This document shows positions 1 through 64,000 of a DNA stretch of 64,000 bases, piece after piece. The number at the start of each line of letters is the position of its first letter. The stretch's first letter is position 1. The DNA comes from a virus, in the IMG/VR virus record IMGVR_UViG_3300033148_006964, positions 1 through 64,000 of that record; one strand, given 5' to 3'. Both the position numbers and the translations under genes were made by a program. A model generated the notes under the pieces. The model ran no database searches, was not told where the DNA came from, and saw nothing but the letters and a program-made list of their open reading frames with translations.

Positions 1-157
1 TGTTAACCATCTTCTTAAACTTTTCTCCTCTGGCTACTGATGTGGTTGGGTAGAGGCGATAATTTTGTTCCCCTACTTCATAGTGTAAAAAAATAGCAGC
101 TGAAACAATACCATCGATATCATTATGAAATACGATGTGGTAAGTTTTTTCGTTCAT
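1..157 (-). CDS. DHH-family phosphoesterase, 5' part (runs off the window)
   Basis: Not in ORF track. Manual translation MNEKTYHIVFHNDIDGIVSAAIFLHY... carries the DHH motif I (HxDxDG). AGGAG RBS upstream. Confidence 0.7.
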   Translation of the reverse strand, partial: MNEKTYHIVFHNDIDGIVSAAIFLHYEVGEQNYRLYPTTSVARGEKFKKMVN

Positions 158-203
158 TCGGTCAACTCCTTTTAGTATGGGGGTTTTAAATAAAACTTTC
201 TCT

Positions 204-217
204 ATAGTAGTTATTAC
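204..217 (-). promoter_or_regulatory. Putative promoter, GTAATAAS-TAnnAT class
   Basis: Minus strand GTAATAACTACTAT upstream of the DHH gene. Same motif at 38623, 43166 and 44530. Confidence 0.55.
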
Positions 218-241
218 AAAAATTAATAAAAAATAACCACC

Positions 242-271
242 AAAAAAGGGCCGGAAAAAATCCAGCCCTTT
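242..271 (-). terminator. Rho-independent terminator
   Basis: Minus strand GGGCTGGA/TCCGGCCC stem (one G-U) followed by a T tract, downstream of 313..1229. Confidence 0.7.
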
Positions 272-312
272 AATGGGAAGAAAGCAGCGCTAGGCAACGC
301 TGTCAGAAAAAA

Positions 313-558
313 TTATTTATTTCGCAATTTACTATGAGTAAGTCTTTTGTCTGTAAGATGACTCATACGATAATTAGCTTTGTTTAATCTTATAGAATGA
401 GTCATATCTTTTGGAGCATCACCTTTAGTTGTAAGAGGCTGCGTATCATGATCAGCCGTTGCTTTTGCTAAAGTGTTATCTAAACTTGAAGCATCATTAT
501 ATATAGAAGACGCTATTTTTTCCGAGAACTTTTGAAGCACTATCTTATTGATATGCAT
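313..558 (-). CDS. Hypothetical protein (has EKIA motif)
   Basis: 81-aa ORF coupled to the upstream gene by a TAATG overlap at 558. Confidence 0.55.
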   Translation of the reverse strand: MHINKIVLQKFSEKIASSIYNDASSLDNTLAKATADHDTQPLTTKGDAPKDMTHSIRLNKANYRMSHLTDKRLTHSKLRNK

Positions 559-1229
559 TATTGTCTACGAGCATTAAATGGATTAATCATACCAAGACCA
601 GCGGTTCCGGCAGCTCCAGCAGCAACTCCTGTTGCAAGTTGATTTTGTCTTAAGACTGGTTTAAACACTTGACCAGCTGTAGCCATTTGGTGTTGTAAGC
701 TACCACCAAATCCTCTGGAAGCTTTAGCTGCTCTGTAAGCAGATCTGACTCCTGCTCCGAGATTTTTAAACTGGCCACCAAGAACTCTTCCTGCTGATTG
801 AACTCCTTTAAAAATAGCTCCAGTTGGAAACCCTAGTTTTTCGAGTTCATCATTAAATGCAGCTTCTTTAATAATATCATAAGCTTCTGAACTTGAGACT
901 TTTTGAAGATTGCCACTTTGTTTAGGCCCAAGACGCATACCAACGGCCAAACCACGTTTAAAGTAAGAACTTGCGAGTGCAGCGTTTTCCTGGTCATTAA
1001 AAGTACTAAATCTTTTAGCAAGATTTTGTGTAAGAGCTGCGTTTTCTTTAGCGTTAGCTTCAGTAAACTGAGTAGCCATTATATTACCCATGGTTTCCGC
1101 TCCGGATGAACGACCTTTTTTATAACCGATAGTTCCTAAAGCAGTTCCACCAGCAAGTGCCCCACCCGCACCATATGTTCCGATTCTTTTAAGAATTTTA
1201 GCTACATTAACTTTAGCTATCTTATCCAT
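558..1229 (-). CDS. Gly/Ala-rich putative internal virion (ejection-type) protein
   Basis: Gly-rich hydrophobic segments at both ends. KEAAFNDELEKLG resembles EEAFEDEIQKIAA in 7837..8433. Confidence 0.5.
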   Translation of the reverse strand: MDKIAKVNVAKILKRIGTYGAGGALAGGTALGTIGYKKGRSSGAETMGNIMATQFTEANAKENAALTQNLAKRFSTFNDQENAALASSYFKRGLAVGMRLGPKQSGNLQKVSSSEAYDIIKEAAFNDELEKLGFPTGAIFKGVQSAGRVLGGQFKNLGAGVRSAYRAAKASRGFGGSLQHQMATAGQVFKPVLRQNQLATGVAAGAAGTAGLGMINPFNARRQ

Positions 1230-1356
1230 TTTTAATCACCTTTGAAAAAAAAGATATCTTATTGTATAATATGTATATAAGTATAATATAGTTTATTATT
1301 ATTAATAATAGCTATGAAATTATTAATATAGGAGAAAATGTTGTATATTATGTATT

Positions 1357-2439
1357 ATGAGTAAAGTACCATTTGAAAAATTTATAATCACGTTCTTATT
1401 ATTTAATAAGGACATAAGGTTTATCATTGATAAACTCAATACCTTTGGGTACAATGTTGATGAAGATGAGGTGTCTGAGATTTTTAGTGAGGTTAAACGT
1501 TTATTGCCTAAAGACTTAAGTAAACATATAGCTAATAGACAGCCGTTAGATATAGAAGATAAACATCATGTTCAATGGTTAAAACAATTTGATATATTTG
1601 AGTTTTATGATTTTATTATAAGACGAGATCAAAAATTAAAAAAAGTTCCCTCATATTTTAAACAATGTGAAGATTGTTTATGGATTCATTCAAATGAAGA
1701 TATTATGAGTTTAATAAATATATTTTTATTTAATGGTGAAGATCATGAATCTATCTCTAAAATTGTAAACTTTAAATATAAAAAGACAATCAGTTTAAAG
1801 ACTCTTGATTTATATAATAGAGTATTTTGGGAAACTAAAGATATCACAGCAAAAGAAGCTTTATTTCATTGTATTCCATTTAGAAACAATGCTTTAATTA
1901 TTAGACGGTTAAGAAATGGTGATCTTAAATTTGGTGTTGTAGATCAAACTACAGAAGTTGAAGCTAATGAGGGTGATGAATCTAATGATGGGTGCGATAT
2001 ATCTTTTACATTTCATAATTCAGAATATATTAAGTGGAAAATAGGTTATAAAGATGTAACAATACCATCTACTGAGGATTTTCTTGAAAAAGTAAAAACT
2101 GATAGTTTTTATAAATACTATGAAACTATGAATATGACTCAGAGTATTGAAATTGAAAAGGAAGATGGCAATAGTTTAAAGCTTGGCGCATTTGATGTTA
2201 AGAAAACAAAAAGACGTAATGTTGAAGAACAACGTGTTAAAATGGCTAAGTATTGGCTTGATATGTATTTAAAGGCTGATAAGTCTAAACCTATAGGTAG
2301 AAGTTCAAAAGAAGACTTCTTTGAAAAGATGGCTAATTTAGAACTTAATTATGAAGAAGATGATAAGATTGCTCTTATTGATGATGTCCCTGAAGTTATG
2401 AAAGACATTAAAGGTGATATTTCAAGCGCAACAATTTGA
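1357..2439 (+). CDS. Hypothetical protein, possible small terminase subunit
   Basis: 360-aa ORF immediately upstream of the large terminase. The call is positional only. Confidence 0.35.
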   Translation: MSKVPFEKFIITFLLFNKDIRFIIDKLNTFGYNVDEDEVSEIFSEVKRLLPKDLSKHIANRQPLDIEDKHHVQWLKQFDIFEFYDFIIRRDQKLKKVPSYFKQCEDCLWIHSNEDIMSLINIFLFNGEDHESISKIVNFKYKKTISLKTLDLYNRVFWETKDITAKEALFHCIPFRNNALIIRRLRNGDLKFGVVDQTTEVEANEGDESNDGCDISFTFHNSEYIKWKIGYKDVTIPSTEDFLEKVKTDSFYKYYETMNMTQSIEIEKEDGNSLKLGAFDVKKTKRRNVEEQRVKMAKYWLDMYLKADKSKPIGRSSKEDFFEKMANLELNYEEDDKIALIDDVPEVMKDIKGDISSATI

Positions 2440-2447
2440 GGAAATAA

Positions 2448-4109
2448 ATGGCTACAGCTGTTGAATTTGCTACTAATATATTCTATCTTAATGGTGCTCC
2501 TTTAAACTTGCCTTATGAGTCTATGAGGCACATACACCCTATATACAACAAAAGAACTAATGCAATGCTTTTTAAATTTGGAAGGCAGACACATAAATCT
2601 ACCACTGTTGGATATAAGATTACTATTCCATGTTTAAAATTTGAAAATTATCATTCATTATATGTAGCGCCTACTGGGAATCAAGTATCAGTGTTTTCAA
2701 CTGATAAGCTTGATAGTACATTAAGAGAATCGGAAGTTATTCAAGATCATTATATAGATACTAAAACAAAAGATCAAATATCATATAAAGAACTTACGAA
2801 TGGTAGTAGGATTTATCTTCGGTCTGCTTTTCATTCTGCCGATTCGATACGTGGGATATCTGCTGATCAAACGTGTATTGATGAGATACAGGATATATGT
2901 AGTGATCATATTCCTGTTATTGAGCAATGTATGAGCCATAGTTTAGCAAAATGGGAATCATTAAAAGATAGAGTTCCTAATCTTCCAATGCATTTATTTA
3001 ATTGTAGAATATATGCAGGCACTCCAAAAACTATTGAAAATACAATGGAGAGATATTGGGATCAATCAACTCAGAATGAATGGATTATAAAATGTACTCA
3101 TCAGGGATGTAAAAAATATAATTATATTAATGAATTTAATATTGGGGATACTTGTTTGATCTGTAATAAATGTGGGAAACCAATTTATTATGAAAACGGT
3201 CAATGGGTTAAAATGGCATCTGAAGGTATTATCGATAGTTTTAGAACTCCTCAGATTATTTTAAATTGGATTAATAATATAAACAATCCTGAAGCATGGA
3301 AAATAAATGTTATAAATACCAGGAGATTATATTCTACTGAAAAATATTTTAATGAAGTGTTAGCGCTTCCATATGCAAATGCCAGGCATCCATTAAGTGT
3401 AGCTGAAATAAAAGCGGTTTGTGAAGACTATGATATGGTTGATGAGAATGTTGGTTATGGTGACGCTATGCTTGGCGGGACGCCTTTGTTTGCCGGTATA
3501 GATTGGGGCAAAGGTGATACAGCTTCTGGTACTTCATATTCAATACTTACTATTGGTGGTCATATTAAAGGTAAGTTTAAGACCGTATTTAAAAAAAGGT
3601 ATACAGGAAAACTTGGTGCTCCATTACCTCAAGTAGAAGATATGTTAAATATTATACGTAGATTTAGATGCGTGTTAACGATTGCTGATACTGGTGATGG
3701 AAGAACTTCTAATGCCATGATGGTAGAAGCATTAGGCCCAAGATCATTTGGTGAAATATATGAACATGGAACTATGAAACAAAAGATCAAATGGGATGGA
3801 GATAAAGGTATTTATATTATGAATCGGACTAGAATAATGACCGATTTATTAATGGAGATCAAACGCGAAGAAGTTTCTTTTTTTAAGTATGAGCAGTTTA
3901 AAGAGTTTCAATCTGATTTTACTGGGATATACGCAGATTACAGTGAACGTACCAGGTTGACTAAGTATGATCATAATGTTCCAGATGATGCTTTTCATTC
4001 TTATATGTTTGCAAGAATAGCAAGTAAAATATTTAGAGGAGAATATGCTAAGTATCTTACTGGGGCATCAGTTGGAGCGATAAATAAAGACGCTATTTCA
4101 TTAGGATAA
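2448..4109 (+). CDS. terL: Terminase large subunit (GpA-like)
   Basis: Walker A-like GRQTHKST, Walker B CIDEIQD, coupling motif AGTPKT, Cys cluster (CTHQGC..CNKC), nuclease motif GIDWG. Confidence 0.9.
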   Translation: MATAVEFATNIFYLNGAPLNLPYESMRHIHPIYNKRTNAMLFKFGRQTHKSTTVGYKITIPCLKFENYHSLYVAPTGNQVSVFSTDKLDSTLRESEVIQDHYIDTKTKDQISYKELTNGSRIYLRSAFHSADSIRGISADQTCIDEIQDICSDHIPVIEQCMSHSLAKWESLKDRVPNLPMHLFNCRIYAGTPKTIENTMERYWDQSTQNEWIIKCTHQGCKKYNYINEFNIGDTCLICNKCGKPIYYENGQWVKMASEGIIDSFRTPQIILNWINNINNPEAWKINVINTRRLYSTEKYFNEVLALPYANARHPLSVAEIKAVCEDYDMVDENVGYGDAMLGGTPLFAGIDWGKGDTASGTSYSILTIGGHIKGKFKTVFKKRYTGKLGAPLPQVEDMLNIIRRFRCVLTIADTGDGRTSNAMMVEALGPRSFGEIYEHGTMKQKIKWDGDKGIYIMNRTRIMTDLLMEIKREEVSFFKYEQFKEFQSDFTGIYADYSERTRLTKYDHNVPDDAFHSYMFARIASKIFRGEYAKYLTGASVGAINKDAISLG

Positions 4110-4124
4110 AACAAAGAGGTTAAT

Positions 4125-4481
4125 ATGCCGTTTAAATCAGAATCTCAGAGAAAAAAATGTTACTACCTCACGGCTAAGGGAAAAGCTGGAAGTTGGAATT
4201 GCGACGAGTGGGAGGCCGTTACGCCAAAAAACAAAAAATTACCGGAAAGTCTAAAGAAAATATCTTGCGAAATGTCTACTTCTTTTGCGAAGATTGCTAA
4301 GGAATTGTTTAATCCACAAAAGTCTCCTCTAATATCTACAACTATAATACAAAAAAATATGATTGAAAACGCTAAACAAGAAAAGATGAAAGGAATGACT
4401 CCTATAGAATATAGAAACGAAGTTACTTCAAGAAGCAGAGGCATTATAGCCAGAAACAAACAAACAGCTAAAAGTGTTTGA
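4125..4481 (+). CDS. Hypothetical protein with N-terminal MPFKSESQR motif
   Basis: 118-aa ORF with GAGG RBS. PFKS-x-x-QR is a start I recognise from small phage proteins. Confidence 0.6.
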   Translation: MPFKSESQRKKCYYLTAKGKAGSWNCDEWEAVTPKNKKLPESLKKISCEMSTSFAKIAKELFNPQKSPLISTTIIQKNMIENAKQEKMKGMTPIEYRNEVTSRSRGIIARNKQTAKSV

Positions 4482-4904
4482 TTACCTTTTAAGATGTTCT
4501 GGGACGAATAAGCCACCTTCATTAATATATCCATCAACATCTATGCTTAAATCTTTATTAGGATCGATACTGACATCATTTACACCTTGATGGTTTAACG
4601 CCGCTTCATTAAGTATTTCCTGTACAGTTGATTCAAATAGATCTTCGTACCATTTTTCAGACTGTTGGTATTCAGCAAGAGAAGCACCTCTGAATTCTGA
4701 TATAAGATTAGATTTAATTAAGACTAAAGCATCAAATGGGATTTGATTTTTGCCTTTTCGAACTATAACTATTTCGAATAGTTTTGCAGTATAAGCTTTA
4801 AAGATATCAGTAAGTAGTTCTTTTTTATCCAGCTTTGGATCTGCGTTAATAATTGAATCTTTGAGTTCTTTTTGAAAATCTTGAGATTCATTTGACATAG
4901 CCAC
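4482..4904 (-). CDS. Hypothetical protein
   Basis: 140-aa ORF with GGGG RBS, convergent and abutting with 4125..4481. Confidence 0.65.
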   Translation of the reverse strand: MAMSNESQDFQKELKDSIINADPKLDKKELLTDIFKAYTAKLFEIVIVRKGKNQIPFDALVLIKSNLISEFRGASLAEYQQSEKWYEDLFESTVQEILNEAALNHQGVNDVSIDPNKDLSIDVDGYINEGGLFVPEHLKR

Positions 4905-5044
4905 CCCTTGGTTAAGTTATGTCTTAATATAATGAATTATTTACTGAACATCAATAATAGTTGTGATTTTTTTGTAAAAATGTTATATTTTGATTAACGT
5001 AGTATGATGTTATTGTATATTATATTGAAACAATTGTAAATGTA

Positions 5045-5866
5045 ATGATAAATATTATAGAATTAATAAAAGAAAAAGCGCAAAAGGCTTCTGAAGATTA
5101 TTTGCTTTTTGGAGATAGTCTTAATGATGCTATTGTTTCTTTTCATCAAAGTGGCGAAATTGATAATGACGAGATATTAAAACGGATTTGCGAGCAAGCT
5201 AATCAAAATGTATATCTTGGAATATTTAATGATGATCAATGTGATAAGTCTAATATTCAGTTCCCTATAGCAGATTTTACAAAAATTAAAGAGCAAACTC
5301 AAAAAAGTGAGCAGGCTATGAAAGAATACCAAACACCTCCTGGAAGTTTTAAATCATTATTAAGCAATGTTGTAACGCCGCCTGATATAGAGCAGGTTAC
5401 AGATAGTAATGTTAAACTCGCAGAATTAAACAATACAGTTGAGTATCGTACTGCGTTTCGTAATCTTCATGGAAGCATGGAGACTTTAAAACATGCTGAG
5501 ATGCGGGATGCTGAAAACGCTTTCAATAAGTTGGCCCATGAAACTAAGATTATGGTAGCTAATGGAGAGTCGATAGGTGATATTGCTAAAATTGCAGCAA
5601 GATATGTAAAAGAGCAGGGGCTGGATATGAATAAGATCGCTTCTGCTTATGATATTGTGCATAAAGAGCTTATGAATAGTGGTTTTAGTGTAAAGACGGA
5701 TTTTACTAAAGTATCGTCACTTAAAGTCAATCCTAATTCGGAAATGCTTAAACCAGTTAATGAATTAGTTCTTTCTCTTGAGAAGATCGCAGCTCTTGAT
5801 GATATGTGTAACAATATATCTAAGGTATTAAACGCTTTTGATGGAGTAGTGAATGAGCAGTTATGA
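5045..5866 (+). CDS. Helical head-associated protein, multiple K-x-A motifs
   Basis: 273 aa, first gene of the head operon after an AT-rich promoter region. Confidence 0.55.
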   Translation: MINIIELIKEKAQKASEDYLLFGDSLNDAIVSFHQSGEIDNDEILKRICEQANQNVYLGIFNDDQCDKSNIQFPIADFTKIKEQTQKSEQAMKEYQTPPGSFKSLLSNVVTPPDIEQVTDSNVKLAELNNTVEYRTAFRNLHGSMETLKHAEMRDAENAFNKLAHETKIMVANGESIGDIAKIAARYVKEQGLDMNKIASAYDIVHKELMNSGFSVKTDFTKVSSLKVNPNSEMLKPVNELVLSLEKIAALDDMCNNISKVLNAFDGVVNEQL

Positions 5867-6641
5867 AGATGATAAAAAAGGGGCTATGGAGGAGGCTTTA
5901 GATCTAGCGAAAAAAAAATTAGTTCATGCTAGAAATGTAGTTGAATCAAAAATACCCTTAGCTGTTTTGCCGAAACTTGATAAAGAACCTGTTTCAAGTA
6001 CGGCAAAGAGTAGGGTTATGTACGCCGCTTTAGGTGCATTAAGTGGTCTTGCAGCTTCTGGTGTTTTAGTTCCCTTTATTACTCGTGGTAAATATAGAAT
6101 GTCAAAGCCTCAGATCGCAGCGACAACATTATCTATGGCGTTTGGTTCTGCGTCTTTTCCGGAAATACAGGAATTAGCATTTGCGAAAAAAAGAGGTGAA
6201 ATAAGCGGTAAAGAAGCATCAAAACGTTATAGTAAGTTAATGTATAGTGCTAATAAAGTTGAAGAGATTAAAGATCCATTGGAAAGGCTTTATAAAAGTA
6301 GAATGAATAAAACAGCTGGTGCATTTGGTACTGCTGCAAAATATATTGGGAAAAAAATGCTTAAGGGGACAGGAACGGTTGCTAAAGAATATGGTAGAGC
6401 TGTTGTTCAACGACCATGGGTAGGTGGTTTAGGAGAAAGAACTTTTGGTCTTATCGCAAAAGGAACAGCTGGATATGGATTATATAGAGGGGGTAAGGCT
6501 ATATATAATAGAATGGGCCCTCCTCGTTCCGGAGCTAATTATACTACATTTCTTAGAAATCAGACATTAGCTGGAAACATACAGCCTTCAGAACTTAATC
6601 AGTCTGATTTAATATCTGTAAGAAGGTTAGGTCTTAAATGA
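5853..6641 (+). CDS. Gly-rich putative internal virion protein
   Basis: 262 aa with hydrophobic Gly/Ala segments and MNKTAG motif. Confidence 0.5.
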   Translation: MSSYEDDKKGAMEEALDLAKKKLVHARNVVESKIPLAVLPKLDKEPVSSTAKSRVMYAALGALSGLAASGVLVPFITRGKYRMSKPQIAATTLSMAFGSASFPEIQELAFAKKRGEISGKEASKRYSKLMYSANKVEEIKDPLERLYKSRMNKTAGAFGTAAKYIGKKMLKGTGTVAKEYGRAVVQRPWVGGLGERTFGLIAKGTAGYGLYRGGKAIYNRMGPPRSGANYTTFLRNQTLAGNIQPSELNQSDLISVRRLGLK

Positions 6642-6910
6642 AGTGGAAAAAATATTTTTTTAGAGAGATGGAGAAAGAAGCCCTTTTAGGTGGCCTTATA
6701 ATGGGTGGTGTTAATATTGGAGCATCTGCTATGGAAGCTAGTTCTCAAATCAAACAATACAAACAAAAGGCTCAACTTGGAGCACCCATGGCAAGTAACC
6801 CAGCTACGTCTCAATTCAAGCTACAATCTCCTAATGCATATCAATTTGAAGGTGGCAAACATACTAATTTTAAATCTGTAATGCCGAATCAATTTCCGCT
6901 TTATAGTTAA
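6638..6910 (+). CDS. Small putative internal virion protein
   Basis: 90 aa, ATGA overlap, MEKEALLGG motif. Confidence 0.5.
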   Translation: MKWKKYFFREMEKEALLGGLIMGGVNIGASAMEASSQIKQYKQKAQLGAPMASNPATSQFKLQSPNAYQFEGGKHTNFKSVMPNQFPLYS

Positions 6911-6922
6911 AAGGGGCACATA

Positions 6923-7498
6923 ATGAGTGTAATTAAAGAAGCAGCTGATAGACTCTTATCACGAGGTGAGATCAGTGAAGAGGAATATAAAGGAATAGAT
7001 TTTGATAACTTTGAGAAATTAGCTAAAGCTAAAGGAATAAAAAGGTTTTTTACCTATTTAAAAGCTCAAGCTAAACATCCTACAATGGTGAAAACCCCTA
7101 CTGATATTATGAAGAAAACATTTAAAACGCGTGGTGTTGATGCATTATTAGTTGGGGCTGGAATAGCTTTAGCGAAAGAATCTTTGATAGACCCAATAGT
7201 TGGCTCTGCTAAGATTCAAAGTTCTTACAGTCAACTTGCTAAAAAAACACCTCAACTCGCTGAAAAGGATAAAGATCAAATAAAAGATTATTTTAATGTT
7301 ATTAAAACCTTTTCACCAAAAGCAGCCTCTAATCCTCTTGTTGCCGGAGCCCTTGTAAATAAAATGATAGAGTTTGGTGGGGTGGATCATAAACTTGTTC
7401 AGGATATTGCTTCTATAGAAGCTGGTGCTCCTGGCTTGTTAGGAAAAGCCAGGGAGAACATTATTAAAAGTGTTGTTGGTGCAGCAGCAGCGGTTTAA
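6923..7498 (+). CDS. Putative head-associated protein
   Basis: 191 aa with GGGG RBS, KEAA/EKLA motifs and one hydrophobic segment. Confidence 0.55.
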   Translation: MSVIKEAADRLLSRGEISEEEYKGIDFDNFEKLAKAKGIKRFFTYLKAQAKHPTMVKTPTDIMKKTFKTRGVDALLVGAGIALAKESLIDPIVGSAKIQSSYSQLAKKTPQLAEKDKDQIKDYFNVIKTFSPKAASNPLVAGALVNKMIEFGGVDHKLVQDIASIEAGAPGLLGKARENIIKSVVGAAAAV

Positions 7499-7508
7499 GG
7501 ATAAAAAT

Positions 7509-7826
7509 ATGAATATTCCAATAGTAAATATGAGAATAGCCCTTGAAAAGAATGCTGGCGCAATAGGTGGTGCTGTTAAAGCTGTTTGGAAACATCCTAA
7601 AATTACTTTAGCAATAATCGGCACCGGAGCTGCTGGTCTTGGGACTTTAGCTCTTGCCGATAAGATTCATGATGCTTATAATATTTCCAGTGAAATGCGT
7701 AAACGTAAGGTTATGAATAATCAAATAGAAATATTAAATGATATTCTGGATTCTCAAAGAAAATTAGAACCTGGTAATATTCCGGTTATAAAAAAACAAA
7801 AACAAATAATTGAACCTTTATATTAA
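7509..7826 (+). CDS. Small membrane-like putative internal virion protein
   Basis: Start moved to ATG 7509 (AAGGA RBS). LEKNAG followed by a Gly-rich hydrophobic helix. Confidence 0.5.
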   Translation: MNIPIVNMRIALEKNAGAIGGAVKAVWKHPKITLAIIGTGAAGLGTLALADKIHDAYNISSEMRKRKVMNNQIEILNDILDSQRKLEPGNIPVIKKQKQIIEPLY

Positions 7827-7836
7827 GGAGTGTGAG

Positions 7837-8433
7837 ATGAATGATCAGATTTTAGAACGGATTTATGAAGAAGCTTTTGAAGATGAAATTCAAAAAATAG
7901 CCGCAAGCGAAAAGGGTCCATATGGATATCTTGGTAGTTCTTTAAAGTCAACGGTACCATATACTATAGGTGGTGAATTTGCCGGTGGTGGCATAGGGGC
8001 TGGTATTGGTGCTGGCGTAGGTGCTTTAGGCGCACTTCTTGTTAAAAAAAGTCCTAAAGCAGGCGCTGCAGCTGGAGCCTTAGCTGGTGGTTATGCTGGC
8101 GCACTTGGTGGAGGTCTTACTGGTGCAGCTAAAGGTTATAAAAAGTTTATTAAAAAAGAAACAGGTAAAGATGTATCTGGTGCTGGAGCTTTAGGTAAGT
8201 CGTATTTACATCTAGGCGGTAAAGGCCTTCTTGGTGCAGCAGCCGGTACTGGTGTAGGCGCTGGTGTAGGTGCTGGTGTGGGTGCTCTTGCTGCATTATT
8301 AGCTAAAAAGAGTCCGAAATCAGGCGCTGCAATTGGGTCTTTAATTGGGGGTGGAACCGGTTATGGTGGGGGAGCTCTTCACGGCACCGCTCTTGGTTCA
8401 AAGTCTTTAGTTAAATCGTATCAAAAGAAATAA
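7837..8433 (+). CDS. Glycine-zipper protein with internal tandem duplication
   Basis: Start ATG 7837 after AAGGAG. The unit GAG(I/V)GAGVGAL.ALL.KKSPK.GAA.G.L.GG occurs twice. Confidence 0.6.
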   Translation: MNDQILERIYEEAFEDEIQKIAASEKGPYGYLGSSLKSTVPYTIGGEFAGGGIGAGIGAGVGALGALLVKKSPKAGAAAGALAGGYAGALGGGLTGAAKGYKKFIKKETGKDVSGAGALGKSYLHLGGKGLLGAAAGTGVGAGVGAGVGALAALLAKKSPKSGAAIGSLIGGGTGYGGGALHGTALGSKSLVKSYQKK

Positions 8434-8442
8434 AGGATTAAC

Positions 8443-10344
8443 ATGATTAAATATGTTGAATTCGATGCCTTTGATGAATATGGACAACATATAATTCCGG
8501 TAGATGCAGTTTGTTCTATGAATAAAACCGCATCTACTGGATATTCTCCTGAATTAATGAAGGTCATTCTTGCGTTAAAACGCAGGGATGATCGTTATTA
8601 TGTTGTAGTTAATGCTTTAGGTTCGTCTGAAGTGTGGGGATCTAATAAAAACGGTGATGGGTTTCCTGAAGTAGGTTTAAAACATAAATCCCTTCGTACT
8701 GATATGGGAACTACTGATGATTATGGATATAAGACATTTGAATATTATGCAAAACTATTTAAACATCATGTAAATAAAGACCCTAAACGTAGCTTTGGAG
8801 AAGTTCTTTTTGCTCATTGGAATTCAGTTCTTCATAGAGTTGAGCTTATAGTAGCAATTAATACTGCAACTGGTAAAGATATTATAAAAGCTCTTGAAGC
8901 AAATGAACAGGTTGGGGTGTCGATGGGAGCTAAAGTACGCTATGATCGCTGTAGTATTTGTGGAAATAAAGCTAAGACAAGGACTCAATATTGTAAACAT
9001 CTTAAAAATTATATGGGTAGAATTGTTTCGAAAGAAAAGGCTGCTCAATGGTCTTTAGAATTAGGTAAGACCATACTTCCAGGATCTCAAGTTTTTGCTT
9101 ATAATGATCATCCAAGATTTTTTGATATATCAAAAGTTTATGTTGGTGCTGATAGAACAGCTTTTATTCTTGGTAAAGCCGCTTCTAACGGGATTGTAAT
9201 AGCATCTGTTGATATGGCAGAAGCTTATGGAATGACCGATGAAGTTTTTGATAAGATAGCTGAAGTGGGAAAAGAAGGTGCAATTAATAAAATTATAGGT
9301 GGTCCTTCAACAAATTCAAGTATAGATGGAAAAGTTATTCCTACCAGTAAGACAATCGCATTAAAAAAAGCTATAGATGAAAATGTTAAAAAAACAATAT
9401 CAGAAGAACCTGTTATTCCTTCAAGTTTTATTAATTCAATAACTGAACCAAAGACTATTCCTTTAAGTCATATTGTTTCAACTTTATTTGGACTTGGTAT
9501 TCATCCTAAGCCAACTGAGTTTCAAAGAATAGTACTTGTTAGTAATGGTCAAAAATCTTTAGCAGATGAACTTGATAAAGATAATTTAGTATTTGATTAT
9601 AAAGATGATAAAGTAAAACCTCAAGAATTAGATATATCAAATAATAATTTCAACGATATGCTTGGAAGGCTTTTAATTCCATTTCTAAAATCTCGAAGTG
9701 CTATGCCTAATTTTCTTGAACCAAGAATTAATGCGGTTATGATAAAGACAAGTGAAGCTAAATGGTTAGATCCTGTTGAAGATCCTGATAAAGGTGAATC
9801 TAAGATAACGCCTATAGTAGCTTTGGCTGGGGTTGCGGCTTTATACGCAACTCTTAAAGCAAAGGCGGCAGGGTATGGCCCGAAACAATTTGCAGAAATA
9901 TGGACTAAAAAACCATGGTTACGAATATTAATCGGTGGTTCTATTATAAATAAGATTCTGGAACAAACTAATGCAGCTGATGTTAACGATCCTTTATTAA
10001 GACCGGCAAGTGATTATGCAGATATATTACAAGATACTAATTTTTCAGGCCATATAACAAAACAAGGGTCAGAAGAATTAGATAAGACGGCGAAGTTTAA
10101 GCCTTCTGCTTTTGCTTCAGCTATGGGTAGGGGAGCTATAGCTGGAACTGTTCTTTTTCCGAGTGCGTATATAATTAATTCATATAATCAGAGATCATTA
10201 TATAATAAAGGTAAACCTCTTTTTCCTGGTGCAGGTTTGTCTCCAAAGACTATGGCAATTGGAGGCGGCGTCGCAACGGTAGCAGGAAGTGGTATATTAA
10301 GTAAAGGATTATCACTTGCTAAAAAGGTTGTTAAAATAAAGTAA
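8443..10344 (+). CDS. Prohead (capsid maturation) serine protease with long C-terminal extension
   Basis: LFKHH..., VSMGA catalytic-Ser-like motif followed by CSICG..YCKH Zn insert, FFDISKV..GAD. Located upstream of scaffold and capsid genes. Confidence 0.75.
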   Translation: MIKYVEFDAFDEYGQHIIPVDAVCSMNKTASTGYSPELMKVILALKRRDDRYYVVVNALGSSEVWGSNKNGDGFPEVGLKHKSLRTDMGTTDDYGYKTFEYYAKLFKHHVNKDPKRSFGEVLFAHWNSVLHRVELIVAINTATGKDIIKALEANEQVGVSMGAKVRYDRCSICGNKAKTRTQYCKHLKNYMGRIVSKEKAAQWSLELGKTILPGSQVFAYNDHPRFFDISKVYVGADRTAFILGKAASNGIVIASVDMAEAYGMTDEVFDKIAEVGKEGAINKIIGGPSTNSSIDGKVIPTSKTIALKKAIDENVKKTISEEPVIPSSFINSITEPKTIPLSHIVSTLFGLGIHPKPTEFQRIVLVSNGQKSLADELDKDNLVFDYKDDKVKPQELDISNNNFNDMLGRLLIPFLKSRSAMPNFLEPRINAVMIKTSEAKWLDPVEDPDKGESKITPIVALAGVAALYATLKAKAAGYGPKQFAEIWTKKPWLRILIGGSIINKILEQTNAADVNDPLLRPASDYADILQDTNFSGHITKQGSEELDKTAKFKPSAFASAMGRGAIAGTVLFPSAYIINSYNQRSLYNKGKPLFPGAGLSPKTMAIGGGVATVAGSGILSKGLSLAKKVVKIK

Positions 10345-10376
10345 GGAGGTTTATTTTATTAAGGTAATAAAAAAGG

Positions 10377-10409
10377 TTGCGTTAAATATGATATTAATGT
10401 TATATTATA
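10377..10409 (+). promoter_or_regulatory. Sigma70-like promoter TTGCGT-N18-TATATT(ATA)
   Basis: Upstream of the scaffold gene. Same architecture at 28744, 31181, 35954 and 47209. Confidence 0.5.
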
Positions 10410-10570
10410 AGCGTGAACAAATTATGTAAGGCTGTAGTCAATCAGTTTATCGTATTAACTACTTGTAGTTAGGTACAAGCTTTCATTTTTGAGGTGAAAG
10501 CAATTGACGTATTCAAAATAAATAGGAAATTAATTAATTCCTCAAAACATATTTTAATTGGAGGTTAGAC

Positions 10571-11614
10571 ATGGAACACAGAAAGTCATCGTTTGAGGAT
10601 CATCTGAATATTATAGTTGACGCTGCTAAAACTGCTTCAACAGATGTTCCCGCTACTGATAGCTCTCTTTTATCTAAACTTGCTAACGAGATAAATCCCG
10701 AGGGCGCTGAAAAACAGGCCGCAGTAAGTGCGCCTGCTGCTCCTGCTGCAGAAGGTGAAGTTACTCCAGCTGCTAGTTCAGTTGCCGGTGCAGCTACAGC
10801 AGTTGCCGCAGCTACAGAAGCAGTTGCTACTCCTCAGACTACTCTTGTTGGTGGAAACCCGGCAGAGGCAGCTGCAGGAGAAATGCAAGCTCCGACTAAA
10901 CCAAATGAAGGTGTTGCTGTTTCTGCTGGTGATGGTTTGGTAACTGATGCTAATAATATGAATCGTACCCCCGAATCTGTTGCGGCTGCTGCTCGTGATG
11001 GTGGTGGTGATGAAAGTGGAAAGCCAGCCGCTTCTTATGATGGTGCGACGCCTACTGGTGGTGCTGCAAGTCCTGCTGAAAAAACGGCTGAGGAAAAAGA
11101 GTGCGAAAAAATGGGTTCTCTTATGGCTGTTTCTTTTAAAGAAAGACTTGAAAAAGACGCTGCTGATGTAGATTATACAAATGCTCTTACTTATCTTAAT
11201 GATAACAACGTTCTTGCTGATTATAATATTGAAGATAAGGGTCTTGAAAAACAGGCTTCTGAAGCTCCGGTCAATTGTCTTGAAAAGATCGCTAATAAAC
11301 AGGCTCTTTCTCGTGAAGACATTGTTGGCGCAGCAAATGAACTTGTTGATTTTGAAAAGAATGCTGCTGATGCTGAGATTCAAGGACGCCAGGACGCACA
11401 GAATTATGTTGCTGAGTTGCTTGAAAAGAATGCGGAAACTGAGGAAGCTGAAAAGAACGCTGCTGCAAATTCTGAAACTGCTCCTGCTGCTCCTGCTGCA
11501 CCTGCTGCACCTGCCACACCTGTAGTGGAAAATGAGAAAATAGCTGAGCTATTAAAGGATGAAAAGGTCGTCAGTGCAGTTAAAGCACTTAAAGATGCTG
11601 GTCTTATAGCTTAA
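10571..11614 (+). CDS. Scaffold-like protein
   Basis: Acidic, Ala/Pro-rich, low complexity, between protease and capsid genes. About ten EKxA motifs. Confidence 0.6.
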   Translation: MEHRKSSFEDHLNIIVDAAKTASTDVPATDSSLLSKLANEINPEGAEKQAAVSAPAAPAAEGEVTPAASSVAGAATAVAAATEAVATPQTTLVGGNPAEAAAGEMQAPTKPNEGVAVSAGDGLVTDANNMNRTPESVAAAARDGGGDESGKPAASYDGATPTGGAASPAEKTAEEKECEKMGSLMAVSFKERLEKDAADVDYTNALTYLNDNNVLADYNIEDKGLEKQASEAPVNCLEKIANKQALSREDIVGAANELVDFEKNAADAEIQGRQDAQNYVAELLEKNAETEEAEKNAAANSETAPAAPAAPAAPATPVVENEKIAELLKDEKVVSAVKALKDAGLIA

Positions 11615-11630
11615 TAATTAGGAGATTTTA

Positions 11631-12128
11631 ATGCTTCCTAAAACTAATATAGGTAGACTTATCTTGGAGTCTGTGACTCCAAGAGAGCCTACCGTAAAAA
11701 CAGCATCATTAAAGTATGATGTAGACGCTACGGTTAAGATTTCTGAAGGCCTTATAAAAATAGCTTCTATCCCTTATAAGGAAGAAGTTTATGGTAATGT
11801 CCAGGAAATGCTTAAAATAGCTGCAGAATGTATGAAAGAGGTCAGTGCGTCTTTACATGATTCACAAGTTAAGAATACTGATTTTGAAAAAGCCGCAGAA
11901 GTTCGAATTCTTCTTGATGATATGATAGAAAACGGCTTAGTCAGTGAAGAGGATTTCGAAGAAAAAATTGCTGAATTATTAAAGAAAGATGAAAAAGATC
12001 TTTCTATTATTAAAGAAGCAGTAAAAATATCTCAAAATAAAGAAGGATGTAATGTCTTTTTTGAAAAAAGTGCAGAAAACGAGGGTGGTTCCACAGAAAA
12101 GCGTGGGATGTTTGATGGCGTTTTATAA
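11631..12128 (+). CDS. Helical head-assembly protein (scaffold-like)
   Basis: 165 aa acidic and helical, several K-x-A motifs. Confidence 0.45.
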   Translation: MLPKTNIGRLILESVTPREPTVKTASLKYDVDATVKISEGLIKIASIPYKEEVYGNVQEMLKIAAECMKEVSASLHDSQVKNTDFEKAAEVRILLDDMIENGLVSEEDFEEKIAELLKKDEKDLSIIKEAVKISQNKEGCNVFFEKSAENEGGSTEKRGMFDGVL

Positions 12129-12186
12129 AAAGTATATTTTGGATTTGATTAAATAATTTTATTAATTTTTATTTTGGAGGGATACA

Positions 12187-12642
12187 ATGTTAGAAGTATT
12201 GACACCACTAAATAAAGTGGAGCGAGTTTCTAGAGTTATTGATCCGTCAAATTTCGTTGCTGTTCCTGGTATTTGGGCAGAACTTAGTGGCGCAGGTGCT
12301 CTTTCAAATATTGCAACTAGTGATGAAACCGGTATCCGTAAAATGGTTATGGGCTCTGCATCAAGCAATGTTTATGAGTCACATGATGTTGAGGTAGGCC
12401 GTATTGCTACTATGGAATCTTTTGGTATTCGTGTTAAAGTTGACACTGAAGGATATACTGGAGCTATTGTAGCTGGTAATTTCCTGGTAGTTAGTGCCGC
12501 TGATGGTACCGAAGGCAAATTAATAGCAGAAGGTGTTGCTCCGTCTGGTAATTATACAAGAGTTGCTCAAGTTGAAGAGTATAGTGTTTCAGCTTCAACA
12601 ATTGTTTTTAGGACGATTTCACCAGTTGATGTTGCACTTTAA
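12187..12642 (+). CDS. Capsid decoration/cement protein, copy 1
   Basis: 151 aa beta-rich protein directly before the capsid gene. Paralogue of 12676..13518. Confidence 0.55.
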   Translation: MLEVLTPLNKVERVSRVIDPSNFVAVPGIWAELSGAGALSNIATSDETGIRKMVMGSASSNVYESHDVEVGRIATMESFGIRVKVDTEGYTGAIVAGNFLVVSAADGTEGKLIAEGVAPSGNYTRVAQVEEYSVSASTIVFRTISPVDVAL

Positions 12643-12675
12643 TATTTAAATATATTCAATCTTAAGGAGTGAATA

Positions 12676-13518
12676 ATGCTTGAAATTTTAACCCCTATGA
12701 ATAAAGTTGAACGAGTCTCTCGTGTCATAGATCCTGCAAATTTTATTGCAGATCCTGGCATTTGGGGTGAGATCAATGGGAGTGGGGTTCTTGCAAATAT
12801 TGTAGCTGGTGATGAATCTGGTATACGTAAACTAATTATTGGTAGTGCTACTGCTAGTGTATATGAATCACACGATGTTGAAGTCGGTCGTATTACTACT
12901 ATGGAGTCTTTCGGGGTCAGAGTAAAAACTGACCAGCATGTACACAGGATTCTAGTTGGAGATTACTTAGTAGTTTGCGCAGAATCAGATTCAGAAGGTA
13001 AACTTGTTGCAGTTAGTCAAGCCGCTGCAGGTAGCTATTTTACTGTAGGGCATGTTGAAGAAAAAGATTCAACTGCAGGAACCATAACATTTAGAACTAT
13101 TTCACCACGTCTTGTAATAAGTACTGGTGAGGAAAGTTCTAGTTCCAGTTCTTCAAGTTCTCAAAGTTCTTCTAGTTCAAGTTCTGAGAGTTCTGAGAGT
13201 TCTGAGAGTTCTGAGAGTTCAAGTTCTTCAAGTTCTTCGAATAGCTCAAGTTCTTCGAACAGTTCTAGCTCAAGTTCTCCAAGTTCTGAAAGTTCTGAAA
13301 GTTCTGAAAGTTCAAGTTCTGAGAGTTCTTCCAGTTCTTTGAATAGTTCTAGCTCAAGTTCTCCAAGTTCTACAAGTTCTGAGAGTTCTGAGAGTTCAAG
13401 TTCTGAGAGTTCTTCCAGTTCTTTGAATAGTTCTAGTTCAAGTTCTCCAAGTTCTCCAAGTTCTGAAAGTAGTTCTTTGAACAGTTCTAGTTCTAGTTCT
13501 TCGAGTTCTAGTCCGTAA
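12676..13518 (+). CDS. Capsid decoration/cement protein, copy 2, with C-terminal poly-Ser tail
   Basis: N-terminal ~150 aa shares VYESHDVEVGRI.TMESFG.RVK with copy 1. The last ~128 aa are almost all Ser with E/N/L/P. Confidence 0.55.
   Translation: MLEILTPMNKVERVSRVIDPANFIADPGIWGEINGSGVLANIVAGDESGIRKLIIGSATASVYESHDVEVGRITTMESFGVRVKTDQHVHRILVGDYLVVCAESDSEGKLVAVSQAAAGSYFTVGHVEEKDSTAGTITFRTISPRLVISTGEESSSSSSSSSQSSSSSSSESSESSESSESSSSSSSSNSSSSSNSSSSSSPSSESSESSESSSSESSSSSLNSSSSSSPSSTSSESSESSSSESSSSSLNSSSSSSPSSPSSESSSLNSSSSSSSSSSP
13135..13515 (+). repeat. Ser-coding low-complexity tract 1
   Basis: Imperfect TCT/TCA/AGT repeats, in frame, with internal block duplications. Confidence 0.95.
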
Positions 13519-13529
13519 TAAATAAGGTT

Positions 13530-13558
13530 TGGGGTTGACCTTAATCAGCCCCACTTTT
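13530..13558 (+). terminator. Possible terminator or attenuator
   Basis: TGGGGTTGA/TCAGCCCCA stem followed by CTTTT. Confidence 0.5.
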
Positions 13559-13643
13559 AACTTGTAAATTAAGGTTTATAAACTGAACCTTTAGATCAGT
13601 TTAAATAAAACTATTGTAACATATTTAACGTAAGGAGCATATT

Positions 13644-14672
13644 ATGCTTAAGGATCTTTCAGCTGTTCAGTTTAATGAGCAGTTTTTGGAAAAAATAGCC
13701 AGCGTATCTGGTCAGCAAGAGTTGACTGAAGCTGGTCGTCAGTATGTAAAGACTGAGTTGCAGGAAGCTGCTTTTTCCAGAGCAATCGTTCCCCAGGAAC
13801 CGATTACTACTGCAGATTGTCAGCGTAATGTAAATGATCAGTCTCTTTATTTGATTCGTGATATCGAACCGGATGCATCAGCTATTGGTGTTGATAATCT
13901 CGGTGAGCCTGATGGTAGTTATGTAAAAGGTGAAAGATATATCATACCTGTTGTTAATTTTACAACTAAGCGTTTTCAGATTACAGTTGAAGACCTTCGC
14001 GCTTATCAGTATAAAATTACAAAGCGTATTGAAGATAAATCAGTCCCTGTATTGGAAAAGCTTGAAGATAAATTCTTTATGCGCCTTACTGGTGCGGCAT
14101 TAGCAGTTGCTTCAGCAGGTTCTCAAAAGGGTGTACCTGGTAACGATCAGGTAAATACTCTTCGTATTAATCAGCTTGACTTTGTTGATATTAAGAATAC
14201 TCTTGCTTCTGGTATTAATGGATCTGACGCAAAACGCAAAGAAGTTGCTTGTGTTTTAATGTGTCAGGAAGCTTTTGAAACAGCTGTTATTCTTCCAGGT
14301 GCTGGTGATGATTTTGGTAAAGACCGTGTTCTTAATGGTATTACTTCGGATACTCTTTATGGGTCGAAAGTAATTAAAACCATTAAAAGTGATATTCTTC
14401 CTGTTGGTCATCTTTGGGCATTTACATCTCCGGATTTTCTTGGTCATAATTTTGCTCTTGGTGATCCTAGTTTTGAGATTAAATCAAATTTTGGTTTAAT
14501 CGAATGGCAGACTAAAGAGTCTATCGCAATGGGTATTGGTAATGCACTTTCAGTTTCATTGCTTGCTCTTAAGGGTTCTGTTGCACCTGGTACTGCAACT
14601 GGTCTTGAAATTACGACTGCAGGTACAATTGATGCAGCTATTTCAACATATTACGCTAGTTTGACTGTATAA
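13644..14672 (+). CDS. Major capsid protein (HK97 fold)
   Basis: 342 aa with AAGGAG RBS, head-module position, strong terminator after it. Sequence pattern (ELQEAAFSRAIVP..., RYIIP, EDLRAYQY) resembles large-phage capsid proteins. Confidence 0.8.
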   Translation: MLKDLSAVQFNEQFLEKIASVSGQQELTEAGRQYVKTELQEAAFSRAIVPQEPITTADCQRNVNDQSLYLIRDIEPDASAIGVDNLGEPDGSYVKGERYIIPVVNFTTKRFQITVEDLRAYQYKITKRIEDKSVPVLEKLEDKFFMRLTGAALAVASAGSQKGVPGNDQVNTLRINQLDFVDIKNTLASGINGSDAKRKEVACVLMCQEAFETAVILPGAGDDFGKDRVLNGITSDTLYGSKVIKTIKSDILPVGHLWAFTSPDFLGHNFALGDPSFEIKSNFGLIEWQTKESIAMGIGNALSVSLLALKGSVAPGTATGLEITTAGTIDAAISTYYASLTV

Positions 14673-14697
14673 GTTTAATTAGTAAATAAAGATTAAG

Positions 14698-14732
14698 AGG
14701 CCTGGCCCGGTGTCGGGCTGGGCCTTTTTTTT
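14698..14732 (+). terminator. Rho-independent terminator
   Basis: AGGCCTGGCCCG/CGGGCTGGGCCT stem followed by a T tract. Confidence 0.9.
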
Positions 14733-14759
14733 AAAAAACAAACTAATGGGTGGCGCGTT

Positions 14760-14954
14760 GTGGGATTGCATAAAAATGTTTCAGATAAACCACAATATAT
14801 AGTTGTGAATATGGTTAAAACTAAAATTGCACCTGGCGATATAGTTAATCTTAGTGTGCGTGATATGCAACATTCTGGTAATAATATACGACACTTTGAA
14901 TCTGTATCTAAATCTGCAATAGTTGATAGTAAAGATTACGCAAAAATAAAATAA
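14760..14954 (+). CDS. Small hypothetical protein
   Basis: 64 aa, loosely similar to the N-terminus of 14981..15661 (IAPGDIVNL vs VEPNQIVDL). Confidence 0.5.
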   Translation: MGLHKNVSDKPQYIVVNMVKTKIAPGDIVNLSVRDMQHSGNNIRHFESVSKSAIVDSKDYAKIK

Positions 14955-14980
14955 AATAATATTAAAAGGAGAGGCATGTT

Positions 14981-15661
14981 ATGGAATATATTAATAAAGC
15001 TGATAAAAGAAAATTGGTTAGTATAGGCCAAAAAAAAGAATGGGTTGAACCAAATCAAATCGTAGACCTAACTGAAAGAGATACAAGATTTCTTGGAGCC
15101 AATTCTGCATTTGTAGTTAAATGTACAGGTCGTATGAAGAGGGTTCTTGGAAGAGCAGCAAGAAGAGCCGAAAGATTAAAGAATAGAAAAGCTAAAGCTG
15201 CCAAAGATAATAAGGCAATTAAAGCTACTAAGAAGGCTAAAAAAATTGCTAAAGCTGCTAAAATTGCTAAAGTTGTTAGAGTAAAAGTTAAAGCAGCTAG
15301 AAAAGCAGCTAGAATTATTAGATTAAAAGCTAGAGCGATTAAAAAGGCTGCTAAAGCAGCTAAAGTGGCTAAGATAGCTAAAGTGGCTAAAAAAGTAGCT
15401 AAAGCAGCTAAAGCAGTTAAAACAGCTAAAGCAACTAAAGTAACTAAAGCAGCTAAAGTAACTAAAACAACTAAAGTATCGTCTGAAGATAAGAAAGAAC
15501 TTAAAAAGATTTTAACTAGGCATACAAAAGATGTTTTAATTAAAATAGGTAGTAATATAAAATTAAAGTTGAATAAAAAAGATAAAAAAGATATTTTAAT
15601 TAAAGAGATTCTTAAAACTTCTAAAGAAGTAGGTTATTCGAAAGTTTTAAAGAATATTTAA
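14981..15661 (+). CDS. Histone H1-like Lys/Ala-rich basic protein with C-terminal Rho-N/HEH-like helix pair
   Basis: Long AAKAAKVAK-type repeats. C-terminal TKDVLIKIGSNIKLKLNKKDKKDILIKEIL. Confidence 0.6.
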   Translation: MEYINKADKRKLVSIGQKKEWVEPNQIVDLTERDTRFLGANSAFVVKCTGRMKRVLGRAARRAERLKNRKAKAAKDNKAIKATKKAKKIAKAAKIAKVVRVKVKAARKAARIIRLKARAIKKAAKAAKVAKIAKVAKKVAKAAKAVKTAKATKVTKAAKVTKTTKVSSEDKKELKKILTRHTKDVLIKIGSNIKLKLNKKDKKDILIKEILKTSKEVGYSKVLKNI

Positions 15662-15686
15662 CAAATAATAAATTTGGATCTTAATT

Positions 15687-16178
15687 ATGTCTTTATCTTT
15701 AGCAGATTATAGGGAAGCTTTAAGAAACTTTATTAAGGATAGTAGTACCCTTAATAGGTTGTTAAATTTTGTTGAAGAAAATGATGATGACGAAATTGAT
15801 ATGTATATAAATATGGCTTTAGGGTTTCTTAATACGATACCTCCAATGCTTGAAGCATATACTGTTGAAACATTTCCAGTTCCAAGTTTATTAATTCATC
15901 AAGCTGTTATTGAATGTTTGATATCAAATAGTGTAGTAAATGCTAGAAATGATATAACATATAATAACGGTGGAGTTACGGTTAAGATATCTGATGGAGA
16001 TAGATATTTAAAATTACTTCAGATTCTTTATCGTGCAACTGATCAGGAAATTACATCTTTTTCTAAGATGAAAATATCTATTAATATAAACGGTGGATGG
16101 GGAGGGGTTTCTTCCCCTTATGCATACCTTAATGCAGGATACCAAACATTACAACCAAGTTCTTTGTTCGCTGGATAA
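15687..16178 (+). CDS. Head-tail adaptor (neck) protein
   Basis: 163 aa helical protein after the capsid gene. YNNGGVTVKISD loop typical of adaptor proteins. Confidence 0.6.
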   Translation: MSLSLADYREALRNFIKDSSTLNRLLNFVEENDDDEIDMYINMALGFLNTIPPMLEAYTVETFPVPSLLIHQAVIECLISNSVVNARNDITYNNGGVTVKISDGDRYLKLLQILYRATDQEITSFSKMKISININGGWGGVSSPYAYLNAGYQTLQPSSLFAG

Positions 16179-16188
16179 GGGGAATATT

Positions 16189-16962
16189 GTGTCAAAACTT
16201 AATGTTATAAGAATGCTAAAATTAGCAAATGAAGATCCGGAAGTACGTAAATCATTACTCACTTTGGCTAAAATAGCAGCTGATGATAATTCGGAGTTTG
16301 ATGAAACGGTTCCCGGAGCTGAAGAGAATGATGATAAAAATAACGAAAAGGATAAAGAGGGTAAAAAGCCTCAAGAAAATCCTCCACCCGTACCTCCTGT
16401 TGAAGCCGCGCCGGTAGCGCCAGCTGTTGCTCCTGTTGAAGGTGGTAGCCCAGAAGAAGCTGGGGCTAGAGCTGCTCAAGCGTTTATAGGCCCTGAGATA
16501 ATGGGGGCTGCTATAAGTGGTGATCCTGGTGCTCAGGAAGTTGTAAGTAGAACAGCAGGTCAAATTGCTGGAGCTGTAGCCGAATCTGCAGCTAGATCTA
16601 TAGCAACTGGGGCTGCTGGTGCTCCTACAACAGCCGTACCTGCTGTAGAAGGGCCGCCAGTTGAAGGGGCTGCTTCTGGTGTAGAAGCTGTTCCAGCTGT
16701 ACCTGAAGCTCCTGTGGTTTCTCCTGAGCAGCAAGTAGCGGATCAGGTTATACCTAATGAAGTAGCTCAACCGGCTGCCGTTCCTACTGACGTAGTTCCG
16801 GCTGCTCCTGGAGCACCTGCTGCTGCTGCACCTGCTGCTGCTGCACCTGCTGCTGCTGCACCTGCTGCTGCTGCACCTGCTGCTGCACCTGCTCAAAAAC
16901 TTTATACAGCTGAAGAGGTAGCTAAATTACTTCAGCAACTTGGAACGGCAAAGGCAGCATAA
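16189..16962 (+). CDS. Ala/Pro-rich low-complexity virion-associated protein
   Basis: Likely GTG start at 16189 after AAGGGG. KLA/KIA motifs near the N-terminus. Confidence 0.55.
   Translation: MSKLNVIRMLKLANEDPEVRKSLLTLAKIAADDNSEFDETVPGAEENDDKNNEKDKEGKKPQENPPPVPPVEAAPVAPAVAPVEGGSPEEAGARAAQAFIGPEIMGAAISGDPGAQEVVSRTAGQIAGAVAESAARSIATGAAGAPTTAVPAVEGPPVEGAASGVEAVPAVPEAPVVSPEQQVADQVIPNEVAQPAAVPTDVVPAAPGAPAAAAPAAAAPAAAAPAAAAPAAAPAQKLYTAEEVAKLLQQLGTAKAA
16813..16893 (+). repeat. Tandem 15-nt repeat GCACCTGCTGCTGCT (APAAA)
   Basis: Four perfect units plus two truncated units. Confidence 0.95.
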
Positions 16963-16989
16963 CGTCCTTTAAGACGTGTAAGAAAGATT

Positions 16990-17019
16990 AAAAGGGCGAG
17001 CTTTGACTCGCCCATTTTT
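16990..17019 (+). terminator. Rho-independent terminator
   Basis: GGGCGAG/CTCGCCC stem followed by ATTTTT. Confidence 0.8.
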
Positions 17020-17039
17020 ATATTAACGAGGAGGAAGTA

Positions 17040-17486
17040 ATGGAATTCGAACTAACAAACATAGTAGTAGTAATTATGAGTATTTATATTATAACTCAGT
17101 TTATAGCTAGAATTACTCCGACTAAGAAAGATGATGAAATAGTCGGTATTATTGGGAAAATATTAAATATTATTTTCCTTAAGTCTAACATTAAAGAGTT
17201 AATGCAGGACCAACTTAAAGCAAATGTGTTTAAAGAAGCTGTTGGCAATGCTATGGCTAGCAATAAAAGTGTAGCTGAGAAAATTGAAAAAGAAATCGAT
17301 AAAGCTGCTAAAAATATTGAAAAAGAAATTAAAGAAAAAAAGATTTCTATTGAAACAGCTATAAAGCGTATCGGACCTACTCCTATTATGGTTAAGAATG
17401 TGGAAGATAAAATAAATAAAAAACTTTCAAATTTTAATCCACGAACAAGACTAGGACTTAGAATTAAAAATATTTTTAGGGGGTGA
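17040..17486 (+). CDS. Holin-like membrane protein with helical C-terminal extension
   Basis: N-terminal TM helix, TPTKKDD turn, amphipathic helix. Directly upstream of the endolysin. Confidence 0.6.
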   Translation: MEFELTNIVVVIMSIYIITQFIARITPTKKDDEIVGIIGKILNIIFLKSNIKELMQDQLKANVFKEAVGNAMASNKSVAEKIEKEIDKAAKNIEKEIKEKKISIETAIKRIGPTPIMVKNVEDKINKKLSNFNPRTRLGLRIKNIFRG

Positions 17487-17490
17487 AACA

Positions 17491-18072
17491 ATGCAATATA
17501 AAAAAGTAACAAACAATTTTGCATTTTATGAATTTAGACCAAGTGGCAGCCCAAAGAGTTGGATGCCAACTAGTAAATATCAAAAAAAAATGATTGTTAG
17601 TCTTGCAAAAAATCTTCAAATTGTAAGAGATAAGATATCAAAAGGTTATATGAAAATTACTAATGGCGTTAGAGTTGAAGAGGATTATAATCGTTTAATA
17701 AAAAATGGTTATAAACCATCTAAAACAAGCGATCATTATTTTGGTCTTGCAATTCCGTTAACTCTTAATAGTTATAAATATAAAAAATATGGGCCTACTT
17801 ATAATTTTACTATGGGAGCTGTGGATATAGTACCTTATGGTATAACTGTTCTTAATTTATTTTCAATAGCAATAAATTTATGTGAAAACGATGAATGTGA
17901 TTTTGGACAAATTATTTATGAAAAAAATCCTAAAACTAAAGCTGAATGGATACATTTTGGCGGTTCTCCAAAACCATTTTTATCAGAGGAAATAATAAAC
18001 TTTTTAAATAGAAATAAATATTTACAATCACTTGATGGTGGTAAAACGTATAAAACTTTTAATCTGGCATAA
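17491..18072 (+). CDS. Endolysin, peptidase M15 family
   Basis: ITNGVR, SDH, AVD and WIH Zn-peptidase motifs in the M15 order. Confidence 0.8.
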   Translation: MQYKKVTNNFAFYEFRPSGSPKSWMPTSKYQKKMIVSLAKNLQIVRDKISKGYMKITNGVRVEEDYNRLIKNGYKPSKTSDHYFGLAIPLTLNSYKYKKYGPTYNFTMGAVDIVPYGITVLNLFSIAINLCENDECDFGQIIYEKNPKTKAEWIHFGGSPKPFLSEEIINFLNRNKYLQSLDGGKTYKTFNLA

Positions 18073-18078
18073 TATATT

Positions 18079-18687
18079 ATGAGATTTTCTAGTGTAGATG
18101 TTATAAAGACAGAAAGAAACTTTTTTTATATTGAATGGGATATGACTCCTGAATCATTAGAGTTTATTGATGATTATAATTTTATGATATATTGGAGCTT
18201 TGATCCAGTTTCAGGGTTTATACCTATATTAGATGAAGATGGTAACCCAGTTGTAATTGATGGTGCGGTTGGCCCATTATCTTATACACACGAAGTAAAA
18301 CAATATGATTTTAATAAAGATAGGTATTATAAAGTTAGAGCATTATTGAAACATTTATATTCAAGTTCTTCTAGTGAAAGTTCTAATTCATCAAGTTCTT
18401 CAAGCTTAAATTCTGAATCTTCAAGTTCTACAGAATCTTCAAGCTCTTTAAATTCTTCAAGCTCTAGCAATTCAAGTTCAAGCTCTTCAAGTTTAAATTC
18501 TTCTTCTTCAAGTTCTTCGAGTTTAAACTCTTCAAGCTCCAGCTCTCAAAGTTCAAGCAGCTCAAACTCTTCAAGCTCTTCAAGCTTAAATTCTTCAAGT
18601 TCCAGCTCTCATAGTTCAAGCTCTTTAAATTCTTCTAGCTCTTCTAGTTCTTCTAGTTCTGAAAGTTCTAGCAGTTCGTTTCCATAA
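18079..18687 (+). CDS. FN3-like virion (neck) protein with poly-Ser tail
   Basis: FYIEW...FMIYWS...YYKVRAL is an FN3-like pattern. The last ~105 aa are Ser-rich. Confidence 0.5.
   Translation: MRFSSVDVIKTERNFFYIEWDMTPESLEFIDDYNFMIYWSFDPVSGFIPILDEDGNPVVIDGAVGPLSYTHEVKQYDFNKDRYYKVRALLKHLYSSSSSESSNSSSSSSLNSESSSSTESSSSLNSSSSSNSSSSSSSLNSSSSSSSSLNSSSSSSQSSSSSNSSSSSSLNSSSSSSHSSSSLNSSSSSSSSSSESSSSSFP
18361..18680 (+). repeat. Ser-coding low-complexity tract 2
   Basis: TCTTCAAGY-type repeats with several SLNSS units. Confidence 0.95.
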
Positions 18688-18703
18688 AAGTTTGAGGTGA
18701 TTA

Positions 18704-21700
18704 ATGAGCGTTATTGTAGATCCTACTGAAAAAAAATATATACACGATGGAATTGAATCTGTCCCGACGTTTGATAGCGGTAAAGAAAAAATTGCCGTTA
18801 ATGAATACCTTGCGGAGGTATGGCAAGGGGACGTATTTAAGTATCATGAAATAGGTGATACGTTAATTAGTGATGTAAATAATAAACGATATATTGCAGA
18901 CCCTACTATTGAAGTTGACCATGATCCAGATGAGTATGAATATAAAAGTAAATTAACACGCATTCAAGTAAAATTAAAAAAAGATAAAATATATCTTAGA
19001 CACAGAGAGTCTGGGAAAACTGGTTATTTATTACCAAAGGCGATCATTGCAAGTAATGACGCGACTCCGACACAAGAAGACATAATAGAGAATATTACAT
19101 TAAAGGATTTTCAACTTGTTGAAGGTGAACCTGCTTTAATTGGTGATTTTAAATATGTTGATTTTTATTTTAAGAAAAACCCATCAGGAATTACTGTTAG
19201 ACACGAAATATCAAAACAAATCGCAATAGATTATCCTAATAGAAAATTTTATGGAGTAGCATGGGAAATAAGTGATTCAAGAATTGAAAACTTATTAAAG
19301 GCCGGTAATATATGTAAATTTGTTCAAATAGAACTTAATGGTAAGTTGTATTTAATTGAATATTGGCGTAGAGCCGATATGTTAAATGAAAATGGAGATC
19401 CAGTAGATATAACTCATGATTACACCACAGTATCAGCCAATCTATCAAGCGATACAACCTTTACAGTTGGTACATATTATATAATAGTTGATGTAGCTCT
19501 TGGTATTTATAATTTAAATTTGGATTGTGCCGGTGGTGATATAGTAATTAAAACATTAATCGGTGCATCTAAAAATTTAAATCAGAGAAGCAGTGGAGCT
19601 ATAACAACAAGTAATACATCGTTAACAAATAAAGTCATTTTTACGTCTCCTCATGATGATTCTCGTGGCGAAATAATTGCCGGTTCCTCTGGTAGTCCTG
19701 CAACTGGGGATATAAGCAGAATACTACTTTGGCTTGATACAGCAAATGCGGTTGCGTTTTCTATGTCTTATGTTGAATTTCATTATGTTGGAGCAGAGAA
19801 TGTAATTGCTAATGGTAGTAATACTCGTAGCAATAGCACTATTGCATTAGACCATATAACATTTAAAAATTGTGAAATAACAGTATCAGTTAAATCGAAA
19901 TCATTTATTGGAGATTTTAGCACTGCTATAAATAATGACATTGGAGCAGTTTCATTAAATAGAATTTATATAGATAATACAAATACAATTTCTGATTCTT
20001 TAAAAGGTTATGCTATACTTTTTTATAGAAGTACCGGATTTTCTTTAACAAATAGTTGGATCAATCCAACTGGAAAGGCTTCTTCAGGAATATTAACAAC
20101 ATTTGCTAATGCTGATGTTAATATTAAAAATAATTTTATTAATTTAAACACAAGAGCAATATTATTTGTACTAAATTCTACATCAAATATAACTCTTAAT
20201 ATGTGGAATAATTATCTTACAAGTGATAGTGATGAAAATAGTACAGTTTATTTAAAAGAAGGAGCAGGAACATTCACAATATATTATTACAATAATATTC
20301 ATATTAATTGTAATCCGGGTGCTGGTGATTATGTTGTAGAATTAAATAGTGCACCAGTTATGCATGAGTCTAATAATGCTTGGTACAATTGCACAGAAAC
20401 TGATGCATCTGGTTTTGTTCCAACTAATAAAATAACATCAGATCCTGCACTTATTAATGCTCCACTTGGTTGTGTTATATCAATAGAAAGTGTGTTTGAA
20501 GATGGTTATTTTTCTCCTGTAGTTGGGGACTATACTGAAGGAGGCCTTTCAAATTACGATACTCAAGGTGTAGATGAAAGTATATATACTCCGGACGGAT
20601 ATGAACACGATGGAGCAGACTCATTACCATGCGGTGTATATTATAGAGTAAGCAGTTTTGGCGATGACAACAGTAGCTCTTCTAGTTCTCAGAGTTCTTC
20701 AAGTTCTCAGAGTTCTTCAAGTTCTCAGAGTTCTTCGAGTCAATCAAGCTCTTCAAGTTCTTCAAATTCTTCAAGCTCTTTAAGTTCTTCAAGCCAATCA
20801 AGTTCTTCAAATTCTTCAAGTTCTCATAGTTCTTCGAGTCAATCAAGCTCTTCAAGTTCATTAAGTTCTCCAAGTTCTGAAAGCTCTTCAAACTCTTCTA
20901 GTTCTTCTAATTCTTCTAGTTCTCAGAGTTCTTTAAGCTCTTCAAGTTCTTCTAGTTCATCAAGTTCTTTAAGTTCTTCTAGTTCATCAAGCTCTTCTAG
21001 TTCATCAAGTTCTTCTAGTTCATCAAGTTCTTTAAGTTCTTCTAGTTCATCAAGCTCTTCAAGCTCTTCTAATTCGTCAAGTTCTTCAAACTCTTCAAGT
21101 TCTTCAAGTTCTCAGAGTTCTTCAAGTTCTTCGGCTGATGATGATTTTTATTCTAATACAGTTTATATAGGAATGGAAAAAGATGGCGTTCATGAAGCAA
21201 TACATCATGTTGAATGCACATTACATAATAGGTATTATGGTGAACCATGTTTTGTTTTAAAAAAGAAAAGTACTGGTGTTAGATGTACTAATTGTTGGTC
21301 TTCACATCGTCAACAAAGAATAAAAACTCATTGTACTATATGCAATGGGTCTGGTTTTGTAGATGGATATTATAAGCCGATTAAAGTTCAAATATCTTTT
21401 GATTCAGACCCTAAAAAATCAGATTCACAAAAAGAATGGGAAAATGTATATGATACAAAGCGAGCAAGAACATGTGGGTATCCATTACTTAGACCTAAAG
21501 ATCTAATAGTAAATCGTGATGATTATAAACGTTATGTTATTACACATGTAGAAGAAACTGAATTGCCTTTGCTTAGTGAAAATGCGTCTATTCATTCTCA
21601 AAAAAGTCATATATTAAGTCAATTATTAACCTTAGAGGAATTAAATCCGGATGACAATGAATATGATATATTATTAGAAGAATCGTCAAGCTCTTCTGAA

Positions 21701-22327
21701 ATGAGCTCTGGAAGCTCTTCTAGTTCTAGTAATTCGTATAGTTCTGCATCTACTGGTGAAGATGATTTTTATTCTAAAACAGTTTTTATTGGAAGATTTA
21801 GTGATGGAATACATGAAGCTATAAAATATGCAGAAGGAGTTTTATATACAAATTATAGTGGAAGACCCTCGTATGTTGTTAAACGTAAAAGCTTTGGAAC
21901 TAGATGCCCGGATTGTTGGTCTGCTAATAGGGAGCAAAGAGTAATAAGCCATTGCGATACATGTAAAGGGACTGGTTTTGCTACAGGGTATTATCAGCCT
22001 ATAATAGTTCAAATTGCATATGATTCAGATCCAAGAAAATCTGATTCTCAAAAAACAGGTGAAGATATATATAAAGTAAAAAAAGTACGGCTTTCTAATT
22101 ATCCATTAATAAGGCCAAAAGACTTAGTTATAAGTATAGATCTATATAAACGATATGTCGTAAAACATGTAGAGACAACAAAACTTCCAAAATTATCAGA
22201 AAGTGTTGCAAAATTATCAAAACAGAATTATATTATTAGTCAGATATTGACTCTTCAAGAACTTAATACGGATAGTATCGAATACGAACTAAATCTTAAC
22301 AATATTTCTCCGATTCCTCCAATTTAA
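18704..22327 (+). CDS. Multidomain virion protein: unknown N-domain, beta-helix-like region, poly-Ser linker, two tandem Cys4 Zn-finger head-closure-like domains
   Basis: Asn/Ile/Thr-rich repeats in the middle. C-terminal duplicated unit DDFYS.TV.IG...RC..CW...C..C.G.GF..GYY.PI.VQI..DSDP.KSDSQ. Confidence 0.55.
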   Translation: MSVIVDPTEKKYIHDGIESVPTFDSGKEKIAVNEYLAEVWQGDVFKYHEIGDTLISDVNNKRYIADPTIEVDHDPDEYEYKSKLTRIQVKLKKDKIYLRHRESGKTGYLLPKAIIASNDATPTQEDIIENITLKDFQLVEGEPALIGDFKYVDFYFKKNPSGITVRHEISKQIAIDYPNRKFYGVAWEISDSRIENLLKAGNICKFVQIELNGKLYLIEYWRRADMLNENGDPVDITHDYTTVSANLSSDTTFTVGTYYIIVDVALGIYNLNLDCAGGDIVIKTLIGASKNLNQRSSGAITTSNTSLTNKVIFTSPHDDSRGEIIAGSSGSPATGDISRILLWLDTANAVAFSMSYVEFHYVGAENVIANGSNTRSNSTIALDHITFKNCEITVSVKSKSFIGDFSTAINNDIGAVSLNRIYIDNTNTISDSLKGYAILFYRSTGFSLTNSWINPTGKASSGILTTFANADVNIKNNFINLNTRAILFVLNSTSNITLNMWNNYLTSDSDENSTVYLKEGAGTFTIYYYNNIHINCNPGAGDYVVELNSAPVMHESNNAWYNCTETDASGFVPTNKITSDPALINAPLGCVISIESVFEDGYFSPVVGDYTEGGLSNYDTQGVDESIYTPDGYEHDGADSLPCGVYYRVSSFGDDNSSSSSSQSSSSSQSSSSSQSSSSQSSSSSSSNSSSSLSSSSQSSSSNSSSSHSSSSQSSSSSSLSSPSSESSSNSSSSSNSSSSQSSLSSSSSSSSSSSLSSSSSSSSSSSSSSSSSSSSLSSSSSSSSSSSSNSSSSSNSSSSSSSQSSSSSSADDDFYSNTVYIGMEKDGVHEAIHHVECTLHNRYYGEPCFVLKKKSTGVRCTNCWSSHRQQRIKTHCTICNGSGFVDGYYKPIKVQISFDSDPKKSDSQKEWENVYDTKRARTCGYPLLRPKDLIVNRDDYKRYVITHVEETELPLLSENASIHSQKSHILSQLLTLEELNPDDNEYDILLEESSSSSEMSSGSSSSSSNSYSSASTGEDDFYSKTVFIGRFSDGIHEAIKYAEGVLYTNYSGRPSYVVKRKSFGTRCPDCWSANREQRVISHCDTCKGTGFATGYYQPIIVQIAYDSDPRKSDSQKTGEDIYKVKKVRLSNYPLIRPKDLVISIDLYKRYVVKHVETTKLPKLSESVAKLSKQNYIISQILTLQELNTDSIEYELNLNNISPIPPI
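20671..21132 (+). repeat. Ser-coding low-complexity tract 3
   Basis: About 150 codons, mostly Ser. A shorter tract lies at ~21682-21750. Confidence 0.95.
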
Positions 22328-22369
22328 AAATAGCTAAAGGCTTCCGGGAAACCGGGCAAAGGGTGGCGA

Positions 22370-23233
22370 ATGGCTAAAGAAACTCTCTTTTTAACAGAAA
22401 ACAAAAAACCAGTTTATTTAGAAAATCATTACAATGGAGCTTCTTGCTTTCTAGTATTAAGCGGTCCATCTCTTCAAAATATTGATTTATCACTTTTAAA
22501 ATCTCCAGGTATCCTTACTTTTGGGTTAAACAATTCGCCTCGAATGGTACGCCCTAATATATGGACATTAGTTGATGACCCAGGAAATTTTATAATGAGT
22601 ATATGGAGAGATCCTACAATACTTAAACTTATTCCTGATGGGAAACCTGGTAAGAAATTGTTCGATAATACACGATGGAAACAATCAAGGCTTAAGGTAA
22701 GAAACTGTCCTAATATTTTTTATTATCCACGAAATAATCGTTTTAATGCAGATACTTATTTAACAGAAGACACTGTAAATTGGGGGTCTCATAAAGATTA
22801 CGGTGGAACCAGATCTGTTATGCTTGCAGCTGTTAGGCTAGCATATTATATTGGTATTAGAAAATTATTTCTTATTGGTTGTGATTTTGGCATGGCTTTA
22901 GGAGAACAAAATTATGCCTGGGAACAAGATAGAACAAGGCATGCGGTTAATAATAATAATGGCACGTATCGTGTGCTTAATGAGAGGTTTAAACTTTTAA
23001 AACCTAAATTTGATGAAGCTGGATTTTATGTATTTAATTGTACTCCTGATTCAGGTTTAAAAGTATTTCCATCTATGAATTATGAAGATGCTATTAAAAT
23101 AGCATCTAGAGAATTTACTCATGTAGATCATGAAAGAACTCATGGTATGTACGAACGAAAAGCATTAGAAAAAGAAGCTAAAAAGAAAGAAGAGAGGAGA
23201 AAAAAGCGTGAGAAAGAAAAAGAAGGCAAATAA
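22370..23233 (+). CDS. DUF115/Maf-like (MptE-like fold) putative glycosyltransferase
   Basis: CFLVLSGPSL, FGLNN, SVMLAAVRLAYYIGIRKLFLIGCDF, VFNCT are motifs of the Maf/Cst-type family. Confidence 0.7.
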   Translation: MAKETLFLTENKKPVYLENHYNGASCFLVLSGPSLQNIDLSLLKSPGILTFGLNNSPRMVRPNIWTLVDDPGNFIMSIWRDPTILKLIPDGKPGKKLFDNTRWKQSRLKVRNCPNIFYYPRNNRFNADTYLTEDTVNWGSHKDYGGTRSVMLAAVRLAYYIGIRKLFLIGCDFGMALGEQNYAWEQDRTRHAVNNNNGTYRVLNERFKLLKPKFDEAGFYVFNCTPDSGLKVFPSMNYEDAIKIASREFTHVDHERTHGMYERKALEKEAKKKEERRKKREKEKEGK

Positions 23234-23234
23234 A

Positions 23235-24059
23235 ATGAACGAGGGGGTTATTTATTACAATAAGGGAATGAAAATGCTAGTTAGACTTATTGTCTCACTT
23301 CATTCTTTAAGAAAGGTGTATGATAAAAATGTTGCTATTTTAATAGAAGGTGAAGAGTCAGACGAGTGTAAAGAAATAGCTAATATGTATAATGCACAAA
23401 TTGTTGATGTTGATTTTGGAGAATCGTATAAGAATAAAACATATTTAAATAGTTGTTTATCACATACTGTAACTCCTTACGACACTTCTATATGGATAGA
23501 TTCTGATACAGTTATATTAAAAGATCCGTCTAAGTTATTTGAACATGCAAGAAAAAATGAATTTGCTATTGCTCAATTTGCAAATTGGGTTACTAATGGC
23601 TCTAAAATAAGAAAAAGAATAAAGGCATGGGAACCTTATTTGCCAGAATTTGTTAAAGATGCAATAAATTTTGGACCTGCAATTAATTGTGGAGTATATG
23701 CATTTCATAAAGATGGCAAATTGGTTAAGGATTGGTTTGATCATGCTGTAAAGGGTAAGACTAGTTTTATACCGGATGAGGTGTGTTGTCAGGTTATATT
23801 ACCACAATATCCGCATATAATTGTAGATCCAAAGTATAATACAAGTTGTAGATATGGTACGGTTGATAAAAATACTGTTATTATTCATTATCATGGAAGA
23901 AAGCATTGTAGAATAAAAGATGGTAAATATTTAAATAATTCTAAATTATGGTTTAATGAATATAATGAAATAAAAGATTTAGATATAATAAAGTCTTTAG
24001 TTAAAAAAGATCGTCAATTAAGAATAAACCTTAAAATTTTTGAAAAGTTAAACAAATGA
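23235..24059 (+). CDS. GT-A glycosyltransferase (GT8-like)
   Basis: Start ATG 23235. WIDSD DxD motif, INCGVY, DE..CQ, IIHYHG. Confidence 0.75.
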   Translation: MNEGVIYYNKGMKMLVRLIVSLHSLRKVYDKNVAILIEGEESDECKEIANMYNAQIVDVDFGESYKNKTYLNSCLSHTVTPYDTSIWIDSDTVILKDPSKLFEHARKNEFAIAQFANWVTNGSKIRKRIKAWEPYLPEFVKDAINFGPAINCGVYAFHKDGKLVKDWFDHAVKGKTSFIPDEVCCQVILPQYPHIIVDPKYNTSCRYGTVDKNTVIIHYHGRKHCRIKDGKYLNNSKLWFNEYNEIKDLDIIKSLVKKDRQLRINLKIFEKLNK

Positions 24060-25006
24060 AAAAAGATAATTGGTTTAAAGATTATCATGAAATTCCAGAA
24101 TTAGGAATTAAAGGATTAAGATCCATAAAGAATAGGATTAAATATTATCATATTAATGATTTTAAAAAGGCTTCGGTATTAGATATTGGATGTAATATGG
24201 GGCAGATGTCGTTTCAAGCAGAAAAATGGGGCGCGTCTCAAGTAATAGGAGTTGAATATGATAGGGTTGCCTGGAAAAAGGCAATACTTAATAAAAAACA
24301 ATTAAAATCATCCGTCATCTTTACTCTTGATGATATTGATAATCCTCTTTTTTGGAGAGGTATTAATCCTAGTGATGTAGTTTTATTTTTGGCTGTCTTT
24401 GGAACTAAAGAATTAAAAGATAGATTTTCAATTCTTAATAAAGCGTGTTTAAAAACTAAGAATGTAATGTATTTTGAAGGCCATAGAAAGGCCAAAACAA
24501 ATGTTTATGTAAAAAATATTCTTCAATATACTGATTTTAGTCAAATTGAGTTTTTAGGAACGGTAGGAAAAAAACGAGCATTTCTTAGATGTTCGCGTGA
24601 AACCCTTACGCCTAAAGGCTGTATTGAAAAAATATTAAAACTAAAAGGTCGTTATAATAAAATAGCTATAATAGGAAAAGGAGATGTTGGTAAGACCTAT
24701 ATACGAAAACGTTTAGGTGATTGTGGCTCTCATTTAGTCGTAGACGATAGAAGAGTATGGGATAATGAAAAATTGAGCTTAGAAAAATTAAGTTTAGAAA
24801 AGTTAAACTCTACTAAAAAAATAATATTATTTGATTATAGATCGCTTTTATATGTTGATGATTTTGAGGTAGTTTTTTTTCTAACGCCTAATGAAAAGCT
24901 TTTGCAAAGAGCTCAACGGGCCAGCACAAGGTCCAGAGTTAATGAATTGGAATTTAAATATGATAAAGTAGAACGGTTTTATACTGTAATAACCAGAGGA
25001 AGATAA
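24056..25006 (+). CDS. Class I SAM methyltransferase fused to a P-loop domain
   Basis: VLDIGCNMG and IGVEYD in the N-domain. IAIIGKGDVGKT in the C-domain. Confidence 0.7.
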   Translation: MKKDNWFKDYHEIPELGIKGLRSIKNRIKYYHINDFKKASVLDIGCNMGQMSFQAEKWGASQVIGVEYDRVAWKKAILNKKQLKSSVIFTLDDIDNPLFWRGINPSDVVLFLAVFGTKELKDRFSILNKACLKTKNVMYFEGHRKAKTNVYVKNILQYTDFSQIEFLGTVGKKRAFLRCSRETLTPKGCIEKILKLKGRYNKIAIIGKGDVGKTYIRKRLGDCGSHLVVDDRRVWDNEKLSLEKLSLEKLNSTKKIILFDYRSLLYVDDFEVVFFLTPNEKLLQRAQRASTRSRVNELEFKYDKVERFYTVITRGR

Positions 25007-25007
25007 C

Positions 25008-26402
25008 ATGAAAGATTTTACTATAGTTACAGCTTGTAGCAAAGATTATATAGATAAGCTTAAATGGTGTATGCCAACCTGGACTATTAAACCACAGTTT
25101 AAAAATAAAAAATTAATAATTTTTTATATAGATGATATGAATGAATCTGATCTTTATTTTGCTAAAAATTATTTTTCTAATGTTAAATTTGTTAAGTGGC
25201 AAATGGAAAAATTTGACAGCAAAAGGGAATTAGTATTGTCGTCTTTTGTACTTGGTGTTAATCATATTGAAACTGAGTATTATGTAAAAATAGATGGCGA
25301 TAGTTTTTTTATTAATGATAAAGATGTTTTAGAGAATGATGATTTTAATTATGATTTAGTAGCGCATAGATGGGGGTATACAAAACCTGGATATTGGATA
25401 GCAGAGCTTAATAATTTTTATTATAATAAGAATGATAAAGTAGATAAAAATATACATATATTCAGACAATCTAGAATAGCCAGTTTTTTCTGTTTGCATA
25501 AAACCGAATTTGTTAAGAAAGTAGTATCATTTTTTAATAATAGATTGCCTGTTCCTAGTCATGATACAACTTTGTGGTATTATGCTAATGAGATGCCCGA
25601 TAGGACATGGAAGGCAAAAAATGTTAAGCGTTATGGTGTTACTAATAAATCTAGGTTTAGAAGTTTAAAAGAATCTATACGTTCCTTGCCTAGTGCTAAT
25701 AACCCATATTTAAATGATATATTATTAAAAAAAATTAGATTAAAAATATCAGATGCATGTAAATTTAAATGTAATAAATGTAATAGTTTTTGTGGGATGA
25801 TGCCATCAAATAATTTTATGGGTGTAGATATTTTATTTAATTTTATAGATGATTCCATACAAAATAATAAAAAATGGAAAAAAATAATTATAGATGGCGG
25901 AGATCCTTTATGTCATCCAAATTTACCAACTATATTTAATCTATTAAAAATGTATAAAGATAAATTTAATAAATGTAAATTTGAATTTAATGTAGTAGAT
26001 AATAGTTTAGTTCAAATAGTTAAAAAAACTATCCCTAATTGGATTACTTTAAATGTTTCTAATTGTAGGAATAATAAAATAAAACGAGCCATAATGAATG
26101 CTCCATGTGATAATAATGAAAAAAATGTTAGATCATGCTCTTCTCCATGGAATGATGGAATAGTATTTAATAATAATGGATATTTTTTATGTAACGTTGG
26201 TGCATCTATAGCACGTATTTTAAATTTGGATATTGGTATAAAATATTTACAAGATGTAGATGCTGATTCATTATTAGAACAAAAAAAAGAATTATGTACT
26301 CTTTGTGGGTATAGTGATTGTAAAACAAAACGAGATGGTGATTATATAAGTGATTCGTGGATAAAAATTATTAAAGAACATTCTACAAAGAAGGCCGTAT
26401 GA
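25008..26402 (+). CDS. GT-A glycosyltransferase fused to a radical SAM domain
   Basis: N-domain KIDGD. C-domain CKFKCNKC (CxxxCxxC), GGDPLCHP, and SPASM/twitch-like CSSPW..C..CTLC. Confidence 0.7.
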   Translation: MKDFTIVTACSKDYIDKLKWCMPTWTIKPQFKNKKLIIFYIDDMNESDLYFAKNYFSNVKFVKWQMEKFDSKRELVLSSFVLGVNHIETEYYVKIDGDSFFINDKDVLENDDFNYDLVAHRWGYTKPGYWIAELNNFYYNKNDKVDKNIHIFRQSRIASFFCLHKTEFVKKVVSFFNNRLPVPSHDTTLWYYANEMPDRTWKAKNVKRYGVTNKSRFRSLKESIRSLPSANNPYLNDILLKKIRLKISDACKFKCNKCNSFCGMMPSNNFMGVDILFNFIDDSIQNNKKWKKIIIDGGDPLCHPNLPTIFNLLKMYKDKFNKCKFEFNVVDNSLVQIVKKTIPNWITLNVSNCRNNKIKRAIMNAPCDNNEKNVRSCSSPWNDGIVFNNNGYFLCNVGASIARILNLDIGIKYLQDVDADSLLEQKKELCTLCGYSDCKTKRDGDYISDSWIKIIKEHSTKKAV

Positions 26403-27142
26403 TTATAGATTATTGTGTTTTTTGTCATAATTTTCAAAGAAGATTATGTTGGGTGCTATCTAATATATGTCAACAAAAAGGAGATGTTCCAGATATAAGG
26501 GTTCAAATATCTTCTTTAAAAAATAACGGATCTCCATCAACAGAAGAGGTTGTTGAAGAATTCAGTAAAAGAGGATTAGATATTTTACACAGAGTGTATC
26601 CTGATGAAGAATCTTTTGCCAGAAGGGGAATCGTAAGGAATAATAATATAAAAGATTCTATGAAGGATTGGATATTTTTTGCAGACTCAGATAGTTTATA
26701 TGAAGAAACTTTTTTTGAGACTATGAAAAGGCAATTATGTGATGAATTTAAAGGATCTAAGTGTATTGCTTCTTTTAATAGGCATTTTACCGTTATTGAA
26801 ACAACTAATGAAATTATGGACAAGATGACTGATGTATATATAGAAGATGCATTTCAAAAGGCATCTAATATAGAGACTACTGGATACACTGGAAGACGTA
26901 TAGCCAGCGGTAGTATGCAATTAGCACATTACGATGGAATTATGGCTATGAATAATGGGTTATACGTTAATCCTAAAAGATGTAAAGATAAACATTTATT
27001 TAAAAGAGGCCAAAAGGCTCGAAGCGATGTTCAATTCAGACATGCTATGGGCGGCACAAGAAAGATGAAATTTGGAAAACAAATTCATTTAAACCATTAT
27101 AGGGATAAGCATTTAGGCTATCACTCTGAAGATCAGAGGTAA
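26399..27142 (+). CDS. GT2-like glycosyltransferase
   Basis: RGIVRN, WIFFADSD DxD motif, ARSDVQF. Confidence 0.75.
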   Translation: MIIDYCVFCHNFQRRLCWVLSNICQQKGDVPDIRVQISSLKNNGSPSTEEVVEEFSKRGLDILHRVYPDEESFARRGIVRNNNIKDSMKDWIFFADSDSLYEETFFETMKRQLCDEFKGSKCIASFNRHFTVIETTNEIMDKMTDVYIEDAFQKASNIETTGYTGRRIASGSMQLAHYDGIMAMNNGLYVNPKRCKDKHLFKRGQKARSDVQFRHAMGGTRKMKFGKQIHLNHYRDKHLGYHSEDQR

Positions 27143-27148
27143 TTTAAT

Positions 27149-27727
27149 ATGAGAACACCAATAGTATATGTATATGACAAAAAAAAGATAGTGTATTATC
27201 CTATTCCTAAAGCAGCAAGTCATTCAATAAGAGAGTATTTAGGGGAATATGATACAAAAGCTAAATTAAAACTTGATAAATTAGTACATCGGTTTAATAA
27301 TTATTTTAGATTTACATTTGTTAGAAATCCTTATGATAGGTTTGCATCTTTTTATTACGATAAAATAATGCATTGGAATTGCCATCCAAGATGTAGATCT
27401 TTTTTAATGAGATATGGGATTAATTATAATACAACATTAAATCAGGCAGCTGATAAATTACGTAAATATATTACTAACAATGTTCATACTTTGCATCAAT
27501 ATAGATTTATATCTTCTAAAGGTAATATTACTGTTAATTTTATTGGTAAGCTTGAAAATATTCAAAATGATATTCATATTGTTAACAGATACGCTAAAAC
27601 ATCTACTAATTTAAGAATTTTAAATGCTGTTGGTAGAAAGTATAATAAACAATACGATAAAGAATATAAAGATATTATATATGATACGTATAAAGAAGAT
27701 TTTGAATTATTAACTTATGATAAATAG
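27149..27727 (+). CDS. Sulfotransferase (family 2-like)
   Basis: IPKAASHSI (5'-PSB loop), FTFVRNPYDRFASFY (3'-PB motif), FIGKLEN, YKEDFELL. Confidence 0.85.
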   Translation: MRTPIVYVYDKKKIVYYPIPKAASHSIREYLGEYDTKAKLKLDKLVHRFNNYFRFTFVRNPYDRFASFYYDKIMHWNCHPRCRSFLMRYGINYNTTLNQAADKLRKYITNNVHTLHQYRFISSKGNITVNFIGKLENIQNDIHIVNRYAKTSTNLRILNAVGRKYNKQYDKEYKDIIYDTYKEDFELLTYDK

Positions 27728-27740
27728 TTAGGGGATATAA

Positions 27741-28343
27741 ATGAATCAAAAGGATATAGATAAATTATACGGTAATAGGTTTTTTAAAAGAAGGATTAAA
27801 AAATACCATGATAAAGAAATAATATTAGCAGAGGTTATTTATAGTGTGTTTAAACCTAAGTCTGTATTTGATATAGGATGCGCATTAGGGAGTTATTTAT
27901 TGAAATATAAAGCGCTTGGAAGTATAGTTTTAGGATGTGATAAATATTTTGAATTTGCTAAAAAGTATTGTGATAAAGAGATATTGCCGTTTTTATTTAG
28001 TTTAGATGTTGAAGAAAAGTGGAATCTTGATGAATGTAACAAACATGATTTAGTTCAATGTATAGAAGTCGCAGAACATATAAAATCTGAATCATCAAAA
28101 CAGTTTGTTAATAATGTATGTAGTATGTCATTAAAATATATACTGTTTACCGCAGCCCCTCCTGGTCAACGTGGTACCGGTCATATTAATTGTAAAGAAA
28201 AAGAATTTTGGATAAATTTATTTAATAATAATGGATTTATTGTAGATGTAAAAAAACAAAAAGAGCTTTTTAAAGCTATTAAAAATTCTAAAAATTCTTT
28301 AGGATTAGTAAAAAATATCATTATCTTTAAATCGGATCATTAA
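27741..28343 (+). CDS. Class I SAM methyltransferase
   Basis: VFDIGCALG, DLVQCIEVAEHI, FTAAPPGQ.GTGHIN. Confidence 0.85.
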   Translation: MNQKDIDKLYGNRFFKRRIKKYHDKEIILAEVIYSVFKPKSVFDIGCALGSYLLKYKALGSIVLGCDKYFEFAKKYCDKEILPFLFSLDVEEKWNLDECNKHDLVQCIEVAEHIKSESSKQFVNNVCSMSLKYILFTAAPPGQRGTGHINCKEKEFWINLFNNNGFIVDVKKQKELFKAIKNSKNSLGLVKNIIIFKSDH

Positions 28344-28363
28344 AATTTTTTAAGGAGAATCCT

Positions 28364-28705
28364 GTGAAACAAGCAAAAATCTGGGGAACCACAAACGATT
28401 TATTCTTTAAAAACAACGTAGAAGTGCATCGAATAGAAATTAATGCTGGTGGGTTTTGCAGTAAACACCTACATGAATATAAATTTAATATGTTCTTTGT
28501 TGAGTCTGGTACTATTGAAGTTTCTATATGGACTAAAGAAGGGCTGGTTGATAAGACTATTCTTAAACCAGGAGAAAAGACAGCCGTACCTCCAAATGTG
28601 CATCATAGGTTTAGAGCGGTTGAAGATGTAGTTGCTTATGAGATTTATTGGACAGAATTGAATTCTGATGATATAATTAGAGAGACAATAGGCGGTAGTA
28701 AATGA
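28364..28705 (+). CDS. Cupin (sugar isomerase/epimerase-like)
   Basis: GTG start with AGGAG. CSKHLHEYK..F.VESG and VPP..HHRF cupin motifs. Confidence 0.8.
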   Translation: MKQAKIWGTTNDLFFKNNVEVHRIEINAGGFCSKHLHEYKFNMFFVESGTIEVSIWTKEGLVDKTILKPGEKTAVPPNVHHRFRAVEDVVAYEIYWTELNSDDIIRETIGGSK

Positions 28706-29982
28706 TAACTTACCTCTTTTTTTAAAACACTTTACAAAAAAATTTGCTTTTTGCAAATAAATAGTATATATTATAAGTATTATGAAACTAGTCTATAAAT
28801 CATATAAGTTTAGATTAAATCCAAATGCCAAGGAAGAAATTCTAATTGCGAAGCATTTTGGATCATGTAGGTTTATATTTAATAGATATCTAAATTCTAG
28901 AAAAGAGAGCTATTTAACAAAAAAGAAATCGATTAATTATTATGATAATGCGAAAGATTTAACATTGTTAAAGAAAAATAAAGATTTTGAATGGCTTAAA
29001 GAAATAAACTCTCAAAGTTTACAATCATCATTAAGAAATTTAGATACGGCATATAATAGGTTTTTTAGAAATCAAGCTAGGTTTCCTAAATTCAAAAGTA
29101 AATATAATAAACAAAGCTTTACAATCCCCCAATCAGTATATATCAAAAATAATAAATTATATATACCTAAGTTTAAAGATGGTATTAAAATAAATACTCA
29201 TAGAAAGATCAATGGGAATATTTGTTTTGCCACAATATCAAAGTCAGCAACAGGCAAATACTATACAAGTATTACTTGTGAAGTAAAACATAAACCATTT
29301 AAAAAAACAAAATCAAGGGTTGGTATTGATACAGGAATAAAAAATTTAGCGATCCTTTCCGATGGAACTATATATGAAAATATTAAAACACTTAAACCTA
29401 ATCTTAAAAAATTAAAATATGAACAAAGGCAACTATCAAAGAAGAAAAAAGGTGGCTCATTAAGGGCAAAACAGAAAATAAGGCTTGCAAAAATATATGA
29501 AAGGGTATCTAATACCAGAAAGGACTATTTACATAAAGTCAGTACAGAGATTGTCAAAAACCACGATATAATCTGTATTGAAGATTTATCTGTAAAAAAT
29601 ATGATGAAAAATCATCATTTAGCTCAAGCGTTTTCTGACGTCGCATTAGGTATCTTTTATACAATGCTTAATTATAAGTGTGATTGGAATAATAAAACAA
29701 TTGTAAAAATTGATAAATTTTTTCCAAGCAGTAAAACGTGTAATATTTGTAATTTTATTAAGCAGGATTTATCTTTAAAAGATAGAGAGTGGACTTGCCC
29801 TAGTTGTAATACAAAGCATGATAGAGATATAAATGCAAGTATTAATATAAGAAATCAAGGTCTTAAAATATTGTCTGGTTTAGGAACTAAGTCGGACATT
29901 AAACAAAAACAGGTAGAGGCGTTCTCATTAGAGGAGTCTACGAAACCTGAAGTCTCAGTACCTTGTGCATGAGGTAGTTCAC
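28706..29982 (+). mobile_element. IS200/IS605-family tnpA-less element 1
   Basis: Contains tnpB. The right end GAGGTAGTTCAC (ends 29982) matches the typical IS605-type terminus. The left end is not resolved, so the start is approximate. Confidence 0.7.
28782..29972 (+). CDS. tnpB: RNA-guided endonuclease TnpB
   Basis: N-terminal HTH (YKFRLNP), RuvC GIDTG, IEDL and DRDINA motifs, CxxC..CxxC Zn finger. Confidence 0.95.
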   Translation: MKLVYKSYKFRLNPNAKEEILIAKHFGSCRFIFNRYLNSRKESYLTKKKSINYYDNAKDLTLLKKNKDFEWLKEINSQSLQSSLRNLDTAYNRFFRNQARFPKFKSKYNKQSFTIPQSVYIKNNKLYIPKFKDGIKINTHRKINGNICFATISKSATGKYYTSITCEVKHKPFKKTKSRVGIDTGIKNLAILSDGTIYENIKTLKPNLKKLKYEQRQLSKKKKGGSLRAKQKIRLAKIYERVSNTRKDYLHKVSTEIVKNHDIICIEDLSVKNMMKNHHLAQAFSDVALGIFYTMLNYKCDWNNKTIVKIDKFFPSSKTCNICNFIKQDLSLKDREWTCPSCNTKHDRDINASINIRNQGLKILSGLGTKSDIKQKQVEAFSLEESTKPEVSVPCA

Positions 29983-30002
29983 ATGGCTCAGGAAAATTCT
30001 TT
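29870..30002 (+). ncRNA. Putative TnpB omegaRNA (scaffold plus ~20-nt guide)
   Basis: Expected by family knowledge: overlaps the tnpB 3' end up to GTAGTTCAC, guide from 29983. The 5' boundary is a guess. Confidence 0.5.
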
Positions 30003-30381
30003 TTCAGAACGGGATATAGGCCGTATACAACAACAGTTAGAAGATATTATCCGTACTAATGGTACTACAGATAATACTTTATCGCAACTTTTTGCTAAAT
30101 TAGAGCAGTATGGAAAAAGTATTACTTTAATAGAAGCAAAAGTAAAAGAAGCTGATAGACGATTAACTGAAAATCATGAAGAAATAGATAGTAATGCTGA
30201 AAAGTTAATCAATGAACGAGAGCAAAGAATAAAAGATATTAATAAGGAAACTTATGCAAGATCTACGTTTGAAGAAGGTATTAAAGGGAGTGCTCGTACT
30301 ACTAAATGGGTGGTTATTATTATAACTCTAATATGTTTAGTCGCTTCTGCAATTAGTGCCGTTGTGACTCTTGCAAGGTGA
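29983..30381 (+). CDS. Coiled-coil protein with C-terminal TM helix (XhlA/holin-like topology)
   Basis: Likely ATG start at 29983 with GAGGT RBS. C-terminal WVVIIITLICLVASAISAVV. Confidence 0.6.
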   Translation: MAQENSFSERDIGRIQQQLEDIIRTNGTTDNTLSQLFAKLEQYGKSITLIEAKVKEADRRLTENHEEIDSNAEKLINEREQRIKDINKETYARSTFEEGIKGSARTTKWVVIIITLICLVASAISAVVTLAR

Positions 30382-30384
30382 AAT

Positions 30385-31131
30385 ATGGATATAGCAATTG
30401 TTGAAAGCAATCAATTAAATATTAAAAAAATTAGAAACACACTTAATAATAAGTTATGGAAAACCAGATTTTTTAGTGATGCTACAGAATTTGGTGAAAG
30501 CGATTTATCAAAATTCGATGTAATTATAGTAGATGTAATATTAACTGAAGGTAGTGGTAGAGAGCTTATAAATGCTGTTAAAAATAAAACTTCAGCAGAT
30601 TTATATTTAATGTCTTATGAGCCAAAATTATTTAATACTACTGATGTTAGTAGTAAGCGTATTTCAGGATTATTAAATATAACTGATAAAAACGATTTAA
30701 TTAAAGCTTTAGAATATACTGATTCAAAATTACGGATTAAAAATAATATAAAGAAAGAGCGCACAGTAGTAGAGGGACTTATTTCCAATACAAATGGATA
30801 TGTATTAGATTGTGAAAAAGGAATAATAACAATTGGCCTTTATGCAATCATGTCTGATAATAGTAAAAGAATTTTTGAAGAACGAATTAAAAAACTATCT
30901 TGTAATAATTGTATTATTTATTTTGCAAAAACAAACCCTACCTTATCTGTGTTTCTTCCTATGTTGACTTACTTTTATAATTTTTTTAATAAGTTGGAAA
31001 ATGGTCATATGGTTTTTTGTACTGAAGTTAAAGACGATATGCGACTTGTTAATGATTGTGGGTTAACTAAATTATTTCCAGTATTTAAAAATATAAAAGA
31101 AGCTACCTTATGGCTTAATGACTATATTTAA
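30385..31131 (+). CDS. Receiver (REC) domain fused to STAS-like domain
   Basis: IAIVE..., DVIIVDVILTEGSGRELI matches the receiver pattern. C-terminal ..LVNDCGLTKLFPVFKNIKEA..WL matches the STAS/anti-anti-sigma end motif. Confidence 0.55.
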   Translation: MDIAIVESNQLNIKKIRNTLNNKLWKTRFFSDATEFGESDLSKFDVIIVDVILTEGSGRELINAVKNKTSADLYLMSYEPKLFNTTDVSSKRISGLLNITDKNDLIKALEYTDSKLRIKNNIKKERTVVEGLISNTNGYVLDCEKGIITIGLYAIMSDNSKRIFEERIKKLSCNNCIIYFAKTNPTLSVFLPMLTYFYNFFNKLENGHMVFCTEVKDDMRLVNDCGLTKLFPVFKNIKEATLWLNDYI

Positions 31132-31249
31132 TGGTTAAAAGCATATATAGTAGAATTATATAATAAATTGAATCTTTCAATTGCCTTACCGGTGCATTTA
31201 GAGTTATATTATAGGTGAGGATCTTTGAAATTTTCGTATTAGGTAATAT

Positions 31250-32173
31250 ATGACTGTACCTTTAATAAATTTTCCACTTTCCGCGATAGTAGATGGGTTG
31301 TTAAGCTATCTTCATTATGAATTTGGTAATGCAGAAGTTACGCCTCCTGAATATAGGTGGAATTCTGATGATAGAGCTAGTAAAATAAGGATATCAGCGC
31401 CATTTGTTATAGATAATGAGAAACCAATGAGCGCACCATTTATTGTTGTAGAAAGAGGTCCGTTTACATTTTCTAATTCTGTAATTGATAATGTGAAAAG
31501 TGGAGATCCAAATGTTCTTACCAACATAAAAAAAATTGATTGGATGGATGGAACTGTTAATGTTATATGTGGGTCCGGAACAGCTGGAGAAGCATCAAGT
31601 CTTGCCAATTTCGTAGGAATGATGTTTCAGGCAGATAAGAGCGGCATAAAAGAAACGTTAAGATTTGTTCGTAATCTTAATTATATAGATGTATCACCTG
31701 AGATACCTGTATATAAAGAAACGGAAGTAAAGCGTTGGGAAGTAACATTAAGGATAAATGTTTCGTTACAATTTGGGTGGTTAAAACAAGATCTTAATAC
31801 TACTAGATGGAATAAAGTATCTGTAGTTACAATCGGTGACGATGAAGTTGCTTATTCAGACGCCGGAGAAACCGTTAAAAAATCTCCTATTTTAGTAGAT
31901 AAGACAAAAGATTTTGGATTTTTAACTACAAATGATCCACAATTATTAGAATCTGAATTTAATAAAGGTTGGTATTATATAAGATTTAGAGACAACGTTA
32001 ACGATCAATTGTATACTATAGTTGATGTTGTTGATAATCATTCGTTAAAATTACAAACGCATGATGTGAATGGCGACCCTGTACTTTGGAGGGCGTCTAA
32101 AGGTGAACGCGACGTAGAATATGATTTATTATGGAACACTATTCATGTTCATATTGAGCTTCCACAAAAATAA
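31250..32173 (+). CDS. Tail terminator/completion-like protein with extra C-terminal domain
   Basis: Immediately upstream of the sheath gene. PFIVVERG motif, beta-rich. Confidence 0.5.
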   Translation: MTVPLINFPLSAIVDGLLSYLHYEFGNAEVTPPEYRWNSDDRASKIRISAPFVIDNEKPMSAPFIVVERGPFTFSNSVIDNVKSGDPNVLTNIKKIDWMDGTVNVICGSGTAGEASSLANFVGMMFQADKSGIKETLRFVRNLNYIDVSPEIPVYKETEVKRWEVTLRINVSLQFGWLKQDLNTTRWNKVSVVTIGDDEVAYSDAGETVKKSPILVDKTKDFGFLTTNDPQLLESEFNKGWYYIRFRDNVNDQLYTIVDVVDNHSLKLQTHDVNGDPVLWRASKGERDVEYDLLWNTIHVHIELPQK

Positions 32174-32194
32174 TTTAAGCAAGGAGAAATAGAT

Positions 32195-34981
32195 ATGACT
32201 GCATACCGAGGACCGCATGTGGCGGTTGAACAAACATTTGAAACATCTCCCGGTGCCGTAGCTATTGAAAATCTGCCACCTGCAATCGCAGCCTCTGCAT
32301 TTGACATTTTTGCAGAAGAGGCATTAGATACATGGTATGGTATTTTAGGAGCTAGTTCTGGAGTTGAAACACCATGGGAAGTAGATGGTGTCACAATAGA
32401 TAAAGTCGTCTATGATAAAGATGTAATTGATCAAAGGGCATATGATTTTTATCCTGTTAATGTATATGCTAGTAGTCAATTTGGTAATATTGAATTAGAT
32501 AAAGAGGATAAAGTTTCTTCTGATGGTATTACTTTTTATAAAGACGATGTTTATGATGTGCCTGATACAGAAAAGGTAGTTGGATCTTGCACTGGAGTTC
32601 TTCCGTATTATAAAAGTATGGGCTCTTTAGTAACGATTCTGGAAGCTAATAAGTCTACTGTTATTATTACTAATGGCGCTATTGTAACGGCTCAAATAAA
32701 ACCTGGCCAACATGTTTTTGTAACAAGTGACGCAGGAACATCCTGGACATTAGTTGGTGTAGTTGGATCAATTGGAACAGATGAAACTAAAATTCATCTT
32801 GCCAGTGCTTATAGTGCTGCTATAGCTGCTGGAAACGGAATAGCTGTAGGATGCGCACCTGAAACTAATGCAACAATAGCCTTGAATACGCTTTCAGATA
32901 CATTATATGATGCTAATGCTGATTTTATAGCTGCTAAAGTTAAGGTCGGTGATCTGGTTAATATTACAAGCCTATCATTAAGTAGCGAAATCGTTGCCTC
33001 AGTAAGATCTATAATAAATGCTAATACTATTAAATTTAATACTGTAACGCAAACAAGGCCAGATGATTATTTTACTCAATATAAAATATCAGCTGCAGCG
33101 CCTGGTGTTACGGTTGCAGCAAGTACATATAGTATTACAAGATTTGTTGGGTTTTCTCAGAACTACGGTTTAGAGATACTTGAAGATGAAGCGTCTGTTA
33201 AAACTGGTGTTGTAATTAAAGCAGTAGATACTGTTAATTATCTTTCATTTAAAATACCTAGCATTGTGCAAGAAGCTTCTCAGGCTTCGAGTTCTTCGAG
33301 TTCTTTGAATTCTTCCAGTTCTAGTTCAGAATCTTCGAGTTCTGAAAGATCAAGTAGCTCAAGTTCTGAATCTTCAAGTTCAAGTTCTGAAAGTTCAGCA
33401 TCTTCAGGGTCTATGAGTTCTTCCAGTTCTTCTCTTTCTTTAAGTTCTGAAAGTTCGTCCAGCTCTGTATATGGAGATACAGTTCCTGCACTTTCTGCTG
33501 GTGATGTGATTATGATTACCAGTACTAATGATGATAGTATCTCTGAAGCAAATATGACGCCGTATAAAATAGATACTATTACTTTTGATGGGACCGATTA
33601 TACTATTACGTCTCAGACTCATCTGTATAGAAGTTGTGCGGGTACTGTTAATATTGCTAATGGTGATTATCTACATGCCTGGCATCCTGAGCTTGAAAGT
33701 TCTGTTGCAGCAGATTTTAGAGCTGTTAGATCTGAAGAGAATCAGGTTGTTAAACGTATTTCTAGTCCAAAAGATATTACAAACGCCTGGTGTAGTGGTG
33801 ATGAAATAGATGTTCATAATGAGCTTGCATTTATGGCTTTAAGCGCATTTAATACATCTGGCGGTAAGGTTTGTTACGGTATTAATGCTGATGCTACTGC
33901 ATCAAGTATTTCAACTGAATACGCCGCATGCCTTGAGGAGTTGAAGCTTTATGACGTTTATAGTCATTGTCTTGGAACTACAGATGCTGGTGTTAATGCG
34001 TTAATGTCTGCATATTGTGACGGCCAAGCTGATCCTTATGAAGGACATGAACGTGTTGCTGTTCTCGCTTATGATGAAGATGACGCTTACTTAATGGGAA
34101 CTGATACAGGCACTTCAGCTGCATCAGGTGTTATAACCCTTACAGGTGGAACGTTTAATCCTCTTACAGCAGGTTTAACTGTAGGTGATACTGTAGATCT
34201 TTTTGATTCAGATGGAGATCTTGTAGGAAGTGCAAATGTTACTGAAACTCCTACAACGTTAACATCTATACAAACTGATGGAATCCTAACTACTGGTGTT
34301 TCGTTTAACTTTTTAAGCGGTAGAAAAGACGACCAGGCAAATCGTATAGCCCTTCTTGGTGCGATTACAAATAGACGTAATAAAGTCGTTTGGCCTAGTT
34401 ATTTTTATGCTGAAGTTGATAATACCAGATATTTACTTCCGCCTTATTATATTGCTGCTAATATTTGCGGTGAAGATTCTGGCGTTATAGTATCTCAATC
34501 TTTTACAAGAAAGTCTTTTACACCTTCTGGTATGTCTAATATTCAACTTAATACTAATACTTATTTTAGAAAGTCTCAACTTGACGAAATAGGTTCAGGT
34601 GGTATAGATATTATGATTCAAGATGCGACTATAACTCAAAGTATTAAATCGCGTCATGATCTTACTACTAATATGGACGCAGTTGAATATAGAGAATGGT
34701 CAATTACTAAACAAGCTGATGTAGCGGCTAAAACTTTAAGAAATGCTATTGATCCTTATGTTGGTAGATACAATATAACACCAGATCTATTTAAGTTTAT
34801 AGGTCAAGTATGCGGTATTGTAAGTGCTAAACTTGTTAAAGATGGTATTGTTAAAAAATTAGAAGTTAGTTCAATAAAACGTGATGAAACGATTTCTGAT
34901 AAAATTAATATTACCGCAAAAGCGACTGTTTTTGTAGCTGCAAATACTTATGAAATAGATTTACTTGTTGTATCACGTTAA
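32195..34981 (+). CDS. Tail sheath protein with large insertions, including a poly-Ser tract
   Basis: N-terminal YRGPHVAVEQ, C-terminal IRSRHDLTT..YREWSITKQAD..LR..I..Y.G. Upstream of the tube gene. Confidence 0.85.
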   Translation: MTAYRGPHVAVEQTFETSPGAVAIENLPPAIAASAFDIFAEEALDTWYGILGASSGVETPWEVDGVTIDKVVYDKDVIDQRAYDFYPVNVYASSQFGNIELDKEDKVSSDGITFYKDDVYDVPDTEKVVGSCTGVLPYYKSMGSLVTILEANKSTVIITNGAIVTAQIKPGQHVFVTSDAGTSWTLVGVVGSIGTDETKIHLASAYSAAIAAGNGIAVGCAPETNATIALNTLSDTLYDANADFIAAKVKVGDLVNITSLSLSSEIVASVRSIINANTIKFNTVTQTRPDDYFTQYKISAAAPGVTVAASTYSITRFVGFSQNYGLEILEDEASVKTGVVIKAVDTVNYLSFKIPSIVQEASQASSSSSSLNSSSSSSESSSSERSSSSSSESSSSSSESSASSGSMSSSSSSLSLSSESSSSSVYGDTVPALSAGDVIMITSTNDDSISEANMTPYKIDTITFDGTDYTITSQTHLYRSCAGTVNIANGDYLHAWHPELESSVAADFRAVRSEENQVVKRISSPKDITNAWCSGDEIDVHNELAFMALSAFNTSGGKVCYGINADATASSISTEYAACLEELKLYDVYSHCLGTTDAGVNALMSAYCDGQADPYEGHERVAVLAYDEDDAYLMGTDTGTSAASGVITLTGGTFNPLTAGLTVGDTVDLFDSDGDLVGSANVTETPTTLTSIQTDGILTTGVSFNFLSGRKDDQANRIALLGAITNRRNKVVWPSYFYAEVDNTRYLLPPYYIAANICGEDSGVIVSQSFTRKSFTPSGMSNIQLNTNTYFRKSQLDEIGSGGIDIMIQDATITQSIKSRHDLTTNMDAVEYREWSITKQADVAAKTLRNAIDPYVGRYNITPDLFKFIGQVCGIVSAKLVKDGIVKKLEVSSIKRDETISDKINITAKATVFVAANTYEIDLLVVSR
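33288..33465 (+). repeat. Ser-coding low-complexity tract 4 (in sheath)
   Basis: About 59 codons including SLNSS. Confidence 0.95.
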
Positions 34982-35037
34982 CTGAAATTATAATTATTTT
35001 TCTGTTAAAGAAAAGTTTTTATATATAGGAGGTCATT

Positions 35038-35871
35038 ATGGCCGATAGTCAAGAAAAAAAACCAATGCAGTCAATAGATGACTATATTGATCATACAGCG
35101 TCATGGGATTGGGAAGATAAGCATGTTTCTCAAGCCTATTTAGATCCAGAAGATGGAATAGCTAATAAAGACTCTATTGCGATTAATGATATTGTTGAAT
35201 CGGGAACAGTGTTAATAGCGGCAGGTCCTGCCGATCTTGACAAAGCTCTTGATCTATCTATCAATGCAGATGGTTTTAGAGTTGTTCCAATTGGTTTAGT
35301 TGAAACTGCTCAAATAAGTATGAACAAACCATTAAGTCGTATTTTTGAAATTGGATCAAAACTTAGTTACATTGTACCAGGTAGAACTGTTGGTGGAGTA
35401 AGTCTAAGTCGAGTATTTTTTGATGGTCCAAGTCTTATGAAAGCGTTGTATATGGGTGAAGTAAAAGCTGATGCCGCTAATGTTGATAAGAAATTAGTTA
35501 AGTTTATATCGAATCAATACAATGACGATGATGGCAATGCAGCTTATCAAAAATTTGCTCATATAGGATCTGGTAATCTAGCTATGAATTTAGCTTCTTC
35601 ATTTTTTGATCAGCCAATAGGTCTTGCGTTTTATTTTAAAGATCAGCAAAGTGATACTGTTGGCCAAACTTATTTTGAAGGTTGTCGGGTTAATACATAT
35701 AACCTTGGCATTTCAGCAAATATGAATGTGCTTACAGAATCTGTGAATATGGAATTTATAAGATGTCGTCCAATAGTAACAGTAGGTTATACTTCCAGTT
35801 ATTCTAGAAGTACTGATCTTGCTGATATTAATATTGTGTCGTCTGCACCATCTGCAGTTCCTAGTGCATAA
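35038..35871 (+). CDS. Tail tube protein
   Basis: Follows the sheath gene. PIGLVE..ISM..PLSRIFEIGS..SY.VPG tube-like pattern. Confidence 0.75.
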   Translation: MADSQEKKPMQSIDDYIDHTASWDWEDKHVSQAYLDPEDGIANKDSIAINDIVESGTVLIAAGPADLDKALDLSINADGFRVVPIGLVETAQISMNKPLSRIFEIGSKLSYIVPGRTVGGVSLSRVFFDGPSLMKALYMGEVKADAANVDKKLVKFISNQYNDDDGNAAYQKFAHIGSGNLAMNLASSFFDQPIGLAFYFKDQQSDTVGQTYFEGCRVNTYNLGISANMNVLTESVNMEFIRCRPIVTVGYTSSYSRSTDLADINIVSSAPSAVPSA

Positions 35872-35885
35872 CATTATTAATAGCT

Positions 35886-35935
35886 AAAAAAAAGAAACCC
35901 CTGTAAAATAATATTACAGGGGTTTTATTTTATTA
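35886..35935. terminator. Bidirectional terminator
   Basis: AAACCCCTGTAA/TTACAGGGGTTT stem flanked by A and T tracts. Confidence 0.85.
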
Positions 35936-35939
35936 TTTT

Positions 35940-37165
35940 TTATTAAATAATACTTGATATTTTAATTTCCTTATATTATATTATTCACTGTATGAATATT
36001 ATAACTTATAATGTAAAAATTCAGGGGAAATATGAAGATTCTCTTATTAAGACATTAAGTCTTCAAAGAGATTTAGTTAATTTTTGCTCTAAGCTTCATT
36101 TTGGTGCTAAAAAAAATTCTATTGTTGACCTTCATAATAAAGCATATAAAAATGCCAGATTAAAATACCCAGATGCTTTTAGCCAACTTGTAATTCGAGC
36201 TGAACAGGAAACATTAGGATCTTATCGCACGGCAAAATCAAATAAACATAACCTTAAACAACCTATTAATAAGCATAACTTATCATGTAGACTTGATAAA
36301 AGGGCTTATTCCAAGTTTACAAAACAGTCAATAAGAATATCAACTATCGATGGTAGAAAAGAGTTTGATCTTAAATTATATCCAAAAATAGACAATTTAT
36401 TTGATAGATATACTACAGCTGATCCTCTTGTGTTTTGTAAAAATGATAAGTTATGGTTGTCCGTTAGTTTTAACATACCAGAACAGGTCATTGCAGAAAA
36501 TAAACTTGCCGTTGGTGTAGATCTTGGGAAGCGTAATTTAGCTGTAACATCTGATGGTAAATTAATCTCTGGAAGAGAATTTAATAAACACAAGCGTAGA
36601 ATTCGTTATAATAAAAGAATGTTGCAAAGCGTAGGTTCTAAATCTTCAAAACATAAACTCAGAAAAATAAGAAGAAAAGAATATAATTTTTCAAAGAATT
36701 ATACGCATCATGTTGCTAATGAAATATTAGATACAGGTGCTAATATTATTGTATTAGAAGATTTAACAAAAATCAAAAAGAAAAAAAATAAATATCAAAA
36801 TAAAAATAACATTTCTCAAGTTCCGTTTTATTTGCTTCGTTCTATATTGGAATATAAGGCACCTCTTTTAAATAAGAAGGTAACGGTTATAAATCCAAAG
36901 AATACAAGTAAAAATGATTATAGGGGTATTAAGCCTGGTATAAGAAAAGGTGGAGAATATAAAACCAGTGATGGTTTAATTTTTCACGCAGATCTTAATG
37001 CCGCAAATAATATAGCCTTAAAATCAAAACACCCTTCTCTACTTGTTGATCCAATTAATTCGTTTAGAAGGCAGGGTGCGGTCAAACACCCAATAGTAGA
37101 CTCTCAAATTAGCATTGCTAATGGAGAGGTCTACAAGCCCACGGCTTTAGCTGTTGGCGTTTGAC
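35940..37165 (+). mobile_element. IS200/IS605-family tnpA-less element 2
   Basis: Right-end hairpin AAGCCCACGGCTTTAGCTGTTGGCGTTTGAC at 37135-37165. The left end is approximate. Confidence 0.65.
35992..37164 (+). CDS. tnpB: RNA-guided endonuclease TnpB lacking Zn-finger cysteines
   Basis: GVDLG, VLEDL and HADLNAANNI RuvC motifs. SKNDYRG...YKTSDG stands where CxxC pairs normally sit. Confidence 0.85.
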   Translation: MNIITYNVKIQGKYEDSLIKTLSLQRDLVNFCSKLHFGAKKNSIVDLHNKAYKNARLKYPDAFSQLVIRAEQETLGSYRTAKSNKHNLKQPINKHNLSCRLDKRAYSKFTKQSIRISTIDGRKEFDLKLYPKIDNLFDRYTTADPLVFCKNDKLWLSVSFNIPEQVIAENKLAVGVDLGKRNLAVTSDGKLISGREFNKHKRRIRYNKRMLQSVGSKSSKHKLRKIRRKEYNFSKNYTHHVANEILDTGANIIVLEDLTKIKKKKNKYQNKNNISQVPFYLLRSILEYKAPLLNKKVTVINPKNTSKNDYRGIKPGIRKGGEYKTSDGLIFHADLNAANNIALKSKHPSLLVDPINSFRRQGAVKHPIVDSQISIANGEVYKPTALAVGV

Positions 37166-37754
37166 CCCACCACATTAAAGATATAACGTTCCATAAAGCT
37201 TGATATAAATGAAGGAATCCAGATTCAGAGTCATATATATATTTAGTACGCATACATTTAAAATGTCTGTAAAATGCCCCATGATATCTTTTAGGATCGA
37301 CTAACATCCAATTATCATCATCATATTTAATAGCGCCATGAGCGTATACATCAGCAAGAATATTAAGAACATCAGGATCAATAAGATCCCATCTTTCTAT
37401 GTCTGATGAATATGATAATAGATCTTCAGTTATATAATCTTCTTTTTTTAATAAGAAACATATAAGAAAAGCAATAACAGCAAGATTTTCACAGTTAGTT
37501 CCTGGAATAAATCTATGTCCTGTGCTCCAATTACGCATTAATGACATTATAGTGTTATATATTATTGCTTCTTTTTTTTTATCTAAAAGATTAAGTTTGT
37601 GTAACGATCCACCAGGGAGAAATTCATTTGCAGCAAGTACTACCCTGCTTATCTGAGCCATCGGAAGAAGATCCCATCTGGCTTTTTTGCTATCAAACTT
37701 TATGCCTTGTTTACTAAAATCTGCGTTTTTATCAGTACTTTGTTTATTGTTCAT
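37131..37754 (-). CDS. DUF5664-like (dATP/dGTP diphosphohydrolase N-terminal) domain protein, tandem copies
   Basis: GIKFDSKKARWDLLP, then a second RWDLI...GAIKY..DNW...RH...DSESG..HL..A.WN. Confidence 0.7.
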   Translation of the reverse strand: MNNKQSTDKNADFSKQGIKFDSKKARWDLLPMAQISRVVLAANEFLPGGSLHKLNLLDKKKEAIIYNTIMSLMRNWSTGHRFIPGTNCENLAVIAFLICFLLKKEDYITEDLLSYSSDIERWDLIDPDVLNILADVYAHGAIKYDDDNWMLVDPKRYHGAFYRHFKCMRTKYIYDSESGFLHLYQALWNVISLMWWGQTPTAKAVGL

Positions 37755-37776
37755 AAAAAAATCCTTGTTTTAAATT

Positions 37777-37808
37777 AAAAAAAGAGGGCATGCATTACAC
37801 ACGCCCTC
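37777..37808 (-). terminator. Rho-independent terminator closing the non-coding region
   Basis: Minus strand GAGGGCG/TGCCCTC stem followed by T7. Confidence 0.8.
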
Positions 37809-38380
37809 CCACACTCTAACTAAAGATCGATCGCGGTTTTCTTTGCGCAAACTGACGTTAGCGTAGAAGACTGCAGCTCTTCAGATTAAGATCTCAAGAA
37901 GCTTTCGAATCCGCGATCCCTTATTTATAAGGGATATTAGTTTCGTGGCGAAACACCACGCTTTAAACTTAGAGTATATTTTTTTGTTCTCTTACTTAGA
38001 TGGATATGTTTCGCCACCCAGAATAGGTAATACTAGGAGAAGATCCCGCGTAATAACCGTGGGACGTTACGAAATTCCTGGAGGCGACCGGTTCCGCCGT
38101 GTCATCCATCTGTTGTAGAAACATACTCTGAGCCTGAATTTATTAAGTATTCGAATTTATTCGAAAATACGTGTAAATGTGCTGTTTAAACAGCGAAGCT
38201 TTAAACAGACAGGCGATAAGAGTATGCATTAAAGATATGACGAGACGTCATACCATTGCAATTTCTAAGAGAAAAATTTATTATCTTTTTTTTAGCTGTT
38301 CTCAAACTAGATTGAGCGAGTTTGTAACCTTAACTTAGTCACTGAAGATCCAGGATATACATCGACGGCGCCGCCCATAG
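37777..38380 (-). ncRNA. Putative large structured ncRNA of unknown class
   Basis: No ORF, elevated GC, at least eight complementary segment pairs including long-range ones, G-U wobbles mostly favouring the minus strand, terminator at the 3' end. Confidence 0.6.
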
Positions 38381-38416
38381 AATAAATATTATATTATATT
38401 ATACAACAAAACTAGC

Positions 38417-38580
38417 ATTCACTAAAAGGGTCTGTCAGCGACTTAGCAGATATGGTACATAGATGCTAATAAAGCGTTTGACAGAATTTTGCGCAAGCCC
38501 AAATTCAAAGAATTTGGATGTCTGAGCAAAATACTTTTAAGAGTGAATATAGAATACAGATGGTGAAACACCACCTATCT
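38417..38580. ncRNA. Putative small structured RNA or 5' domain of the large RNA
   Basis: Three-way junction (38417-28/38534-48, 38431-37/38479-85, 38487-92/38526-31 with inner 38499-38517 hairpin) plus a hairpin at 38561-73. Confidence 0.5.
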
Positions 38581-38622
38581 AATGACTTTGAGAAAACACA
38601 CTATTTTAATATAAAACCTTCT

Positions 38623-38636
38623 ATTATACTTATTAC
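38623..38636 (-). promoter_or_regulatory. Putative promoter, GTAATAAS-TAnnAT class
   Basis: Minus strand GTAATAAGTATAAT just downstream of the RNR stop and pointing into the non-coding region. Confidence 0.55.
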
Positions 38637-38658
38637 ACAAAGTTTATAAAAAATAACA

Positions 38659-41600
38659 TTATGAAGCAGGTAATTGGCATGAATCTCCATCACAATACTT
38701 TTCACCAATAGCTTGATTTATAAAATTTGTATAATTAGGTTTTTTCAAATTTTTTGACATTTTTATATAAGTAGCTTCATCTATTTCTTCATACGGAGCT
38801 TGTTTATATCCGTGATCATTGTATGGAAGCATACTTACTGATTTTAATCTAGAGTCAAATATTGATAAAGCATTTGCTATATCTCTGACTTCATCTTTCT
38901 TAAATGTAACTGTTATAGAAACTTGATTATCACACCAGTATTTTTGGTAATCTGAAGCGTTTAAAAATTGTTCCCACATTGTTACTTCTTTTTTCCCTTT
39001 AATAAAATATTTGGTTTTTACTGGAAATTCTACAACCATCATAGTATCCTCCTTGCCATAGCAAGGAACAACATTATATCCAGCTTCTACCATAATATTT
39101 ACTAAAGGCGAACTCTTAGCGACTATAATTCTTCTTATATAATATTCTGAATGAGCATAATGAATACCTGGCGATACTCCTGGCAATAACGATACTGAGC
39201 CAGAAGGTTTTACTGAGGTAATCTTAATGCTTCTTGGGATACATAACCAATCAGAATATATACCATCGAGTTCTCTTAAATATTTATAACCTTGTTGAGA
39301 CCATTCTAATACTGTTTGCCTACCGTGCCTGATAAAAGCATCGATAATTCCAGATTGCGAAGTACCAATCCTTCTATTACGAAGTAATACTGCGTTTGTA
39401 GGTTCCCAGTGAGTTGGTAACAATGTTACAGTCTTTGCATATAAATATGCATATTTAAGTGTTAGTCGATACTCATCATATGTCGCATGCAAAGAAGGGA
39501 AAGTTTCAACTAAATTGCATAATTCATATGATTCTAAAGTTTGTTCACTTTGATGTAAGTATATACCAGTACACGAGTTACAAGAATCATCTAACAATTT
39601 ACTTGAGATAACTCCAAGAGTATGGTGGCTATCTACAGTTCCGTTATATACATCTTCATGTCCATCAAATTCTACAGAAACAACTTTATGGTTAGCTATA
39701 GCGGCTAATTCTTTAAGTTGTTTATACGATGTTAGTGCAAATTTATTACCCGTAGACCCAGTTTGTCTTATTCTATAAGGAACACTATTTTGCTTGCACC
39801 CTTCCATCCATTCTAATTTAAAAGGATCTCTTTTTAATTTAAATTTAAGATCATTGTAAATTTTTATTTGAGATGCAAGTTTAGCCTTTTGTGTTAATTC
39901 AAATTTATCTTTTTGAGCTTGTTTTCTTTTTTTTGATCCATGCCCTGTATTAAGAAAAATTAAATTACATTTTTGACTACAAAAAGCGGTATTTCTAAGA
40001 CGATACGGAACATCATATTCTACTTTGCATTGATCGCACGTTCTAGTTATTATACATTTACCAACTTTATTATATTTAGCTTTTAATCCAGTAGATATGG
40101 CTTTTTCAAAGTATTCTTTTTGTACGCCTTTATGCCATTTTTTTAAACTTTCTCCTTTAAACTGAGATCTCCATTCTTCAGAATCCCAATATTTTTTCAT
40201 TATAATTTTTTGTTTTTCCATCCTATCTATAGTCTTATTGCCTATTTTTCTTTTAGTATCTTTAGAATGTTGTTTTCCATACATAGGATTTGATTCACCA
40301 GAACTATGAAATGAAATGTGTTCACTTTGAGGAATTGCCTCTAAGTTATTAATTAAATCATTTTTTTTATTTTTATCAATATGATGAATATGAACCTTCT
40401 TAGGTATTTTTTTATTAGAATAAGCTTCAAATATTCTTCTTGATTGAATATCTAAAATCCAATTCTCTTTACCAGGAGTGGTTTCTACATATCGTCGATC
40501 TCTTTTTACATAAGCTCTAAATGGCATTAAAGAATCTCCTGCTTGTAGCTCATAACATAACGCTATGTACCCGTCGCGCCTAATAAATTTATGGTCTTCT
40601 GTAACCCTAACACAACTTCCATCATCTAAAGTCACTTTATATACTGGTACCTTTTCACCAGTTTTATGAAATTGTCTCATATATGATATTGTTGATTTTC
40701 CATTTTTATCAAGACTATAAACAGGAACATCATTATCTTCATCAACTAGTTGTTTTATTGGTACAGCGTTTCTACCATCAGCTACGGCAATTAGTGTCTC
40801 ACCAACTACACAGCAGGGGTTACATCCGACTGCCTTATAGTCAAGATCATTTTGTGGATCTACCATACGGCTATATTTTTTTGCATTATCAAGCCAAAAT
40901 AAACCTGGTTCACCATTAACAGCTATTTTTTTAGCGATATCCGTATAGTCTTGTCCAACCTCTGCAAAAACACTATTATTTGAAGCCCATCTCCAGTTTT
41001 TTAATTCTTTAGGAAATAGCTTATAATCCTTCATATTAATAAACTGTTCATCGTTAGGATCGCCAAGTGCAATTAATGCAGTTCTTCTAACGTTTCCAGA
41101 TACAACACATTTTCCTATCATAGCGCAAATGTCAACTATAATAGTTGATGTTATTTTTTGGTCTATATGTGTTATTAACATTTTAGTTAACATATTTACC
41201 ATTTGTTTTAAAGGTCCTGAACCACTAGCCGTACCTCCAAAGCCTTTAATTGGAGCTCCTTCAGGACGTATTATTGAATAATCAAATTCAGGTATTTCAG
41301 ATCCAGTAAAAAAACCATTGAGTACAATACTCATGGTTTCAACCCAACCTTCTCTTGTGTCTGGAACTATAGCCGCCGTTTTAACAAAAGCTGGTTGTTT
41401 AATAATTATCTCACCAGCACCTTTAGTGTCAAATCCTACACCAACACCTAACATTGACATATCCATAAGAAAACGAAAAGGCCCAACAGGGTCTAATGCA
41501 AGATTTTTACTTGATACATACGAGCAATTTCCTGTAAGAATATTATCAGCTAAAGCAAATTTACCTTCATTTTTTACTGTAACACAAAATACTTCTTCAT

Positions 41601-42957
41601 ATCTATTTGTAGGAGTTACAGAATTTACAGTCCAATAGTTTTCTCTTTCTGTAGGCATTTTATCTAAAAAAGATTTTTTATGCTTATCCCTTAAAAAGAA
41701 ATCACTAGTTAAAAATTTTGATATAAAGACAACACTATGTATAGTATGTTCTCTATTAGTAAGATTTGATATTCGTTTACAACTACGTATTCTATTAGAT
41801 CCAATACCAAGTTTATAACAAACATCTCTTACAAATTTTAACGATTTTTTATTGCTACTATGTAATATTGAAGATCCGTTTGATACAGATCCGTCAGCAG
41901 CAAAATATCCTATTAGCCATCCTAATAAATAAGAACTATTTTCATGAATATCAGGTAATCTTTTATAATAATTTGGTAGATTTTTTATTATAGTTTTTGT
42001 CTTTTTCTCTTCAATATCTTTTTTATTGAAATAATTAGACAATTTCATTTTTTCTCCAAATAATTCTAATCGATTTGAATGGCGTTCTGTTTCAACTGAT
42101 GTTCCATCTCCGTAACATATTCCATGCATAATTCCTATTGAAGATGGTTTTAAGTTTGAAGAATTTAAACAGTTTTGACCAAAGACACATTGTAATTTAT
42201 GTTTATTTGGTCTAAGGTCTTTTGTTAAAAATTCTACATATTTAAAATTTCTATATTTAACTCTTCTATCTATACAAAACCACCTATGGTCTTTTGTTGT
42301 AAAGATTGTTTTTTTTACACCACATCTAGTTAAAATTAATTCATATAACTGTTGTTTTCCAAAACTATTAATTGGAGCTTTTACCCACTTACCATTATTT
42401 GTAAGGATGGTTTGTTGGGTGTCTTTACAATCTCCTAGTTTTTTTACACCTTCGCTAGTTATAAACTCAGTATTATATTCAAAACAATTATTTAAACATG
42501 CTGCTCCTACTTTATTAACGTGCTCAGTGTTTGACATCCATATGCCTCTACCTGGAGGAAGGAACTTCATATTAAATATTAAATCATACATGATCTTTGC
42601 TGATGCTTGAGCTTTACCGTTATACCATGGAACTCTATGAGAAAAACAATGTCGTTTTTGTATTGTAAAGCAACCTTCCACAACACGTCTAACAGTTTCA
42701 AACCATTTTTCTTTTTTTGTTTTTCCATATTCATCTTCATATGTTCTTGAGTAAGTCCTCATATAAGTAAATTCACCCAGAGGCCCCCAAGGTACTTTTT
42801 TCTTGGCATAACCTTGCACAAATTCTTCACTTAAATAAAAAGGTATAAATCTTGATGAGGTTTCTTCTTGTACAAAAAAACCACTATTTGACTTTAAAAC
42901 TGAACCATGCAAGTTGTCAGCCAAAATTTCCTCCTCAGTTTTTGATATTATATCCAT
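38659..42957 (-). CDS. nrdJ: Class II (B12-dependent) ribonucleoside-triphosphate reductase with two inteins
   Basis: TYMRTYSR, FLPPGRG, LNNC, VVSGNVRR, GEPG, NPC/SEQ.LE..ELCNLVE, VKPSGSVS, C-terminal YCDGDSC. About 691 aa after intein removal. Confidence 0.95.
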   Translation of the reverse strand: MDIISKTEEEILADNLHGSVLKSNSGFFVQEETSSRFIPFYLSEEFVQGYAKKKVPWGPLGEFTYMRTYSRTYEDEYGKTKKEKWFETVRRVVEGCFTIQKRHCFSHRVPWYNGKAQASAKIMYDLIFNMKFLPPGRGIWMSNTEHVNKVGAACLNNCFEYNTEFITSEGVKKLGDCKDTQQTILTNNGKWVKAPINSFGKQQLYELILTRCGVKKTIFTTKDHRWFCIDRRVKYRNFKYVEFLTKDLRPNKHKLQCVFGQNCLNSSNLKPSSIGIMHGICYGDGTSVETERHSNRLELFGEKMKLSNYFNKKDIEEKKTKTIIKNLPNYYKRLPDIHENSSYLLGWLIGYFAADGSVSNGSSILHSSNKKSLKFVRDVCYKLGIGSNRIRSCKRISNLTNREHTIHSVVFISKFLTSDFFLRDKHKKSFLDKMPTERENYWTVNSVTPTNRYEEVFCVTVKNEGKFALADNILTGNCSYVSSKNLALDPVGPFRFLMDMSMLGVGVGFDTKGAGEIIIKQPAFVKTAAIVPDTREGWVETMSIVLNGFFTGSEIPEFDYSIIRPEGAPIKGFGGTASGSGPLKQMVNMLTKMLITHIDQKITSTIIVDICAMIGKCVVSGNVRRTALIALGDPNDEQFINMKDYKLFPKELKNWRWASNNSVFAEVGQDYTDIAKKIAVNGEPGLFWLDNAKKYSRMVDPQNDLDYKAVGCNPCCVVGETLIAVADGRNAVPIKQLVDEDNDVPVYSLDKNGKSTISYMRQFHKTGEKVPVYKVTLDDGSCVRVTEDHKFIRRDGYIALCYELQAGDSLMPFRAYVKRDRRYVETTPGKENWILDIQSRRIFEAYSNKKIPKKVHIHHIDKNKKNDLINNLEAIPQSEHISFHSSGESNPMYGKQHSKDTKRKIGNKTIDRMEKQKIIMKKYWDSEEWRSQFKGESLKKWHKGVQKEYFEKAISTGLKAKYNKVGKCIITRTCDQCKVEYDVPYRLRNTAFCSQKCNLIFLNTGHGSKKRKQAQKDKFELTQKAKLASQIKIYNDLKFKLKRDPFKLEWMEGCKQNSVPYRIRQTGSTGNKFALTSYKQLKELAAIANHKVVSVEFDGHEDVYNGTVDSHHTLGVISSKLLDDSCNSCTGIYLHQSEQTLESYELCNLVETFPSLHATYDEYRLTLKYAYLYAKTVTLLPTHWEPTNAVLLRNRRIGTSQSGIIDAFIRHGRQTVLEWSQQGYKYLRELDGIYSDWLCIPRSIKITSVKPSGSVSLLPGVSPGIHYAHSEYYIRRIIVAKSSPLVNIMVEAGYNVVPCYGKEDTMMVVEFPVKTKYFIKGKKEVTMWEQFLNASDYQKYWCDNQVSITVTFKKDEVRDIANALSIFDSRLKSVSMLPYNDHGYKQAPYEEIDEATYIKMSKNLKKPNYTNFINQAIGEKYCDGDSCQLPAS
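39550..40812 (-). mobile_element. Intein 2 (421 aa, HNH endonuclease, C-terminal Gln)
   Basis: Starts CVVGETLI, block F VYNGTVDSHH, ends IYLHQ followed by +1 Ser. Contains IHHIDKNKKND..NNL (HNH), NPMYGKQHS (NUMOD3-like) and CDQC..CSQKC. Confidence 0.9.
41527..42486 (-). mobile_element. Intein 1 (320 aa, LAGLIDADG endonuclease)
   Basis: Starts CFEYNTEF, ends ILTGN followed by +1 Cys. HGICYGDG and GYFAADG motifs. Confidence 0.9.
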
Positions 42958-43136
42958 AAAGGTTTATCTTCATTCTTTTTTGGGGTTGCTGCGTATTTTT
43001 TCTTTTTATAATATTGTTCAATTTCGATTGGAACTTCTTTATCATTATTAACTGCGTTAATATTATGAATCATTCCAAAGAATTTATCCTTAAAGTTTTC
43101 AGGCATTGATAGTGACACATAAACACGATCCGACAT
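42948..43136 (-). CDS. Small ribbon-helix-helix-like protein
   Basis: RVYVSLSMPENFKDKF has the RHH beta-then-helix pattern. AGGAG RBS. Confidence 0.45.
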   Translation of the reverse strand: MSDRVYVSLSMPENFKDKFFGMIHNINAVNNDKEVPIEIEQYYKKKKYAATPKKNEDKPLWI

Positions 43137-43165
43137 CTTATCTCCTTTATATAAATAACTATTCC

Positions 43166-43179
43166 ATAATAGTTATTAC
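43166..43179 (-). promoter_or_regulatory. Putative promoter, GTAATAAS-TAnnAT class
   Basis: GTAATAACTATTAT upstream of the RHH-like and nrdJ genes. Confidence 0.55.
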
Positions 43180-43208
43180 ACAAAGGAGGATAAGATAACA
43201 AAAGCGGA

Positions 43209-43664
43209 TCATGGAGATCCGCTTTTATCTATTTTAGCATCATATTCATCTTTAACAAAACCTATAGGAGCACTATTCCAATGATGCATTCTAAATGCCG
43301 CAATCATTTGAGGATATGCTTTTTCTATCATGATAATATTATCATGATCTGAATTTTCTATGGTATTTGCTAGACCAGTTACCAACGCGCCACTCATATA
43401 CTTGTACCAATAAAAAGATCCCCTTTTACATGTGTCTGCATTATATTTAATTTTTCTCTTTGTATCAGGAGTCGCAATGATTGGATGTAATGATACAGGC
43501 ACTTTGTTCCAGTTCGGTTCTTTAAATGCGTCAACCATATGAGGATACATTGATTTTATTTTATTAAGATTATTATTATCTGCATGCTGTATTGCTTGTG
43601 TAAGGCTTTTAAAAAAGTCCGATTGTTGTGCCATATACCATTCAAAACAACCTTTTTCAAACAT
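43209..43664 (-). CDS. Hypothetical protein with a duplicated ~50-aa domain
   Basis: Likely start ATG 43664 after GGAG. The unit (K/R)G.F.WY....L...I...D..N...I...YP.M..AF....W occurs twice. Confidence 0.6.
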   Translation of the reverse strand: MFEKGCFEWYMAQQSDFFKSLTQAIQHADNNNLNKIKSMYPHMVDAFKEPNWNKVPVSLHPIIATPDTKRKIKYNADTCKRGSFYWYKYMSGALVTGLANTIENSDHDNIIMIEKAYPQMIAAFRMHHWNSAPIGFVKDEYDAKIDKSGSP

Positions 43665-43761
43665 AATATTCTCCGTTTCACTTTTTTTTAAAAATTTTAA
43701 AAACTTAATTGATAAGATCAGTATTATTATTAAAACAACACCGATCCCCATTAATACATTA

Positions 43762-44031
43762 TTACAGATCAACAAAATTTTTAATACTCATTTCAATTTT
43801 TATACTACCTTTTTTAGGTAACGGCATTTCACCAAGAGCTATTCCTTCATCGTTATACGCTACTACTTTTACTGGTATTAAACTTGTTTTCTTTCCTTCT
43901 TGCCCACGCTTATCCGCTATCACCGCAAGATCTTCATTGATATCAAAACCCTGTCCTTCTTTATAAACTGATGGATCTTCATCTTTAGTTTTAAGGTCTT
44001 TGAAATTAAGCAACTTATTATTATCTGGCAT
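43762..44031 (-). CDS. Hypothetical protein
   Basis: Start moved to ATG 44031 after GGAGGAG. Confidence 0.6.
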   Translation of the reverse strand: MPDNNKLLNFKDLKTKDEDPSVYKEGQGFDINEDLAVIADKRGQEGKKTSLIPVKVVAYNDEGIALGEMPLPKKGSIKIEMSIKNFVDL

Positions 44032-44055
44032 AACTCCTCCTAATAAAAAAAAATA

Positions 44056-44085
44056 AAAAAAGAGGTTGATATACAACCTCTTTTA
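44056..44085. terminator. Bidirectional terminator
   Basis: AGAGGTTG/CAACCTCT stem with flanking A and T tracts. Confidence 0.75.
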
Positions 44086-44092
44086 AATTGAT

Positions 44093-44230
44093 TTACACTC
44101 TATTAATCCTTCTACTGTTTTTTTTCATTTCCTTTCTGATTCTTTTTTTTGCTACATAATTTCTTGGCCTTATCTTTGATTTAATACTTCCAATACCGGT
44201 TGGATTTAAAATTGAATCTAATGCATGCAT
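44093..44230 (-). CDS. Small basic protein (45 aa)
   Basis: Not in track. AGGAGG RBS, MHALDSILNPTGIGSIKSKIRPRNYVAKKRIRKEMKKNSRRINRV. Confidence 0.65.
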   Translation of the reverse strand: MHALDSILNPTGIGSIKSKIRPRNYVAKKRIRKEMKKNSRRINRV

Positions 44231-44268
44231 ACGGCCTCCTTTTTTAGCCACCCTTTAAGTATGTTTGT

Positions 44269-44415
44269 TTAAGCTTCAAATATATTTGCTAAAACATTAT
44301 CATCTTCATCAAATAAGTTTTTGTTTGATTGTGTTTTTCCGATGAACCCCTCATTAAAATTTTCATTTCTTTCACTAGGTAATAAATCATTATCATATAA
44401 TTCATCATCTTCCAT
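44269..44415 (-). CDS. Small acidic protein (48 aa)
   Basis: Not in track. AAGGAG RBS, MEDDELYDNDLLPSERNENFNEGFIGKTQSNKNLFDEDDNVLANIFEA. Confidence 0.6.
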   Translation of the reverse strand: MEDDELYDNDLLPSERNENFNEGFIGKTQSNKNLFDEDDNVLANIFEA

Positions 44416-44529
44416 TATAAACTCCTTGATATAATATGTAAGATCTTTAAATATTATATATCATTGGAGCTTTATATTGCAAATTATATGTTAAGATTTT
44501 TTTTAATTATAAAGATAATAACTGTTCCC

Positions 44530-44543
44530 ATATTAGTTATTAC
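44530..44543 (-). promoter_or_regulatory. Putative promoter, GTAATAAS-TAnnAT class
   Basis: GTAATAACTAATAT upstream of the small-ORF pair. Confidence 0.5.
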
Positions 44544-44562
44544 GTAAAAAAAAGAAAAATCA

Positions 44563-44597
44563 CAAAAAAAAAGACAAAGCAAATCGCTTTGTCTTTT
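44563..44597. terminator. Bidirectional terminator
   Basis: AAAAGACAAAGC/GCTTTGTCTTTT stem, downstream of 44624..45391. Confidence 0.8.
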
Positions 44598-44623
44598 AAT
44601 ATTAAATAAGAACTGTTATGTCA

Positions 44624-45391
44624 TTATACAGTGCGTTTCCATTCTTCATTTATATAACTATATATTTGTCTCTCATTATAGCATAAGATTGGAACCCCAG
44701 AAATAATAACAGCAACTTTATAACCATCTTTTATGGGCATTAAGTATTTATTTTTATTAATACTAGCCTGGGCAGTTTCAATATCATCAAAATAATCTCT
44801 AACCTGTACAGTTTTAGTTTTTTCATTTATAGAGTATTCAACTGTAAATCCAGCTATTTCATATTTATCATCAACAGAGTCTATATCTATATCAGGTATA
44901 ATCTGACCACCTTCATTTGCTGGATCACTTACTTGTTCTTTCATCATTTCTGTTGTCTTTGTATTTATAATGCCACCTTCAATTTCATTATTAGACCTAA
45001 CGTCTTGTACACTACTTGGGTCAAATCCTGGGTTTTTAGATTTAGGCATTGCAGGTAGTTCGCCTTTTTTTAATTCTATTATATTAGGTTTAGAGTCTGT
45101 TTTTTCATCTTCACTATCAATAGGATGCGCTATGTCTTCCATTACCGCTGTATTTGTATCGTCTTCTACATTTTCTGGTTCAGATGTTTCCGCAATCTCT
45201 TCTAAAGTTTTAGCGTTAACAGCTTCAGGAGCTTCCTGGGCGTCTTTAATAAGATCTTCCATAGGATTACCAGAAGAGCCAGCATTGTACTCTATAGAGC
45301 CTTCTCCTTTTGCTGTTACAGATTCAACATCAACATCCTTAGATTCTTCATTTTCTGCATGTACATTAGTTTTTTCTTCGTTCATTACCAT
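44624..45391 (-). CDS. Acidic, largely disordered hypothetical protein
   Basis: 255 aa with GGAGG RBS, E/D-rich N-terminus and a folded-looking C-terminal ~75 aa. Confidence 0.7.
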   Translation of the reverse strand: MVMNEEKTNVHAENEESKDVDVESVTAKGEGSIEYNAGSSGNPMEDLIKDAQEAPEAVNAKTLEEIAETSEPENVEDDTNTAVMEDIAHPIDSEDEKTDSKPNIIELKKGELPAMPKSKNPGFDPSSVQDVRSNNEIEGGIINTKTTEMMKEQVSDPANEGGQIIPDIDIDSVDDKYEIAGFTVEYSINEKTKTVQVRDYFDDIETAQASINKNKYLMPIKDGYKVAVIISGVPILCYNERQIYSYINEEWKRTV

Positions 45392-45400
45392 CCTCCAGCA

Positions 45401-45739
45401 TTAAAGTTTATTATTTCGGTTTTGTAATTCTTTATCCATGGTTTCAAATATAGATATTATTGATGACTTTATAAGTTCATCTTTTAATATTATGTAAATC
45501 GGGTATTCAAGATTAAGCACCCCACTGGGGTCAATTATGCCTATTTCGCAATTAAAAAGGTGTTTTCTAAGAAAAGATACTGCATTAATAAGTTTTGATT
45601 TATCTAATAATTTAACATGATATTCGCCTTTTGGCTTTTCATCAATAAGGACTTCACGAATTTCAAAAAATTTATATTCCATTATAGCATAATGGATATT
45701 TTGTGGTTGAGTTGGTATGCCGTATCTATACGATTTCAC
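45401..45739 (-). CDS. Hypothetical protein
   Basis: 112 aa, overlaps the upstream gene by 4 nt. Confidence 0.6.
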   Translation of the reverse strand: MKSYRYGIPTQPQNIHYAIMEYKFFEIREVLIDEKPKGEYHVKLLDKSKLINAVSFLRKHLFNCEIGIIDPSGVLNLEYPIYIILKDELIKSSIISIFETMDKELQNRNNKL

Positions 45740-45939
45740 TTAGCGTCCTGGATTGATAATTTTATTTTAAATTTATTGGGATCATCAATATATGAATCTA
45801 TGAAAGCTGATAATATAGATTGCATAGTCGTTCCATTTTTATGAGCAGTTTCTTTAAATTCTTTTCTTTGTACATTTAAAAGTTTTAAATTTAATGTAGA
45901 CACTTTGTCTTCGCTTAGATCATTAATATTATTTATCAT
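45736..45939 (-). CDS. Ribbon-helix-helix (ParG/CopG-like) DNA-binding protein
   Basis: STLNLKLLNVQRKEFKETAHKNGTTMQSILSAFIDSY. Confidence 0.65.
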   Translation of the reverse strand: MINNINDLSEDKVSTLNLKLLNVQRKEFKETAHKNGTTMQSILSAFIDSYIDDPNKFKIKLSIQDAK

Positions 45940-46116
45940 ATTTAGTCCTATTTTTATTATTATATTTTATATATTGTTTAATATAATATATGATAATGTT
46001 TTATGCAAATAATTTGTGATAATATATTATTTTATATATTATTTTATATGTTGCATTATATGGGTTAAAATATTATTTTATAATCATTGACTAATTAAAT
46101 GCAATAAGGAGGCATT

Positions 46117-46869
46117 ATGGAAGATAAACAAAGTGGTGGAGTTTTTGATCAAAAACCTATAAAAGAAGATGTCCCAGCTGCGTCTCCTATAGCAGAGGCG
46201 CCTAAAGAAAATTTTAAATCACCTGAAAATCAATCTCAACAACAAATGCCTCATAAAGCAATAAAAGAAAATGAGGATACTAAAAATTTAGGATCTTCTA
46301 GTGATGCTGATAATGTTCAGGAAGAGCTTGAAGATTTGGAAAAGGTATCTCCAGAAGATTTAAAATTAGCGGAACAGTTAATTTTTAAAGGATATGCTGA
46401 AAAAGATATTGAGATGCTAAATTTACCAGGAAATGTTTTTACAATTTGTTCTACAAGTGCTGCTGAATATGACATTATTGATGAAGTGGTTTTTGATAAA
46501 GTAAAAGGGTATGAGACAGATGACGGTAAAATAGATATGCCTCAAAATAAGCTAACAGCGTTAAAAACAGCTCTTATGATAGCTATTTCATATAGAGGTA
46601 GGAATAAAGAAGAGATCTGCGTTGATTCTGTGAACCATTTAAATACTATTAAAAATGCGATAATAAAGATCAGTGAATACCAAATGCTTGGTGAGATTAA
46701 AAAATTAGATGAATTAAAAGAAAGTTTAAAAAAATCATTATTGGTAAGGGCAATTCATATAATGAAACTTCCTACACAGATAATAGATTTTCTTTCTTCT
46801 GAAAAGCTCGCTTTTGATAGCACTATGTATAGGATTATGACTACTAAAAAAATACTCCCAAAATCCTAG
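46117..46869 (+). CDS. Tail assembly chaperone
   Basis: Upstream of the tape measure gene, AGGAGG RBS, slippery site just before the stop. Confidence 0.7.
   Translation: MEDKQSGGVFDQKPIKEDVPAASPIAEAPKENFKSPENQSQQQMPHKAIKENEDTKNLGSSSDADNVQEELEDLEKVSPEDLKLAEQLIFKGYAEKDIEMLNLPGNVFTICSTSAAEYDIIDEVVFDKVKGYETDDGKIDMPQNKLTALKTALMIAISYRGRNKEEICVDSVNHLNTIKNAIIKISEYQMLGEIKKLDELKESLKKSLLVRAIHIMKLPTQIIDFLSSEKLAFDSTMYRIMTTKKILPKS
46857..46863 (+). other. -1 frameshift slippery heptamer C CCA AAA
   Basis: In-frame X XXY YYZ one codon before the TAG. The -1 frame is open to 47168. Confidence 0.8.
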
Positions 46870-47168
46870 GGACTACTACAGGTACGGCTCGTGCTAATTT
46901 TATAGCTAATAATATTAAGTTTGAGTATGGGTCAACCCGCGAAAGTATCGCAATTTCAGAATTTAATCGTCAAAGAGGAATAACGTTTATATCTTCACTC
47001 TTTGCTGTAGTAGACCCAAAACAAATTAATAAAGCGGTACAGCAGTATAGAAGTGTTTTATATCCTGAAGAGAGATATGATGATATTATGTATATTAAGA
47101 AAGCTCAAAAAATGTTTGAAAAACTTAGAAAACATGATATTAAGATTATGCCGTTTAAGATTAAGTAG
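46863..47168 (+). CDS. Frameshift extension of the tail assembly chaperone (-1 frame, ~101 aa)
   Basis: ILGTTTGTARANFIANNIKFEYG...KIMPFKIK-stop. No start codon or RBS of its own at the 5' end, terminator directly after. Confidence 0.75.
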   Translation: MLGTTTGTARANFIANNIKFEYGSTRESIAISEFNRQRGITFISSLFAVVDPKQINKAVQQYRSVLYPEERYDDIMYIKKAQKMFEKLRKHDIKIMPFKIK

Positions 47169-47197
47169 TAAAATTTAAGAATTAATTATATAATAAT

Positions 47198-47227
47198 AGG
47201 GATATGGATTGCTCATATCCCTTTTTT
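47198..47227 (+). terminator. Rho-independent terminator overlapping the tape-measure promoter
   Basis: AGGGATATG/CATATCCCT stem plus T tract. TTGCTC (47209) lies mostly in the loop, 17 nt before TATATTATA (47232). Confidence 0.75.
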
Positions 47228-47280
47228 GTTTTATATTATATGTACCTGCCATTAATATGTTTTTTATTTAAGGAGTTAAG

Positions 47281-50200
47281 ATGCCGCCTCCTAATGCACC
47301 TTCTTATGGTTCCGGCCCATTAAATTATGCTAACCAAGGTGGCGCCGATCCATTTGGTTCGTTTGATAATAGGATAAGATATAATGATATGGTGCGTCAC
47401 CAAATGGTTGCGCAGTATCAGCAAAGTATTGTCAGTCCGGCAACCATGACATTATCACAACAAAGACAAGTTGCTACACAGCAAAGATTTCAATATGGAG
47501 TAACGGGTGGCCAGGATATTAGACATTATCAAAGACAAGCTGAATTAAATAGAGTTGCTGGAGCTTCCGGATTTGCTAAAGGTGCCGTTGGTTTTGCAGC
47601 ATGGACCGCTGCAGATGCAGCTGTTGGTATGACTGGTGCCTCAGCAATTGCGGGCAGCGCACTTGGAGGAGGCATTTTAGGAGGGGCAGCTGGGTTGGCG
47701 ACAACTTTTGCAGCTCCGCTTGCTTTAGGTATGGCTACTGCACATTATGTAAATAAAGGAATAGATCAAACGTTTGAAAGACAACGTTTTATGCATTCTA
47801 CGGCTGCTGATATTTCTCAATATCGTGATAGACTTGGATTTAATAGTCTTTCATATAATGATGCAACTAGGCTTGGTTCGAGTCTTGGAAGATCTATGAA
47901 CGCACCAGGTCAATTTTTTTCAAAAGAACAACAGACAAGAATACATAAAATAGGTCTTTCTAATGACCTTATATCCGCTCGTGGTAAAGGGATGAGTGCT
48001 GGTAGCATTAGGCAATATGAGCAAAATTTTTCTGAATTAAAAGATACGACAGAAGAAGTAGTAAAACTTTTGCAGACGACAATAGAAGGTGGGATGTCTG
48101 TTATTAAAGAATTGCAAGGTAAAGGTTTTACTTCTATGAAACAGATTAAACAACAAGTGATGCAGGCAAAAGCGTTTGGTGGTTTTACTGGGATGGGTGC
48201 TCAAAATATGATGGCGTTAGGCGCAGCAGGAGCACAGGCAGTACAGGGAACTCCGTTTGGTGCAACCCAAGGAGCAGCTCAATATCAATTAGGTGCAGTT
48301 AACGCGTCGTCTTTAGCACAATCTGGAGGGTCAGCAGCATATGCGGTAAAGAGGGTTGGTGGTGTAGCTGCTGCTGGAGCAGCAATAGCTAATTTTCAAA
48401 TGAATATGGCTCAAACTGGAATGGGCACTAAATTAGCGGCATACGCTATGAACGCTGATGGTACTGTAAATCAAAAAAGGTTTGATACATTAATTAGCGG
48501 CAACGCATCTGCTTATGATATAGTTACAGGTGCCAATCAAACTGGCTATGCAATGGGTCAGGGTGGAAGAGCTATGTTTGCTTTACATAAAGAGGATTTT
48601 TATAATTCTTTAAATGAAAGACAAAGAGCGGGATTGGTGCAGCAAAATTTTAAAGCCTGGAGAGGCGGTAAAGCTGGAAATTTAAAACAACAAGCTTGGG
48701 CATTTGCTGGTTTAGGAACAAACGATCAAAGGCAACAACGAGTTGTAATGGAACAATTAACTGGTAATTCCGGATATGCAACCGCAGATGCTTATGGAGC
48801 TGCGACTCAGATGGGTTTAAATAGGGTTGTTAATACTAATGACGCAGGTGTTTTAGATTTAATGATAGGAAATGAAATACGAAATGTTAAAAGGATTGGT
48901 AAAGGGCTCGCTTATACAGGTGAAAGAATAGGGTATGGAGCAATCTCTATAGGGGAAGATATTGGAAAAGCATGGAGCAGCTTGGGTAGTGGGATTGGAA
49001 GACTTGGTGACGCGGCGATAGGTGGATACGGGTGGGGTGGAGCAAGTAGAGCTAAATATGGCGATCTTGGTGATGCTGCAAAGACGATGTACGGTCTTGG
49101 TGTTAGTGGGGGTAGTAGAGGTAAACGCGCTTTACAAGCTATGTCTGTTGAAGAAACGAAATCATTATACGCAACACCTGTTAAGGGTTTAATTTCATCT
49201 GATGCAATTAAAAATATGTCTGGTGATAGTGTTGCATATTCTATGCAAGCTTTATTATCAGCGTCTACAACGGGTGGAAACGCTGCTCTTGATAGCAATC
49301 TTAAAGAAGCCCTTGGTCTTTCCGGATCAAAGCATTTAAAACAACTTAAAGAAAATCCTGCTATGTATTATGCAAGCTTTAAAGCTGCTGTTACTGATCA
49401 GTATAAATCTACATCTGCAAAGTGGGAAGATGCTGCTGGAGCTTTTGAAACATATAAAAAACAACTTAGCTCTTCAGGAGCAAGAGAAGCTCAAAGTATT
49501 GTTTCAAAAGCAGTACAAGAAACTGGGCCGGTTAATTTAAATAACTCTATATTAAATAATTATGTAAAAGCTGCACGAGCTAGAAATATTATGGGTGCGG
49601 CAGAACAGTTTGGAGATATTGCAGGTAATATAAATGAACTTAATAAAAGAGTAGAAAGTGTTGGAAGGGCTAAATTATCATATGCAGATCAAATTGCTGG
49701 TGGTATAGGACAATATCGTGCGTTTCATAAATTTGCAGGGGCAAAAGTTGGAAATAAAGATTTTATGTCAGGATTACGTAGTACGGGATTAGGAATATTG
49801 GAAAAGGCTGGAGCGATAGATCCAGCTACAGGTAAAATTAAAGAAAGTTGGTCTGGGTTTGGTGCTGAAAAAGATATTACAGCTGATTATTTAAAGAAAT
49901 ATACGGAAGAAGAAAGAACATTAATAGATAAAGGATTTTTAGATCCTGATACTGGGGTACTGTTTAATACTATAGGTGAATATTCTCAAGCAGTAACAGC
50001 TAGGGATAGAGAGCTTTCAGGAGCTAGAGGTATTGGTGCTGTTAATCAATTAGAAAGATCTCTTAAAACTGGAAAAATGACATTATCTGAAAAGGGTGGT
50101 GCAGCTATACGATCAGCTTTAATATCTGGAAGAGATGTTGAAAGTCTTAGTGATTTAACACAAAAGGACAAAAAGTCACTTGCCGCTATATATACTAGAG

Positions 50201-50613
50201 GTGATACTGCTGTTTTAAATGAAAAGATAAAAGAAGGTGAATTAAATACTTTTATAAGAAGTGAAAACACTCAAGAAAAGTATAGGAGCACACAAGAAAA
50301 ACTTGATAGAGCATATTCTAATGTAGATCTTATAGCGGCTGGCGGGGGAGATAAAGGCAATACTTTAGTATATGATGGTGGCGAGTATACATGGATGAGT
50401 AAAAAGGCCGCTAAAACTGTTATTGGCGGAAAAGATAGTAAAGCTAAAATAACTGACGCTGAAGACGCAATGGAGCGTGAAGAGAAAAAATCTGGAAGAT
50501 TGCAAAGTACTAGATTAATAGAAACTTTACACGAAACAGCACAGGGGCGAGGCGTGGCGACACAAGTATCTCCTCCTGTTATGAATTATTGGAATAATAA
50601 ATGGTCTCTATAA
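47281..50613 (+). CDS. Tape measure protein
   Basis: 1110 aa, Ala/Gly/Gln-rich and helical, after the frameshifted chaperone. Confidence 0.8.
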   Translation: MPPPNAPSYGSGPLNYANQGGADPFGSFDNRIRYNDMVRHQMVAQYQQSIVSPATMTLSQQRQVATQQRFQYGVTGGQDIRHYQRQAELNRVAGASGFAKGAVGFAAWTAADAAVGMTGASAIAGSALGGGILGGAAGLATTFAAPLALGMATAHYVNKGIDQTFERQRFMHSTAADISQYRDRLGFNSLSYNDATRLGSSLGRSMNAPGQFFSKEQQTRIHKIGLSNDLISARGKGMSAGSIRQYEQNFSELKDTTEEVVKLLQTTIEGGMSVIKELQGKGFTSMKQIKQQVMQAKAFGGFTGMGAQNMMALGAAGAQAVQGTPFGATQGAAQYQLGAVNASSLAQSGGSAAYAVKRVGGVAAAGAAIANFQMNMAQTGMGTKLAAYAMNADGTVNQKRFDTLISGNASAYDIVTGANQTGYAMGQGGRAMFALHKEDFYNSLNERQRAGLVQQNFKAWRGGKAGNLKQQAWAFAGLGTNDQRQQRVVMEQLTGNSGYATADAYGAATQMGLNRVVNTNDAGVLDLMIGNEIRNVKRIGKGLAYTGERIGYGAISIGEDIGKAWSSLGSGIGRLGDAAIGGYGWGGASRAKYGDLGDAAKTMYGLGVSGGSRGKRALQAMSVEETKSLYATPVKGLISSDAIKNMSGDSVAYSMQALLSASTTGGNAALDSNLKEALGLSGSKHLKQLKENPAMYYASFKAAVTDQYKSTSAKWEDAAGAFETYKKQLSSSGAREAQSIVSKAVQETGPVNLNNSILNNYVKAARARNIMGAAEQFGDIAGNINELNKRVESVGRAKLSYADQIAGGIGQYRAFHKFAGAKVGNKDFMSGLRSTGLGILEKAGAIDPATGKIKESWSGFGAEKDITADYLKKYTEEERTLIDKGFLDPDTGVLFNTIGEYSQAVTARDRELSGARGIGAVNQLERSLKTGKMTLSEKGGAAIRSALISGRDVESLSDLTQKDKKSLAAIYTRGDTAVLNEKIKEGELNTFIRSENTQEKYRSTQEKLDRAYSNVDLIAAGGGDKGNTLVYDGGEYTWMSKKAAKTVIGGKDSKAKITDAEDAMEREEKKSGRLQSTRLIETLHETAQGRGVATQVSPPVMNYWNNKWSL

Positions 50614-50624
50614 GGAATTAGATT

Positions 50625-51425
50625 ATGGCTGAAAATGAAGTATTAATAAACTCTGTTGAAGATAATGCAATAAGGCCTTATAATGTCGGAGTAACTGAAC
50701 ACGATAAGACTTTAGCTACAATTGTATTATATAGATCTAAAGATTCTTTAATTTCAGATAGTTCTGATAATATTGATTATTTAAATTCTTTTGAAATCCC
50801 AATACCTACTATAAGTTCTGAAACGGTTCCGCAAGATGGTAATGTAAGGCAAAGGGTTGGGACAATGTTAGAAATACCAAAGCTTAAAAATTTTGGTGGT
50901 CCTGATAATAATTATTATGGAATATTTAATAATTTTTCTCTTCTTAAGGTTTCAGAGATCCAATCTCAAAATGTAAAGGTACATCAAAATTTTAGTAATG
51001 TTTGGAACGCTTTTTTCTTTGGGGATAAACCTGAAATATATTCATTTAATGGATTTTTTCTAGATACAAGAGAGTATCCTTATTATCAAGAATTTCTTAT
51101 GGCTTATGAAGAATATCTTTCTGGAAGAAAATGTGTTGAAAACCAAATGGAATTAAAAGTCGTATATGATGGTAGAATAGTTGATGGCTATATGTTAAAC
51201 ATATCAACCATTAATGCCGCTGGTGATCCATTTATGAAAAACTTTTCATTTTCAGTATTAGTAAAATCTACGTCATGGCTTAGAAATAATTTGGTAGTTA
51301 AAAGAGCAATACAAGGCCTTTCAGACGATCATATGAGGGTTTCAGAGTTGAACGGGTTTTCAAATGAATATAGATTAGCAAAACAATTTGATACTGGAGA
51401 ATTAGATTCTTTAGAAACAGATTAA
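50625..51425 (+). CDS. Baseplate/tube-initiator-like protein
   Basis: Follows the tape measure gene. FFFGDKP.IYSFNG tube-fold-like pattern. Confidence 0.55.
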   Translation: MAENEVLINSVEDNAIRPYNVGVTEHDKTLATIVLYRSKDSLISDSSDNIDYLNSFEIPIPTISSETVPQDGNVRQRVGTMLEIPKLKNFGGPDNNYYGIFNNFSLLKVSEIQSQNVKVHQNFSNVWNAFFFGDKPEIYSFNGFFLDTREYPYYQEFLMAYEEYLSGRKCVENQMELKVVYDGRIVDGYMLNISTINAAGDPFMKNFSFSVLVKSTSWLRNNLVVKRAIQGLSDDHMRVSELNGFSNEYRLAKQFDTGELDSLETD

Positions 51426-51443
51426 AAGTATGAAAGCGAAATA

Positions 51444-54125
51444 ATGGCAAAGCAAGGTTATAATTATGAATTCCGCATGTTTCTTGAAGGGGTGTTAACT
51501 CCATTCAAAAGTGCTAATATTATGAACACACCAAACGGTGTAGAAGCTAATATTAATGTTTATTCATGTAAACAAGCTCTTAATATAAAACCTAAGACCG
51601 CTGTACAAATATTTTATAGGGATTGGGTTTATGACCAAAGTAAACCTGCGTGGAGAATAATGTTTGACGGATTCTTTTCAAGTTTTTATAAACAAGATTC
51701 AGCGCCGGATATAAGAAGTGTTAGTCTGATATGCAGAGATTTTAGAATGGATATAAGAAAAAACCCAGCAGCTCTTTCATTTCAAAGTAAAAATGATCTT
51801 GCGCCTCAAGTACGATATAACGCAGCAGGGATATTTAAAACTTTTGTCGTTAAAGGTGTGACTAAAAAAACAAGTAAAGGTAAAAGAATACATACTTATG
51901 GAAATTCTGGTTTAGATGATATTAGTGAGACTCTTGCGTATATAGCTGGTACTGCGTATGGAAAGGGGGCGAAGAAGCTTAAAAATGGAACTTATCAAGC
52001 TCAATCAGATTTTGGGACTTGTATCAAAGCTATAAAAGGTGATATAGGAGATGGCGGTTTGTTTCTTGACTCTCTTATTAGAGGTATATGGCTTGAAGCT
52101 GTTGGTGGAACTTCTATAAATGCTTTTATGAATAAAAGAATACGAGTTGATAAAAGATTTTTTATTCCTACTAATGCTGCTGGATATAATTTTTGGAGAA
52201 GAAAGAATGCCGGGTTACAAATAGGTAGTTATATGATGGGTAATGCACAATTTACCAGTGTTGAAGCTACCATAATGAGACTTGCTGGTTTATTTTCTGT
52301 TAGGGCGTATTCTTGTAATACACCTTCTTTAATACCTATTGGTGTTGATTCACCAGCTTCAGATTATGCTATTTCAGATGGAGTTAGAAAATTTCTTGTT
52401 GAAAGAGCTGATTCTGAGTTTGGTGCGAAATTTATACTTAATGAAACTATGTTGCTTCCGCCGCTTGAGTTTACTGCTCCTCCAAATTGTAATCTTATAT
52501 TACCGCCTATGTGTAATAAAATTACATGGAATTATGATATGGATGCCGATGTTACAAGAGGGTACTTTCAAACATTAAATGTATTTCCAACAAAGAAAAG
52601 TACTAATCAATTAGCAAGTAAGTCAATACAAGTGCCTAACGCTTTATTTAATATTGCTAAAGAAGAAGGCAACTCTAAAGATATATATGGAAGATCAAAA
52701 CCACCGTTAACACTTGAAGAAAGATATAAAGGTGTTAGTGTTTTTTATAATAGAGTTGAATGGTTATTAGCTGCAAAAGATGCTGCTTCATCTGCTATAA
52801 ATAAGACATTTAATAAAAAAGCAAGAGCAAGGTTAGAGTCTGAAATATCTGATCTTCAAGAATCTATAGATAAAGCTGCTGGACTTGAAGTTGAATCGAT
52901 GTCTTCCGAACTTACCCCACAACAAATAGTAGAGATTAAAGCGGCTATAAAAAGAAAAATAAAAGCAAAAGCAAAAACTACTTATAATAAAGGCCAGGCT
53001 GTAGCCGGTAAAACTGATGATGCTATTAAAAGACATGCGTTATTAAAGTACCTTAATGTAAAATATGCTGGAAGAGTCGTTACCGCTGAAATGGCTTTTA
53101 ATCCATATTTAATGTGTGGGTTTCCAGGCGCGGTAGTAACTGATGATAAATTATATGGAGACGAATCGATTAAAACTATAATCGGAATGGTTCAACAGGT
53201 TAAGCATCAATTATACATAACACCGGAAACAGCTGATGCTTTTACTGTAGTTGTTTTAAATAACGCAAGGTTTGAAGATGAACCTACTGATATGGATGAG
53301 TTTGGGAATTTATTATGGTCTAAAGAAACTGATTCTTCTTCAGCTTTAATAGATCCAAAAACTTTAGAATATAAAGATTCAACATATCATGTTCAAGATC
53401 CTAAAGCGTTAGTCGCTTTAAATAAAGAAAATAAAGCTGATTTAAAAAAGAAACAATTCAATCCTTATGATTTAAGAGAAAGGCAATTAAGACCTGATTA
53501 TATATACGCTAAAGATCTATTAACATTAACCGCTGAAGCTATTGCTAATGGAGAAAGAAATCAAATATATGTCGATGAAATATATGAACCAAATAAAATA
53601 GCTAAGTTTTATAGAGATGCCTTACAACATAATAGTGAAAGCTTTATGATCGGAAATACAGTTGTTAATAATAATAATGAAAAATTTATGTATGATACAG
53701 TACACGAAGGTCTTGTTAAGATGCGTGAAAATTATCCTGAATTAATGAACGACTATATCTCATGCATTAAATATGTATCCAGAAATGTATGTTCTGCAGA
53801 CGCATTTTATCAGGGAATATTAGGGTTATCAGTTAAAAATGTTAGAACCATTGCAGGTAATACAGCTGTTTTATATGAAAACATCCAAAAGGGGTTTGAC
53901 GATACTCGTATAGATGATGAATATTTTGGAGTTACGACTAACTTATGGGATAGTGGAAAAATAGATAATTTAATTAAATATTTTAGTAGTACTGGAGCTA
54001 TGACGGAGCCTGGTCAATGTAGTAGTATACGTGAAAGTATTCCTGTGACTGCATTTATAGAAGAACGAAAGAATGTTGTTAAAACTTATGTTGCCGAGGT
54101 TACAAAGACTGCAAGAGGAAGCTAA
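51444..54125 (+). CDS. Baseplate hub-like protein
   Basis: 893 aa, N-terminal RMFLEGV..PF.S, late MAFNPYLMCGFPG hub-type motif. Confidence 0.55.
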   Translation: MAKQGYNYEFRMFLEGVLTPFKSANIMNTPNGVEANINVYSCKQALNIKPKTAVQIFYRDWVYDQSKPAWRIMFDGFFSSFYKQDSAPDIRSVSLICRDFRMDIRKNPAALSFQSKNDLAPQVRYNAAGIFKTFVVKGVTKKTSKGKRIHTYGNSGLDDISETLAYIAGTAYGKGAKKLKNGTYQAQSDFGTCIKAIKGDIGDGGLFLDSLIRGIWLEAVGGTSINAFMNKRIRVDKRFFIPTNAAGYNFWRRKNAGLQIGSYMMGNAQFTSVEATIMRLAGLFSVRAYSCNTPSLIPIGVDSPASDYAISDGVRKFLVERADSEFGAKFILNETMLLPPLEFTAPPNCNLILPPMCNKITWNYDMDADVTRGYFQTLNVFPTKKSTNQLASKSIQVPNALFNIAKEEGNSKDIYGRSKPPLTLEERYKGVSVFYNRVEWLLAAKDAASSAINKTFNKKARARLESEISDLQESIDKAAGLEVESMSSELTPQQIVEIKAAIKRKIKAKAKTTYNKGQAVAGKTDDAIKRHALLKYLNVKYAGRVVTAEMAFNPYLMCGFPGAVVTDDKLYGDESIKTIIGMVQQVKHQLYITPETADAFTVVVLNNARFEDEPTDMDEFGNLLWSKETDSSSALIDPKTLEYKDSTYHVQDPKALVALNKENKADLKKKQFNPYDLRERQLRPDYIYAKDLLTLTAEAIANGERNQIYVDEIYEPNKIAKFYRDALQHNSESFMIGNTVVNNNNEKFMYDTVHEGLVKMRENYPELMNDYISCIKYVSRNVCSADAFYQGILGLSVKNVRTIAGNTAVLYENIQKGFDDTRIDDEYFGVTTNLWDSGKIDNLIKYFSSTGAMTEPGQCSSIRESIPVTAFIEERKNVVKTYVAEVTKTARGS

Positions 54126-54817
54126 TGCCTAACGATAAAGATCAAATATTAGAATGGCAAAAATCTAAAAGTCCTGAACTTTTTGCTAATCTTGTAATTC
54201 GCTATCAACCTGTTATAAATAAGGTCGTTAGTAAGTATAGAACTGTTGGTGTTGCTCCAGCTACTTTAAGAGCACAAGCTACATCTCAATTAATAAAGGC
54301 ATTTAAATCTTATGATGCTACTAAAGGTGCTCAACCGACTACACATATATGGAACAATCTTCAAAAGGTTCAAAGGATAGCTGCAGAAAGTCAAATGTCT
54401 GGACATATTCCTGAAAATAGAAATCTTAAAAGATCTACTTTTACTATTGTTAGAGATAATCTTACAGATAGACTTGGTTATGAGCCTAATGTTTCTGAAA
54501 TGGCAGATGAACTTGGATGGAATAAAAGAGAAGTTGGTAGAATGAATCATGAACTTGCTGGAGAAACAACTGCGTCTGAAGCTAAATTTGATTTTTATGG
54601 CAACTCTGTTACAAAAGAGCATTCTGATAAAGCTCTTGTTGATTATTTATATTACGATCTTGATAATAAAGAGAAGGCAATATTTGAACATACTTTTAAT
54701 TATGGTGGTAAAAAGGTATTAAGTAATAAAGAACTTGCTAAAAAATTAAATGTAAATGAGATGGCGATACATAGATTAAAAAAACGCCTTAGTCAAAAGA
54801 TTCGGAGTTACCGTTAA
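54125..54817 (+). CDS. Sigma70-family RNA polymerase sigma factor (FliA/SigB-like)
   Basis: Region 2 (LVIRYQPVI..., AFKSYDATKG), region 3 (LGYEPNVSEMADELG), region 4 HTH (SNKELAKKLNV..AIHRL). Confidence 0.85.
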   Translation: MPNDKDQILEWQKSKSPELFANLVIRYQPVINKVVSKYRTVGVAPATLRAQATSQLIKAFKSYDATKGAQPTTHIWNNLQKVQRIAAESQMSGHIPENRNLKRSTFTIVRDNLTDRLGYEPNVSEMADELGWNKREVGRMNHELAGETTASEAKFDFYGNSVTKEHSDKALVDYLYYDLDNKEKAIFEHTFNYGGKKVLSNKELAKKLNVNEMAIHRLKKRLSQKIRSYR

Positions 54818-56889
54818 TGTCTCCTCCAAAAATAGCATGCCAAGTTCAGGCTAATTTACTTTCTACTACAGCGAAGTTGATTGAGAAAGTTGAATCAATC
54901 TCATTAACAGTAAACTCTATTATAGCTTTAGTGGCTAAAGTAAAATATGGAATTCTTAATTTTACTGACATGGCTAGTGCTGAACTAATATCTGCAGTTA
55001 GTTCGATAGCTGCTAATGCTGCACAGGTTGCTTTAGGTGCTATTTCTAAAGCTTCGGCAGCGTTATTGGAAGCTATTTTATCTTCACTTCTTAAAATATT
55101 ACTTGCGTTTCCTACGGCTATTTTTTCACTTGTTGCAATCCCTCAAGATCAAGCGATAGATGCTGCTGATAAAGAAAGATTATACCTTTTAAATGCAAAA
55201 GCTAATCTTAAACGTATTATTAGTATAATAATACATTGGACTAACGGGTTTGATAGTAATAAATATTATAAGCAGATGATCAACGCAATACCTTATATAA
55301 ATAAAGCTTTTGAATTATGTGAAGAGTTAATAATTGAATTAGAAGGATCACCAACTGAAGATGATAGTGAATTAAATTCACGTTTTAATGAAAGCAAATA
55401 CAATTCATTAAGAGGCAATATATTACAAGCTATTGAAATAACTAAACCATCTTCTGTTATTGTTGAAAACAGCCGTATTACTCAAATCATAGAAAAGAAA
55501 CGTGTTGATACTTATCAATCAGAAGCTAATGTTATTAATAATAAATATGCAATTAAAAAATCTGAATTAGTTGAATGGTATCATAATGAAACAGTTAAAA
55601 ATACCCCTGAAAATGAAGATAAATGGGGAGAAAGATTAGGAGATTCTTTAAAGCTTGAAGGTATAAAATTAGAATATGCAACCAGGTTGAAGGCTTTAAA
55701 TGTATCTAAAAAGGAAGAGCTTGCTATCGCTGAATTAAATTCCAGTTCACAAGGAATAATAGATAAAAGCGCATACGTCGAATCGGCATTAGGACTTGCA
55801 GCAAGGTTCCGTAATGATATGCAAGTTTTATCAAATGAACTCTTTCAATTTATTAAAAATATAAAAGACGCTTTTTTACAATATAAAAGATGTCAGGTAA
55901 TGTGTAATACGATATATAATATAGAAGGTTTAATTAAAAAACTTATTGGTGAAATAATTAAACTATTAAAAAACGTTGGTAATGGTGCTTCCAGCGTAAT
56001 AGTAAAGGTGCTTGAAACGTCATCTGCATTAATCAGTTTTACTCATGATAAGTTTGAAGACAATATAGATAGATATGAGGATTCTTCTAAAGATATTTCG
56101 ACCAGTGAAATGTCTACAACTATCGTTACCGGTAACGGGGCTTTAATGTCCGCAAATAGTGCTTTATCTGCTTCGGTTACAGATAGTTTAATTCAACTTA
56201 TAAATTCAGACGACACAATGGAAAATTCTGATGACAACTTTAGAGAGTTTATTAATAATATGGCAAATATTTCTGATTGGGATGGTAAATTAAATATTTG
56301 GTCTGTTGATCATTTAAACGCATCCGTATCTCCTTATTCTAAATTAATATCTGATTCTACGACAATGCTTGCTAAAATACCTAAATTAGCATTTTCTACG
56401 GATGAAGAGGATCGTTTAAAATTGCGTGGGACTATAACTGTTGTTAATAAATTATTTAAAGTATTGTTTGCCCATAACTCAGAGGTCAGTAGTGTCCTGT
56501 ATTCTTATACACCATATAGAGCGTCTGAAACTGGTGATTTAAAAAAGATACTTGCAACAGCTAATCTTTTGGATCAATTTGCGCTTGGAATGAGTATAAC
56601 TTCATTAATTACTGAATTAGCCATGATGAACGTTGAGTTTTCAATAGACGAGGCACTTCCTACGTTAAGTAATTGTCAGGCAGCTTATCCTGATCTGTAT
56701 CAAGATGAAGGAATTCAGAAAGCAATAGCAATATTAAAAGGAAGTATTCCACCTGTGGATATAGATAAAAATATTCAAAATAAAAGAGAAGACAATCTCT
56801 TTGCGTTAAAAGATGCTCAACAAAAACTAAAAGCATTTGAGATTAATGTGCCTGAAGATGAAATGTACAACAGCGCTCTCGATAATTAA
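54817..56889 (+). CDS. Large helical hypothetical protein in baseplate operon
   Basis: 690 aa, coupled by TAATG overlap. No recognisable motif. Confidence 0.6.
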   Translation: MSPPKIACQVQANLLSTTAKLIEKVESISLTVNSIIALVAKVKYGILNFTDMASAELISAVSSIAANAAQVALGAISKASAALLEAILSSLLKILLAFPTAIFSLVAIPQDQAIDAADKERLYLLNAKANLKRIISIIIHWTNGFDSNKYYKQMINAIPYINKAFELCEELIIELEGSPTEDDSELNSRFNESKYNSLRGNILQAIEITKPSSVIVENSRITQIIEKKRVDTYQSEANVINNKYAIKKSELVEWYHNETVKNTPENEDKWGERLGDSLKLEGIKLEYATRLKALNVSKKEELAIAELNSSSQGIIDKSAYVESALGLAARFRNDMQVLSNELFQFIKNIKDAFLQYKRCQVMCNTIYNIEGLIKKLIGEIIKLLKNVGNGASSVIVKVLETSSALISFTHDKFEDNIDRYEDSSKDISTSEMSTTIVTGNGALMSANSALSASVTDSLIQLINSDDTMENSDDNFREFINNMANISDWDGKLNIWSVDHLNASVSPYSKLISDSTTMLAKIPKLAFSTDEEDRLKLRGTITVVNKLFKVLFAHNSEVSSVLYSYTPYRASETGDLKKILATANLLDQFALGMSITSLITELAMMNVEFSIDEALPTLSNCQAAYPDLYQDEGIQKAIAILKGSIPPVDIDKNIQNKREDNLFALKDAQQKLKAFEINVPEDEMYNSALDN

Positions 56890-56949
56890 TTAAAGAGTAA
56901 TCAAGCTAATTATCGTTTCAAATATTATTTTGTATAAGAGGACGTATAC

Positions 56950-57396
56950 ATGGACATTGATTTTATAACAGATCTATCTTCAGATTTTAAGATTTCACTT
57001 AGTGACAATCCACAAGGTGTATCCGGTAATAGAGCTTTAGTCAATAGGTTTGAAATAACATTTTTTACAAAAAATAGACAATTTTTATTTAATGATGAAG
57101 ATATAGTTGTAGATGAATATGGTGGTGATGCTGAGAAACTTATAAATAAACCTCGTGTATTAAATAATGTACAATCTATAGCGGCTGCTATGGATATAGT
57201 AGTTTCTCAAACAGTAAAAAGTATGAAGAACAATGAGCCTTCAAATATACCATCTACAGAAAAGATCGATAGTGCTAAAGTCATTGGAATAAATATTATT
57301 AGCGATACCGTGTACGGTACTGTTCAAATATTTCCAGTAGAAACTGAATCGTATGAAGATATTCTTTTTAATTTGCCAATTATTCGAAGGACGTAG
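56950..57396 (+). CDS. gp25-like baseplate wedge subunit
   Basis: 148 aa before the J-like gene. VSGNRALVNRFEITFFT pattern. Confidence 0.6.
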   Translation: MDIDFITDLSSDFKISLSDNPQGVSGNRALVNRFEITFFTKNRQFLFNDEDIVVDEYGGDAEKLINKPRVLNNVQSIAAAMDIVVSQTVKSMKNNEPSNIPSTEKIDSAKVIGINIISDTVYGTVQIFPVETESYEDILFNLPIIRRT

Positions 57397-57398
57397 TT

Positions 57399-60300
57399 AT
57401 GTTTAATTTTTATGAGTTTATCAGAAAAAGATGGTCAGAAAATTCTGCCTCAAGTGGCCAAAAGGGAACTGTAGTCGATGAACTTGCTGTTAAACCTACA
57501 GGACTTGTTCTTTCTGATTTTTATAATTCTTTAGTATCTCAGCAAGCTATAAATAATATAACAAACTGGGAAACGATGACTGAAGATTCTATGGATTATT
57601 TTGGAAATAAATTCTTTTATCCTCGTATTGATGGTGATCAAGCTTTTGGTTTTATAAGGATTTATTTTGATAGTAAAAAGGATATACTTATTACTTCAGA
57701 TAGTAGGGCGGTCTCTACGACTGGACTTAGATATTCCGCTATTCAACCAGGTACAATAAGTGGTAATTCATTTAAAATATCTGATGAGAGTTTTGCGTTA
57801 TATTATGTGGACGTTCAAATATTAGCTGCATCTAAAGGTGATGCATATAATATAGATATTGGTGAAATAGTACAACTTGAGGCTGTTGATTTTACATATA
57901 AAGCAGTGACTAATGTTGAAGAAATATCATATGGAACTGTACATGAGACTAATGAAGAATATTTTAATAGATTGAAATATTCTATTTCAGATCGTAGTAT
58001 GATGAATCATCGGAGTATATTTGCAAGACTTCCAGAGTTTTTTCCTGTAATACATTCTATTTATATAGCCGGTCCTGGCGATAGATATATGATCAGAGAT
58101 CTGGTTAGCGCTGTCGATCCTACTGAACCTATACAAGAAACTGATTATCTTGGTAAGATAACTGGTGAAAATATTATAAAAAATATAGGTTTTTATCAGA
58201 TTTTTCCACCAAAAGCTGGAACAGTATTAGCTGATACCTGGGGTCCTTTTACCATACCGACTAATTATCAATATCCATTGACTATCGAAGCGTCTGATAT
58301 AACAAATGCAGATCCTGCTTTTCATGGATACGATTTAAGCCAGGAATGTTCTAACGATATGTATCAAGGTCTTTATTTTGATGATTTTAAAAATTATATG
58401 GAAATAAAAACTGAAGATCTATTTAATATCTTTGATGAAGATGTTGGTTTTACTGATGTTCTCATTCCAGATTCGGATTGGATATATGGAGCTCATGGGG
58501 CTTCGTCTGGAGATTTTGCGACATTATCAGATGGTGTTAAGCCTATTCAAGTTATGAATTTTAATAATAATCAAATAACTCTTGCTGGTGGTGATCTAAG
58601 TTCTATATCAATAAATAAAGATATAAAAAAACGTACTGGCATAAAACTTGAAGGTTCTTTTATATGGCCTGCATATGATCCAGATAATAACGATAAGACT
58701 GTAGATAGCAATTTACAGCTTATGGTAGGTGGTATAAATGAAACATTTGTTGAAGGATATACTGGTTTTGGTTTTGGTATAAGGCTTACTGGAGAATATA
58801 AAGAATCATTAGAAAGTGATCCTACAAAAATAGGACTACCTAATGCTATTATATATTTTGCTCATTCTGAAAAATATGGAGATGGGCAGATATTTGCTAC
58901 TGATTCTGATATTTCCAGCCATATAGGTATAACTGATCTTGGGGCTTTAGCTGAAACCTCATGGAGATTAGAACCTGGTATTGAATATGAATTTGAATTT
59001 GTTCTTCATGATGAGGGAATAACTACAGATCCTGATCAACGTACTTTATATATGACATTATATCTTAAAAAGCTTAGTAATGATAACCCGCTTGATACTA
59101 CAGGAGTCCTTGAAAATAAACTTCAATGGCAATTACCAGCAACTGTTCTTAATGCATTTAAACAAGAAGCATTTAACGCAGATTCTACTCATTATGGAAC
59201 TATGATGAAAGTAACTTTAGATACTGAATCAATCGATCCTGATGATGCATGGTTAATAAATGATCTTAGGGCATTTGATATATCAGAACAACGTGCTACA
59301 GCTCTTTTAGCATTAGATGTAAAAGAACTGGAAAGCCCTGTATCGATCTATTTAAGAGGCTATGGTGAGTCTTCAGTAAGTGATTTGACCTCTAATGGGT
59401 ATTTAGTATATATATGGGATAAGGAACGTACTACGGACGCTACAAGTGATACTGAGTTAACTGCTGGTGGTTGGACATTACTTGATGGTTTGTCTAATCC
59501 TGATGGATCTAAAGATGTATTATCTACATTACCTTCAGAATTGATCCAAAATATAGAAAGATATAAAGTGGATAATAAATATGGTACTAATGTGTTTTTA
59601 TTAATCACTACAAGTGGAACTTCAAAATCACAATATAAGTTCTCAGGAGCAGTACTAAATGATATTCAAGCTGAACTTAGGGTAGATTATGCTAAGATTC
59701 AAAGCGAACTTTCAACAAAGTATCATGCTAATAATAAAGCTGATATTTATGTATCTACATTAAGAAACTCAAAAGACCCTGAACCTGTTACTGTTGTTCT
59801 TGAAAAACAAACTTTAGAGTCATATTTTGAAATGAATTCTGATAATTCAAATGTTCCTGTTGCAGAAATAGTATCAGTAGCAATAGGTTCAACAGAAGAA
59901 GAAACTCAGGTATTGGCCGAAACAGAGTATATAGTGTCATCTGGTAACTCTACTTTTATTGGATCTGCCCAGGAAGTGATTAAAATAACTTTAGATGGGT
60001 ATGATTCAGATGTTATATCTGTAGAATACAGGCCTTATCCTCAAGTTCAAAATATACAAGAATTTTTTGACGGGCCTCAATATCAAAAGATATTTGGAGA
60101 TATTTTAGTAAGACATCAATTTCCATGTGAATTATCTTTTCCTGTAGTATATACTGGCCCGATTGAAGAAGATCAAATGATCGAAGAGATCAAAGGTTAT
60201 GTTGATTCAAATATAAATAGTATTTTTTCGGTTCGTGAGCTTATAAAATATTTATATGACAGCGGATTTGCAAATAGCATTCAAGAACCTATTAATGTAG

Positions 60301-60416
60301 AATATTCTAAATGGAATGATGAATTTAATAAAGATTATGGTGAATTTACTAATAATCTTGAAATCCGTACTGTAGATTTTTTTAAAATAGATGATCTAAC
60401 GGTTAGTAAACTATAA
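57399..60416 (+). CDS. Baseplate J-like wedge protein with large internal insertion
   Basis: A.G.IRIYF, V.I.AASKGDAYNI, VTN...YG..HETNEEY..RL are J-family motifs. 1005 aa long. Confidence 0.75.
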   Translation: MFNFYEFIRKRWSENSASSGQKGTVVDELAVKPTGLVLSDFYNSLVSQQAINNITNWETMTEDSMDYFGNKFFYPRIDGDQAFGFIRIYFDSKKDILITSDSRAVSTTGLRYSAIQPGTISGNSFKISDESFALYYVDVQILAASKGDAYNIDIGEIVQLEAVDFTYKAVTNVEEISYGTVHETNEEYFNRLKYSISDRSMMNHRSIFARLPEFFPVIHSIYIAGPGDRYMIRDLVSAVDPTEPIQETDYLGKITGENIIKNIGFYQIFPPKAGTVLADTWGPFTIPTNYQYPLTIEASDITNADPAFHGYDLSQECSNDMYQGLYFDDFKNYMEIKTEDLFNIFDEDVGFTDVLIPDSDWIYGAHGASSGDFATLSDGVKPIQVMNFNNNQITLAGGDLSSISINKDIKKRTGIKLEGSFIWPAYDPDNNDKTVDSNLQLMVGGINETFVEGYTGFGFGIRLTGEYKESLESDPTKIGLPNAIIYFAHSEKYGDGQIFATDSDISSHIGITDLGALAETSWRLEPGIEYEFEFVLHDEGITTDPDQRTLYMTLYLKKLSNDNPLDTTGVLENKLQWQLPATVLNAFKQEAFNADSTHYGTMMKVTLDTESIDPDDAWLINDLRAFDISEQRATALLALDVKELESPVSIYLRGYGESSVSDLTSNGYLVYIWDKERTTDATSDTELTAGGWTLLDGLSNPDGSKDVLSTLPSELIQNIERYKVDNKYGTNVFLLITTSGTSKSQYKFSGAVLNDIQAELRVDYAKIQSELSTKYHANNKADIYVSTLRNSKDPEPVTVVLEKQTLESYFEMNSDNSNVPVAEIVSVAIGSTEEETQVLAETEYIVSSGNSTFIGSAQEVIKITLDGYDSDVISVEYRPYPQVQNIQEFFDGPQYQKIFGDILVRHQFPCELSFPVVYTGPIEEDQMIEEIKGYVDSNINSIFSVRELIKYLYDSGFANSIQEPINVEYSKWNDEFNKDYGEFTNNLEIRTVDFFKIDDLTVSKL

Positions 60417-60441
60417 TTATTAATAGAAAGGCAGGGAAAAG

Positions 60442-60708
60442 ATGGCTATAACGATACTAGTAAATGAACAGAGGGAAGAAATAATAACACCGGCTTATAC
60501 ATCAAGACCTCGTAATAAGACTATGAGAATAACTGTTAAAGATGGTGATACTGTTGAACAGATCGTAAAAGTCAATGGTAGTGAAGTAGAAGCATTAAAG
60601 CATGTTGTTGATGGTAAGTCAGTAGAAGGTAAGAAAATAACAGCATTAGGTACTTTAGATTTTGTAGATGAAAATGATGTTGATGCAGTATCTATAGAAG
60701 AAAAATAA
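60442..60708 (+). CDS. Small hypothetical protein
   Basis: 88 aa with GGCAGGG RBS region. Confidence 0.6.
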   Translation: MAITILVNEQREEIITPAYTSRPRNKTMRITVKDGDTVEQIVKVNGSEVEALKHVVDGKSVEGKKITALGTLDFVDENDVDAVSIEEK

Positions 60709-60722
60709 TTTAAGGAGTTATA

Positions 60723-63700
60723 GTGGCAGCGATTACTTGGGAAGGTGATGAAAGTACTAACTGGGAGACGGGTGGTAATTGGTCAGGTGGTGTTAAACCG
60801 ACTAACGCTGATGACGTAACCTTAGATGGAACAGCAAGTGATAGTTGTGTATTAAATGCCGCTTCTGTTTGTAAAACCCTTACTATAACTAATGCTTATG
60901 CAGATAGCTTTGATACTAATGGTCAGCCTTTGACTGTTTCAGGATCATGTTCGTTGGAATCTGATGGTACAGGAGACCTTACTATTGATGCGTTAGTTAC
61001 TGTTGATGCTGATGGTACGTTTAAAATAGGAACTTGGAATTCAGTTGATTGTTCAGCAGGAAGTTTAGACTTACAGGGTGACGGGGACTTTGATAATAGC
61101 TCAGGCGGAAATATTACATGGAAAAAAATCTCAGGTGCGGCTGCTGGTAAGAAAACTAATCAAACAGGATCAAATCATTGGTTATGCCAACAATATACTG
61201 GTGGAGCTGGTGAGCATGACGTTAATACAAAATATCTTTACGTTAACCCCACTGGTGCTAATGATATTGTTTTGCATGCAGATCATAATTTTACTGGAAC
61301 AGGCCGTTTGTTTATAAAAATAAACGCTGCAATAACTTTATTGTTACCTAAAATCAACGCTACCTTTCGTTTAGTAATGGGTCAAAATAATGATAATGTA
61401 TGTGGAATACAATGTCAAGGGAATATTTTTTCCGGACAACTGATTATTTTAAAAGAACAAGCTTCTAATTTTACCGTTGATTTTAATAACCAAAATGTAA
61501 CTGCGTCAAATCTTTATTTTGGAAATCAAAATGTTGGTGGTACTTTCACTTTTAATTGGGGTGATGGTACACATGATTTTAGCAGTTTTATAGAAAGTAC
61601 AACATATAACGCAGGTGTAACTACTTGTAATTTTGAAGGCTCAACAATTACTTGTGCAGGAGATTTAGCCCTGGGAACTAATACTACCCCCGATGCTGGA
61701 ACTTCATCATTTACGTTTGATGGAGGAGCTCAACTGGTTACTCTTGAGGGGCAGTCTTTATATACAGTAATCCAAGATAATACTTCTTTAACTCTGCAGG
61801 ATGCTTTTGCTTGTAATTCTTTAACAGTTAATGGCAGCAGTGATCTTGATTTTAATAGCCAAACAGTAAATTGTGCAGCAGGATTTGTTTGGAATTCTTC
61901 AGGAGTGCTTACGGCGGATGCAGCATTAACTTTGTCTGGAAACAGTGACCTTACTGCTGATGGCGAAACTTTAAGTAGATTAATTATAACTAACAATCCT
62001 ACCATTACGTGGAACGCAGCAGGGACGATAGCTGTAACTAATTATACTAATGGAGATTGGGATGGGGCAACCTTTGTTTCATCAACTCCAGATACTGCCT
62101 ATACAATAACTAACCCGGCTGCAATGGCTGTTAGTGATATGACTGTCACTGATTCAACGGCGACAGAACGAATAGATGCTACAGATAATTGTGTAGATGG
62201 TGGTGGAAATACATTATGGGATTTTGATGTATCAAGTTCTTCTAGTTCTTTAAATAGTTCTTCAAGTTCTTATAGTTCTTCAAGTTCTTATAGTTCTTCT
62301 AGTTCTGAAAGTTCTTCAAGCTCATTGGGACATTCTAGTTCTTCTAGCTCTTCAAGCTCTTCAAGTTCTCAGAGTTCTTCAAGTAGCTCTCAAAGTTCCC
62401 CAAGCTCTTCAAGTTCTCAAAGCTCTTCAAGTTCAGAAGGTTTTTGTCCTCGTCAATTTGGTGGTAATTGGCAACGTAAGATCTGGTACGATGGAACTTT
62501 TACATGGAGAGGTAGATTAGATAGGGTTAATGATAGATTAATGTTTGAATATACAGATGATTATGAAGCAGATAATTGGATTGAAAATGTAAATGCCAGG
62601 ATAGATGCTTCTGGATTTTCAGGTGTAGATGCGGATTTTACAGTAAGAGGTAATACTGCTGGTGGTGGTTTGCCTACAACTATTCATTACGGCACTGGCC
62701 ATCGTACTTATATAGCAGAAAGCGATGAAGCTACAGCAGTTGGTTGGGCATGGGAAAATACTACTGTTGTATTTGATGCTGAAGAATCTTCTAGTTCCAG
62801 TTATTATTCTGAAAGTAATAGTAACCCTGGCGATACATATCAAAGGGTTAATTTAGCGGCTAATAGAGACACAGGGGCAGTTAAACTTTGGGCTACTGCC
62901 GTTTATGATGATGGAACTAATATATGGGTAAAAGCTAAAAAACAAACGGCTTCTTTAGATATAACTGGATGGAATGCTTCTGTAGATGTCAGTGATAATA
63001 CAAACACTTCAATGATATATGGTCAATCTGTAAGATCTATTGGCGAAGGTGGTGCACTTAAAAAGGATATGATATTTGGTTGGAAAGAAGGTGACGCTTT
63101 ATATTCAAGATTTAGTGATAACGATGCTTTTGAAGCTATTCAAACAATAGACCTAACAGTATTTTCAGGCAAATCGGCATTTGATTTTGAACATGGTTTA
63201 ATTGGGGACGTCAAACTTATTCAAATTATATATGCGGATGCTGATGAAACAGTAAAATGGAAAAAAAGAGGAGACGGAGATGCTGATGCCTGGTCAGCAG
63301 CTTTAACTTTATGTGATGATTGTGAAGGCACAAAAGGATTAGCAATAGTAGAACATGGTGATGCTCATTTTGATATGTTATGGAGTGAAAATGATGTAAT
63401 TGAATATCGACAATATGATTGGATTGAAGATACCTGGTCTCCAATTTTAGCAAATGACCCATATATATTTGATACATCTACTGAAGCAGTAGTTAATACT
63501 ACAACAGTATCTCAAGTTCAAACTGCTGATTATATGTCAGCTGGTACAAATGCTATTACATGTTGGATAGGTCAAATAGGAGATGTATATTGTCAAATTG
63601 GTTGGGGAGTTTTTGAAGAGGCTGTATCTTCAAGTTCAAGTTTAAGTTCTTCCAGTTCTTTAAATTCTTCAAGCTCTTCAAGTTCTTCCAGTTCTTCTAA

Positions 63701-64000
63701 TTCTTCAAGTTCTCAGAGTTCTTCAAGTTCTCAAAGTTCTTCCAGCTCTGAGAGTTCTTCAAGTTCTTTAAATAGTTCTTCCAGTTCCGAGAGTTCTTCA
63801 AGCTCTTTAAGTTCTTCAAGTTCTCAGAGCTCTTCAAGTACCTCTTCGAGTTCTCAAAGTTCCTCTAGTTCTCAAAGCTCTTCAAGCACTTCTTCAAGTT
63901 CTCAGAGTTCTTCAAGCCTTTCCAGCTCTTCAAGTTCTCAAAGCTCTTCAAGCTCTCAAAGTTCTTCAAGTTCAAAGAGTTCTTCAAGTTCTTTAAATAG
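60723..64000 (+). CDS. Large tail fibre/adhesin-like protein with poly-Ser linkers (3' partial)
   Basis: Not in track because it runs off the window. GTG after AAGGAG, MAAITWEGDESTNWETGGNWSGG (beta-helix adhesin-like start). Frame confirmed at the start, at 62220 and at the window end, not codon by codon in between. Confidence 0.65.
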   Translation, partial: MAAITWEGDESTNWETGGNWSGGVKPTNADDVTLDGTASDSCVLNAASVCKTLTITNAYADSFDTNGQPLTVSGSCSLESDGTGDLTIDALVTVDADGTFKIGTWNSVDCSAGSLDLQGDGDFDNSSGGNITWKKISGAAAGKKTNQTGSNHWLCQQYTGGAGEHDVNTKYLYVNPTGANDIVLHADHNFTGTGRLFIKINAAITLLLPKINATFRLVMGQNNDNVCGIQCQGNIFSGQLIILKEQASNFTVDFNNQNVTASNLYFGNQNVGGTFTFNWGDGTHDFSSFIESTTYNAGVTTCNFEGSTITCAGDLALGTNTTPDAGTSSFTFDGGAQLVTLEGQSLYTVIQDNTSLTLQDAFACNSLTVNGSSDLDFNSQTVNCAAGFVWNSSGVLTADAALTLSGNSDLTADGETLSRLIITNNPTITWNAAGTIAVTNYTNGDWDGATFVSSTPDTAYTITNPAAMAVSDMTVTDSTATERIDATDNCVDGGGNTLWDFDVSSSSSSLNSSSSSYSSSSSYSSSSSESSSSSLGHSSSSSSSSSSSSQSSSSSSQSSPSSSSSQSSSSSEGFCPRQFGGNWQRKIWYDGTFTWRGRLDRVNDRLMFEYTDDYEADNWIENVNARIDASGFSGVDADFTVRGNTAGGGLPTTIHYGTGHRTYIAESDEATAVGWAWENTTVVFDAEESSSSSYYSESNSNPGDTYQRVNLAANRDTGAVKLWATAVYDDGTNIWVKAKKQTASLDITGWNASVDVSDNTNTSMIYGQSVRSIGEGGALKKDMIFGWKEGDALYSRFSDNDAFEAIQTIDLTVFSGKSAFDFEHGLIGDVKLIQIIYADADETVKWKKRGDGDADAWSAALTLCDDCEGTKGLAIVEHGDAHFDMLWSENDVIEYRQYDWIEDTWSPILANDPYIFDTSTEAVVNTTTVSQVQTADYMSAGTNAITCWIGQIGDVYCQIGWGVFEEAVSSSSSLSSSSSLNSSSSSSSSSSSNSSSSQSSSSSQSSSSSESSSSSLNSSSSSESSSSSLSSSSSQSSSSTSSSSQSSSSSQSSSSTSSSSQSSSSLSSSSSSQSSSSSQSSSSSKSSSSSLN
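62231..62435 (+). repeat. Ser-coding low-complexity tract 5
   Basis: TCTTCAAGT-type repeats in frame. Confidence 0.95.
63627..64000 (+). repeat. Ser-coding low-complexity tract 6 (continues beyond the window)
   Basis: TCTTCAAGY-type repeats with SLNSS and SQSS units. Confidence 0.95.

Follow-up and report, generated by a model that had tools for sequence, protein, structure and literature searches.

Phage-encoded glycosyltransferases that modify the structural proteins of the same phage in the cytoplasm have been described in mycobacteriophages, where, according to the summary in PMC12619734 of Freeman et al. 2023, the glycans are carried by terminal extensions of abundant virion subunits. 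Among bacterial systems, Maf enzymes (PF01973) O-glycosylate flagellin with nonulosonic acids, moving a CMP-activated ulosonic acid onto Ser/Thr, and they are also able to transfer Kdo from CMP-Kdo to these residues (PMC11339370; bioRxiv 10.1101/2020.06.03.131540). The Maf enzymes studied to date require a folded flagellin context and refuse non-cognate flagellins (PMC11339370). In Gram-positive bacteria, the very serine-rich repeats of SRRP (GlyE) and SD-repeat proteins (SdgA/SdgB, PMC3794999) are glycosylated by soluble cytoplasmic enzymes, with GT8 and GT2 members acting as glycan extenders.

Here we analyse a cassette of glycan enzymes in IMG/VR record IMGVR_UViG_3300033148_006964, the complete 181-kb genome of an uncultured phage known as a metagenomic contig. 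Coordinates refer to its first 64,000 nucleotides (the window) unless indicated otherwise. As far as the mycobacteriophage systems are summarised in PMC12619734, this predicted system differs from them in its candidate acceptors, which are homopolymer-like serine tracts in six proteins, in its enzyme families (a Maf-like CMP-sugar transferase and a GT-A/radical SAM fusion), in the phage having its own KdsA and KdsB, and in the presence of a cassette sulfotransferase. Unlike Maf systems, it comes with neither flagellin nor a Pse, Leg or Neu synthase gene, and its putative acceptor, poly-Ser, is disordered, whereas flagellin is folded. The GT-B/GT4 initiating pair of the Gram-positive systems (GtfA/GtfB or Sdg type) was not found in the cassette, which in turn adds an acidic-sugar transferase, a radical SAM domain and a sulfotransferase. 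Also in contrast to those systems, no export step would be involved, since the products assemble into virions. We found no description of virion self-decoration of this form in the searchable literature.

The enzyme cassette

Eight ORFs, all on the + strand, occupy exactly positions 22370–28705, with neighbours overlapping by up to 26 nt or lying up to 20 nt apart. Both this tight, co-directional packing and the family assignments made in the initial annotation (Maf-like, GT8-like, methyltransferase with P-loop, glycosyltransferase with radical SAM, GT2, sulfotransferase, methyltransferase and cupin) were upheld. The cassette lies within the structural-gene block, in the same direction as the neck genes. 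It had been placed directly after Ser-rich neck genes and before tail genes; the Ser-rich genes (18079–18687, 45% Ser, and 18704–22327, 20% Ser) are indeed immediately 5′ of it, but a TnpB gene (28782–29972) and two or three further genes separate it from the tail sheath. No intrinsic terminator was found between the Ser-rich genes and the enzymes, and the + strand of 17040–31500 has no terminator-like site outside coding sequence. The reported absence of membrane-export parts was borne out as well: none of the eight proteins has a 19-residue hydrophobic segment (maximum Kyte-Doolittle mean 1.43), and family scans of them revealed no lipid-carrier-initiating transferase, flippase or polymerase.

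The first gene (22370–23233, + strand) encodes a predicted Maf-like CMP-ulosonic-acid glycosyltransferase of 287 aa that comprises only the central Maf/sialyltransferase-like domain, compared with about 630 aa for Maf. It scores 24.9 bits against Pfam PF01973, under the gathering cut-off of 34.6, and matches phrog_4603 ('sialyltransferase') at 7e-10. The best structural match of its AF2 model (pLDDT 95.9) is the Maf glycosyltransferase 5mu5 (Z 14.2, 199 aligned residues), followed by the MptE HPPK kinase (Z 10.9) and Cst-I/II (about 10.5); beyond MptE, the runners-up are CMP-sialic-acid transferases of GT42 and GT29. Since this is the fold of enzymes using CMP-activated ulosonic acids, a role in ulosonic acid transfer is plausible. 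The overlapping gene (23208–24059, + strand) encodes a GT8-like GT-A glycosyltransferase with weak Pfam matches (E 1.6e-4 and 4e-4) and IDSD as its DxD motif. In several relatives, it is fused to the Maf-like domain. The third product (24056–25006, + strand) is a class I SAM methyltransferase (TIGR04290, 7e-9) followed by a C-terminal Walker-A domain with a GxxxxGKT motif (GKGDVGKT); a family search with this tail returned no family.

The fourth gene (25008–26402, + strand) encodes a fusion of a GT-A domain (aa 1–234, DGD motif) with a twitch-type radical SAM domain (aa 235–452, CX3CX2C at C251/C255/C258). Structurally, the N-terminal domain matches GT-A enzymes with Z 12.6–14.3, among them the glycan-extending GlyE, whose acceptors are serine-rich repeat proteins of streptococci. 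The C-terminal domain shares both its fold and its CX3CX2C site with the sugar/cyclitol dehydrogenases SpeY (VIA Z 13.2) and BtrN (12.5), but its sequence similarity to them in a profile search is marginal (E = 0.035 for SpeY, PDB 7wzv, and 0.15 for BtrN) and, unlike them, it forms part of a glycosyltransferase fusion within a virion operon. Additional invariant cysteines in this domain could bind an auxiliary cluster. Next come a GT2-like glycosyltransferase (26399–27142, + strand; PF00535, 24.3 bits against a cut-off of 23.3; DxD = DSD) and a PAPS-type carbohydrate sulfotransferase (27149–27727, + strand; Sulfotransfer_2, PF03567, 1.4e-17, 65 bits; phrog_3347, 4.8e-11) with PKAAS and RNPYDRFAS motifs. 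The last two genes encode a second SAM methyltransferase (27741–28343, + strand; weak UbiG match, 8e-5), with homologues 43–50% identical in three related cassettes, and a small metal-binding cupin (28364–28705, + strand; PF07883, 1.8e-9), 49–54% identical to its copies in related cassettes and a candidate sugar isomerase/epimerase or oxygenase.

Candidate acceptors and sugar donors

Serine tracts of 28–316 residues are present in six proteins of the structural module as tails, linkers or insertions; two short ones (20–24 residues) lie elsewhere in the genome. The tracts are encoded by mixed AGY and TCN codons, which points to selection on the residue and not on a DNA repeat. In the first candidate acceptor (12676–13518, + strand, 41% Ser), a capsid cement/decoration-like N-domain (aa 1–146; feature score 0.95–0.96 and TM 0.73–0.80 to Phage_cement clusters) is followed by a 134-residue poly-Ser C-terminal tail (aa 147–280). 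The two neck-region candidates are the Ser-rich products encoded just upstream of the cassette, both on the + strand. The one encoded at 18079–18687 has a small folded N-domain and a 113-residue tail (aa 90–202). The other, the 1207-aa product of 18704–22327, has poly-Ser linkers (aa 649–817 and 990–1017) between folded domains, including two Zn-ribbon domains, and its C-terminal domain weakly matches a 'virion structural protein' PHROG (2.5e-4). The fourth candidate is the tail sheath (32195–34981, + strand; phrog_2839, 2e-8) with a poly-Ser insertion of roughly 65–70 residues (aa 359–428, nt about 33269–33478). The remaining two are giant proteins encoded after the baseplate wedge gene. The 2066-aa product of the + strand ORF just 3′ of that gene, which runs from 60723 through the window end at 64000 to genome position 66923, has poly-Ser at aa 500–575 and 965–1280; the other, outside the window (genome positions 69563–77677), has three serine tracts. 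Thus, neck proteins, the acceptors envisaged at the outset, remain candidates, but so do cement-like, sheath and giant post-wedge proteins.

A relative, G006, shares 45 ORFs with this phage, including a capsid 78% identical. This genome (71% complete) is devoid of Maf-like genes, of all eight enzymes, of KdsA and KdsB, and of poly-Ser tracts. Its three paralogues of the cement-like protein lack tracts, the domain homologous to that of the 18079–18687 product is joined straight to a Zn-ribbon domain, the homologue of the 1207-aa protein is 586 aa long and tract-free, and the sheath (49–55% identical) is without the insertion. Although this contrast concerns a single pair of genomes, the joint absence of cassette and tracts may be regarded as a natural experiment favouring serine tracts as the substrate.

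With regard to donors, the initial annotation saw no nucleotide-sugar synthesis gene and supposed that the glycan is made from host donors. This holds for the window but not for the genome: the phage encodes, 90–110 kb away from the cassette, both the Kdo-8-phosphate synthase KdsA (Pfam 1.6e-66; PDB Kdo8P synthase 2.6e-76) and the CMP-Kdo synthetase KdsB (Pfam 6e-54; PDB KdsB 4e-48). Genome-wide scans gave one match each for CTP_transf_3 and DAHP_synth_1, both outside the window, and none for Epimerase, NTP_transferase, NeuB, SIS or APS kinase. CMP-Kdo is therefore likely to be a phage-boosted donor, as judged from gene content, and, with no APS kinase encoded, sulfation would rely on host PAPS. 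The distance of kdsA and kdsB from the cassette and their absence from the surroundings of Maf-like genes at all of 80 viral loci weigh against such a role. G004, the one further relative with a complete genome, has a second Maf-like gene immediately next to genes for a cytidylyltransferase, a radical SAM/SPASM protein and a methyltransferase.

Recurrence of the cassette next to serine tracts

The eight genes do not travel as a single unit. Four of them (Maf-like, GT8-like, GT-A/radical SAM and GT2) form a conserved core, the second methyltransferase and the cupin recur as accessories, and the sulfotransferase and methyltransferase-P-loop genes are almost private to this phage. The core recurs across otherwise unrelated viral contigs, always adjoining ORFs of 17–70% Ser. 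The fusion gene was found at seven loci (35–47% identity, GC 27–62%), whose flanks otherwise have nothing in common with this genome; a Maf-like gene lies just upstream and such a Ser-rich ORF is adjacent in all seven, and a GT2-like gene is present in six.

Poly-Ser tracts occur at 42 of the 80 Maf-like viral loci, at a median distance of 0.9 kb from the Maf-like gene, but at only 1 of 53 TnpB-anchored control loci (Fisher p = 4e-11); the controls are all of low GC, so that the high-GC half of this comparison has no matched control. When the Maf-like loci are restricted to those of GC below 0.5 whose flanks are full, 9 of 21 have a tract (p = 2e-5). The other 38 of the 80 have none within 10 kb, many of them being shortened by contig ends. 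Neither the Maf-like nor the GT-A/radical SAM family has a match in 50,697 GenBank phage records, and a search of 185,579 species genomes detected the fusion in a single one, where it lies on a 10.9-kb MAG contig bearing the same phage-type cassette.

A putative glycan brush and its alternatives

Taken together, these data make it probable that the cassette is a phage-encoded system for cytoplasmic protein O-glycosylation whose substrates are the serine tracts built into the phage's own virion proteins. In the proposed mechanism, KdsA and KdsB would raise the CMP-Kdo pool, while the host would provide arabinose-5-phosphate, Kdo-8-phosphate phosphatase, UDP-sugars, SAM and PAPS. Acceptors and enzymes would be produced together late in infection. 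The Maf-like enzyme would put an acidic ulosonic acid, most likely Kdo, onto the tracts, either by linking it to Ser itself, in the way that Maf modifies flagellin, or by capping, in the way that sialyltransferases act on mucins; in view of the folded flagellin that Maf enzymes require, activity on disordered poly-Ser is an extrapolation. Three DxD GT-A enzymes (GT8-like, the GT-A domain of the fusion and GT2) would add hexoses, the twitch radical SAM domain might oxidise or rearrange a sugar hydroxyl in the manner of BtrN and SpeY, and the cupin, the two methyltransferases and the sulfotransferase would tailor the glycan. From family membership, we infer that the glycan would be methylated and sulfated; as judged by comparison with other phages, the coat on the serine runs would be acidic and methylated, and perhaps sulfated. 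The resulting mucin-like, polyanionic brush would cover head, neck, sheath and fibres and might serve protease protection, colloidal stability, masking or adhesion.

Could the enzymes act elsewhere? Their targets might be folded sites on the surface of virion proteins, a host protein (flagellin, for instance) or a small soluble molecule, in which case poly-Ser would stay unmodified, as flexible linkers or entropic bristles that simply co-travel in the same genomes. What known Maf enzymes recognise is indeed folded flagellin as opposed to disordered repeats (PMC11339370), no tract is within reach at 38 of the 80 Maf-like loci, and BtrN and SpeY, both twitch radical SAM dehydrogenases, work in small-molecule aminoglycoside pathways. 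Yet we consider such targets unlikely, given how strongly and closely Maf-like genes and tracts are associated, the joint absence of cassette and tracts from G006 and the lack of any flagellin or natural-product scaffold gene among those seen near the cassette. Remodelling of the host surface (LPS core, capsule or another Kdo-containing polymer) by auxiliary metabolic genes during infection, whether to exclude superinfecting phages, for instance, or to preserve the envelope up to lysis, has precedents: cyanophage kdsA and kdsB have been interpreted as genes for cell-wall synthesis and modification (PMC12801897), phage glycosyltransferase clusters change host serotype, as summarised in PMC12619734, and PHROGs classes the sulfotransferase family as 'moron, auxiliary metabolic gene'. 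However, the enzymes lack membrane segments, family scans of the eight cassette proteins gave no lipid-carrier-initiating transferase, flippase or polymerase, the cassette is co-directional with neck genes inside the structural block, and cellular relatives, expected of a host-surface pathway, were not found for the fusion in the 185,579 species genomes apart from the one MAG contig. This explanation, which also leaves the link to serine tracts unaccounted for, is in our view rather improbable.

Finally, the glycan might hypermodify phage DNA to evade restriction, as clusters glycosylating 5hmC, 5hmU and 5hoC are well documented in phages (PMC13326640; Pyle et al. 2024 as cited in PMC12619734). 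The known routes, though, begin with a thymidylate-synthase homologue (PMC13326640), and none is encoded in the complete genome. The cassette sits in the virion module instead of the nucleotide-metabolism module, and the serine-tract link would again lack an explanation. Maf, sialyltransferase-type enzymes and sulfotransferases are not known to modify DNA, and we judge this possibility very improbable. Stepwise cytoplasmic modification of virion proteins, as initially proposed, is thus backed by soluble enzymes, the lack of an intrinsic terminator between them and the Ser-rich genes, the poly-Ser linkage, the co-absence in G006 and the missing thymidylate-synthase homologue, short of proof. 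If true, the cassette would represent a variant of phage virion glycosylation with serine tracts as acceptors.

Enzymes of the glycan cassette

The eight plus-strand ORFs that the initial annotation had read as a glycan cassette at 22370–28705 were recovered exactly; adjacent ORFs overlap by at most 26 nt or are at most 20 nt apart. They encode a Maf-like protein, a GT8-like protein, a methyltransferase with a P-loop tail, a GT-A domain fused to a twitch radical SAM domain (GT-rSAM; 25008–26402), a GT2 protein, a sulfotransferase, a second methyltransferase and a cupin. Three of them are direct Pfam members: the cupin (PF07883), the GT2 protein, which is barely above the cut-off, and the sulfotransferase (Sulfotransfer_2, PF03567), which scores 65.1 bits (cut-off 22) and contains both PAPS-binding motifs of this family, as PKAAS and RNPYDRFAS. 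Both methyltransferases and the GT8-like protein fall short of the cut-offs; all three have the expected motifs and 43–50% identical homologues in related cassettes. The GT8-like protein reaches 20.5 bits with GT8 (PF01501; cut-off 24.3) and 21.6 bits with Mannosyl_trans3 (cut-off 22), and its DxD motif reads IDSD.

The match of the Maf-like protein to PF01973 (24.9 bits, below the cut-off of 34.6) covers only profile positions 119–168 of 171, and a PDB sequence search with this protein and two capsid-region proteins returned nothing useful. Its AlphaFold model, for which 31 homologues were used, has a pLDDT of 95.9. The best fold match of the model is the Magnetospirillum Maf glycosyltransferase (5mu5; Z 14.2, rmsd 3.8, 199 residues aligned), followed by the MptE kinase (Z 10.9), Cst-I/II (Z 10.6–10.4) and animal GT29 sialyltransferases (Z about 9). 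As modeled, the protein has the fold of the central Maf/GT42/GT29 sialyltransferase-like domain. The context of its gene is a phage virion module, not a flagellar one, and no flagellin gene was found among its neighbors.

In the GT-rSAM model (pLDDT 88.9), residues 1–234 form the GT-A domain with an invariant DxD motif, and its Foldseek matches include xylosyltransferase 1. Residues 235–452 form the radical SAM domain, in which C251, C255 and C258 (CX3CX2C) are invariant, as are five more cysteines (C262, C377, C395, C430 and C433) that may bind an auxiliary cluster. Structurally, this domain is closest to two twitch dehydrogenases, SpeY (Z 13.2) and BtrN (Z 12.5). Since no hydrophobic 19-mer in any of the eight cassette proteins exceeds 1.43 on the Kyte–Doolittle scale, all eight enzymes should, judging from their sequences, be soluble.

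For the Walker-A tail of the first methyltransferase (24608–25003), no family was found in PDB or Pfam. In a protein atlas, the tail resembles bacterial methyltransferase/APS-kinase fusions at sub-threshold scores (0.86–0.87). Because the resemblance is sub-threshold and the genome-wide scan for APS kinase was negative, we make no claim that the tail synthesizes PAPS. If the likeness is real, it would tie the first methyltransferase to PAPS supply for the adjoining sulfotransferase.

Serine tracts and genomic setting

The record is 180,926 bp long (CheckV 100% complete; GC 31.7%), and the window is its first 64 kb. It represents a large contractile-tailed phage, marked by a large terminase (2448–4109), a protease-like gene, a tail sheath (32195–34981) and a baseplate wedge gene (57399–60416). 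No DNA-level match to 20000–32000 was found by megablast in 50,697 GenBank phage records, nor did tblastn detect the Maf-like and GT-rSAM proteins in them.

Poly-Ser tracts of 28–316 residues are confined to the structural module; two short tracts (20–24 residues) lie in small ORFs outside it. The tract-bearing proteins, which are the candidate acceptors, are a cement-like protein (12676–13518; 41% Ser) with a 134-residue poly-Ser tail, a Ser-rich protein (18079–18687; 45% Ser), a neck-region protein with two poly-Ser linkers (18704–22327), the sheath (32195–34981), which has a poly-Ser insertion of 65–70 residues, and two giant proteins encoded just after the baseplate wedge gene (genome positions 60723–66923 and 69563–77677). 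The tracts are encoded by a mix of AGY and TCN codons, a pattern that favors selection for serine over slippage of the DNA. For most acceptor domains, no family was found in PHROGs or Pfam. The folded part of the 12676–13518 protein resembles phage cement/decoration proteins (feature score 0.95–0.96, TM 0.73–0.80), and its N-domain seems paralogous to the product of the preceding gene, 12187–12642 (region 12187–13113). If this protein is indeed cement-like, the capsid surface would bear many copies of its tail. The plus strand of 17040–31500 has no terminator-like site outside coding sequence, which makes co-transcription of the Ser-rich genes and the cassette plausible.

Three genes scattered through the phage genome are of the TnpB/OrfB_IS605 type (window 28782–29972 and 35992–37164; genome 138076–139179), and one copy is kept, at 68% identity, in G006, a true relative that lacks the cassette. 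The first TnpB gene directly follows the cassette and has a strong promoter-like site just upstream (28649–28677). We rejected it as the carrier of the cassette: none of the related cassettes adjoins this TnpB, and cassette genes occur in none of 53 TnpB-anchored viral loci. It is a bystander. Between it and the tail genes (29965–31131) lie two genes without G006 counterparts, encoding proteins of 138 aa and 248 aa, the latter with a weak receiver-domain match; both are part of the same variable region as the cassette. In addition, an HNH endonuclease region lies inside a 1432-aa ribonucleotide reductase (38659–42957, minus strand), suggestive of either an intein or an inserted endonuclease.

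Cassette families and serine tracts in other viruses

The GT-rSAM family comprises about 45 metagenomic proteins at 33–47% identity and two at 74–82%. Gene contexts were available for six IMG/VR loci, which an alignment-based scan revealed and a single-sequence scan did not, and for one 10.9-kb MAG contig. As this contig was the sole match among 185,579 species genomes, the family looks virus-restricted. The seven loci range in GC from 27% to 62% and share no further gene with this genome. In all seven the Maf-like gene, often fused to a GT8-like domain, is immediately upstream of GT-rSAM; GT2 follows downstream in six, and the seventh locus ends about 200 bases past GT-rSAM. The accompanying tailoring genes vary and include FkbM and other methyltransferases, a GFO/IDH/MocA oxidoreductase, a GT1-like protein and radical SAM/SPASM enzymes. 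An ORF with 17–70% Ser adjoins the cassette in every one of the seven loci, and its Ser content is at least 42% in five.

The Maf-like domain family is much larger, with 2002 cluster representatives at E < 1e-3, 600 of them below 1e-30, and 186 IMG/VR viral loci found by an alignment-based scan. Two of the ten representatives looked up had a name, derived from a fused methyltransferase domain. We asked how often a serine tract accompanies the Maf-like gene, counting stretches of 30 residues with 18 or more Ser that lie in open frames of 100 residues or longer, and compared the best 80 of the 186 loci with the 53 TnpB-anchored loci as controls. Tracts were present in 42/80 Maf-like loci and 1/53 controls (Fisher p = 4e-11), with the qualification that the controls are all low-GC and that related loci are non-independent observations. 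Among loci with at least 3 kb on both flanks and GC < 0.5, the counts were 9/21 and 1/53 (p = 2e-5). The median distance from gene to tract is 0.9 kb. A group of high-GC (0.6–0.7) viral contigs (loci L038, L056, L063, L078, L092 and about 20 similar ones, at about 10.8–12.3 kb) encodes a conserved protein directly after the Maf-like gene. It consists of a short N-terminal motif, about 250 Ser/Thr/Gly-rich residues and a C-terminal stretch that, by eye, resembles a Hint/intein-type domain.

The relative G006 (128.5 kb, 71% complete), located via its sheath, shares gene order with this phage over 45 common ORFs, among them those for the probable major capsid protein (78% identity) and the sheath (55%). 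It has no Maf-like gene; tblastn detected none of the eight cassette enzymes, KdsA or KdsB in it, and no poly-Ser tract occurs anywhere in it. The G006 sheath is without the roughly 100-residue insertion that contains the tract in this phage, its three tandem cement-like paralogues all lack poly-Ser, and its neck protein directly joins two domains that serine tracts and extra sequence separate here. At the syntenic neck-tail site (L147:415–8979, about 93382–101946 of G006) lies a different sugar cassette, with Methyltransf_24, an NAD-dependent epimerase/dehydratase, a 539-aa GT2 and several genes of no known function, followed by a 410-aa Gly-rich protein whose C-terminal about 120 residues are SPSAS-type repeats. 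Because another sugar cassette and repeat protein occupy the syntenic position, this seems to be a position where glycan cassettes are swapped in, each paired with its own repeat protein.

Donor sugar, proposed pathway and alternatives

The initial annotation saw no nucleotide-sugar genes, which holds for the window and not for the genome: CMP-ulosonic-acid donor-pathway genes, kdsA and kdsB, are encoded 90–110 kb from the cassette. PDB matches of the cytidylyltransferase are all CMP-Kdo synthetases (4e-48), with NeuA-type enzymes at just 1e-9, and the Kdo-8-phosphate synthase matches KdsA structures at 2.6e-76 versus DAHP synthases at 1e-25. Genome scans for SIS isomerase, NeuB, epimerase/dehydratase, NTP-transferase and APS kinase found none. 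Glycosyltransferases with the Maf-like fold all use CMP-activated ulosonic acids, and in E. coli Maf enzymes place Kdo from CMP-Kdo on flagellin Ser/Thr (PMC11339370; bioRxiv 10.1101/2020.06.03.131540). Moreover, the complete 264-kb relative G004, besides a separate Maf-GT8/GT-rSAM cassette, has a second cluster (L011, G004:243809–247219) with a GDSL-like acylhydrolase, a Maf/MptE-like gene above the Pfam cut-off, a directly adjoining cytidylyltransferase, a radical SAM/SPASM enzyme and a methyltransferase. Based on the encoded KdsA and KdsB, the chemistry of the fold relatives, the Maf precedent and the G004 pairing, CMP-Kdo is the most likely donor of the Maf-like enzyme, a proposal to which we give roughly even chances. 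A fair alternative is that kdsA and kdsB are plain host-envelope genes (PMC12801897). In none of the 80 loci does kdsA, kdsB or a cytidylyltransferase lie within 10 kb of the Maf-like gene, and the Kdo link therefore draws on co-occurrence across the whole genome and on the chemistry of the enzyme families. Neither G004 nor any of four fragmentary relatives yielded a KdsA match, the fragmentary ones being 9–33% complete and hence uninformative.

Of the models considered, cytoplasmic O-glycosylation of the serine tracts has the best support. The four transferases would build an O-glycan, on which the radical SAM domain would, like BtrN and SpeY, oxidize a sugar hydroxyl, and the cupin, the two methyltransferases and the PAPS-dependent sulfotransferase would carry out further tailoring. 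The chain might be started by direct transfer to Ser/Thr by the Maf-like enzyme, following the Maf precedent; alternatively, this enzyme may cap the chain, as sialyltransferase-like enzymes do, or a GT-A enzyme may start it on Ser, as xylosyltransferase 1 does. Other targets must be weighed against serine tracts. Glycosylation of DNA is unlikely, since the known phage routes (5hmC, 5hmU, 5hoC) depend on a thymidylate-synthase homologue (PMC13326640), and no PF00303 match at E <= 0.01 occurs in the complete genome, whereas control genomes matched. Remodeling of the host surface is disfavored because none of the eight enzymes has a membrane segment, the cassette has a late-operon position and the GT-rSAM family is almost missing from cellular genomes. 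It is possible, too, that the tracts are unmodified linkers and the enzymes act on other targets.

In its most specific form, the proposal of O-glycosylated tracts is tentative and, taken whole, less likely than not: a virus-restricted set, consisting of a Maf-like Ser-O-ulosonyl transferase, a GT/twitch radical SAM sugar oxidase, two more GTs and tailoring enzymes, would use phage-made CMP-Kdo to cover genetically encoded poly-Ser brushes of capsid, neck, sheath and fibers with a mucin-like O-glycan that contains Kdo and carries methyl and sulfate groups. Any biological role of such a coat is speculation.

To our knowledge, phage self-glycosylation has been documented so far only in mycobacteriophages, where it reportedly alters immune recognition. 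That virion glycosylation (Freeman et al. 2023, as summarized in PMC12619734) is the nearest documented system. Nearest in logic are bacterial SRRP and SD-repeat glycosylation (PMC3794999) and Maf-dependent flagellin glycosylation. SRRP glycosylation has a GtfA/GtfB-type GT-B initiating pair and accessory Sec export; family scans of the eight cassette proteins gave no GT-B/GT4 match. In the literature searched, we found no paper that describes poly-Ser tracts of phages together with Maf-like enzymes or radical SAM fusions. The locus points to a different, apparently widespread version of phage self-glycosylation, whose Maf-like and GT-rSAM enzymes are unmatched in deposited phage genomes, the former being frequent among metagenomic viruses, with 186 IMG/VR loci and 600 clusters at E < 1e-30. 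The enzymes are backed by phage-encoded CMP-Kdo synthesis genes, and their pairing with very long serine tracts reaches even a core machine part, the sheath.

If confirmed, the model would explain extreme serine runs in many uncultured phages, give a function to the GT/radical SAM fusion family, which has none assigned, extend viral glycobiology to Ser-O-Kdo and sulfated glycans, and provide soluble enzymes for decorating simple poly-Ser tags, with possible use in glyco-engineering. Its most specific form, if true, would represent the first native glycoprotein with Ser-O-Kdo and the first phage glycoprotein carrying sulfate, and would define a widespread, uncultured mode of virion surface engineering (186 viral loci for the Maf-like family alone).

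Follow-up and report, generated by a model that had tools for sequence, protein, structure and literature searches.

The window analysed here comprises positions 1-64,000 of a 180,926-bp IMG/VR phage genome (IMGVR_UViG_3300033148_006964) with a completeness of 100% (CheckV) and a GC content of 31.7%. The large terminase of the nearest cultured phages is only ~26% identical. Between nrdJ and a dGTP_diPhyd_N/DUF5664 gene, both on the minus strand, lies a gap of 904 nt (37755-38658), which ranks as the second-longest stretch without an ORF of at least 70 aa in the whole genome. The locus is part of an island of six minus-strand genes (37.1-45.7 kb), which interrupts the structural module on the plus strand. 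Its neighbours are:

38659-42957, minus strand: nrdJ, class II ribonucleotide reductase, upstream of the gap
37131-37754, minus strand: dGTP_diPhyd_N/DUF5664 gene, downstream of the gap
35992-37164, convergent with the DUF5664 gene: tnpB gene

As an earlier, sequence-only reading of this DNA had stated, the gap is free of ORFs and comparatively rich in GC (36.2% vs 31.7% for the genome, with 42-44% at 37800-38200). No ORF with an RBS was present. Translation in six frames with stops read through gave no Pfam or PHROG match, and tblastn of the gap with the genes that follow nrdJ in relatives detected no remnant; a pseudogene remnant was therefore rejected. Likewise, no genes are called in the homologous gaps of related phages.

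Homologous loci in related phages

Relatives were reached by a protein search with the C-extein of nrdJ in which longer proteins were allowed. This gave two relatives at 85-86% identity, and their contigs, L051 and L052, are syntenic with the window. On L051, nrdJ is followed by a gap of 536 nt, a full-length DUF5664 gene (278 aa) and a convergent tail-tube gene (277 aa); on L052, 741 nt of non-coding DNA reach from nrdJ to the contig end. L052 and the window share 74% nucleotide identity over the first module of the RNA (D-I, described below), and of the flanking proteins DUF5664 is 60% and the tube protein 82% identical to that of the window. A search with the tube protein led to L057, L060, L065 and L066. 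The gaps of L057 and L060 are 95-98% identical to that of L051. L065 and L066 represent more distant phages, with a gap of 962 or 1080 nt between the thioredoxin and tube genes. All six contigs align with the window over the promoter, three box-plus-hairpin units, the closing strands and the terminator. Weaker homologues were found on L053, L054 and L056. In L053 the module copies are located apart from nrdJ/thioredoxin, beyond an inserted tnpB gene. In the 174-kb contig L054 a tmRNA stands directly after nrdJ, and a module copy lies ~3 kb downstream of it. This tmRNA (7012-7411) has an unusually long tag peptide of 28 residues, and genes for tRNA-Gln and tRNA-Pro (8069-8142 and 8831-8906) lie between the tmRNA and the module copy.

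The tnpB element of the window (35992-37185) truncates the DUF5664 gene, whose product (207 aa) aligns to the 278-aa protein of L051 up to residue 196 only. A tnpB gene also adjoins the RNA locus in the L053 lineage, hence insertions are recurrent at this locus. The nrdJ product of the window (1432 aa) harbors two inteins (LAGLIDADG and HNH), and its closest relatives (85-86% identical; 1099 aa) harbor the HNH intein only. Among the nrdJ homologues that the protein search returned at 58-65% identity, many come under the label of Asgard archaeal MAGs; for one tail-tube homologue the label is that of a Thermoproteota MAG. The archaeal labels may reflect binning or gene transfer and the hosts may be bacterial, which is favoured by the phage-borne tmRNA of L054 and by the hairpin-type terminators. 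A relative of tnpB as host marker was not found in species genomes.

Predicted promoter, terminator and transcript

The sequences that flank the conserved part of the gap suggest a transcription unit on the minus strand:

38620-38658, minus strand: promoter motif TGTTAT, 12-13 nt, GTGKWATAAS, TATWAT; begins at the nrdJ stop codon
37775-37810, minus strand: intrinsic terminator, 13-pair stem and U7
37775-38618, minus strand: predicted whole RNA of ~844 nt, from promoter to terminator, with collinear homologues

The promoter motif contains sigma-70-like hexamers (TTTATA-16-TATAAT) and is conserved in L051, L052, L065 and L066; transcription is predicted to start at ~38618. The same motif recurs at four more minus-strand sites of the genome, and at three of these an RBS and ATG follow immediately. 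The fourth (genome 177944-177770, minus strand) is followed by ~170 nt of non-coding DNA and a strong terminator, and represents a separate small-RNA candidate without an Rfam match. At the other end, the U-tailed terminator that had been proposed to close the minus strand was found at 37810-37775. Its position is the same in L051, L057, L065 and L066; its stem differs in sequence and contains two compensatory pairs. We infer that transcription proceeds from the motif promoter to this terminator. The RNA would thereby extend beyond position 38380, where the sequence-only reading had placed its boundary, to ~38618. The minus strand is also indicated by the G-U pairs of the recurrent hairpins, which lie on this strand, with U-G at the apex pair in 10 of the 15 copies.

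Modular architecture

The predicted RNA consists of three tandem modules and not of a single global fold. Its elements are, in 5' to 3' order of the RNA:

38299-38594, minus strand: module D-I, closing helix UUCUCAAA (38594-38587) with UUUGAGAA (38306-38299)
38556-38578, minus strand: conserved hairpin A of D-I, apex UG-UUU-CA
38412-38552, minus strand: three-way junction of D-I
37987-38273, minus strand: module D-II, closing helix UUCUCUUA (38273-38266) with UAAGAGAA (37994-37987)
38234-38254, minus strand: D-II hairpin, a diverged copy, apex CG-UCU-CG
38121-38227, minus strand: three-way junction of D-II
37810-37978, minus strand: module D-III, closing helix UAUACUCUAA (37978-37969) with UUAGAGUGUG (37819-37810)
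37944-37960, minus strand: conserved hairpin B of D-III, apex UG-UUU-CG, included in model R1

In general, a module opens with a box CUC-WW-AG, whose partner strand, CU-WW-GAG, lies 170-300 nt downstream and closes the module, and a hairpin 5'-UGNYG-YWU-CRNCA-3' is located 5-13 nt after the box. In D-I and D-II the hairpin is followed by a tight three-way junction and then by variable hairpins; D-III has further hairpins, and the junction model matches it only in part. The same plan was obtained from independent folds of each lineage. Across the family the modules are arranged in tandem and number two to four. The L051 lineage lacks D-I and has two modules, so that the promoter leads straight into D-II.

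The closing helix of D-I is the same in independent folds of four lineages, and L066 has a matched extra A and U. Pair probabilities in the D-I junction range from 0.59 to 0.98 (at least 0.93 in the arms, 0.59-0.76 in the basal stem). All four sequences retain the 8-bp closing helix of D-II, in which one pair changes from A-U to U-A, and L051 and L052 independently fold D-II in the same way. Its hairpin differs by four compensatory pairs from those of L051 and L052, in which the apex stays GUG-YUU-CGC. The stem of the D-II junction (GCAUA.UCYUA/UAGRRUAUGU) is conserved; its two arms are lineage-specific in sequence and the same in topology. In D-III a 9-bp closing helix is present in five sequences with two covarying pairs, and the 7-bp hairpin B has compensatory changes at three pairs across five sequences.

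All complementary segments listed in the sequence-only reading are present, including the G-U pairs on the minus strand and one stem with its wobble on the plus strand (~38044-64); the overall fold that had been drawn from them has to be revised. The proposed closing stem 37817-24/38334-41 is not conserved, and 37810-37819 pairs with 37969-37978 instead. The pair 37971-79/38121-29 gives way to two separate conserved helices. The 11-bp pair 37945-55/38007-17, interpreted as a pseudoknot or switch, is not conserved: in L051 and L052 the GAAACA strand has its partner upstream, in a UGUUUC strand. We also rejected an 'anti-hairpin' as a property shared by the hairpin copies, because it is present at hairpin B only and is not conserved.

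Covariation and paralogy of the modules

Covariation among the homologues, which had been named as a check on the proposed RNA, was found throughout: compensatory changes keep the helices. The 15 box-plus-hairpin units have all 105 cells of the 7-bp stem paired, and 27 of these cells are double changes. None of 500 shuffles reached this double-change count, and slid controls were 28-65% paired. Hairpin A and the D-I junction were compared between the window and L052 (~75% identity). Among the 54 pairs, 11 are compensatory and four show compatible single changes, and no pair is broken; slid controls gave 0-2 compensatory pairs. In an alignment of eight module copies, which is model-fitted and thus leans towards the model, 95.7% of the cells are paired and 42 of the 54 pairs are compensatory, whereas slid controls were 34-47% paired with 8-12 compensatory pairs. 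Compensatory changes also occur in the closing helices of D-II and D-III, in the D-II hairpin, in hairpin B and in the terminator.

A model of hairpin A and the D-I junction (R2) matched L056 with 48 bits, L054 with 47 bits and L053 with 23 bits; L065 scored 23 bits with filters off. The same model matched D-II of L051, L052 and the window with 17-21 bits (window 38112-38259, 20.6 bits) and, in addition, part of D-III of the window. Since a model built on D-I thus recognizes D-II and part of D-III, the modules are regarded as paralogues.

Comparison with known RNA families and other elements

The sequence-only reading could assign the RNA to no known class, and our searches support this. Rfam 15 at gathering score gave no match in the gap, one tRNA only in the rest of the genome, and only the L054 tmRNA and three tRNAs in the seven homologous loci. 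At E up to 10 the gap gave matches at chance level, the best one being L20_leader with 19.7 bits vs a cut-off of 58.7. GOLLD, ROOL, OLE, raiA, HEARO and the other Rfam 15 families were rejected, as no covariance-model match came near the gathering score. A tmRNA was rejected because ARAGORN and RF00023 found none in the window; as a positive control, the L054 tmRNA was detected by both Rfam (137 bits) and ARAGORN. No tRNA was found in the gap. A group I or II intron was rejected in view of the lack of Rfam matches to the core models; the nrdJ C-extein aligns with its relatives through to its end and DUF5664 aligns from residue 2. A riboswitch, T-box or attenuator leader was rejected, as no Rfam match was obtained, L065 and L066 have no downstream gene and the alternative pairing is not conserved.

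Non-RNA readings and the RNA of the neighbouring transposon were considered as well. A TnpB omega RNA (reRNA) was rejected because tnpB, which is encoded on the opposite strand, ends at 37164, at a distance of 590 nt; L051, L065 and L066 have the RNA, and gene calling in the retrieved stretches of these contigs gave no tnpB. Hairpins of an IS end were rejected, since the motif is absent from the tnpB ends. The gap contains no iterons, and a replication origin was therefore rejected. Cumulative GC skew, profiled locally over 35-41 kb, has its peak near 37 kb, at the point where the gene strands switch convergently; over the whole genome its extremes fall at 0 and 88 kb. With a predicted transcript of more than 500 nt, no coding capacity and covarying junctions, the locus would belong to the descriptive class of large ornate structured ncRNAs.

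Distribution of the family

The family appears to be rare and confined to a small clade of phages. The known lineages number about five to eight, several being close to identical, and come from uncultivated phages in a few JGI, ENA and Logan assemblies; the three longest contigs measure ~150-180 kb. Among the source samples are JGI 3300031578 and 3300033145 and ENA ERZ27316532, ERZ27256808 and ERZ27227317. Blastn of the gap against 50,697 phage records gave no match. No relatives of the DUF5664 protein were found in IMG/VR and the protein collection, although a relative with 60% identity exists on L051. More distant nrdJ relatives at 54% identity (L003-L005) lack a gap after nrdJ, and their records gave no blastn or nhmmer match. 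Pattern scans for the 'switch' pair returned nothing in IMG/VR and, in JGI metagenomes, five chance matches inside TetR-like genes of GC-rich bacteria. A scan for the promoter motif yielded one unrelated 37.7-kb phage without an RNA homologue, and a block scan with TACTCTAAG..TGGTGTTTCGCCA gave no match. A looser box-plus-hairpin scan of IMG/VR returned 63 loci; models R1 and R2 confirmed the L065 phage only. The match to L112 from the box-plus-hairpin scan was rejected because it lies within a coding region.

Folding energy

Comparison of the fold with dinucleotide shuffles had been suggested as a check, and the locus folds better than the shuffles on both strands. For 37765-38400, z was -5.5 on the minus and -3.5 on the plus strand. 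The whole 844 nt reach an MFE of -242 vs -190 +/- 7.8 for the shuffles on the minus strand (z = -6.7; 28 G-U pairs), and z = -8.5 with 18 G-U pairs on the plus strand. Other intergenic gaps of the phage fold equally well or better (several with z of -4 to -6; genome 104049-104719 with z = -17.8). Folding energy alone therefore decides neither the locus nor the strand. The minus-strand structured RNA of 600-850 nt that the first reading had put forward is supported by homologues and covariation besides folding energy, with a predicted length of ~845 nt.

Discussion

The locus between nrdJ and the DUF5664 gene is non-coding, conserved in position, maintains a secondary structure by covariation and is a modular repeat. 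It represents an undescribed, modular family with two to four tandem paralogous modules and no match to known families. Probably, the gap is a stand-alone gene for a structured ncRNA of ~845 nt, which would be expressed from the minus strand between a phage promoter and an intrinsic terminator.

It is tempting to speculate how such an RNA might act. Acting in trans, it may serve as a platform or decoy with multiple binding sites, on which two to four copies of the hairpin would be presented to one RNA-binding protein of the phage or the host. Like other large ornate phage RNAs, it might also self-assemble. Among these modes of action the multi-site platform or decoy is the most likely one, and we put it forward tentatively. 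A model for such a decoy is provided by the CsrB/RsmZ sponge RNAs, which likewise carry many copies of one short hairpin on a single ncRNA. However, the sponge RNAs present a GGA loop and not a UGNYG-YWU-CRNCA hairpin, and here each hairpin is part of a large module (170-300 nt) that includes a covarying three-way junction. The nut sites of phage lambda (boxA and boxB) resemble the units described here in that a short conserved box precedes a small conserved hairpin by ~10 nt, the first copy being located ~20-60 nt after the promoter. In contrast to nut, the box forms one side of a long-range helix, as indicated by covariation and a matched indel, and is not a free protein-binding box; besides, the unit occurs repeatedly within an RNA of 0.85 kb with a terminator at its end. 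A structured phage RNA directly after nrdJ also recalls tmRNA, and L054 holds a true tmRNA at this place; yet Rfam and ARAGORN find nothing of this kind in the window, and L054 carries both the tmRNA and a module of the new RNA.

Alternatively, the RNA could form a self-assembling RNA-only particle, a homo-oligomer like ROOL, GOLLD and OLE, in which the modules are building blocks and not protein sites. GOLLD and ROOL are described as forming homo-oligomers by cryo-EM (PMC12286853). The new RNA is similar to them in its length of 0.5-1 kb, its many stems and multi-way junctions, and its organization as a separate phage gene with its own promoter and terminator (here predicted). GOLLD and ROOL genes are frequently found near tRNA genes, and the module copy of L054 is likewise close to a tmRNA and two tRNA genes. 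On the other hand, the new RNA gives no covariance-model match at gathering score, nor one beyond chance level at E up to 10, repeats a single module type two to four times in tandem, and adjoins nrdJ/thioredoxin and tail genes in a handful of metagenomic contigs. Moreover, no conserved palindromic kissing loop was seen: GGCGCC at 38368-38373 is absent from L051 and differs in L052. We consider a self-assembling particle rather unlikely.

The RNA might instead be a cis-acting 3' end-piece of the nrdJ/thioredoxin operon that insulates it from the convergent tail genes and blocks 3' exonucleases, with no function in trans. In line with this, the position of the RNA is constant: it forms the 3' end of the minus-strand island, follows nrdJ/thioredoxin directly and faces the tail-tube gene. 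No terminator separates it from nrdJ, and read-through nrdJ transcripts would also include the RNA. A mere end-piece would, however, leave unexplained why the promoter motif is conserved at the 5' edge of the RNA (L051, L052, L065, L066) and why every module keeps a sequence-specific hairpin, and 540-1080 nt of covarying junctions go far beyond the need of a terminator or stabiliser. These points make an end-piece unlikely.

A long 5' leader or attenuator that governs read-through into the DUF5664 gene (dNTP diphosphohydrolase-like) is still less plausible. The terminator of the window ends 20 nt before the RBS of this gene (ATG at 37754), for which no recognisable promoter of its own was seen, and the arrangement is the same in L051 and L057. 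On these grounds the RNA may have some role in cis on the DUF5664 gene in the window. Judging from the gene order in related phages, it is not the leader of this gene, since L065 and L066 keep the RNA and have only the convergent tail-tube gene downstream. Furthermore, the L053 module copies lie apart from nrdJ/thioredoxin, past the inserted tnpB, the sole candidate for an anti-terminator or switch pairing is not conserved, and no riboswitch or T-box was matched.

Finally, non-functional DNA from a decayed gene or mobile element, with inverted repeats that happen to fold, is very improbable: tnpB elements adjoin the locus in two lineages and other gaps of the phage also fold well, but no protein remnant was detected, ~74% nucleotide identity is kept where the flanking proteins are 60-86% identical, and every helix is preserved through compensatory changes.

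Going beyond the stand-alone gene for a modular RNA, which remains our preferred reading, we see a serious possibility, if short of an even chance, that there is a new class of large phage RNAs, of which this locus would be the first member. Its architecture, a tandem array with varying numbers of one ~150-300-nt module (closing helix, invariant hairpin and three-way junction), would be unlike that of GOLLD, ROOL or OLE, and the RNA would function in trans during infection, either by self-assembly or by sequestering an RNA-binding protein of host or phage at several sites. Large highly structured ncRNA classes are rare. To our knowledge, nearly every class studied has yielded new biochemistry (ribozymes, ribonucleoprotein machines and, lately, RNA-only cages). 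The present family is a case of a large RNA built by repeating one module, and its two-, three- and four-module versions offer a natural series for structural and functional dissection. An in vitro transcript and a 17-nt hairpin bait are usable without host culture, and the fixed place beside class II ribonucleotide reductase/thioredoxin and tail genes provides a starting point for the function.

The hairpin motif elsewhere in the genome

Outside the modular RNA, the genome of the window contains further copies of the box-plus-hairpin unit, at genome 104252-104291 and 124024-124063, with weaker ones at 104490-104529 and 128014-128054. In the L065 phage the unit occurs only in the modular RNA. 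If the proposed class is real, solitary copies elsewhere in the genome would link several transcripts into one regulatory system.

The strongly folding gap at genome 104049-104719 (L041:1549-2219), located outside the window, measures 671 nt with a GC content of 37% and lies between two minus-strand genes. Its minus-strand fold (z = -17.8) comprises very long near-perfect hairpins. It contains three UG-UUU-CR hairpins, two of which are matched by the box-plus-hairpin model; neither an Rfam match nor a three-way-junction match was obtained. Solitary copies of the hairpin motif are present on the minus strand at genome 178188-178170, 128035-128015, 124047-124021 and 119233-119213. The motif occurs ten times on the minus and twice on the plus strand, compared with 0-3 occurrences for control loops, and most copies are located in gene-free gaps. 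Since their stems are rich in G-U pairs, these copies probably act at the RNA level.
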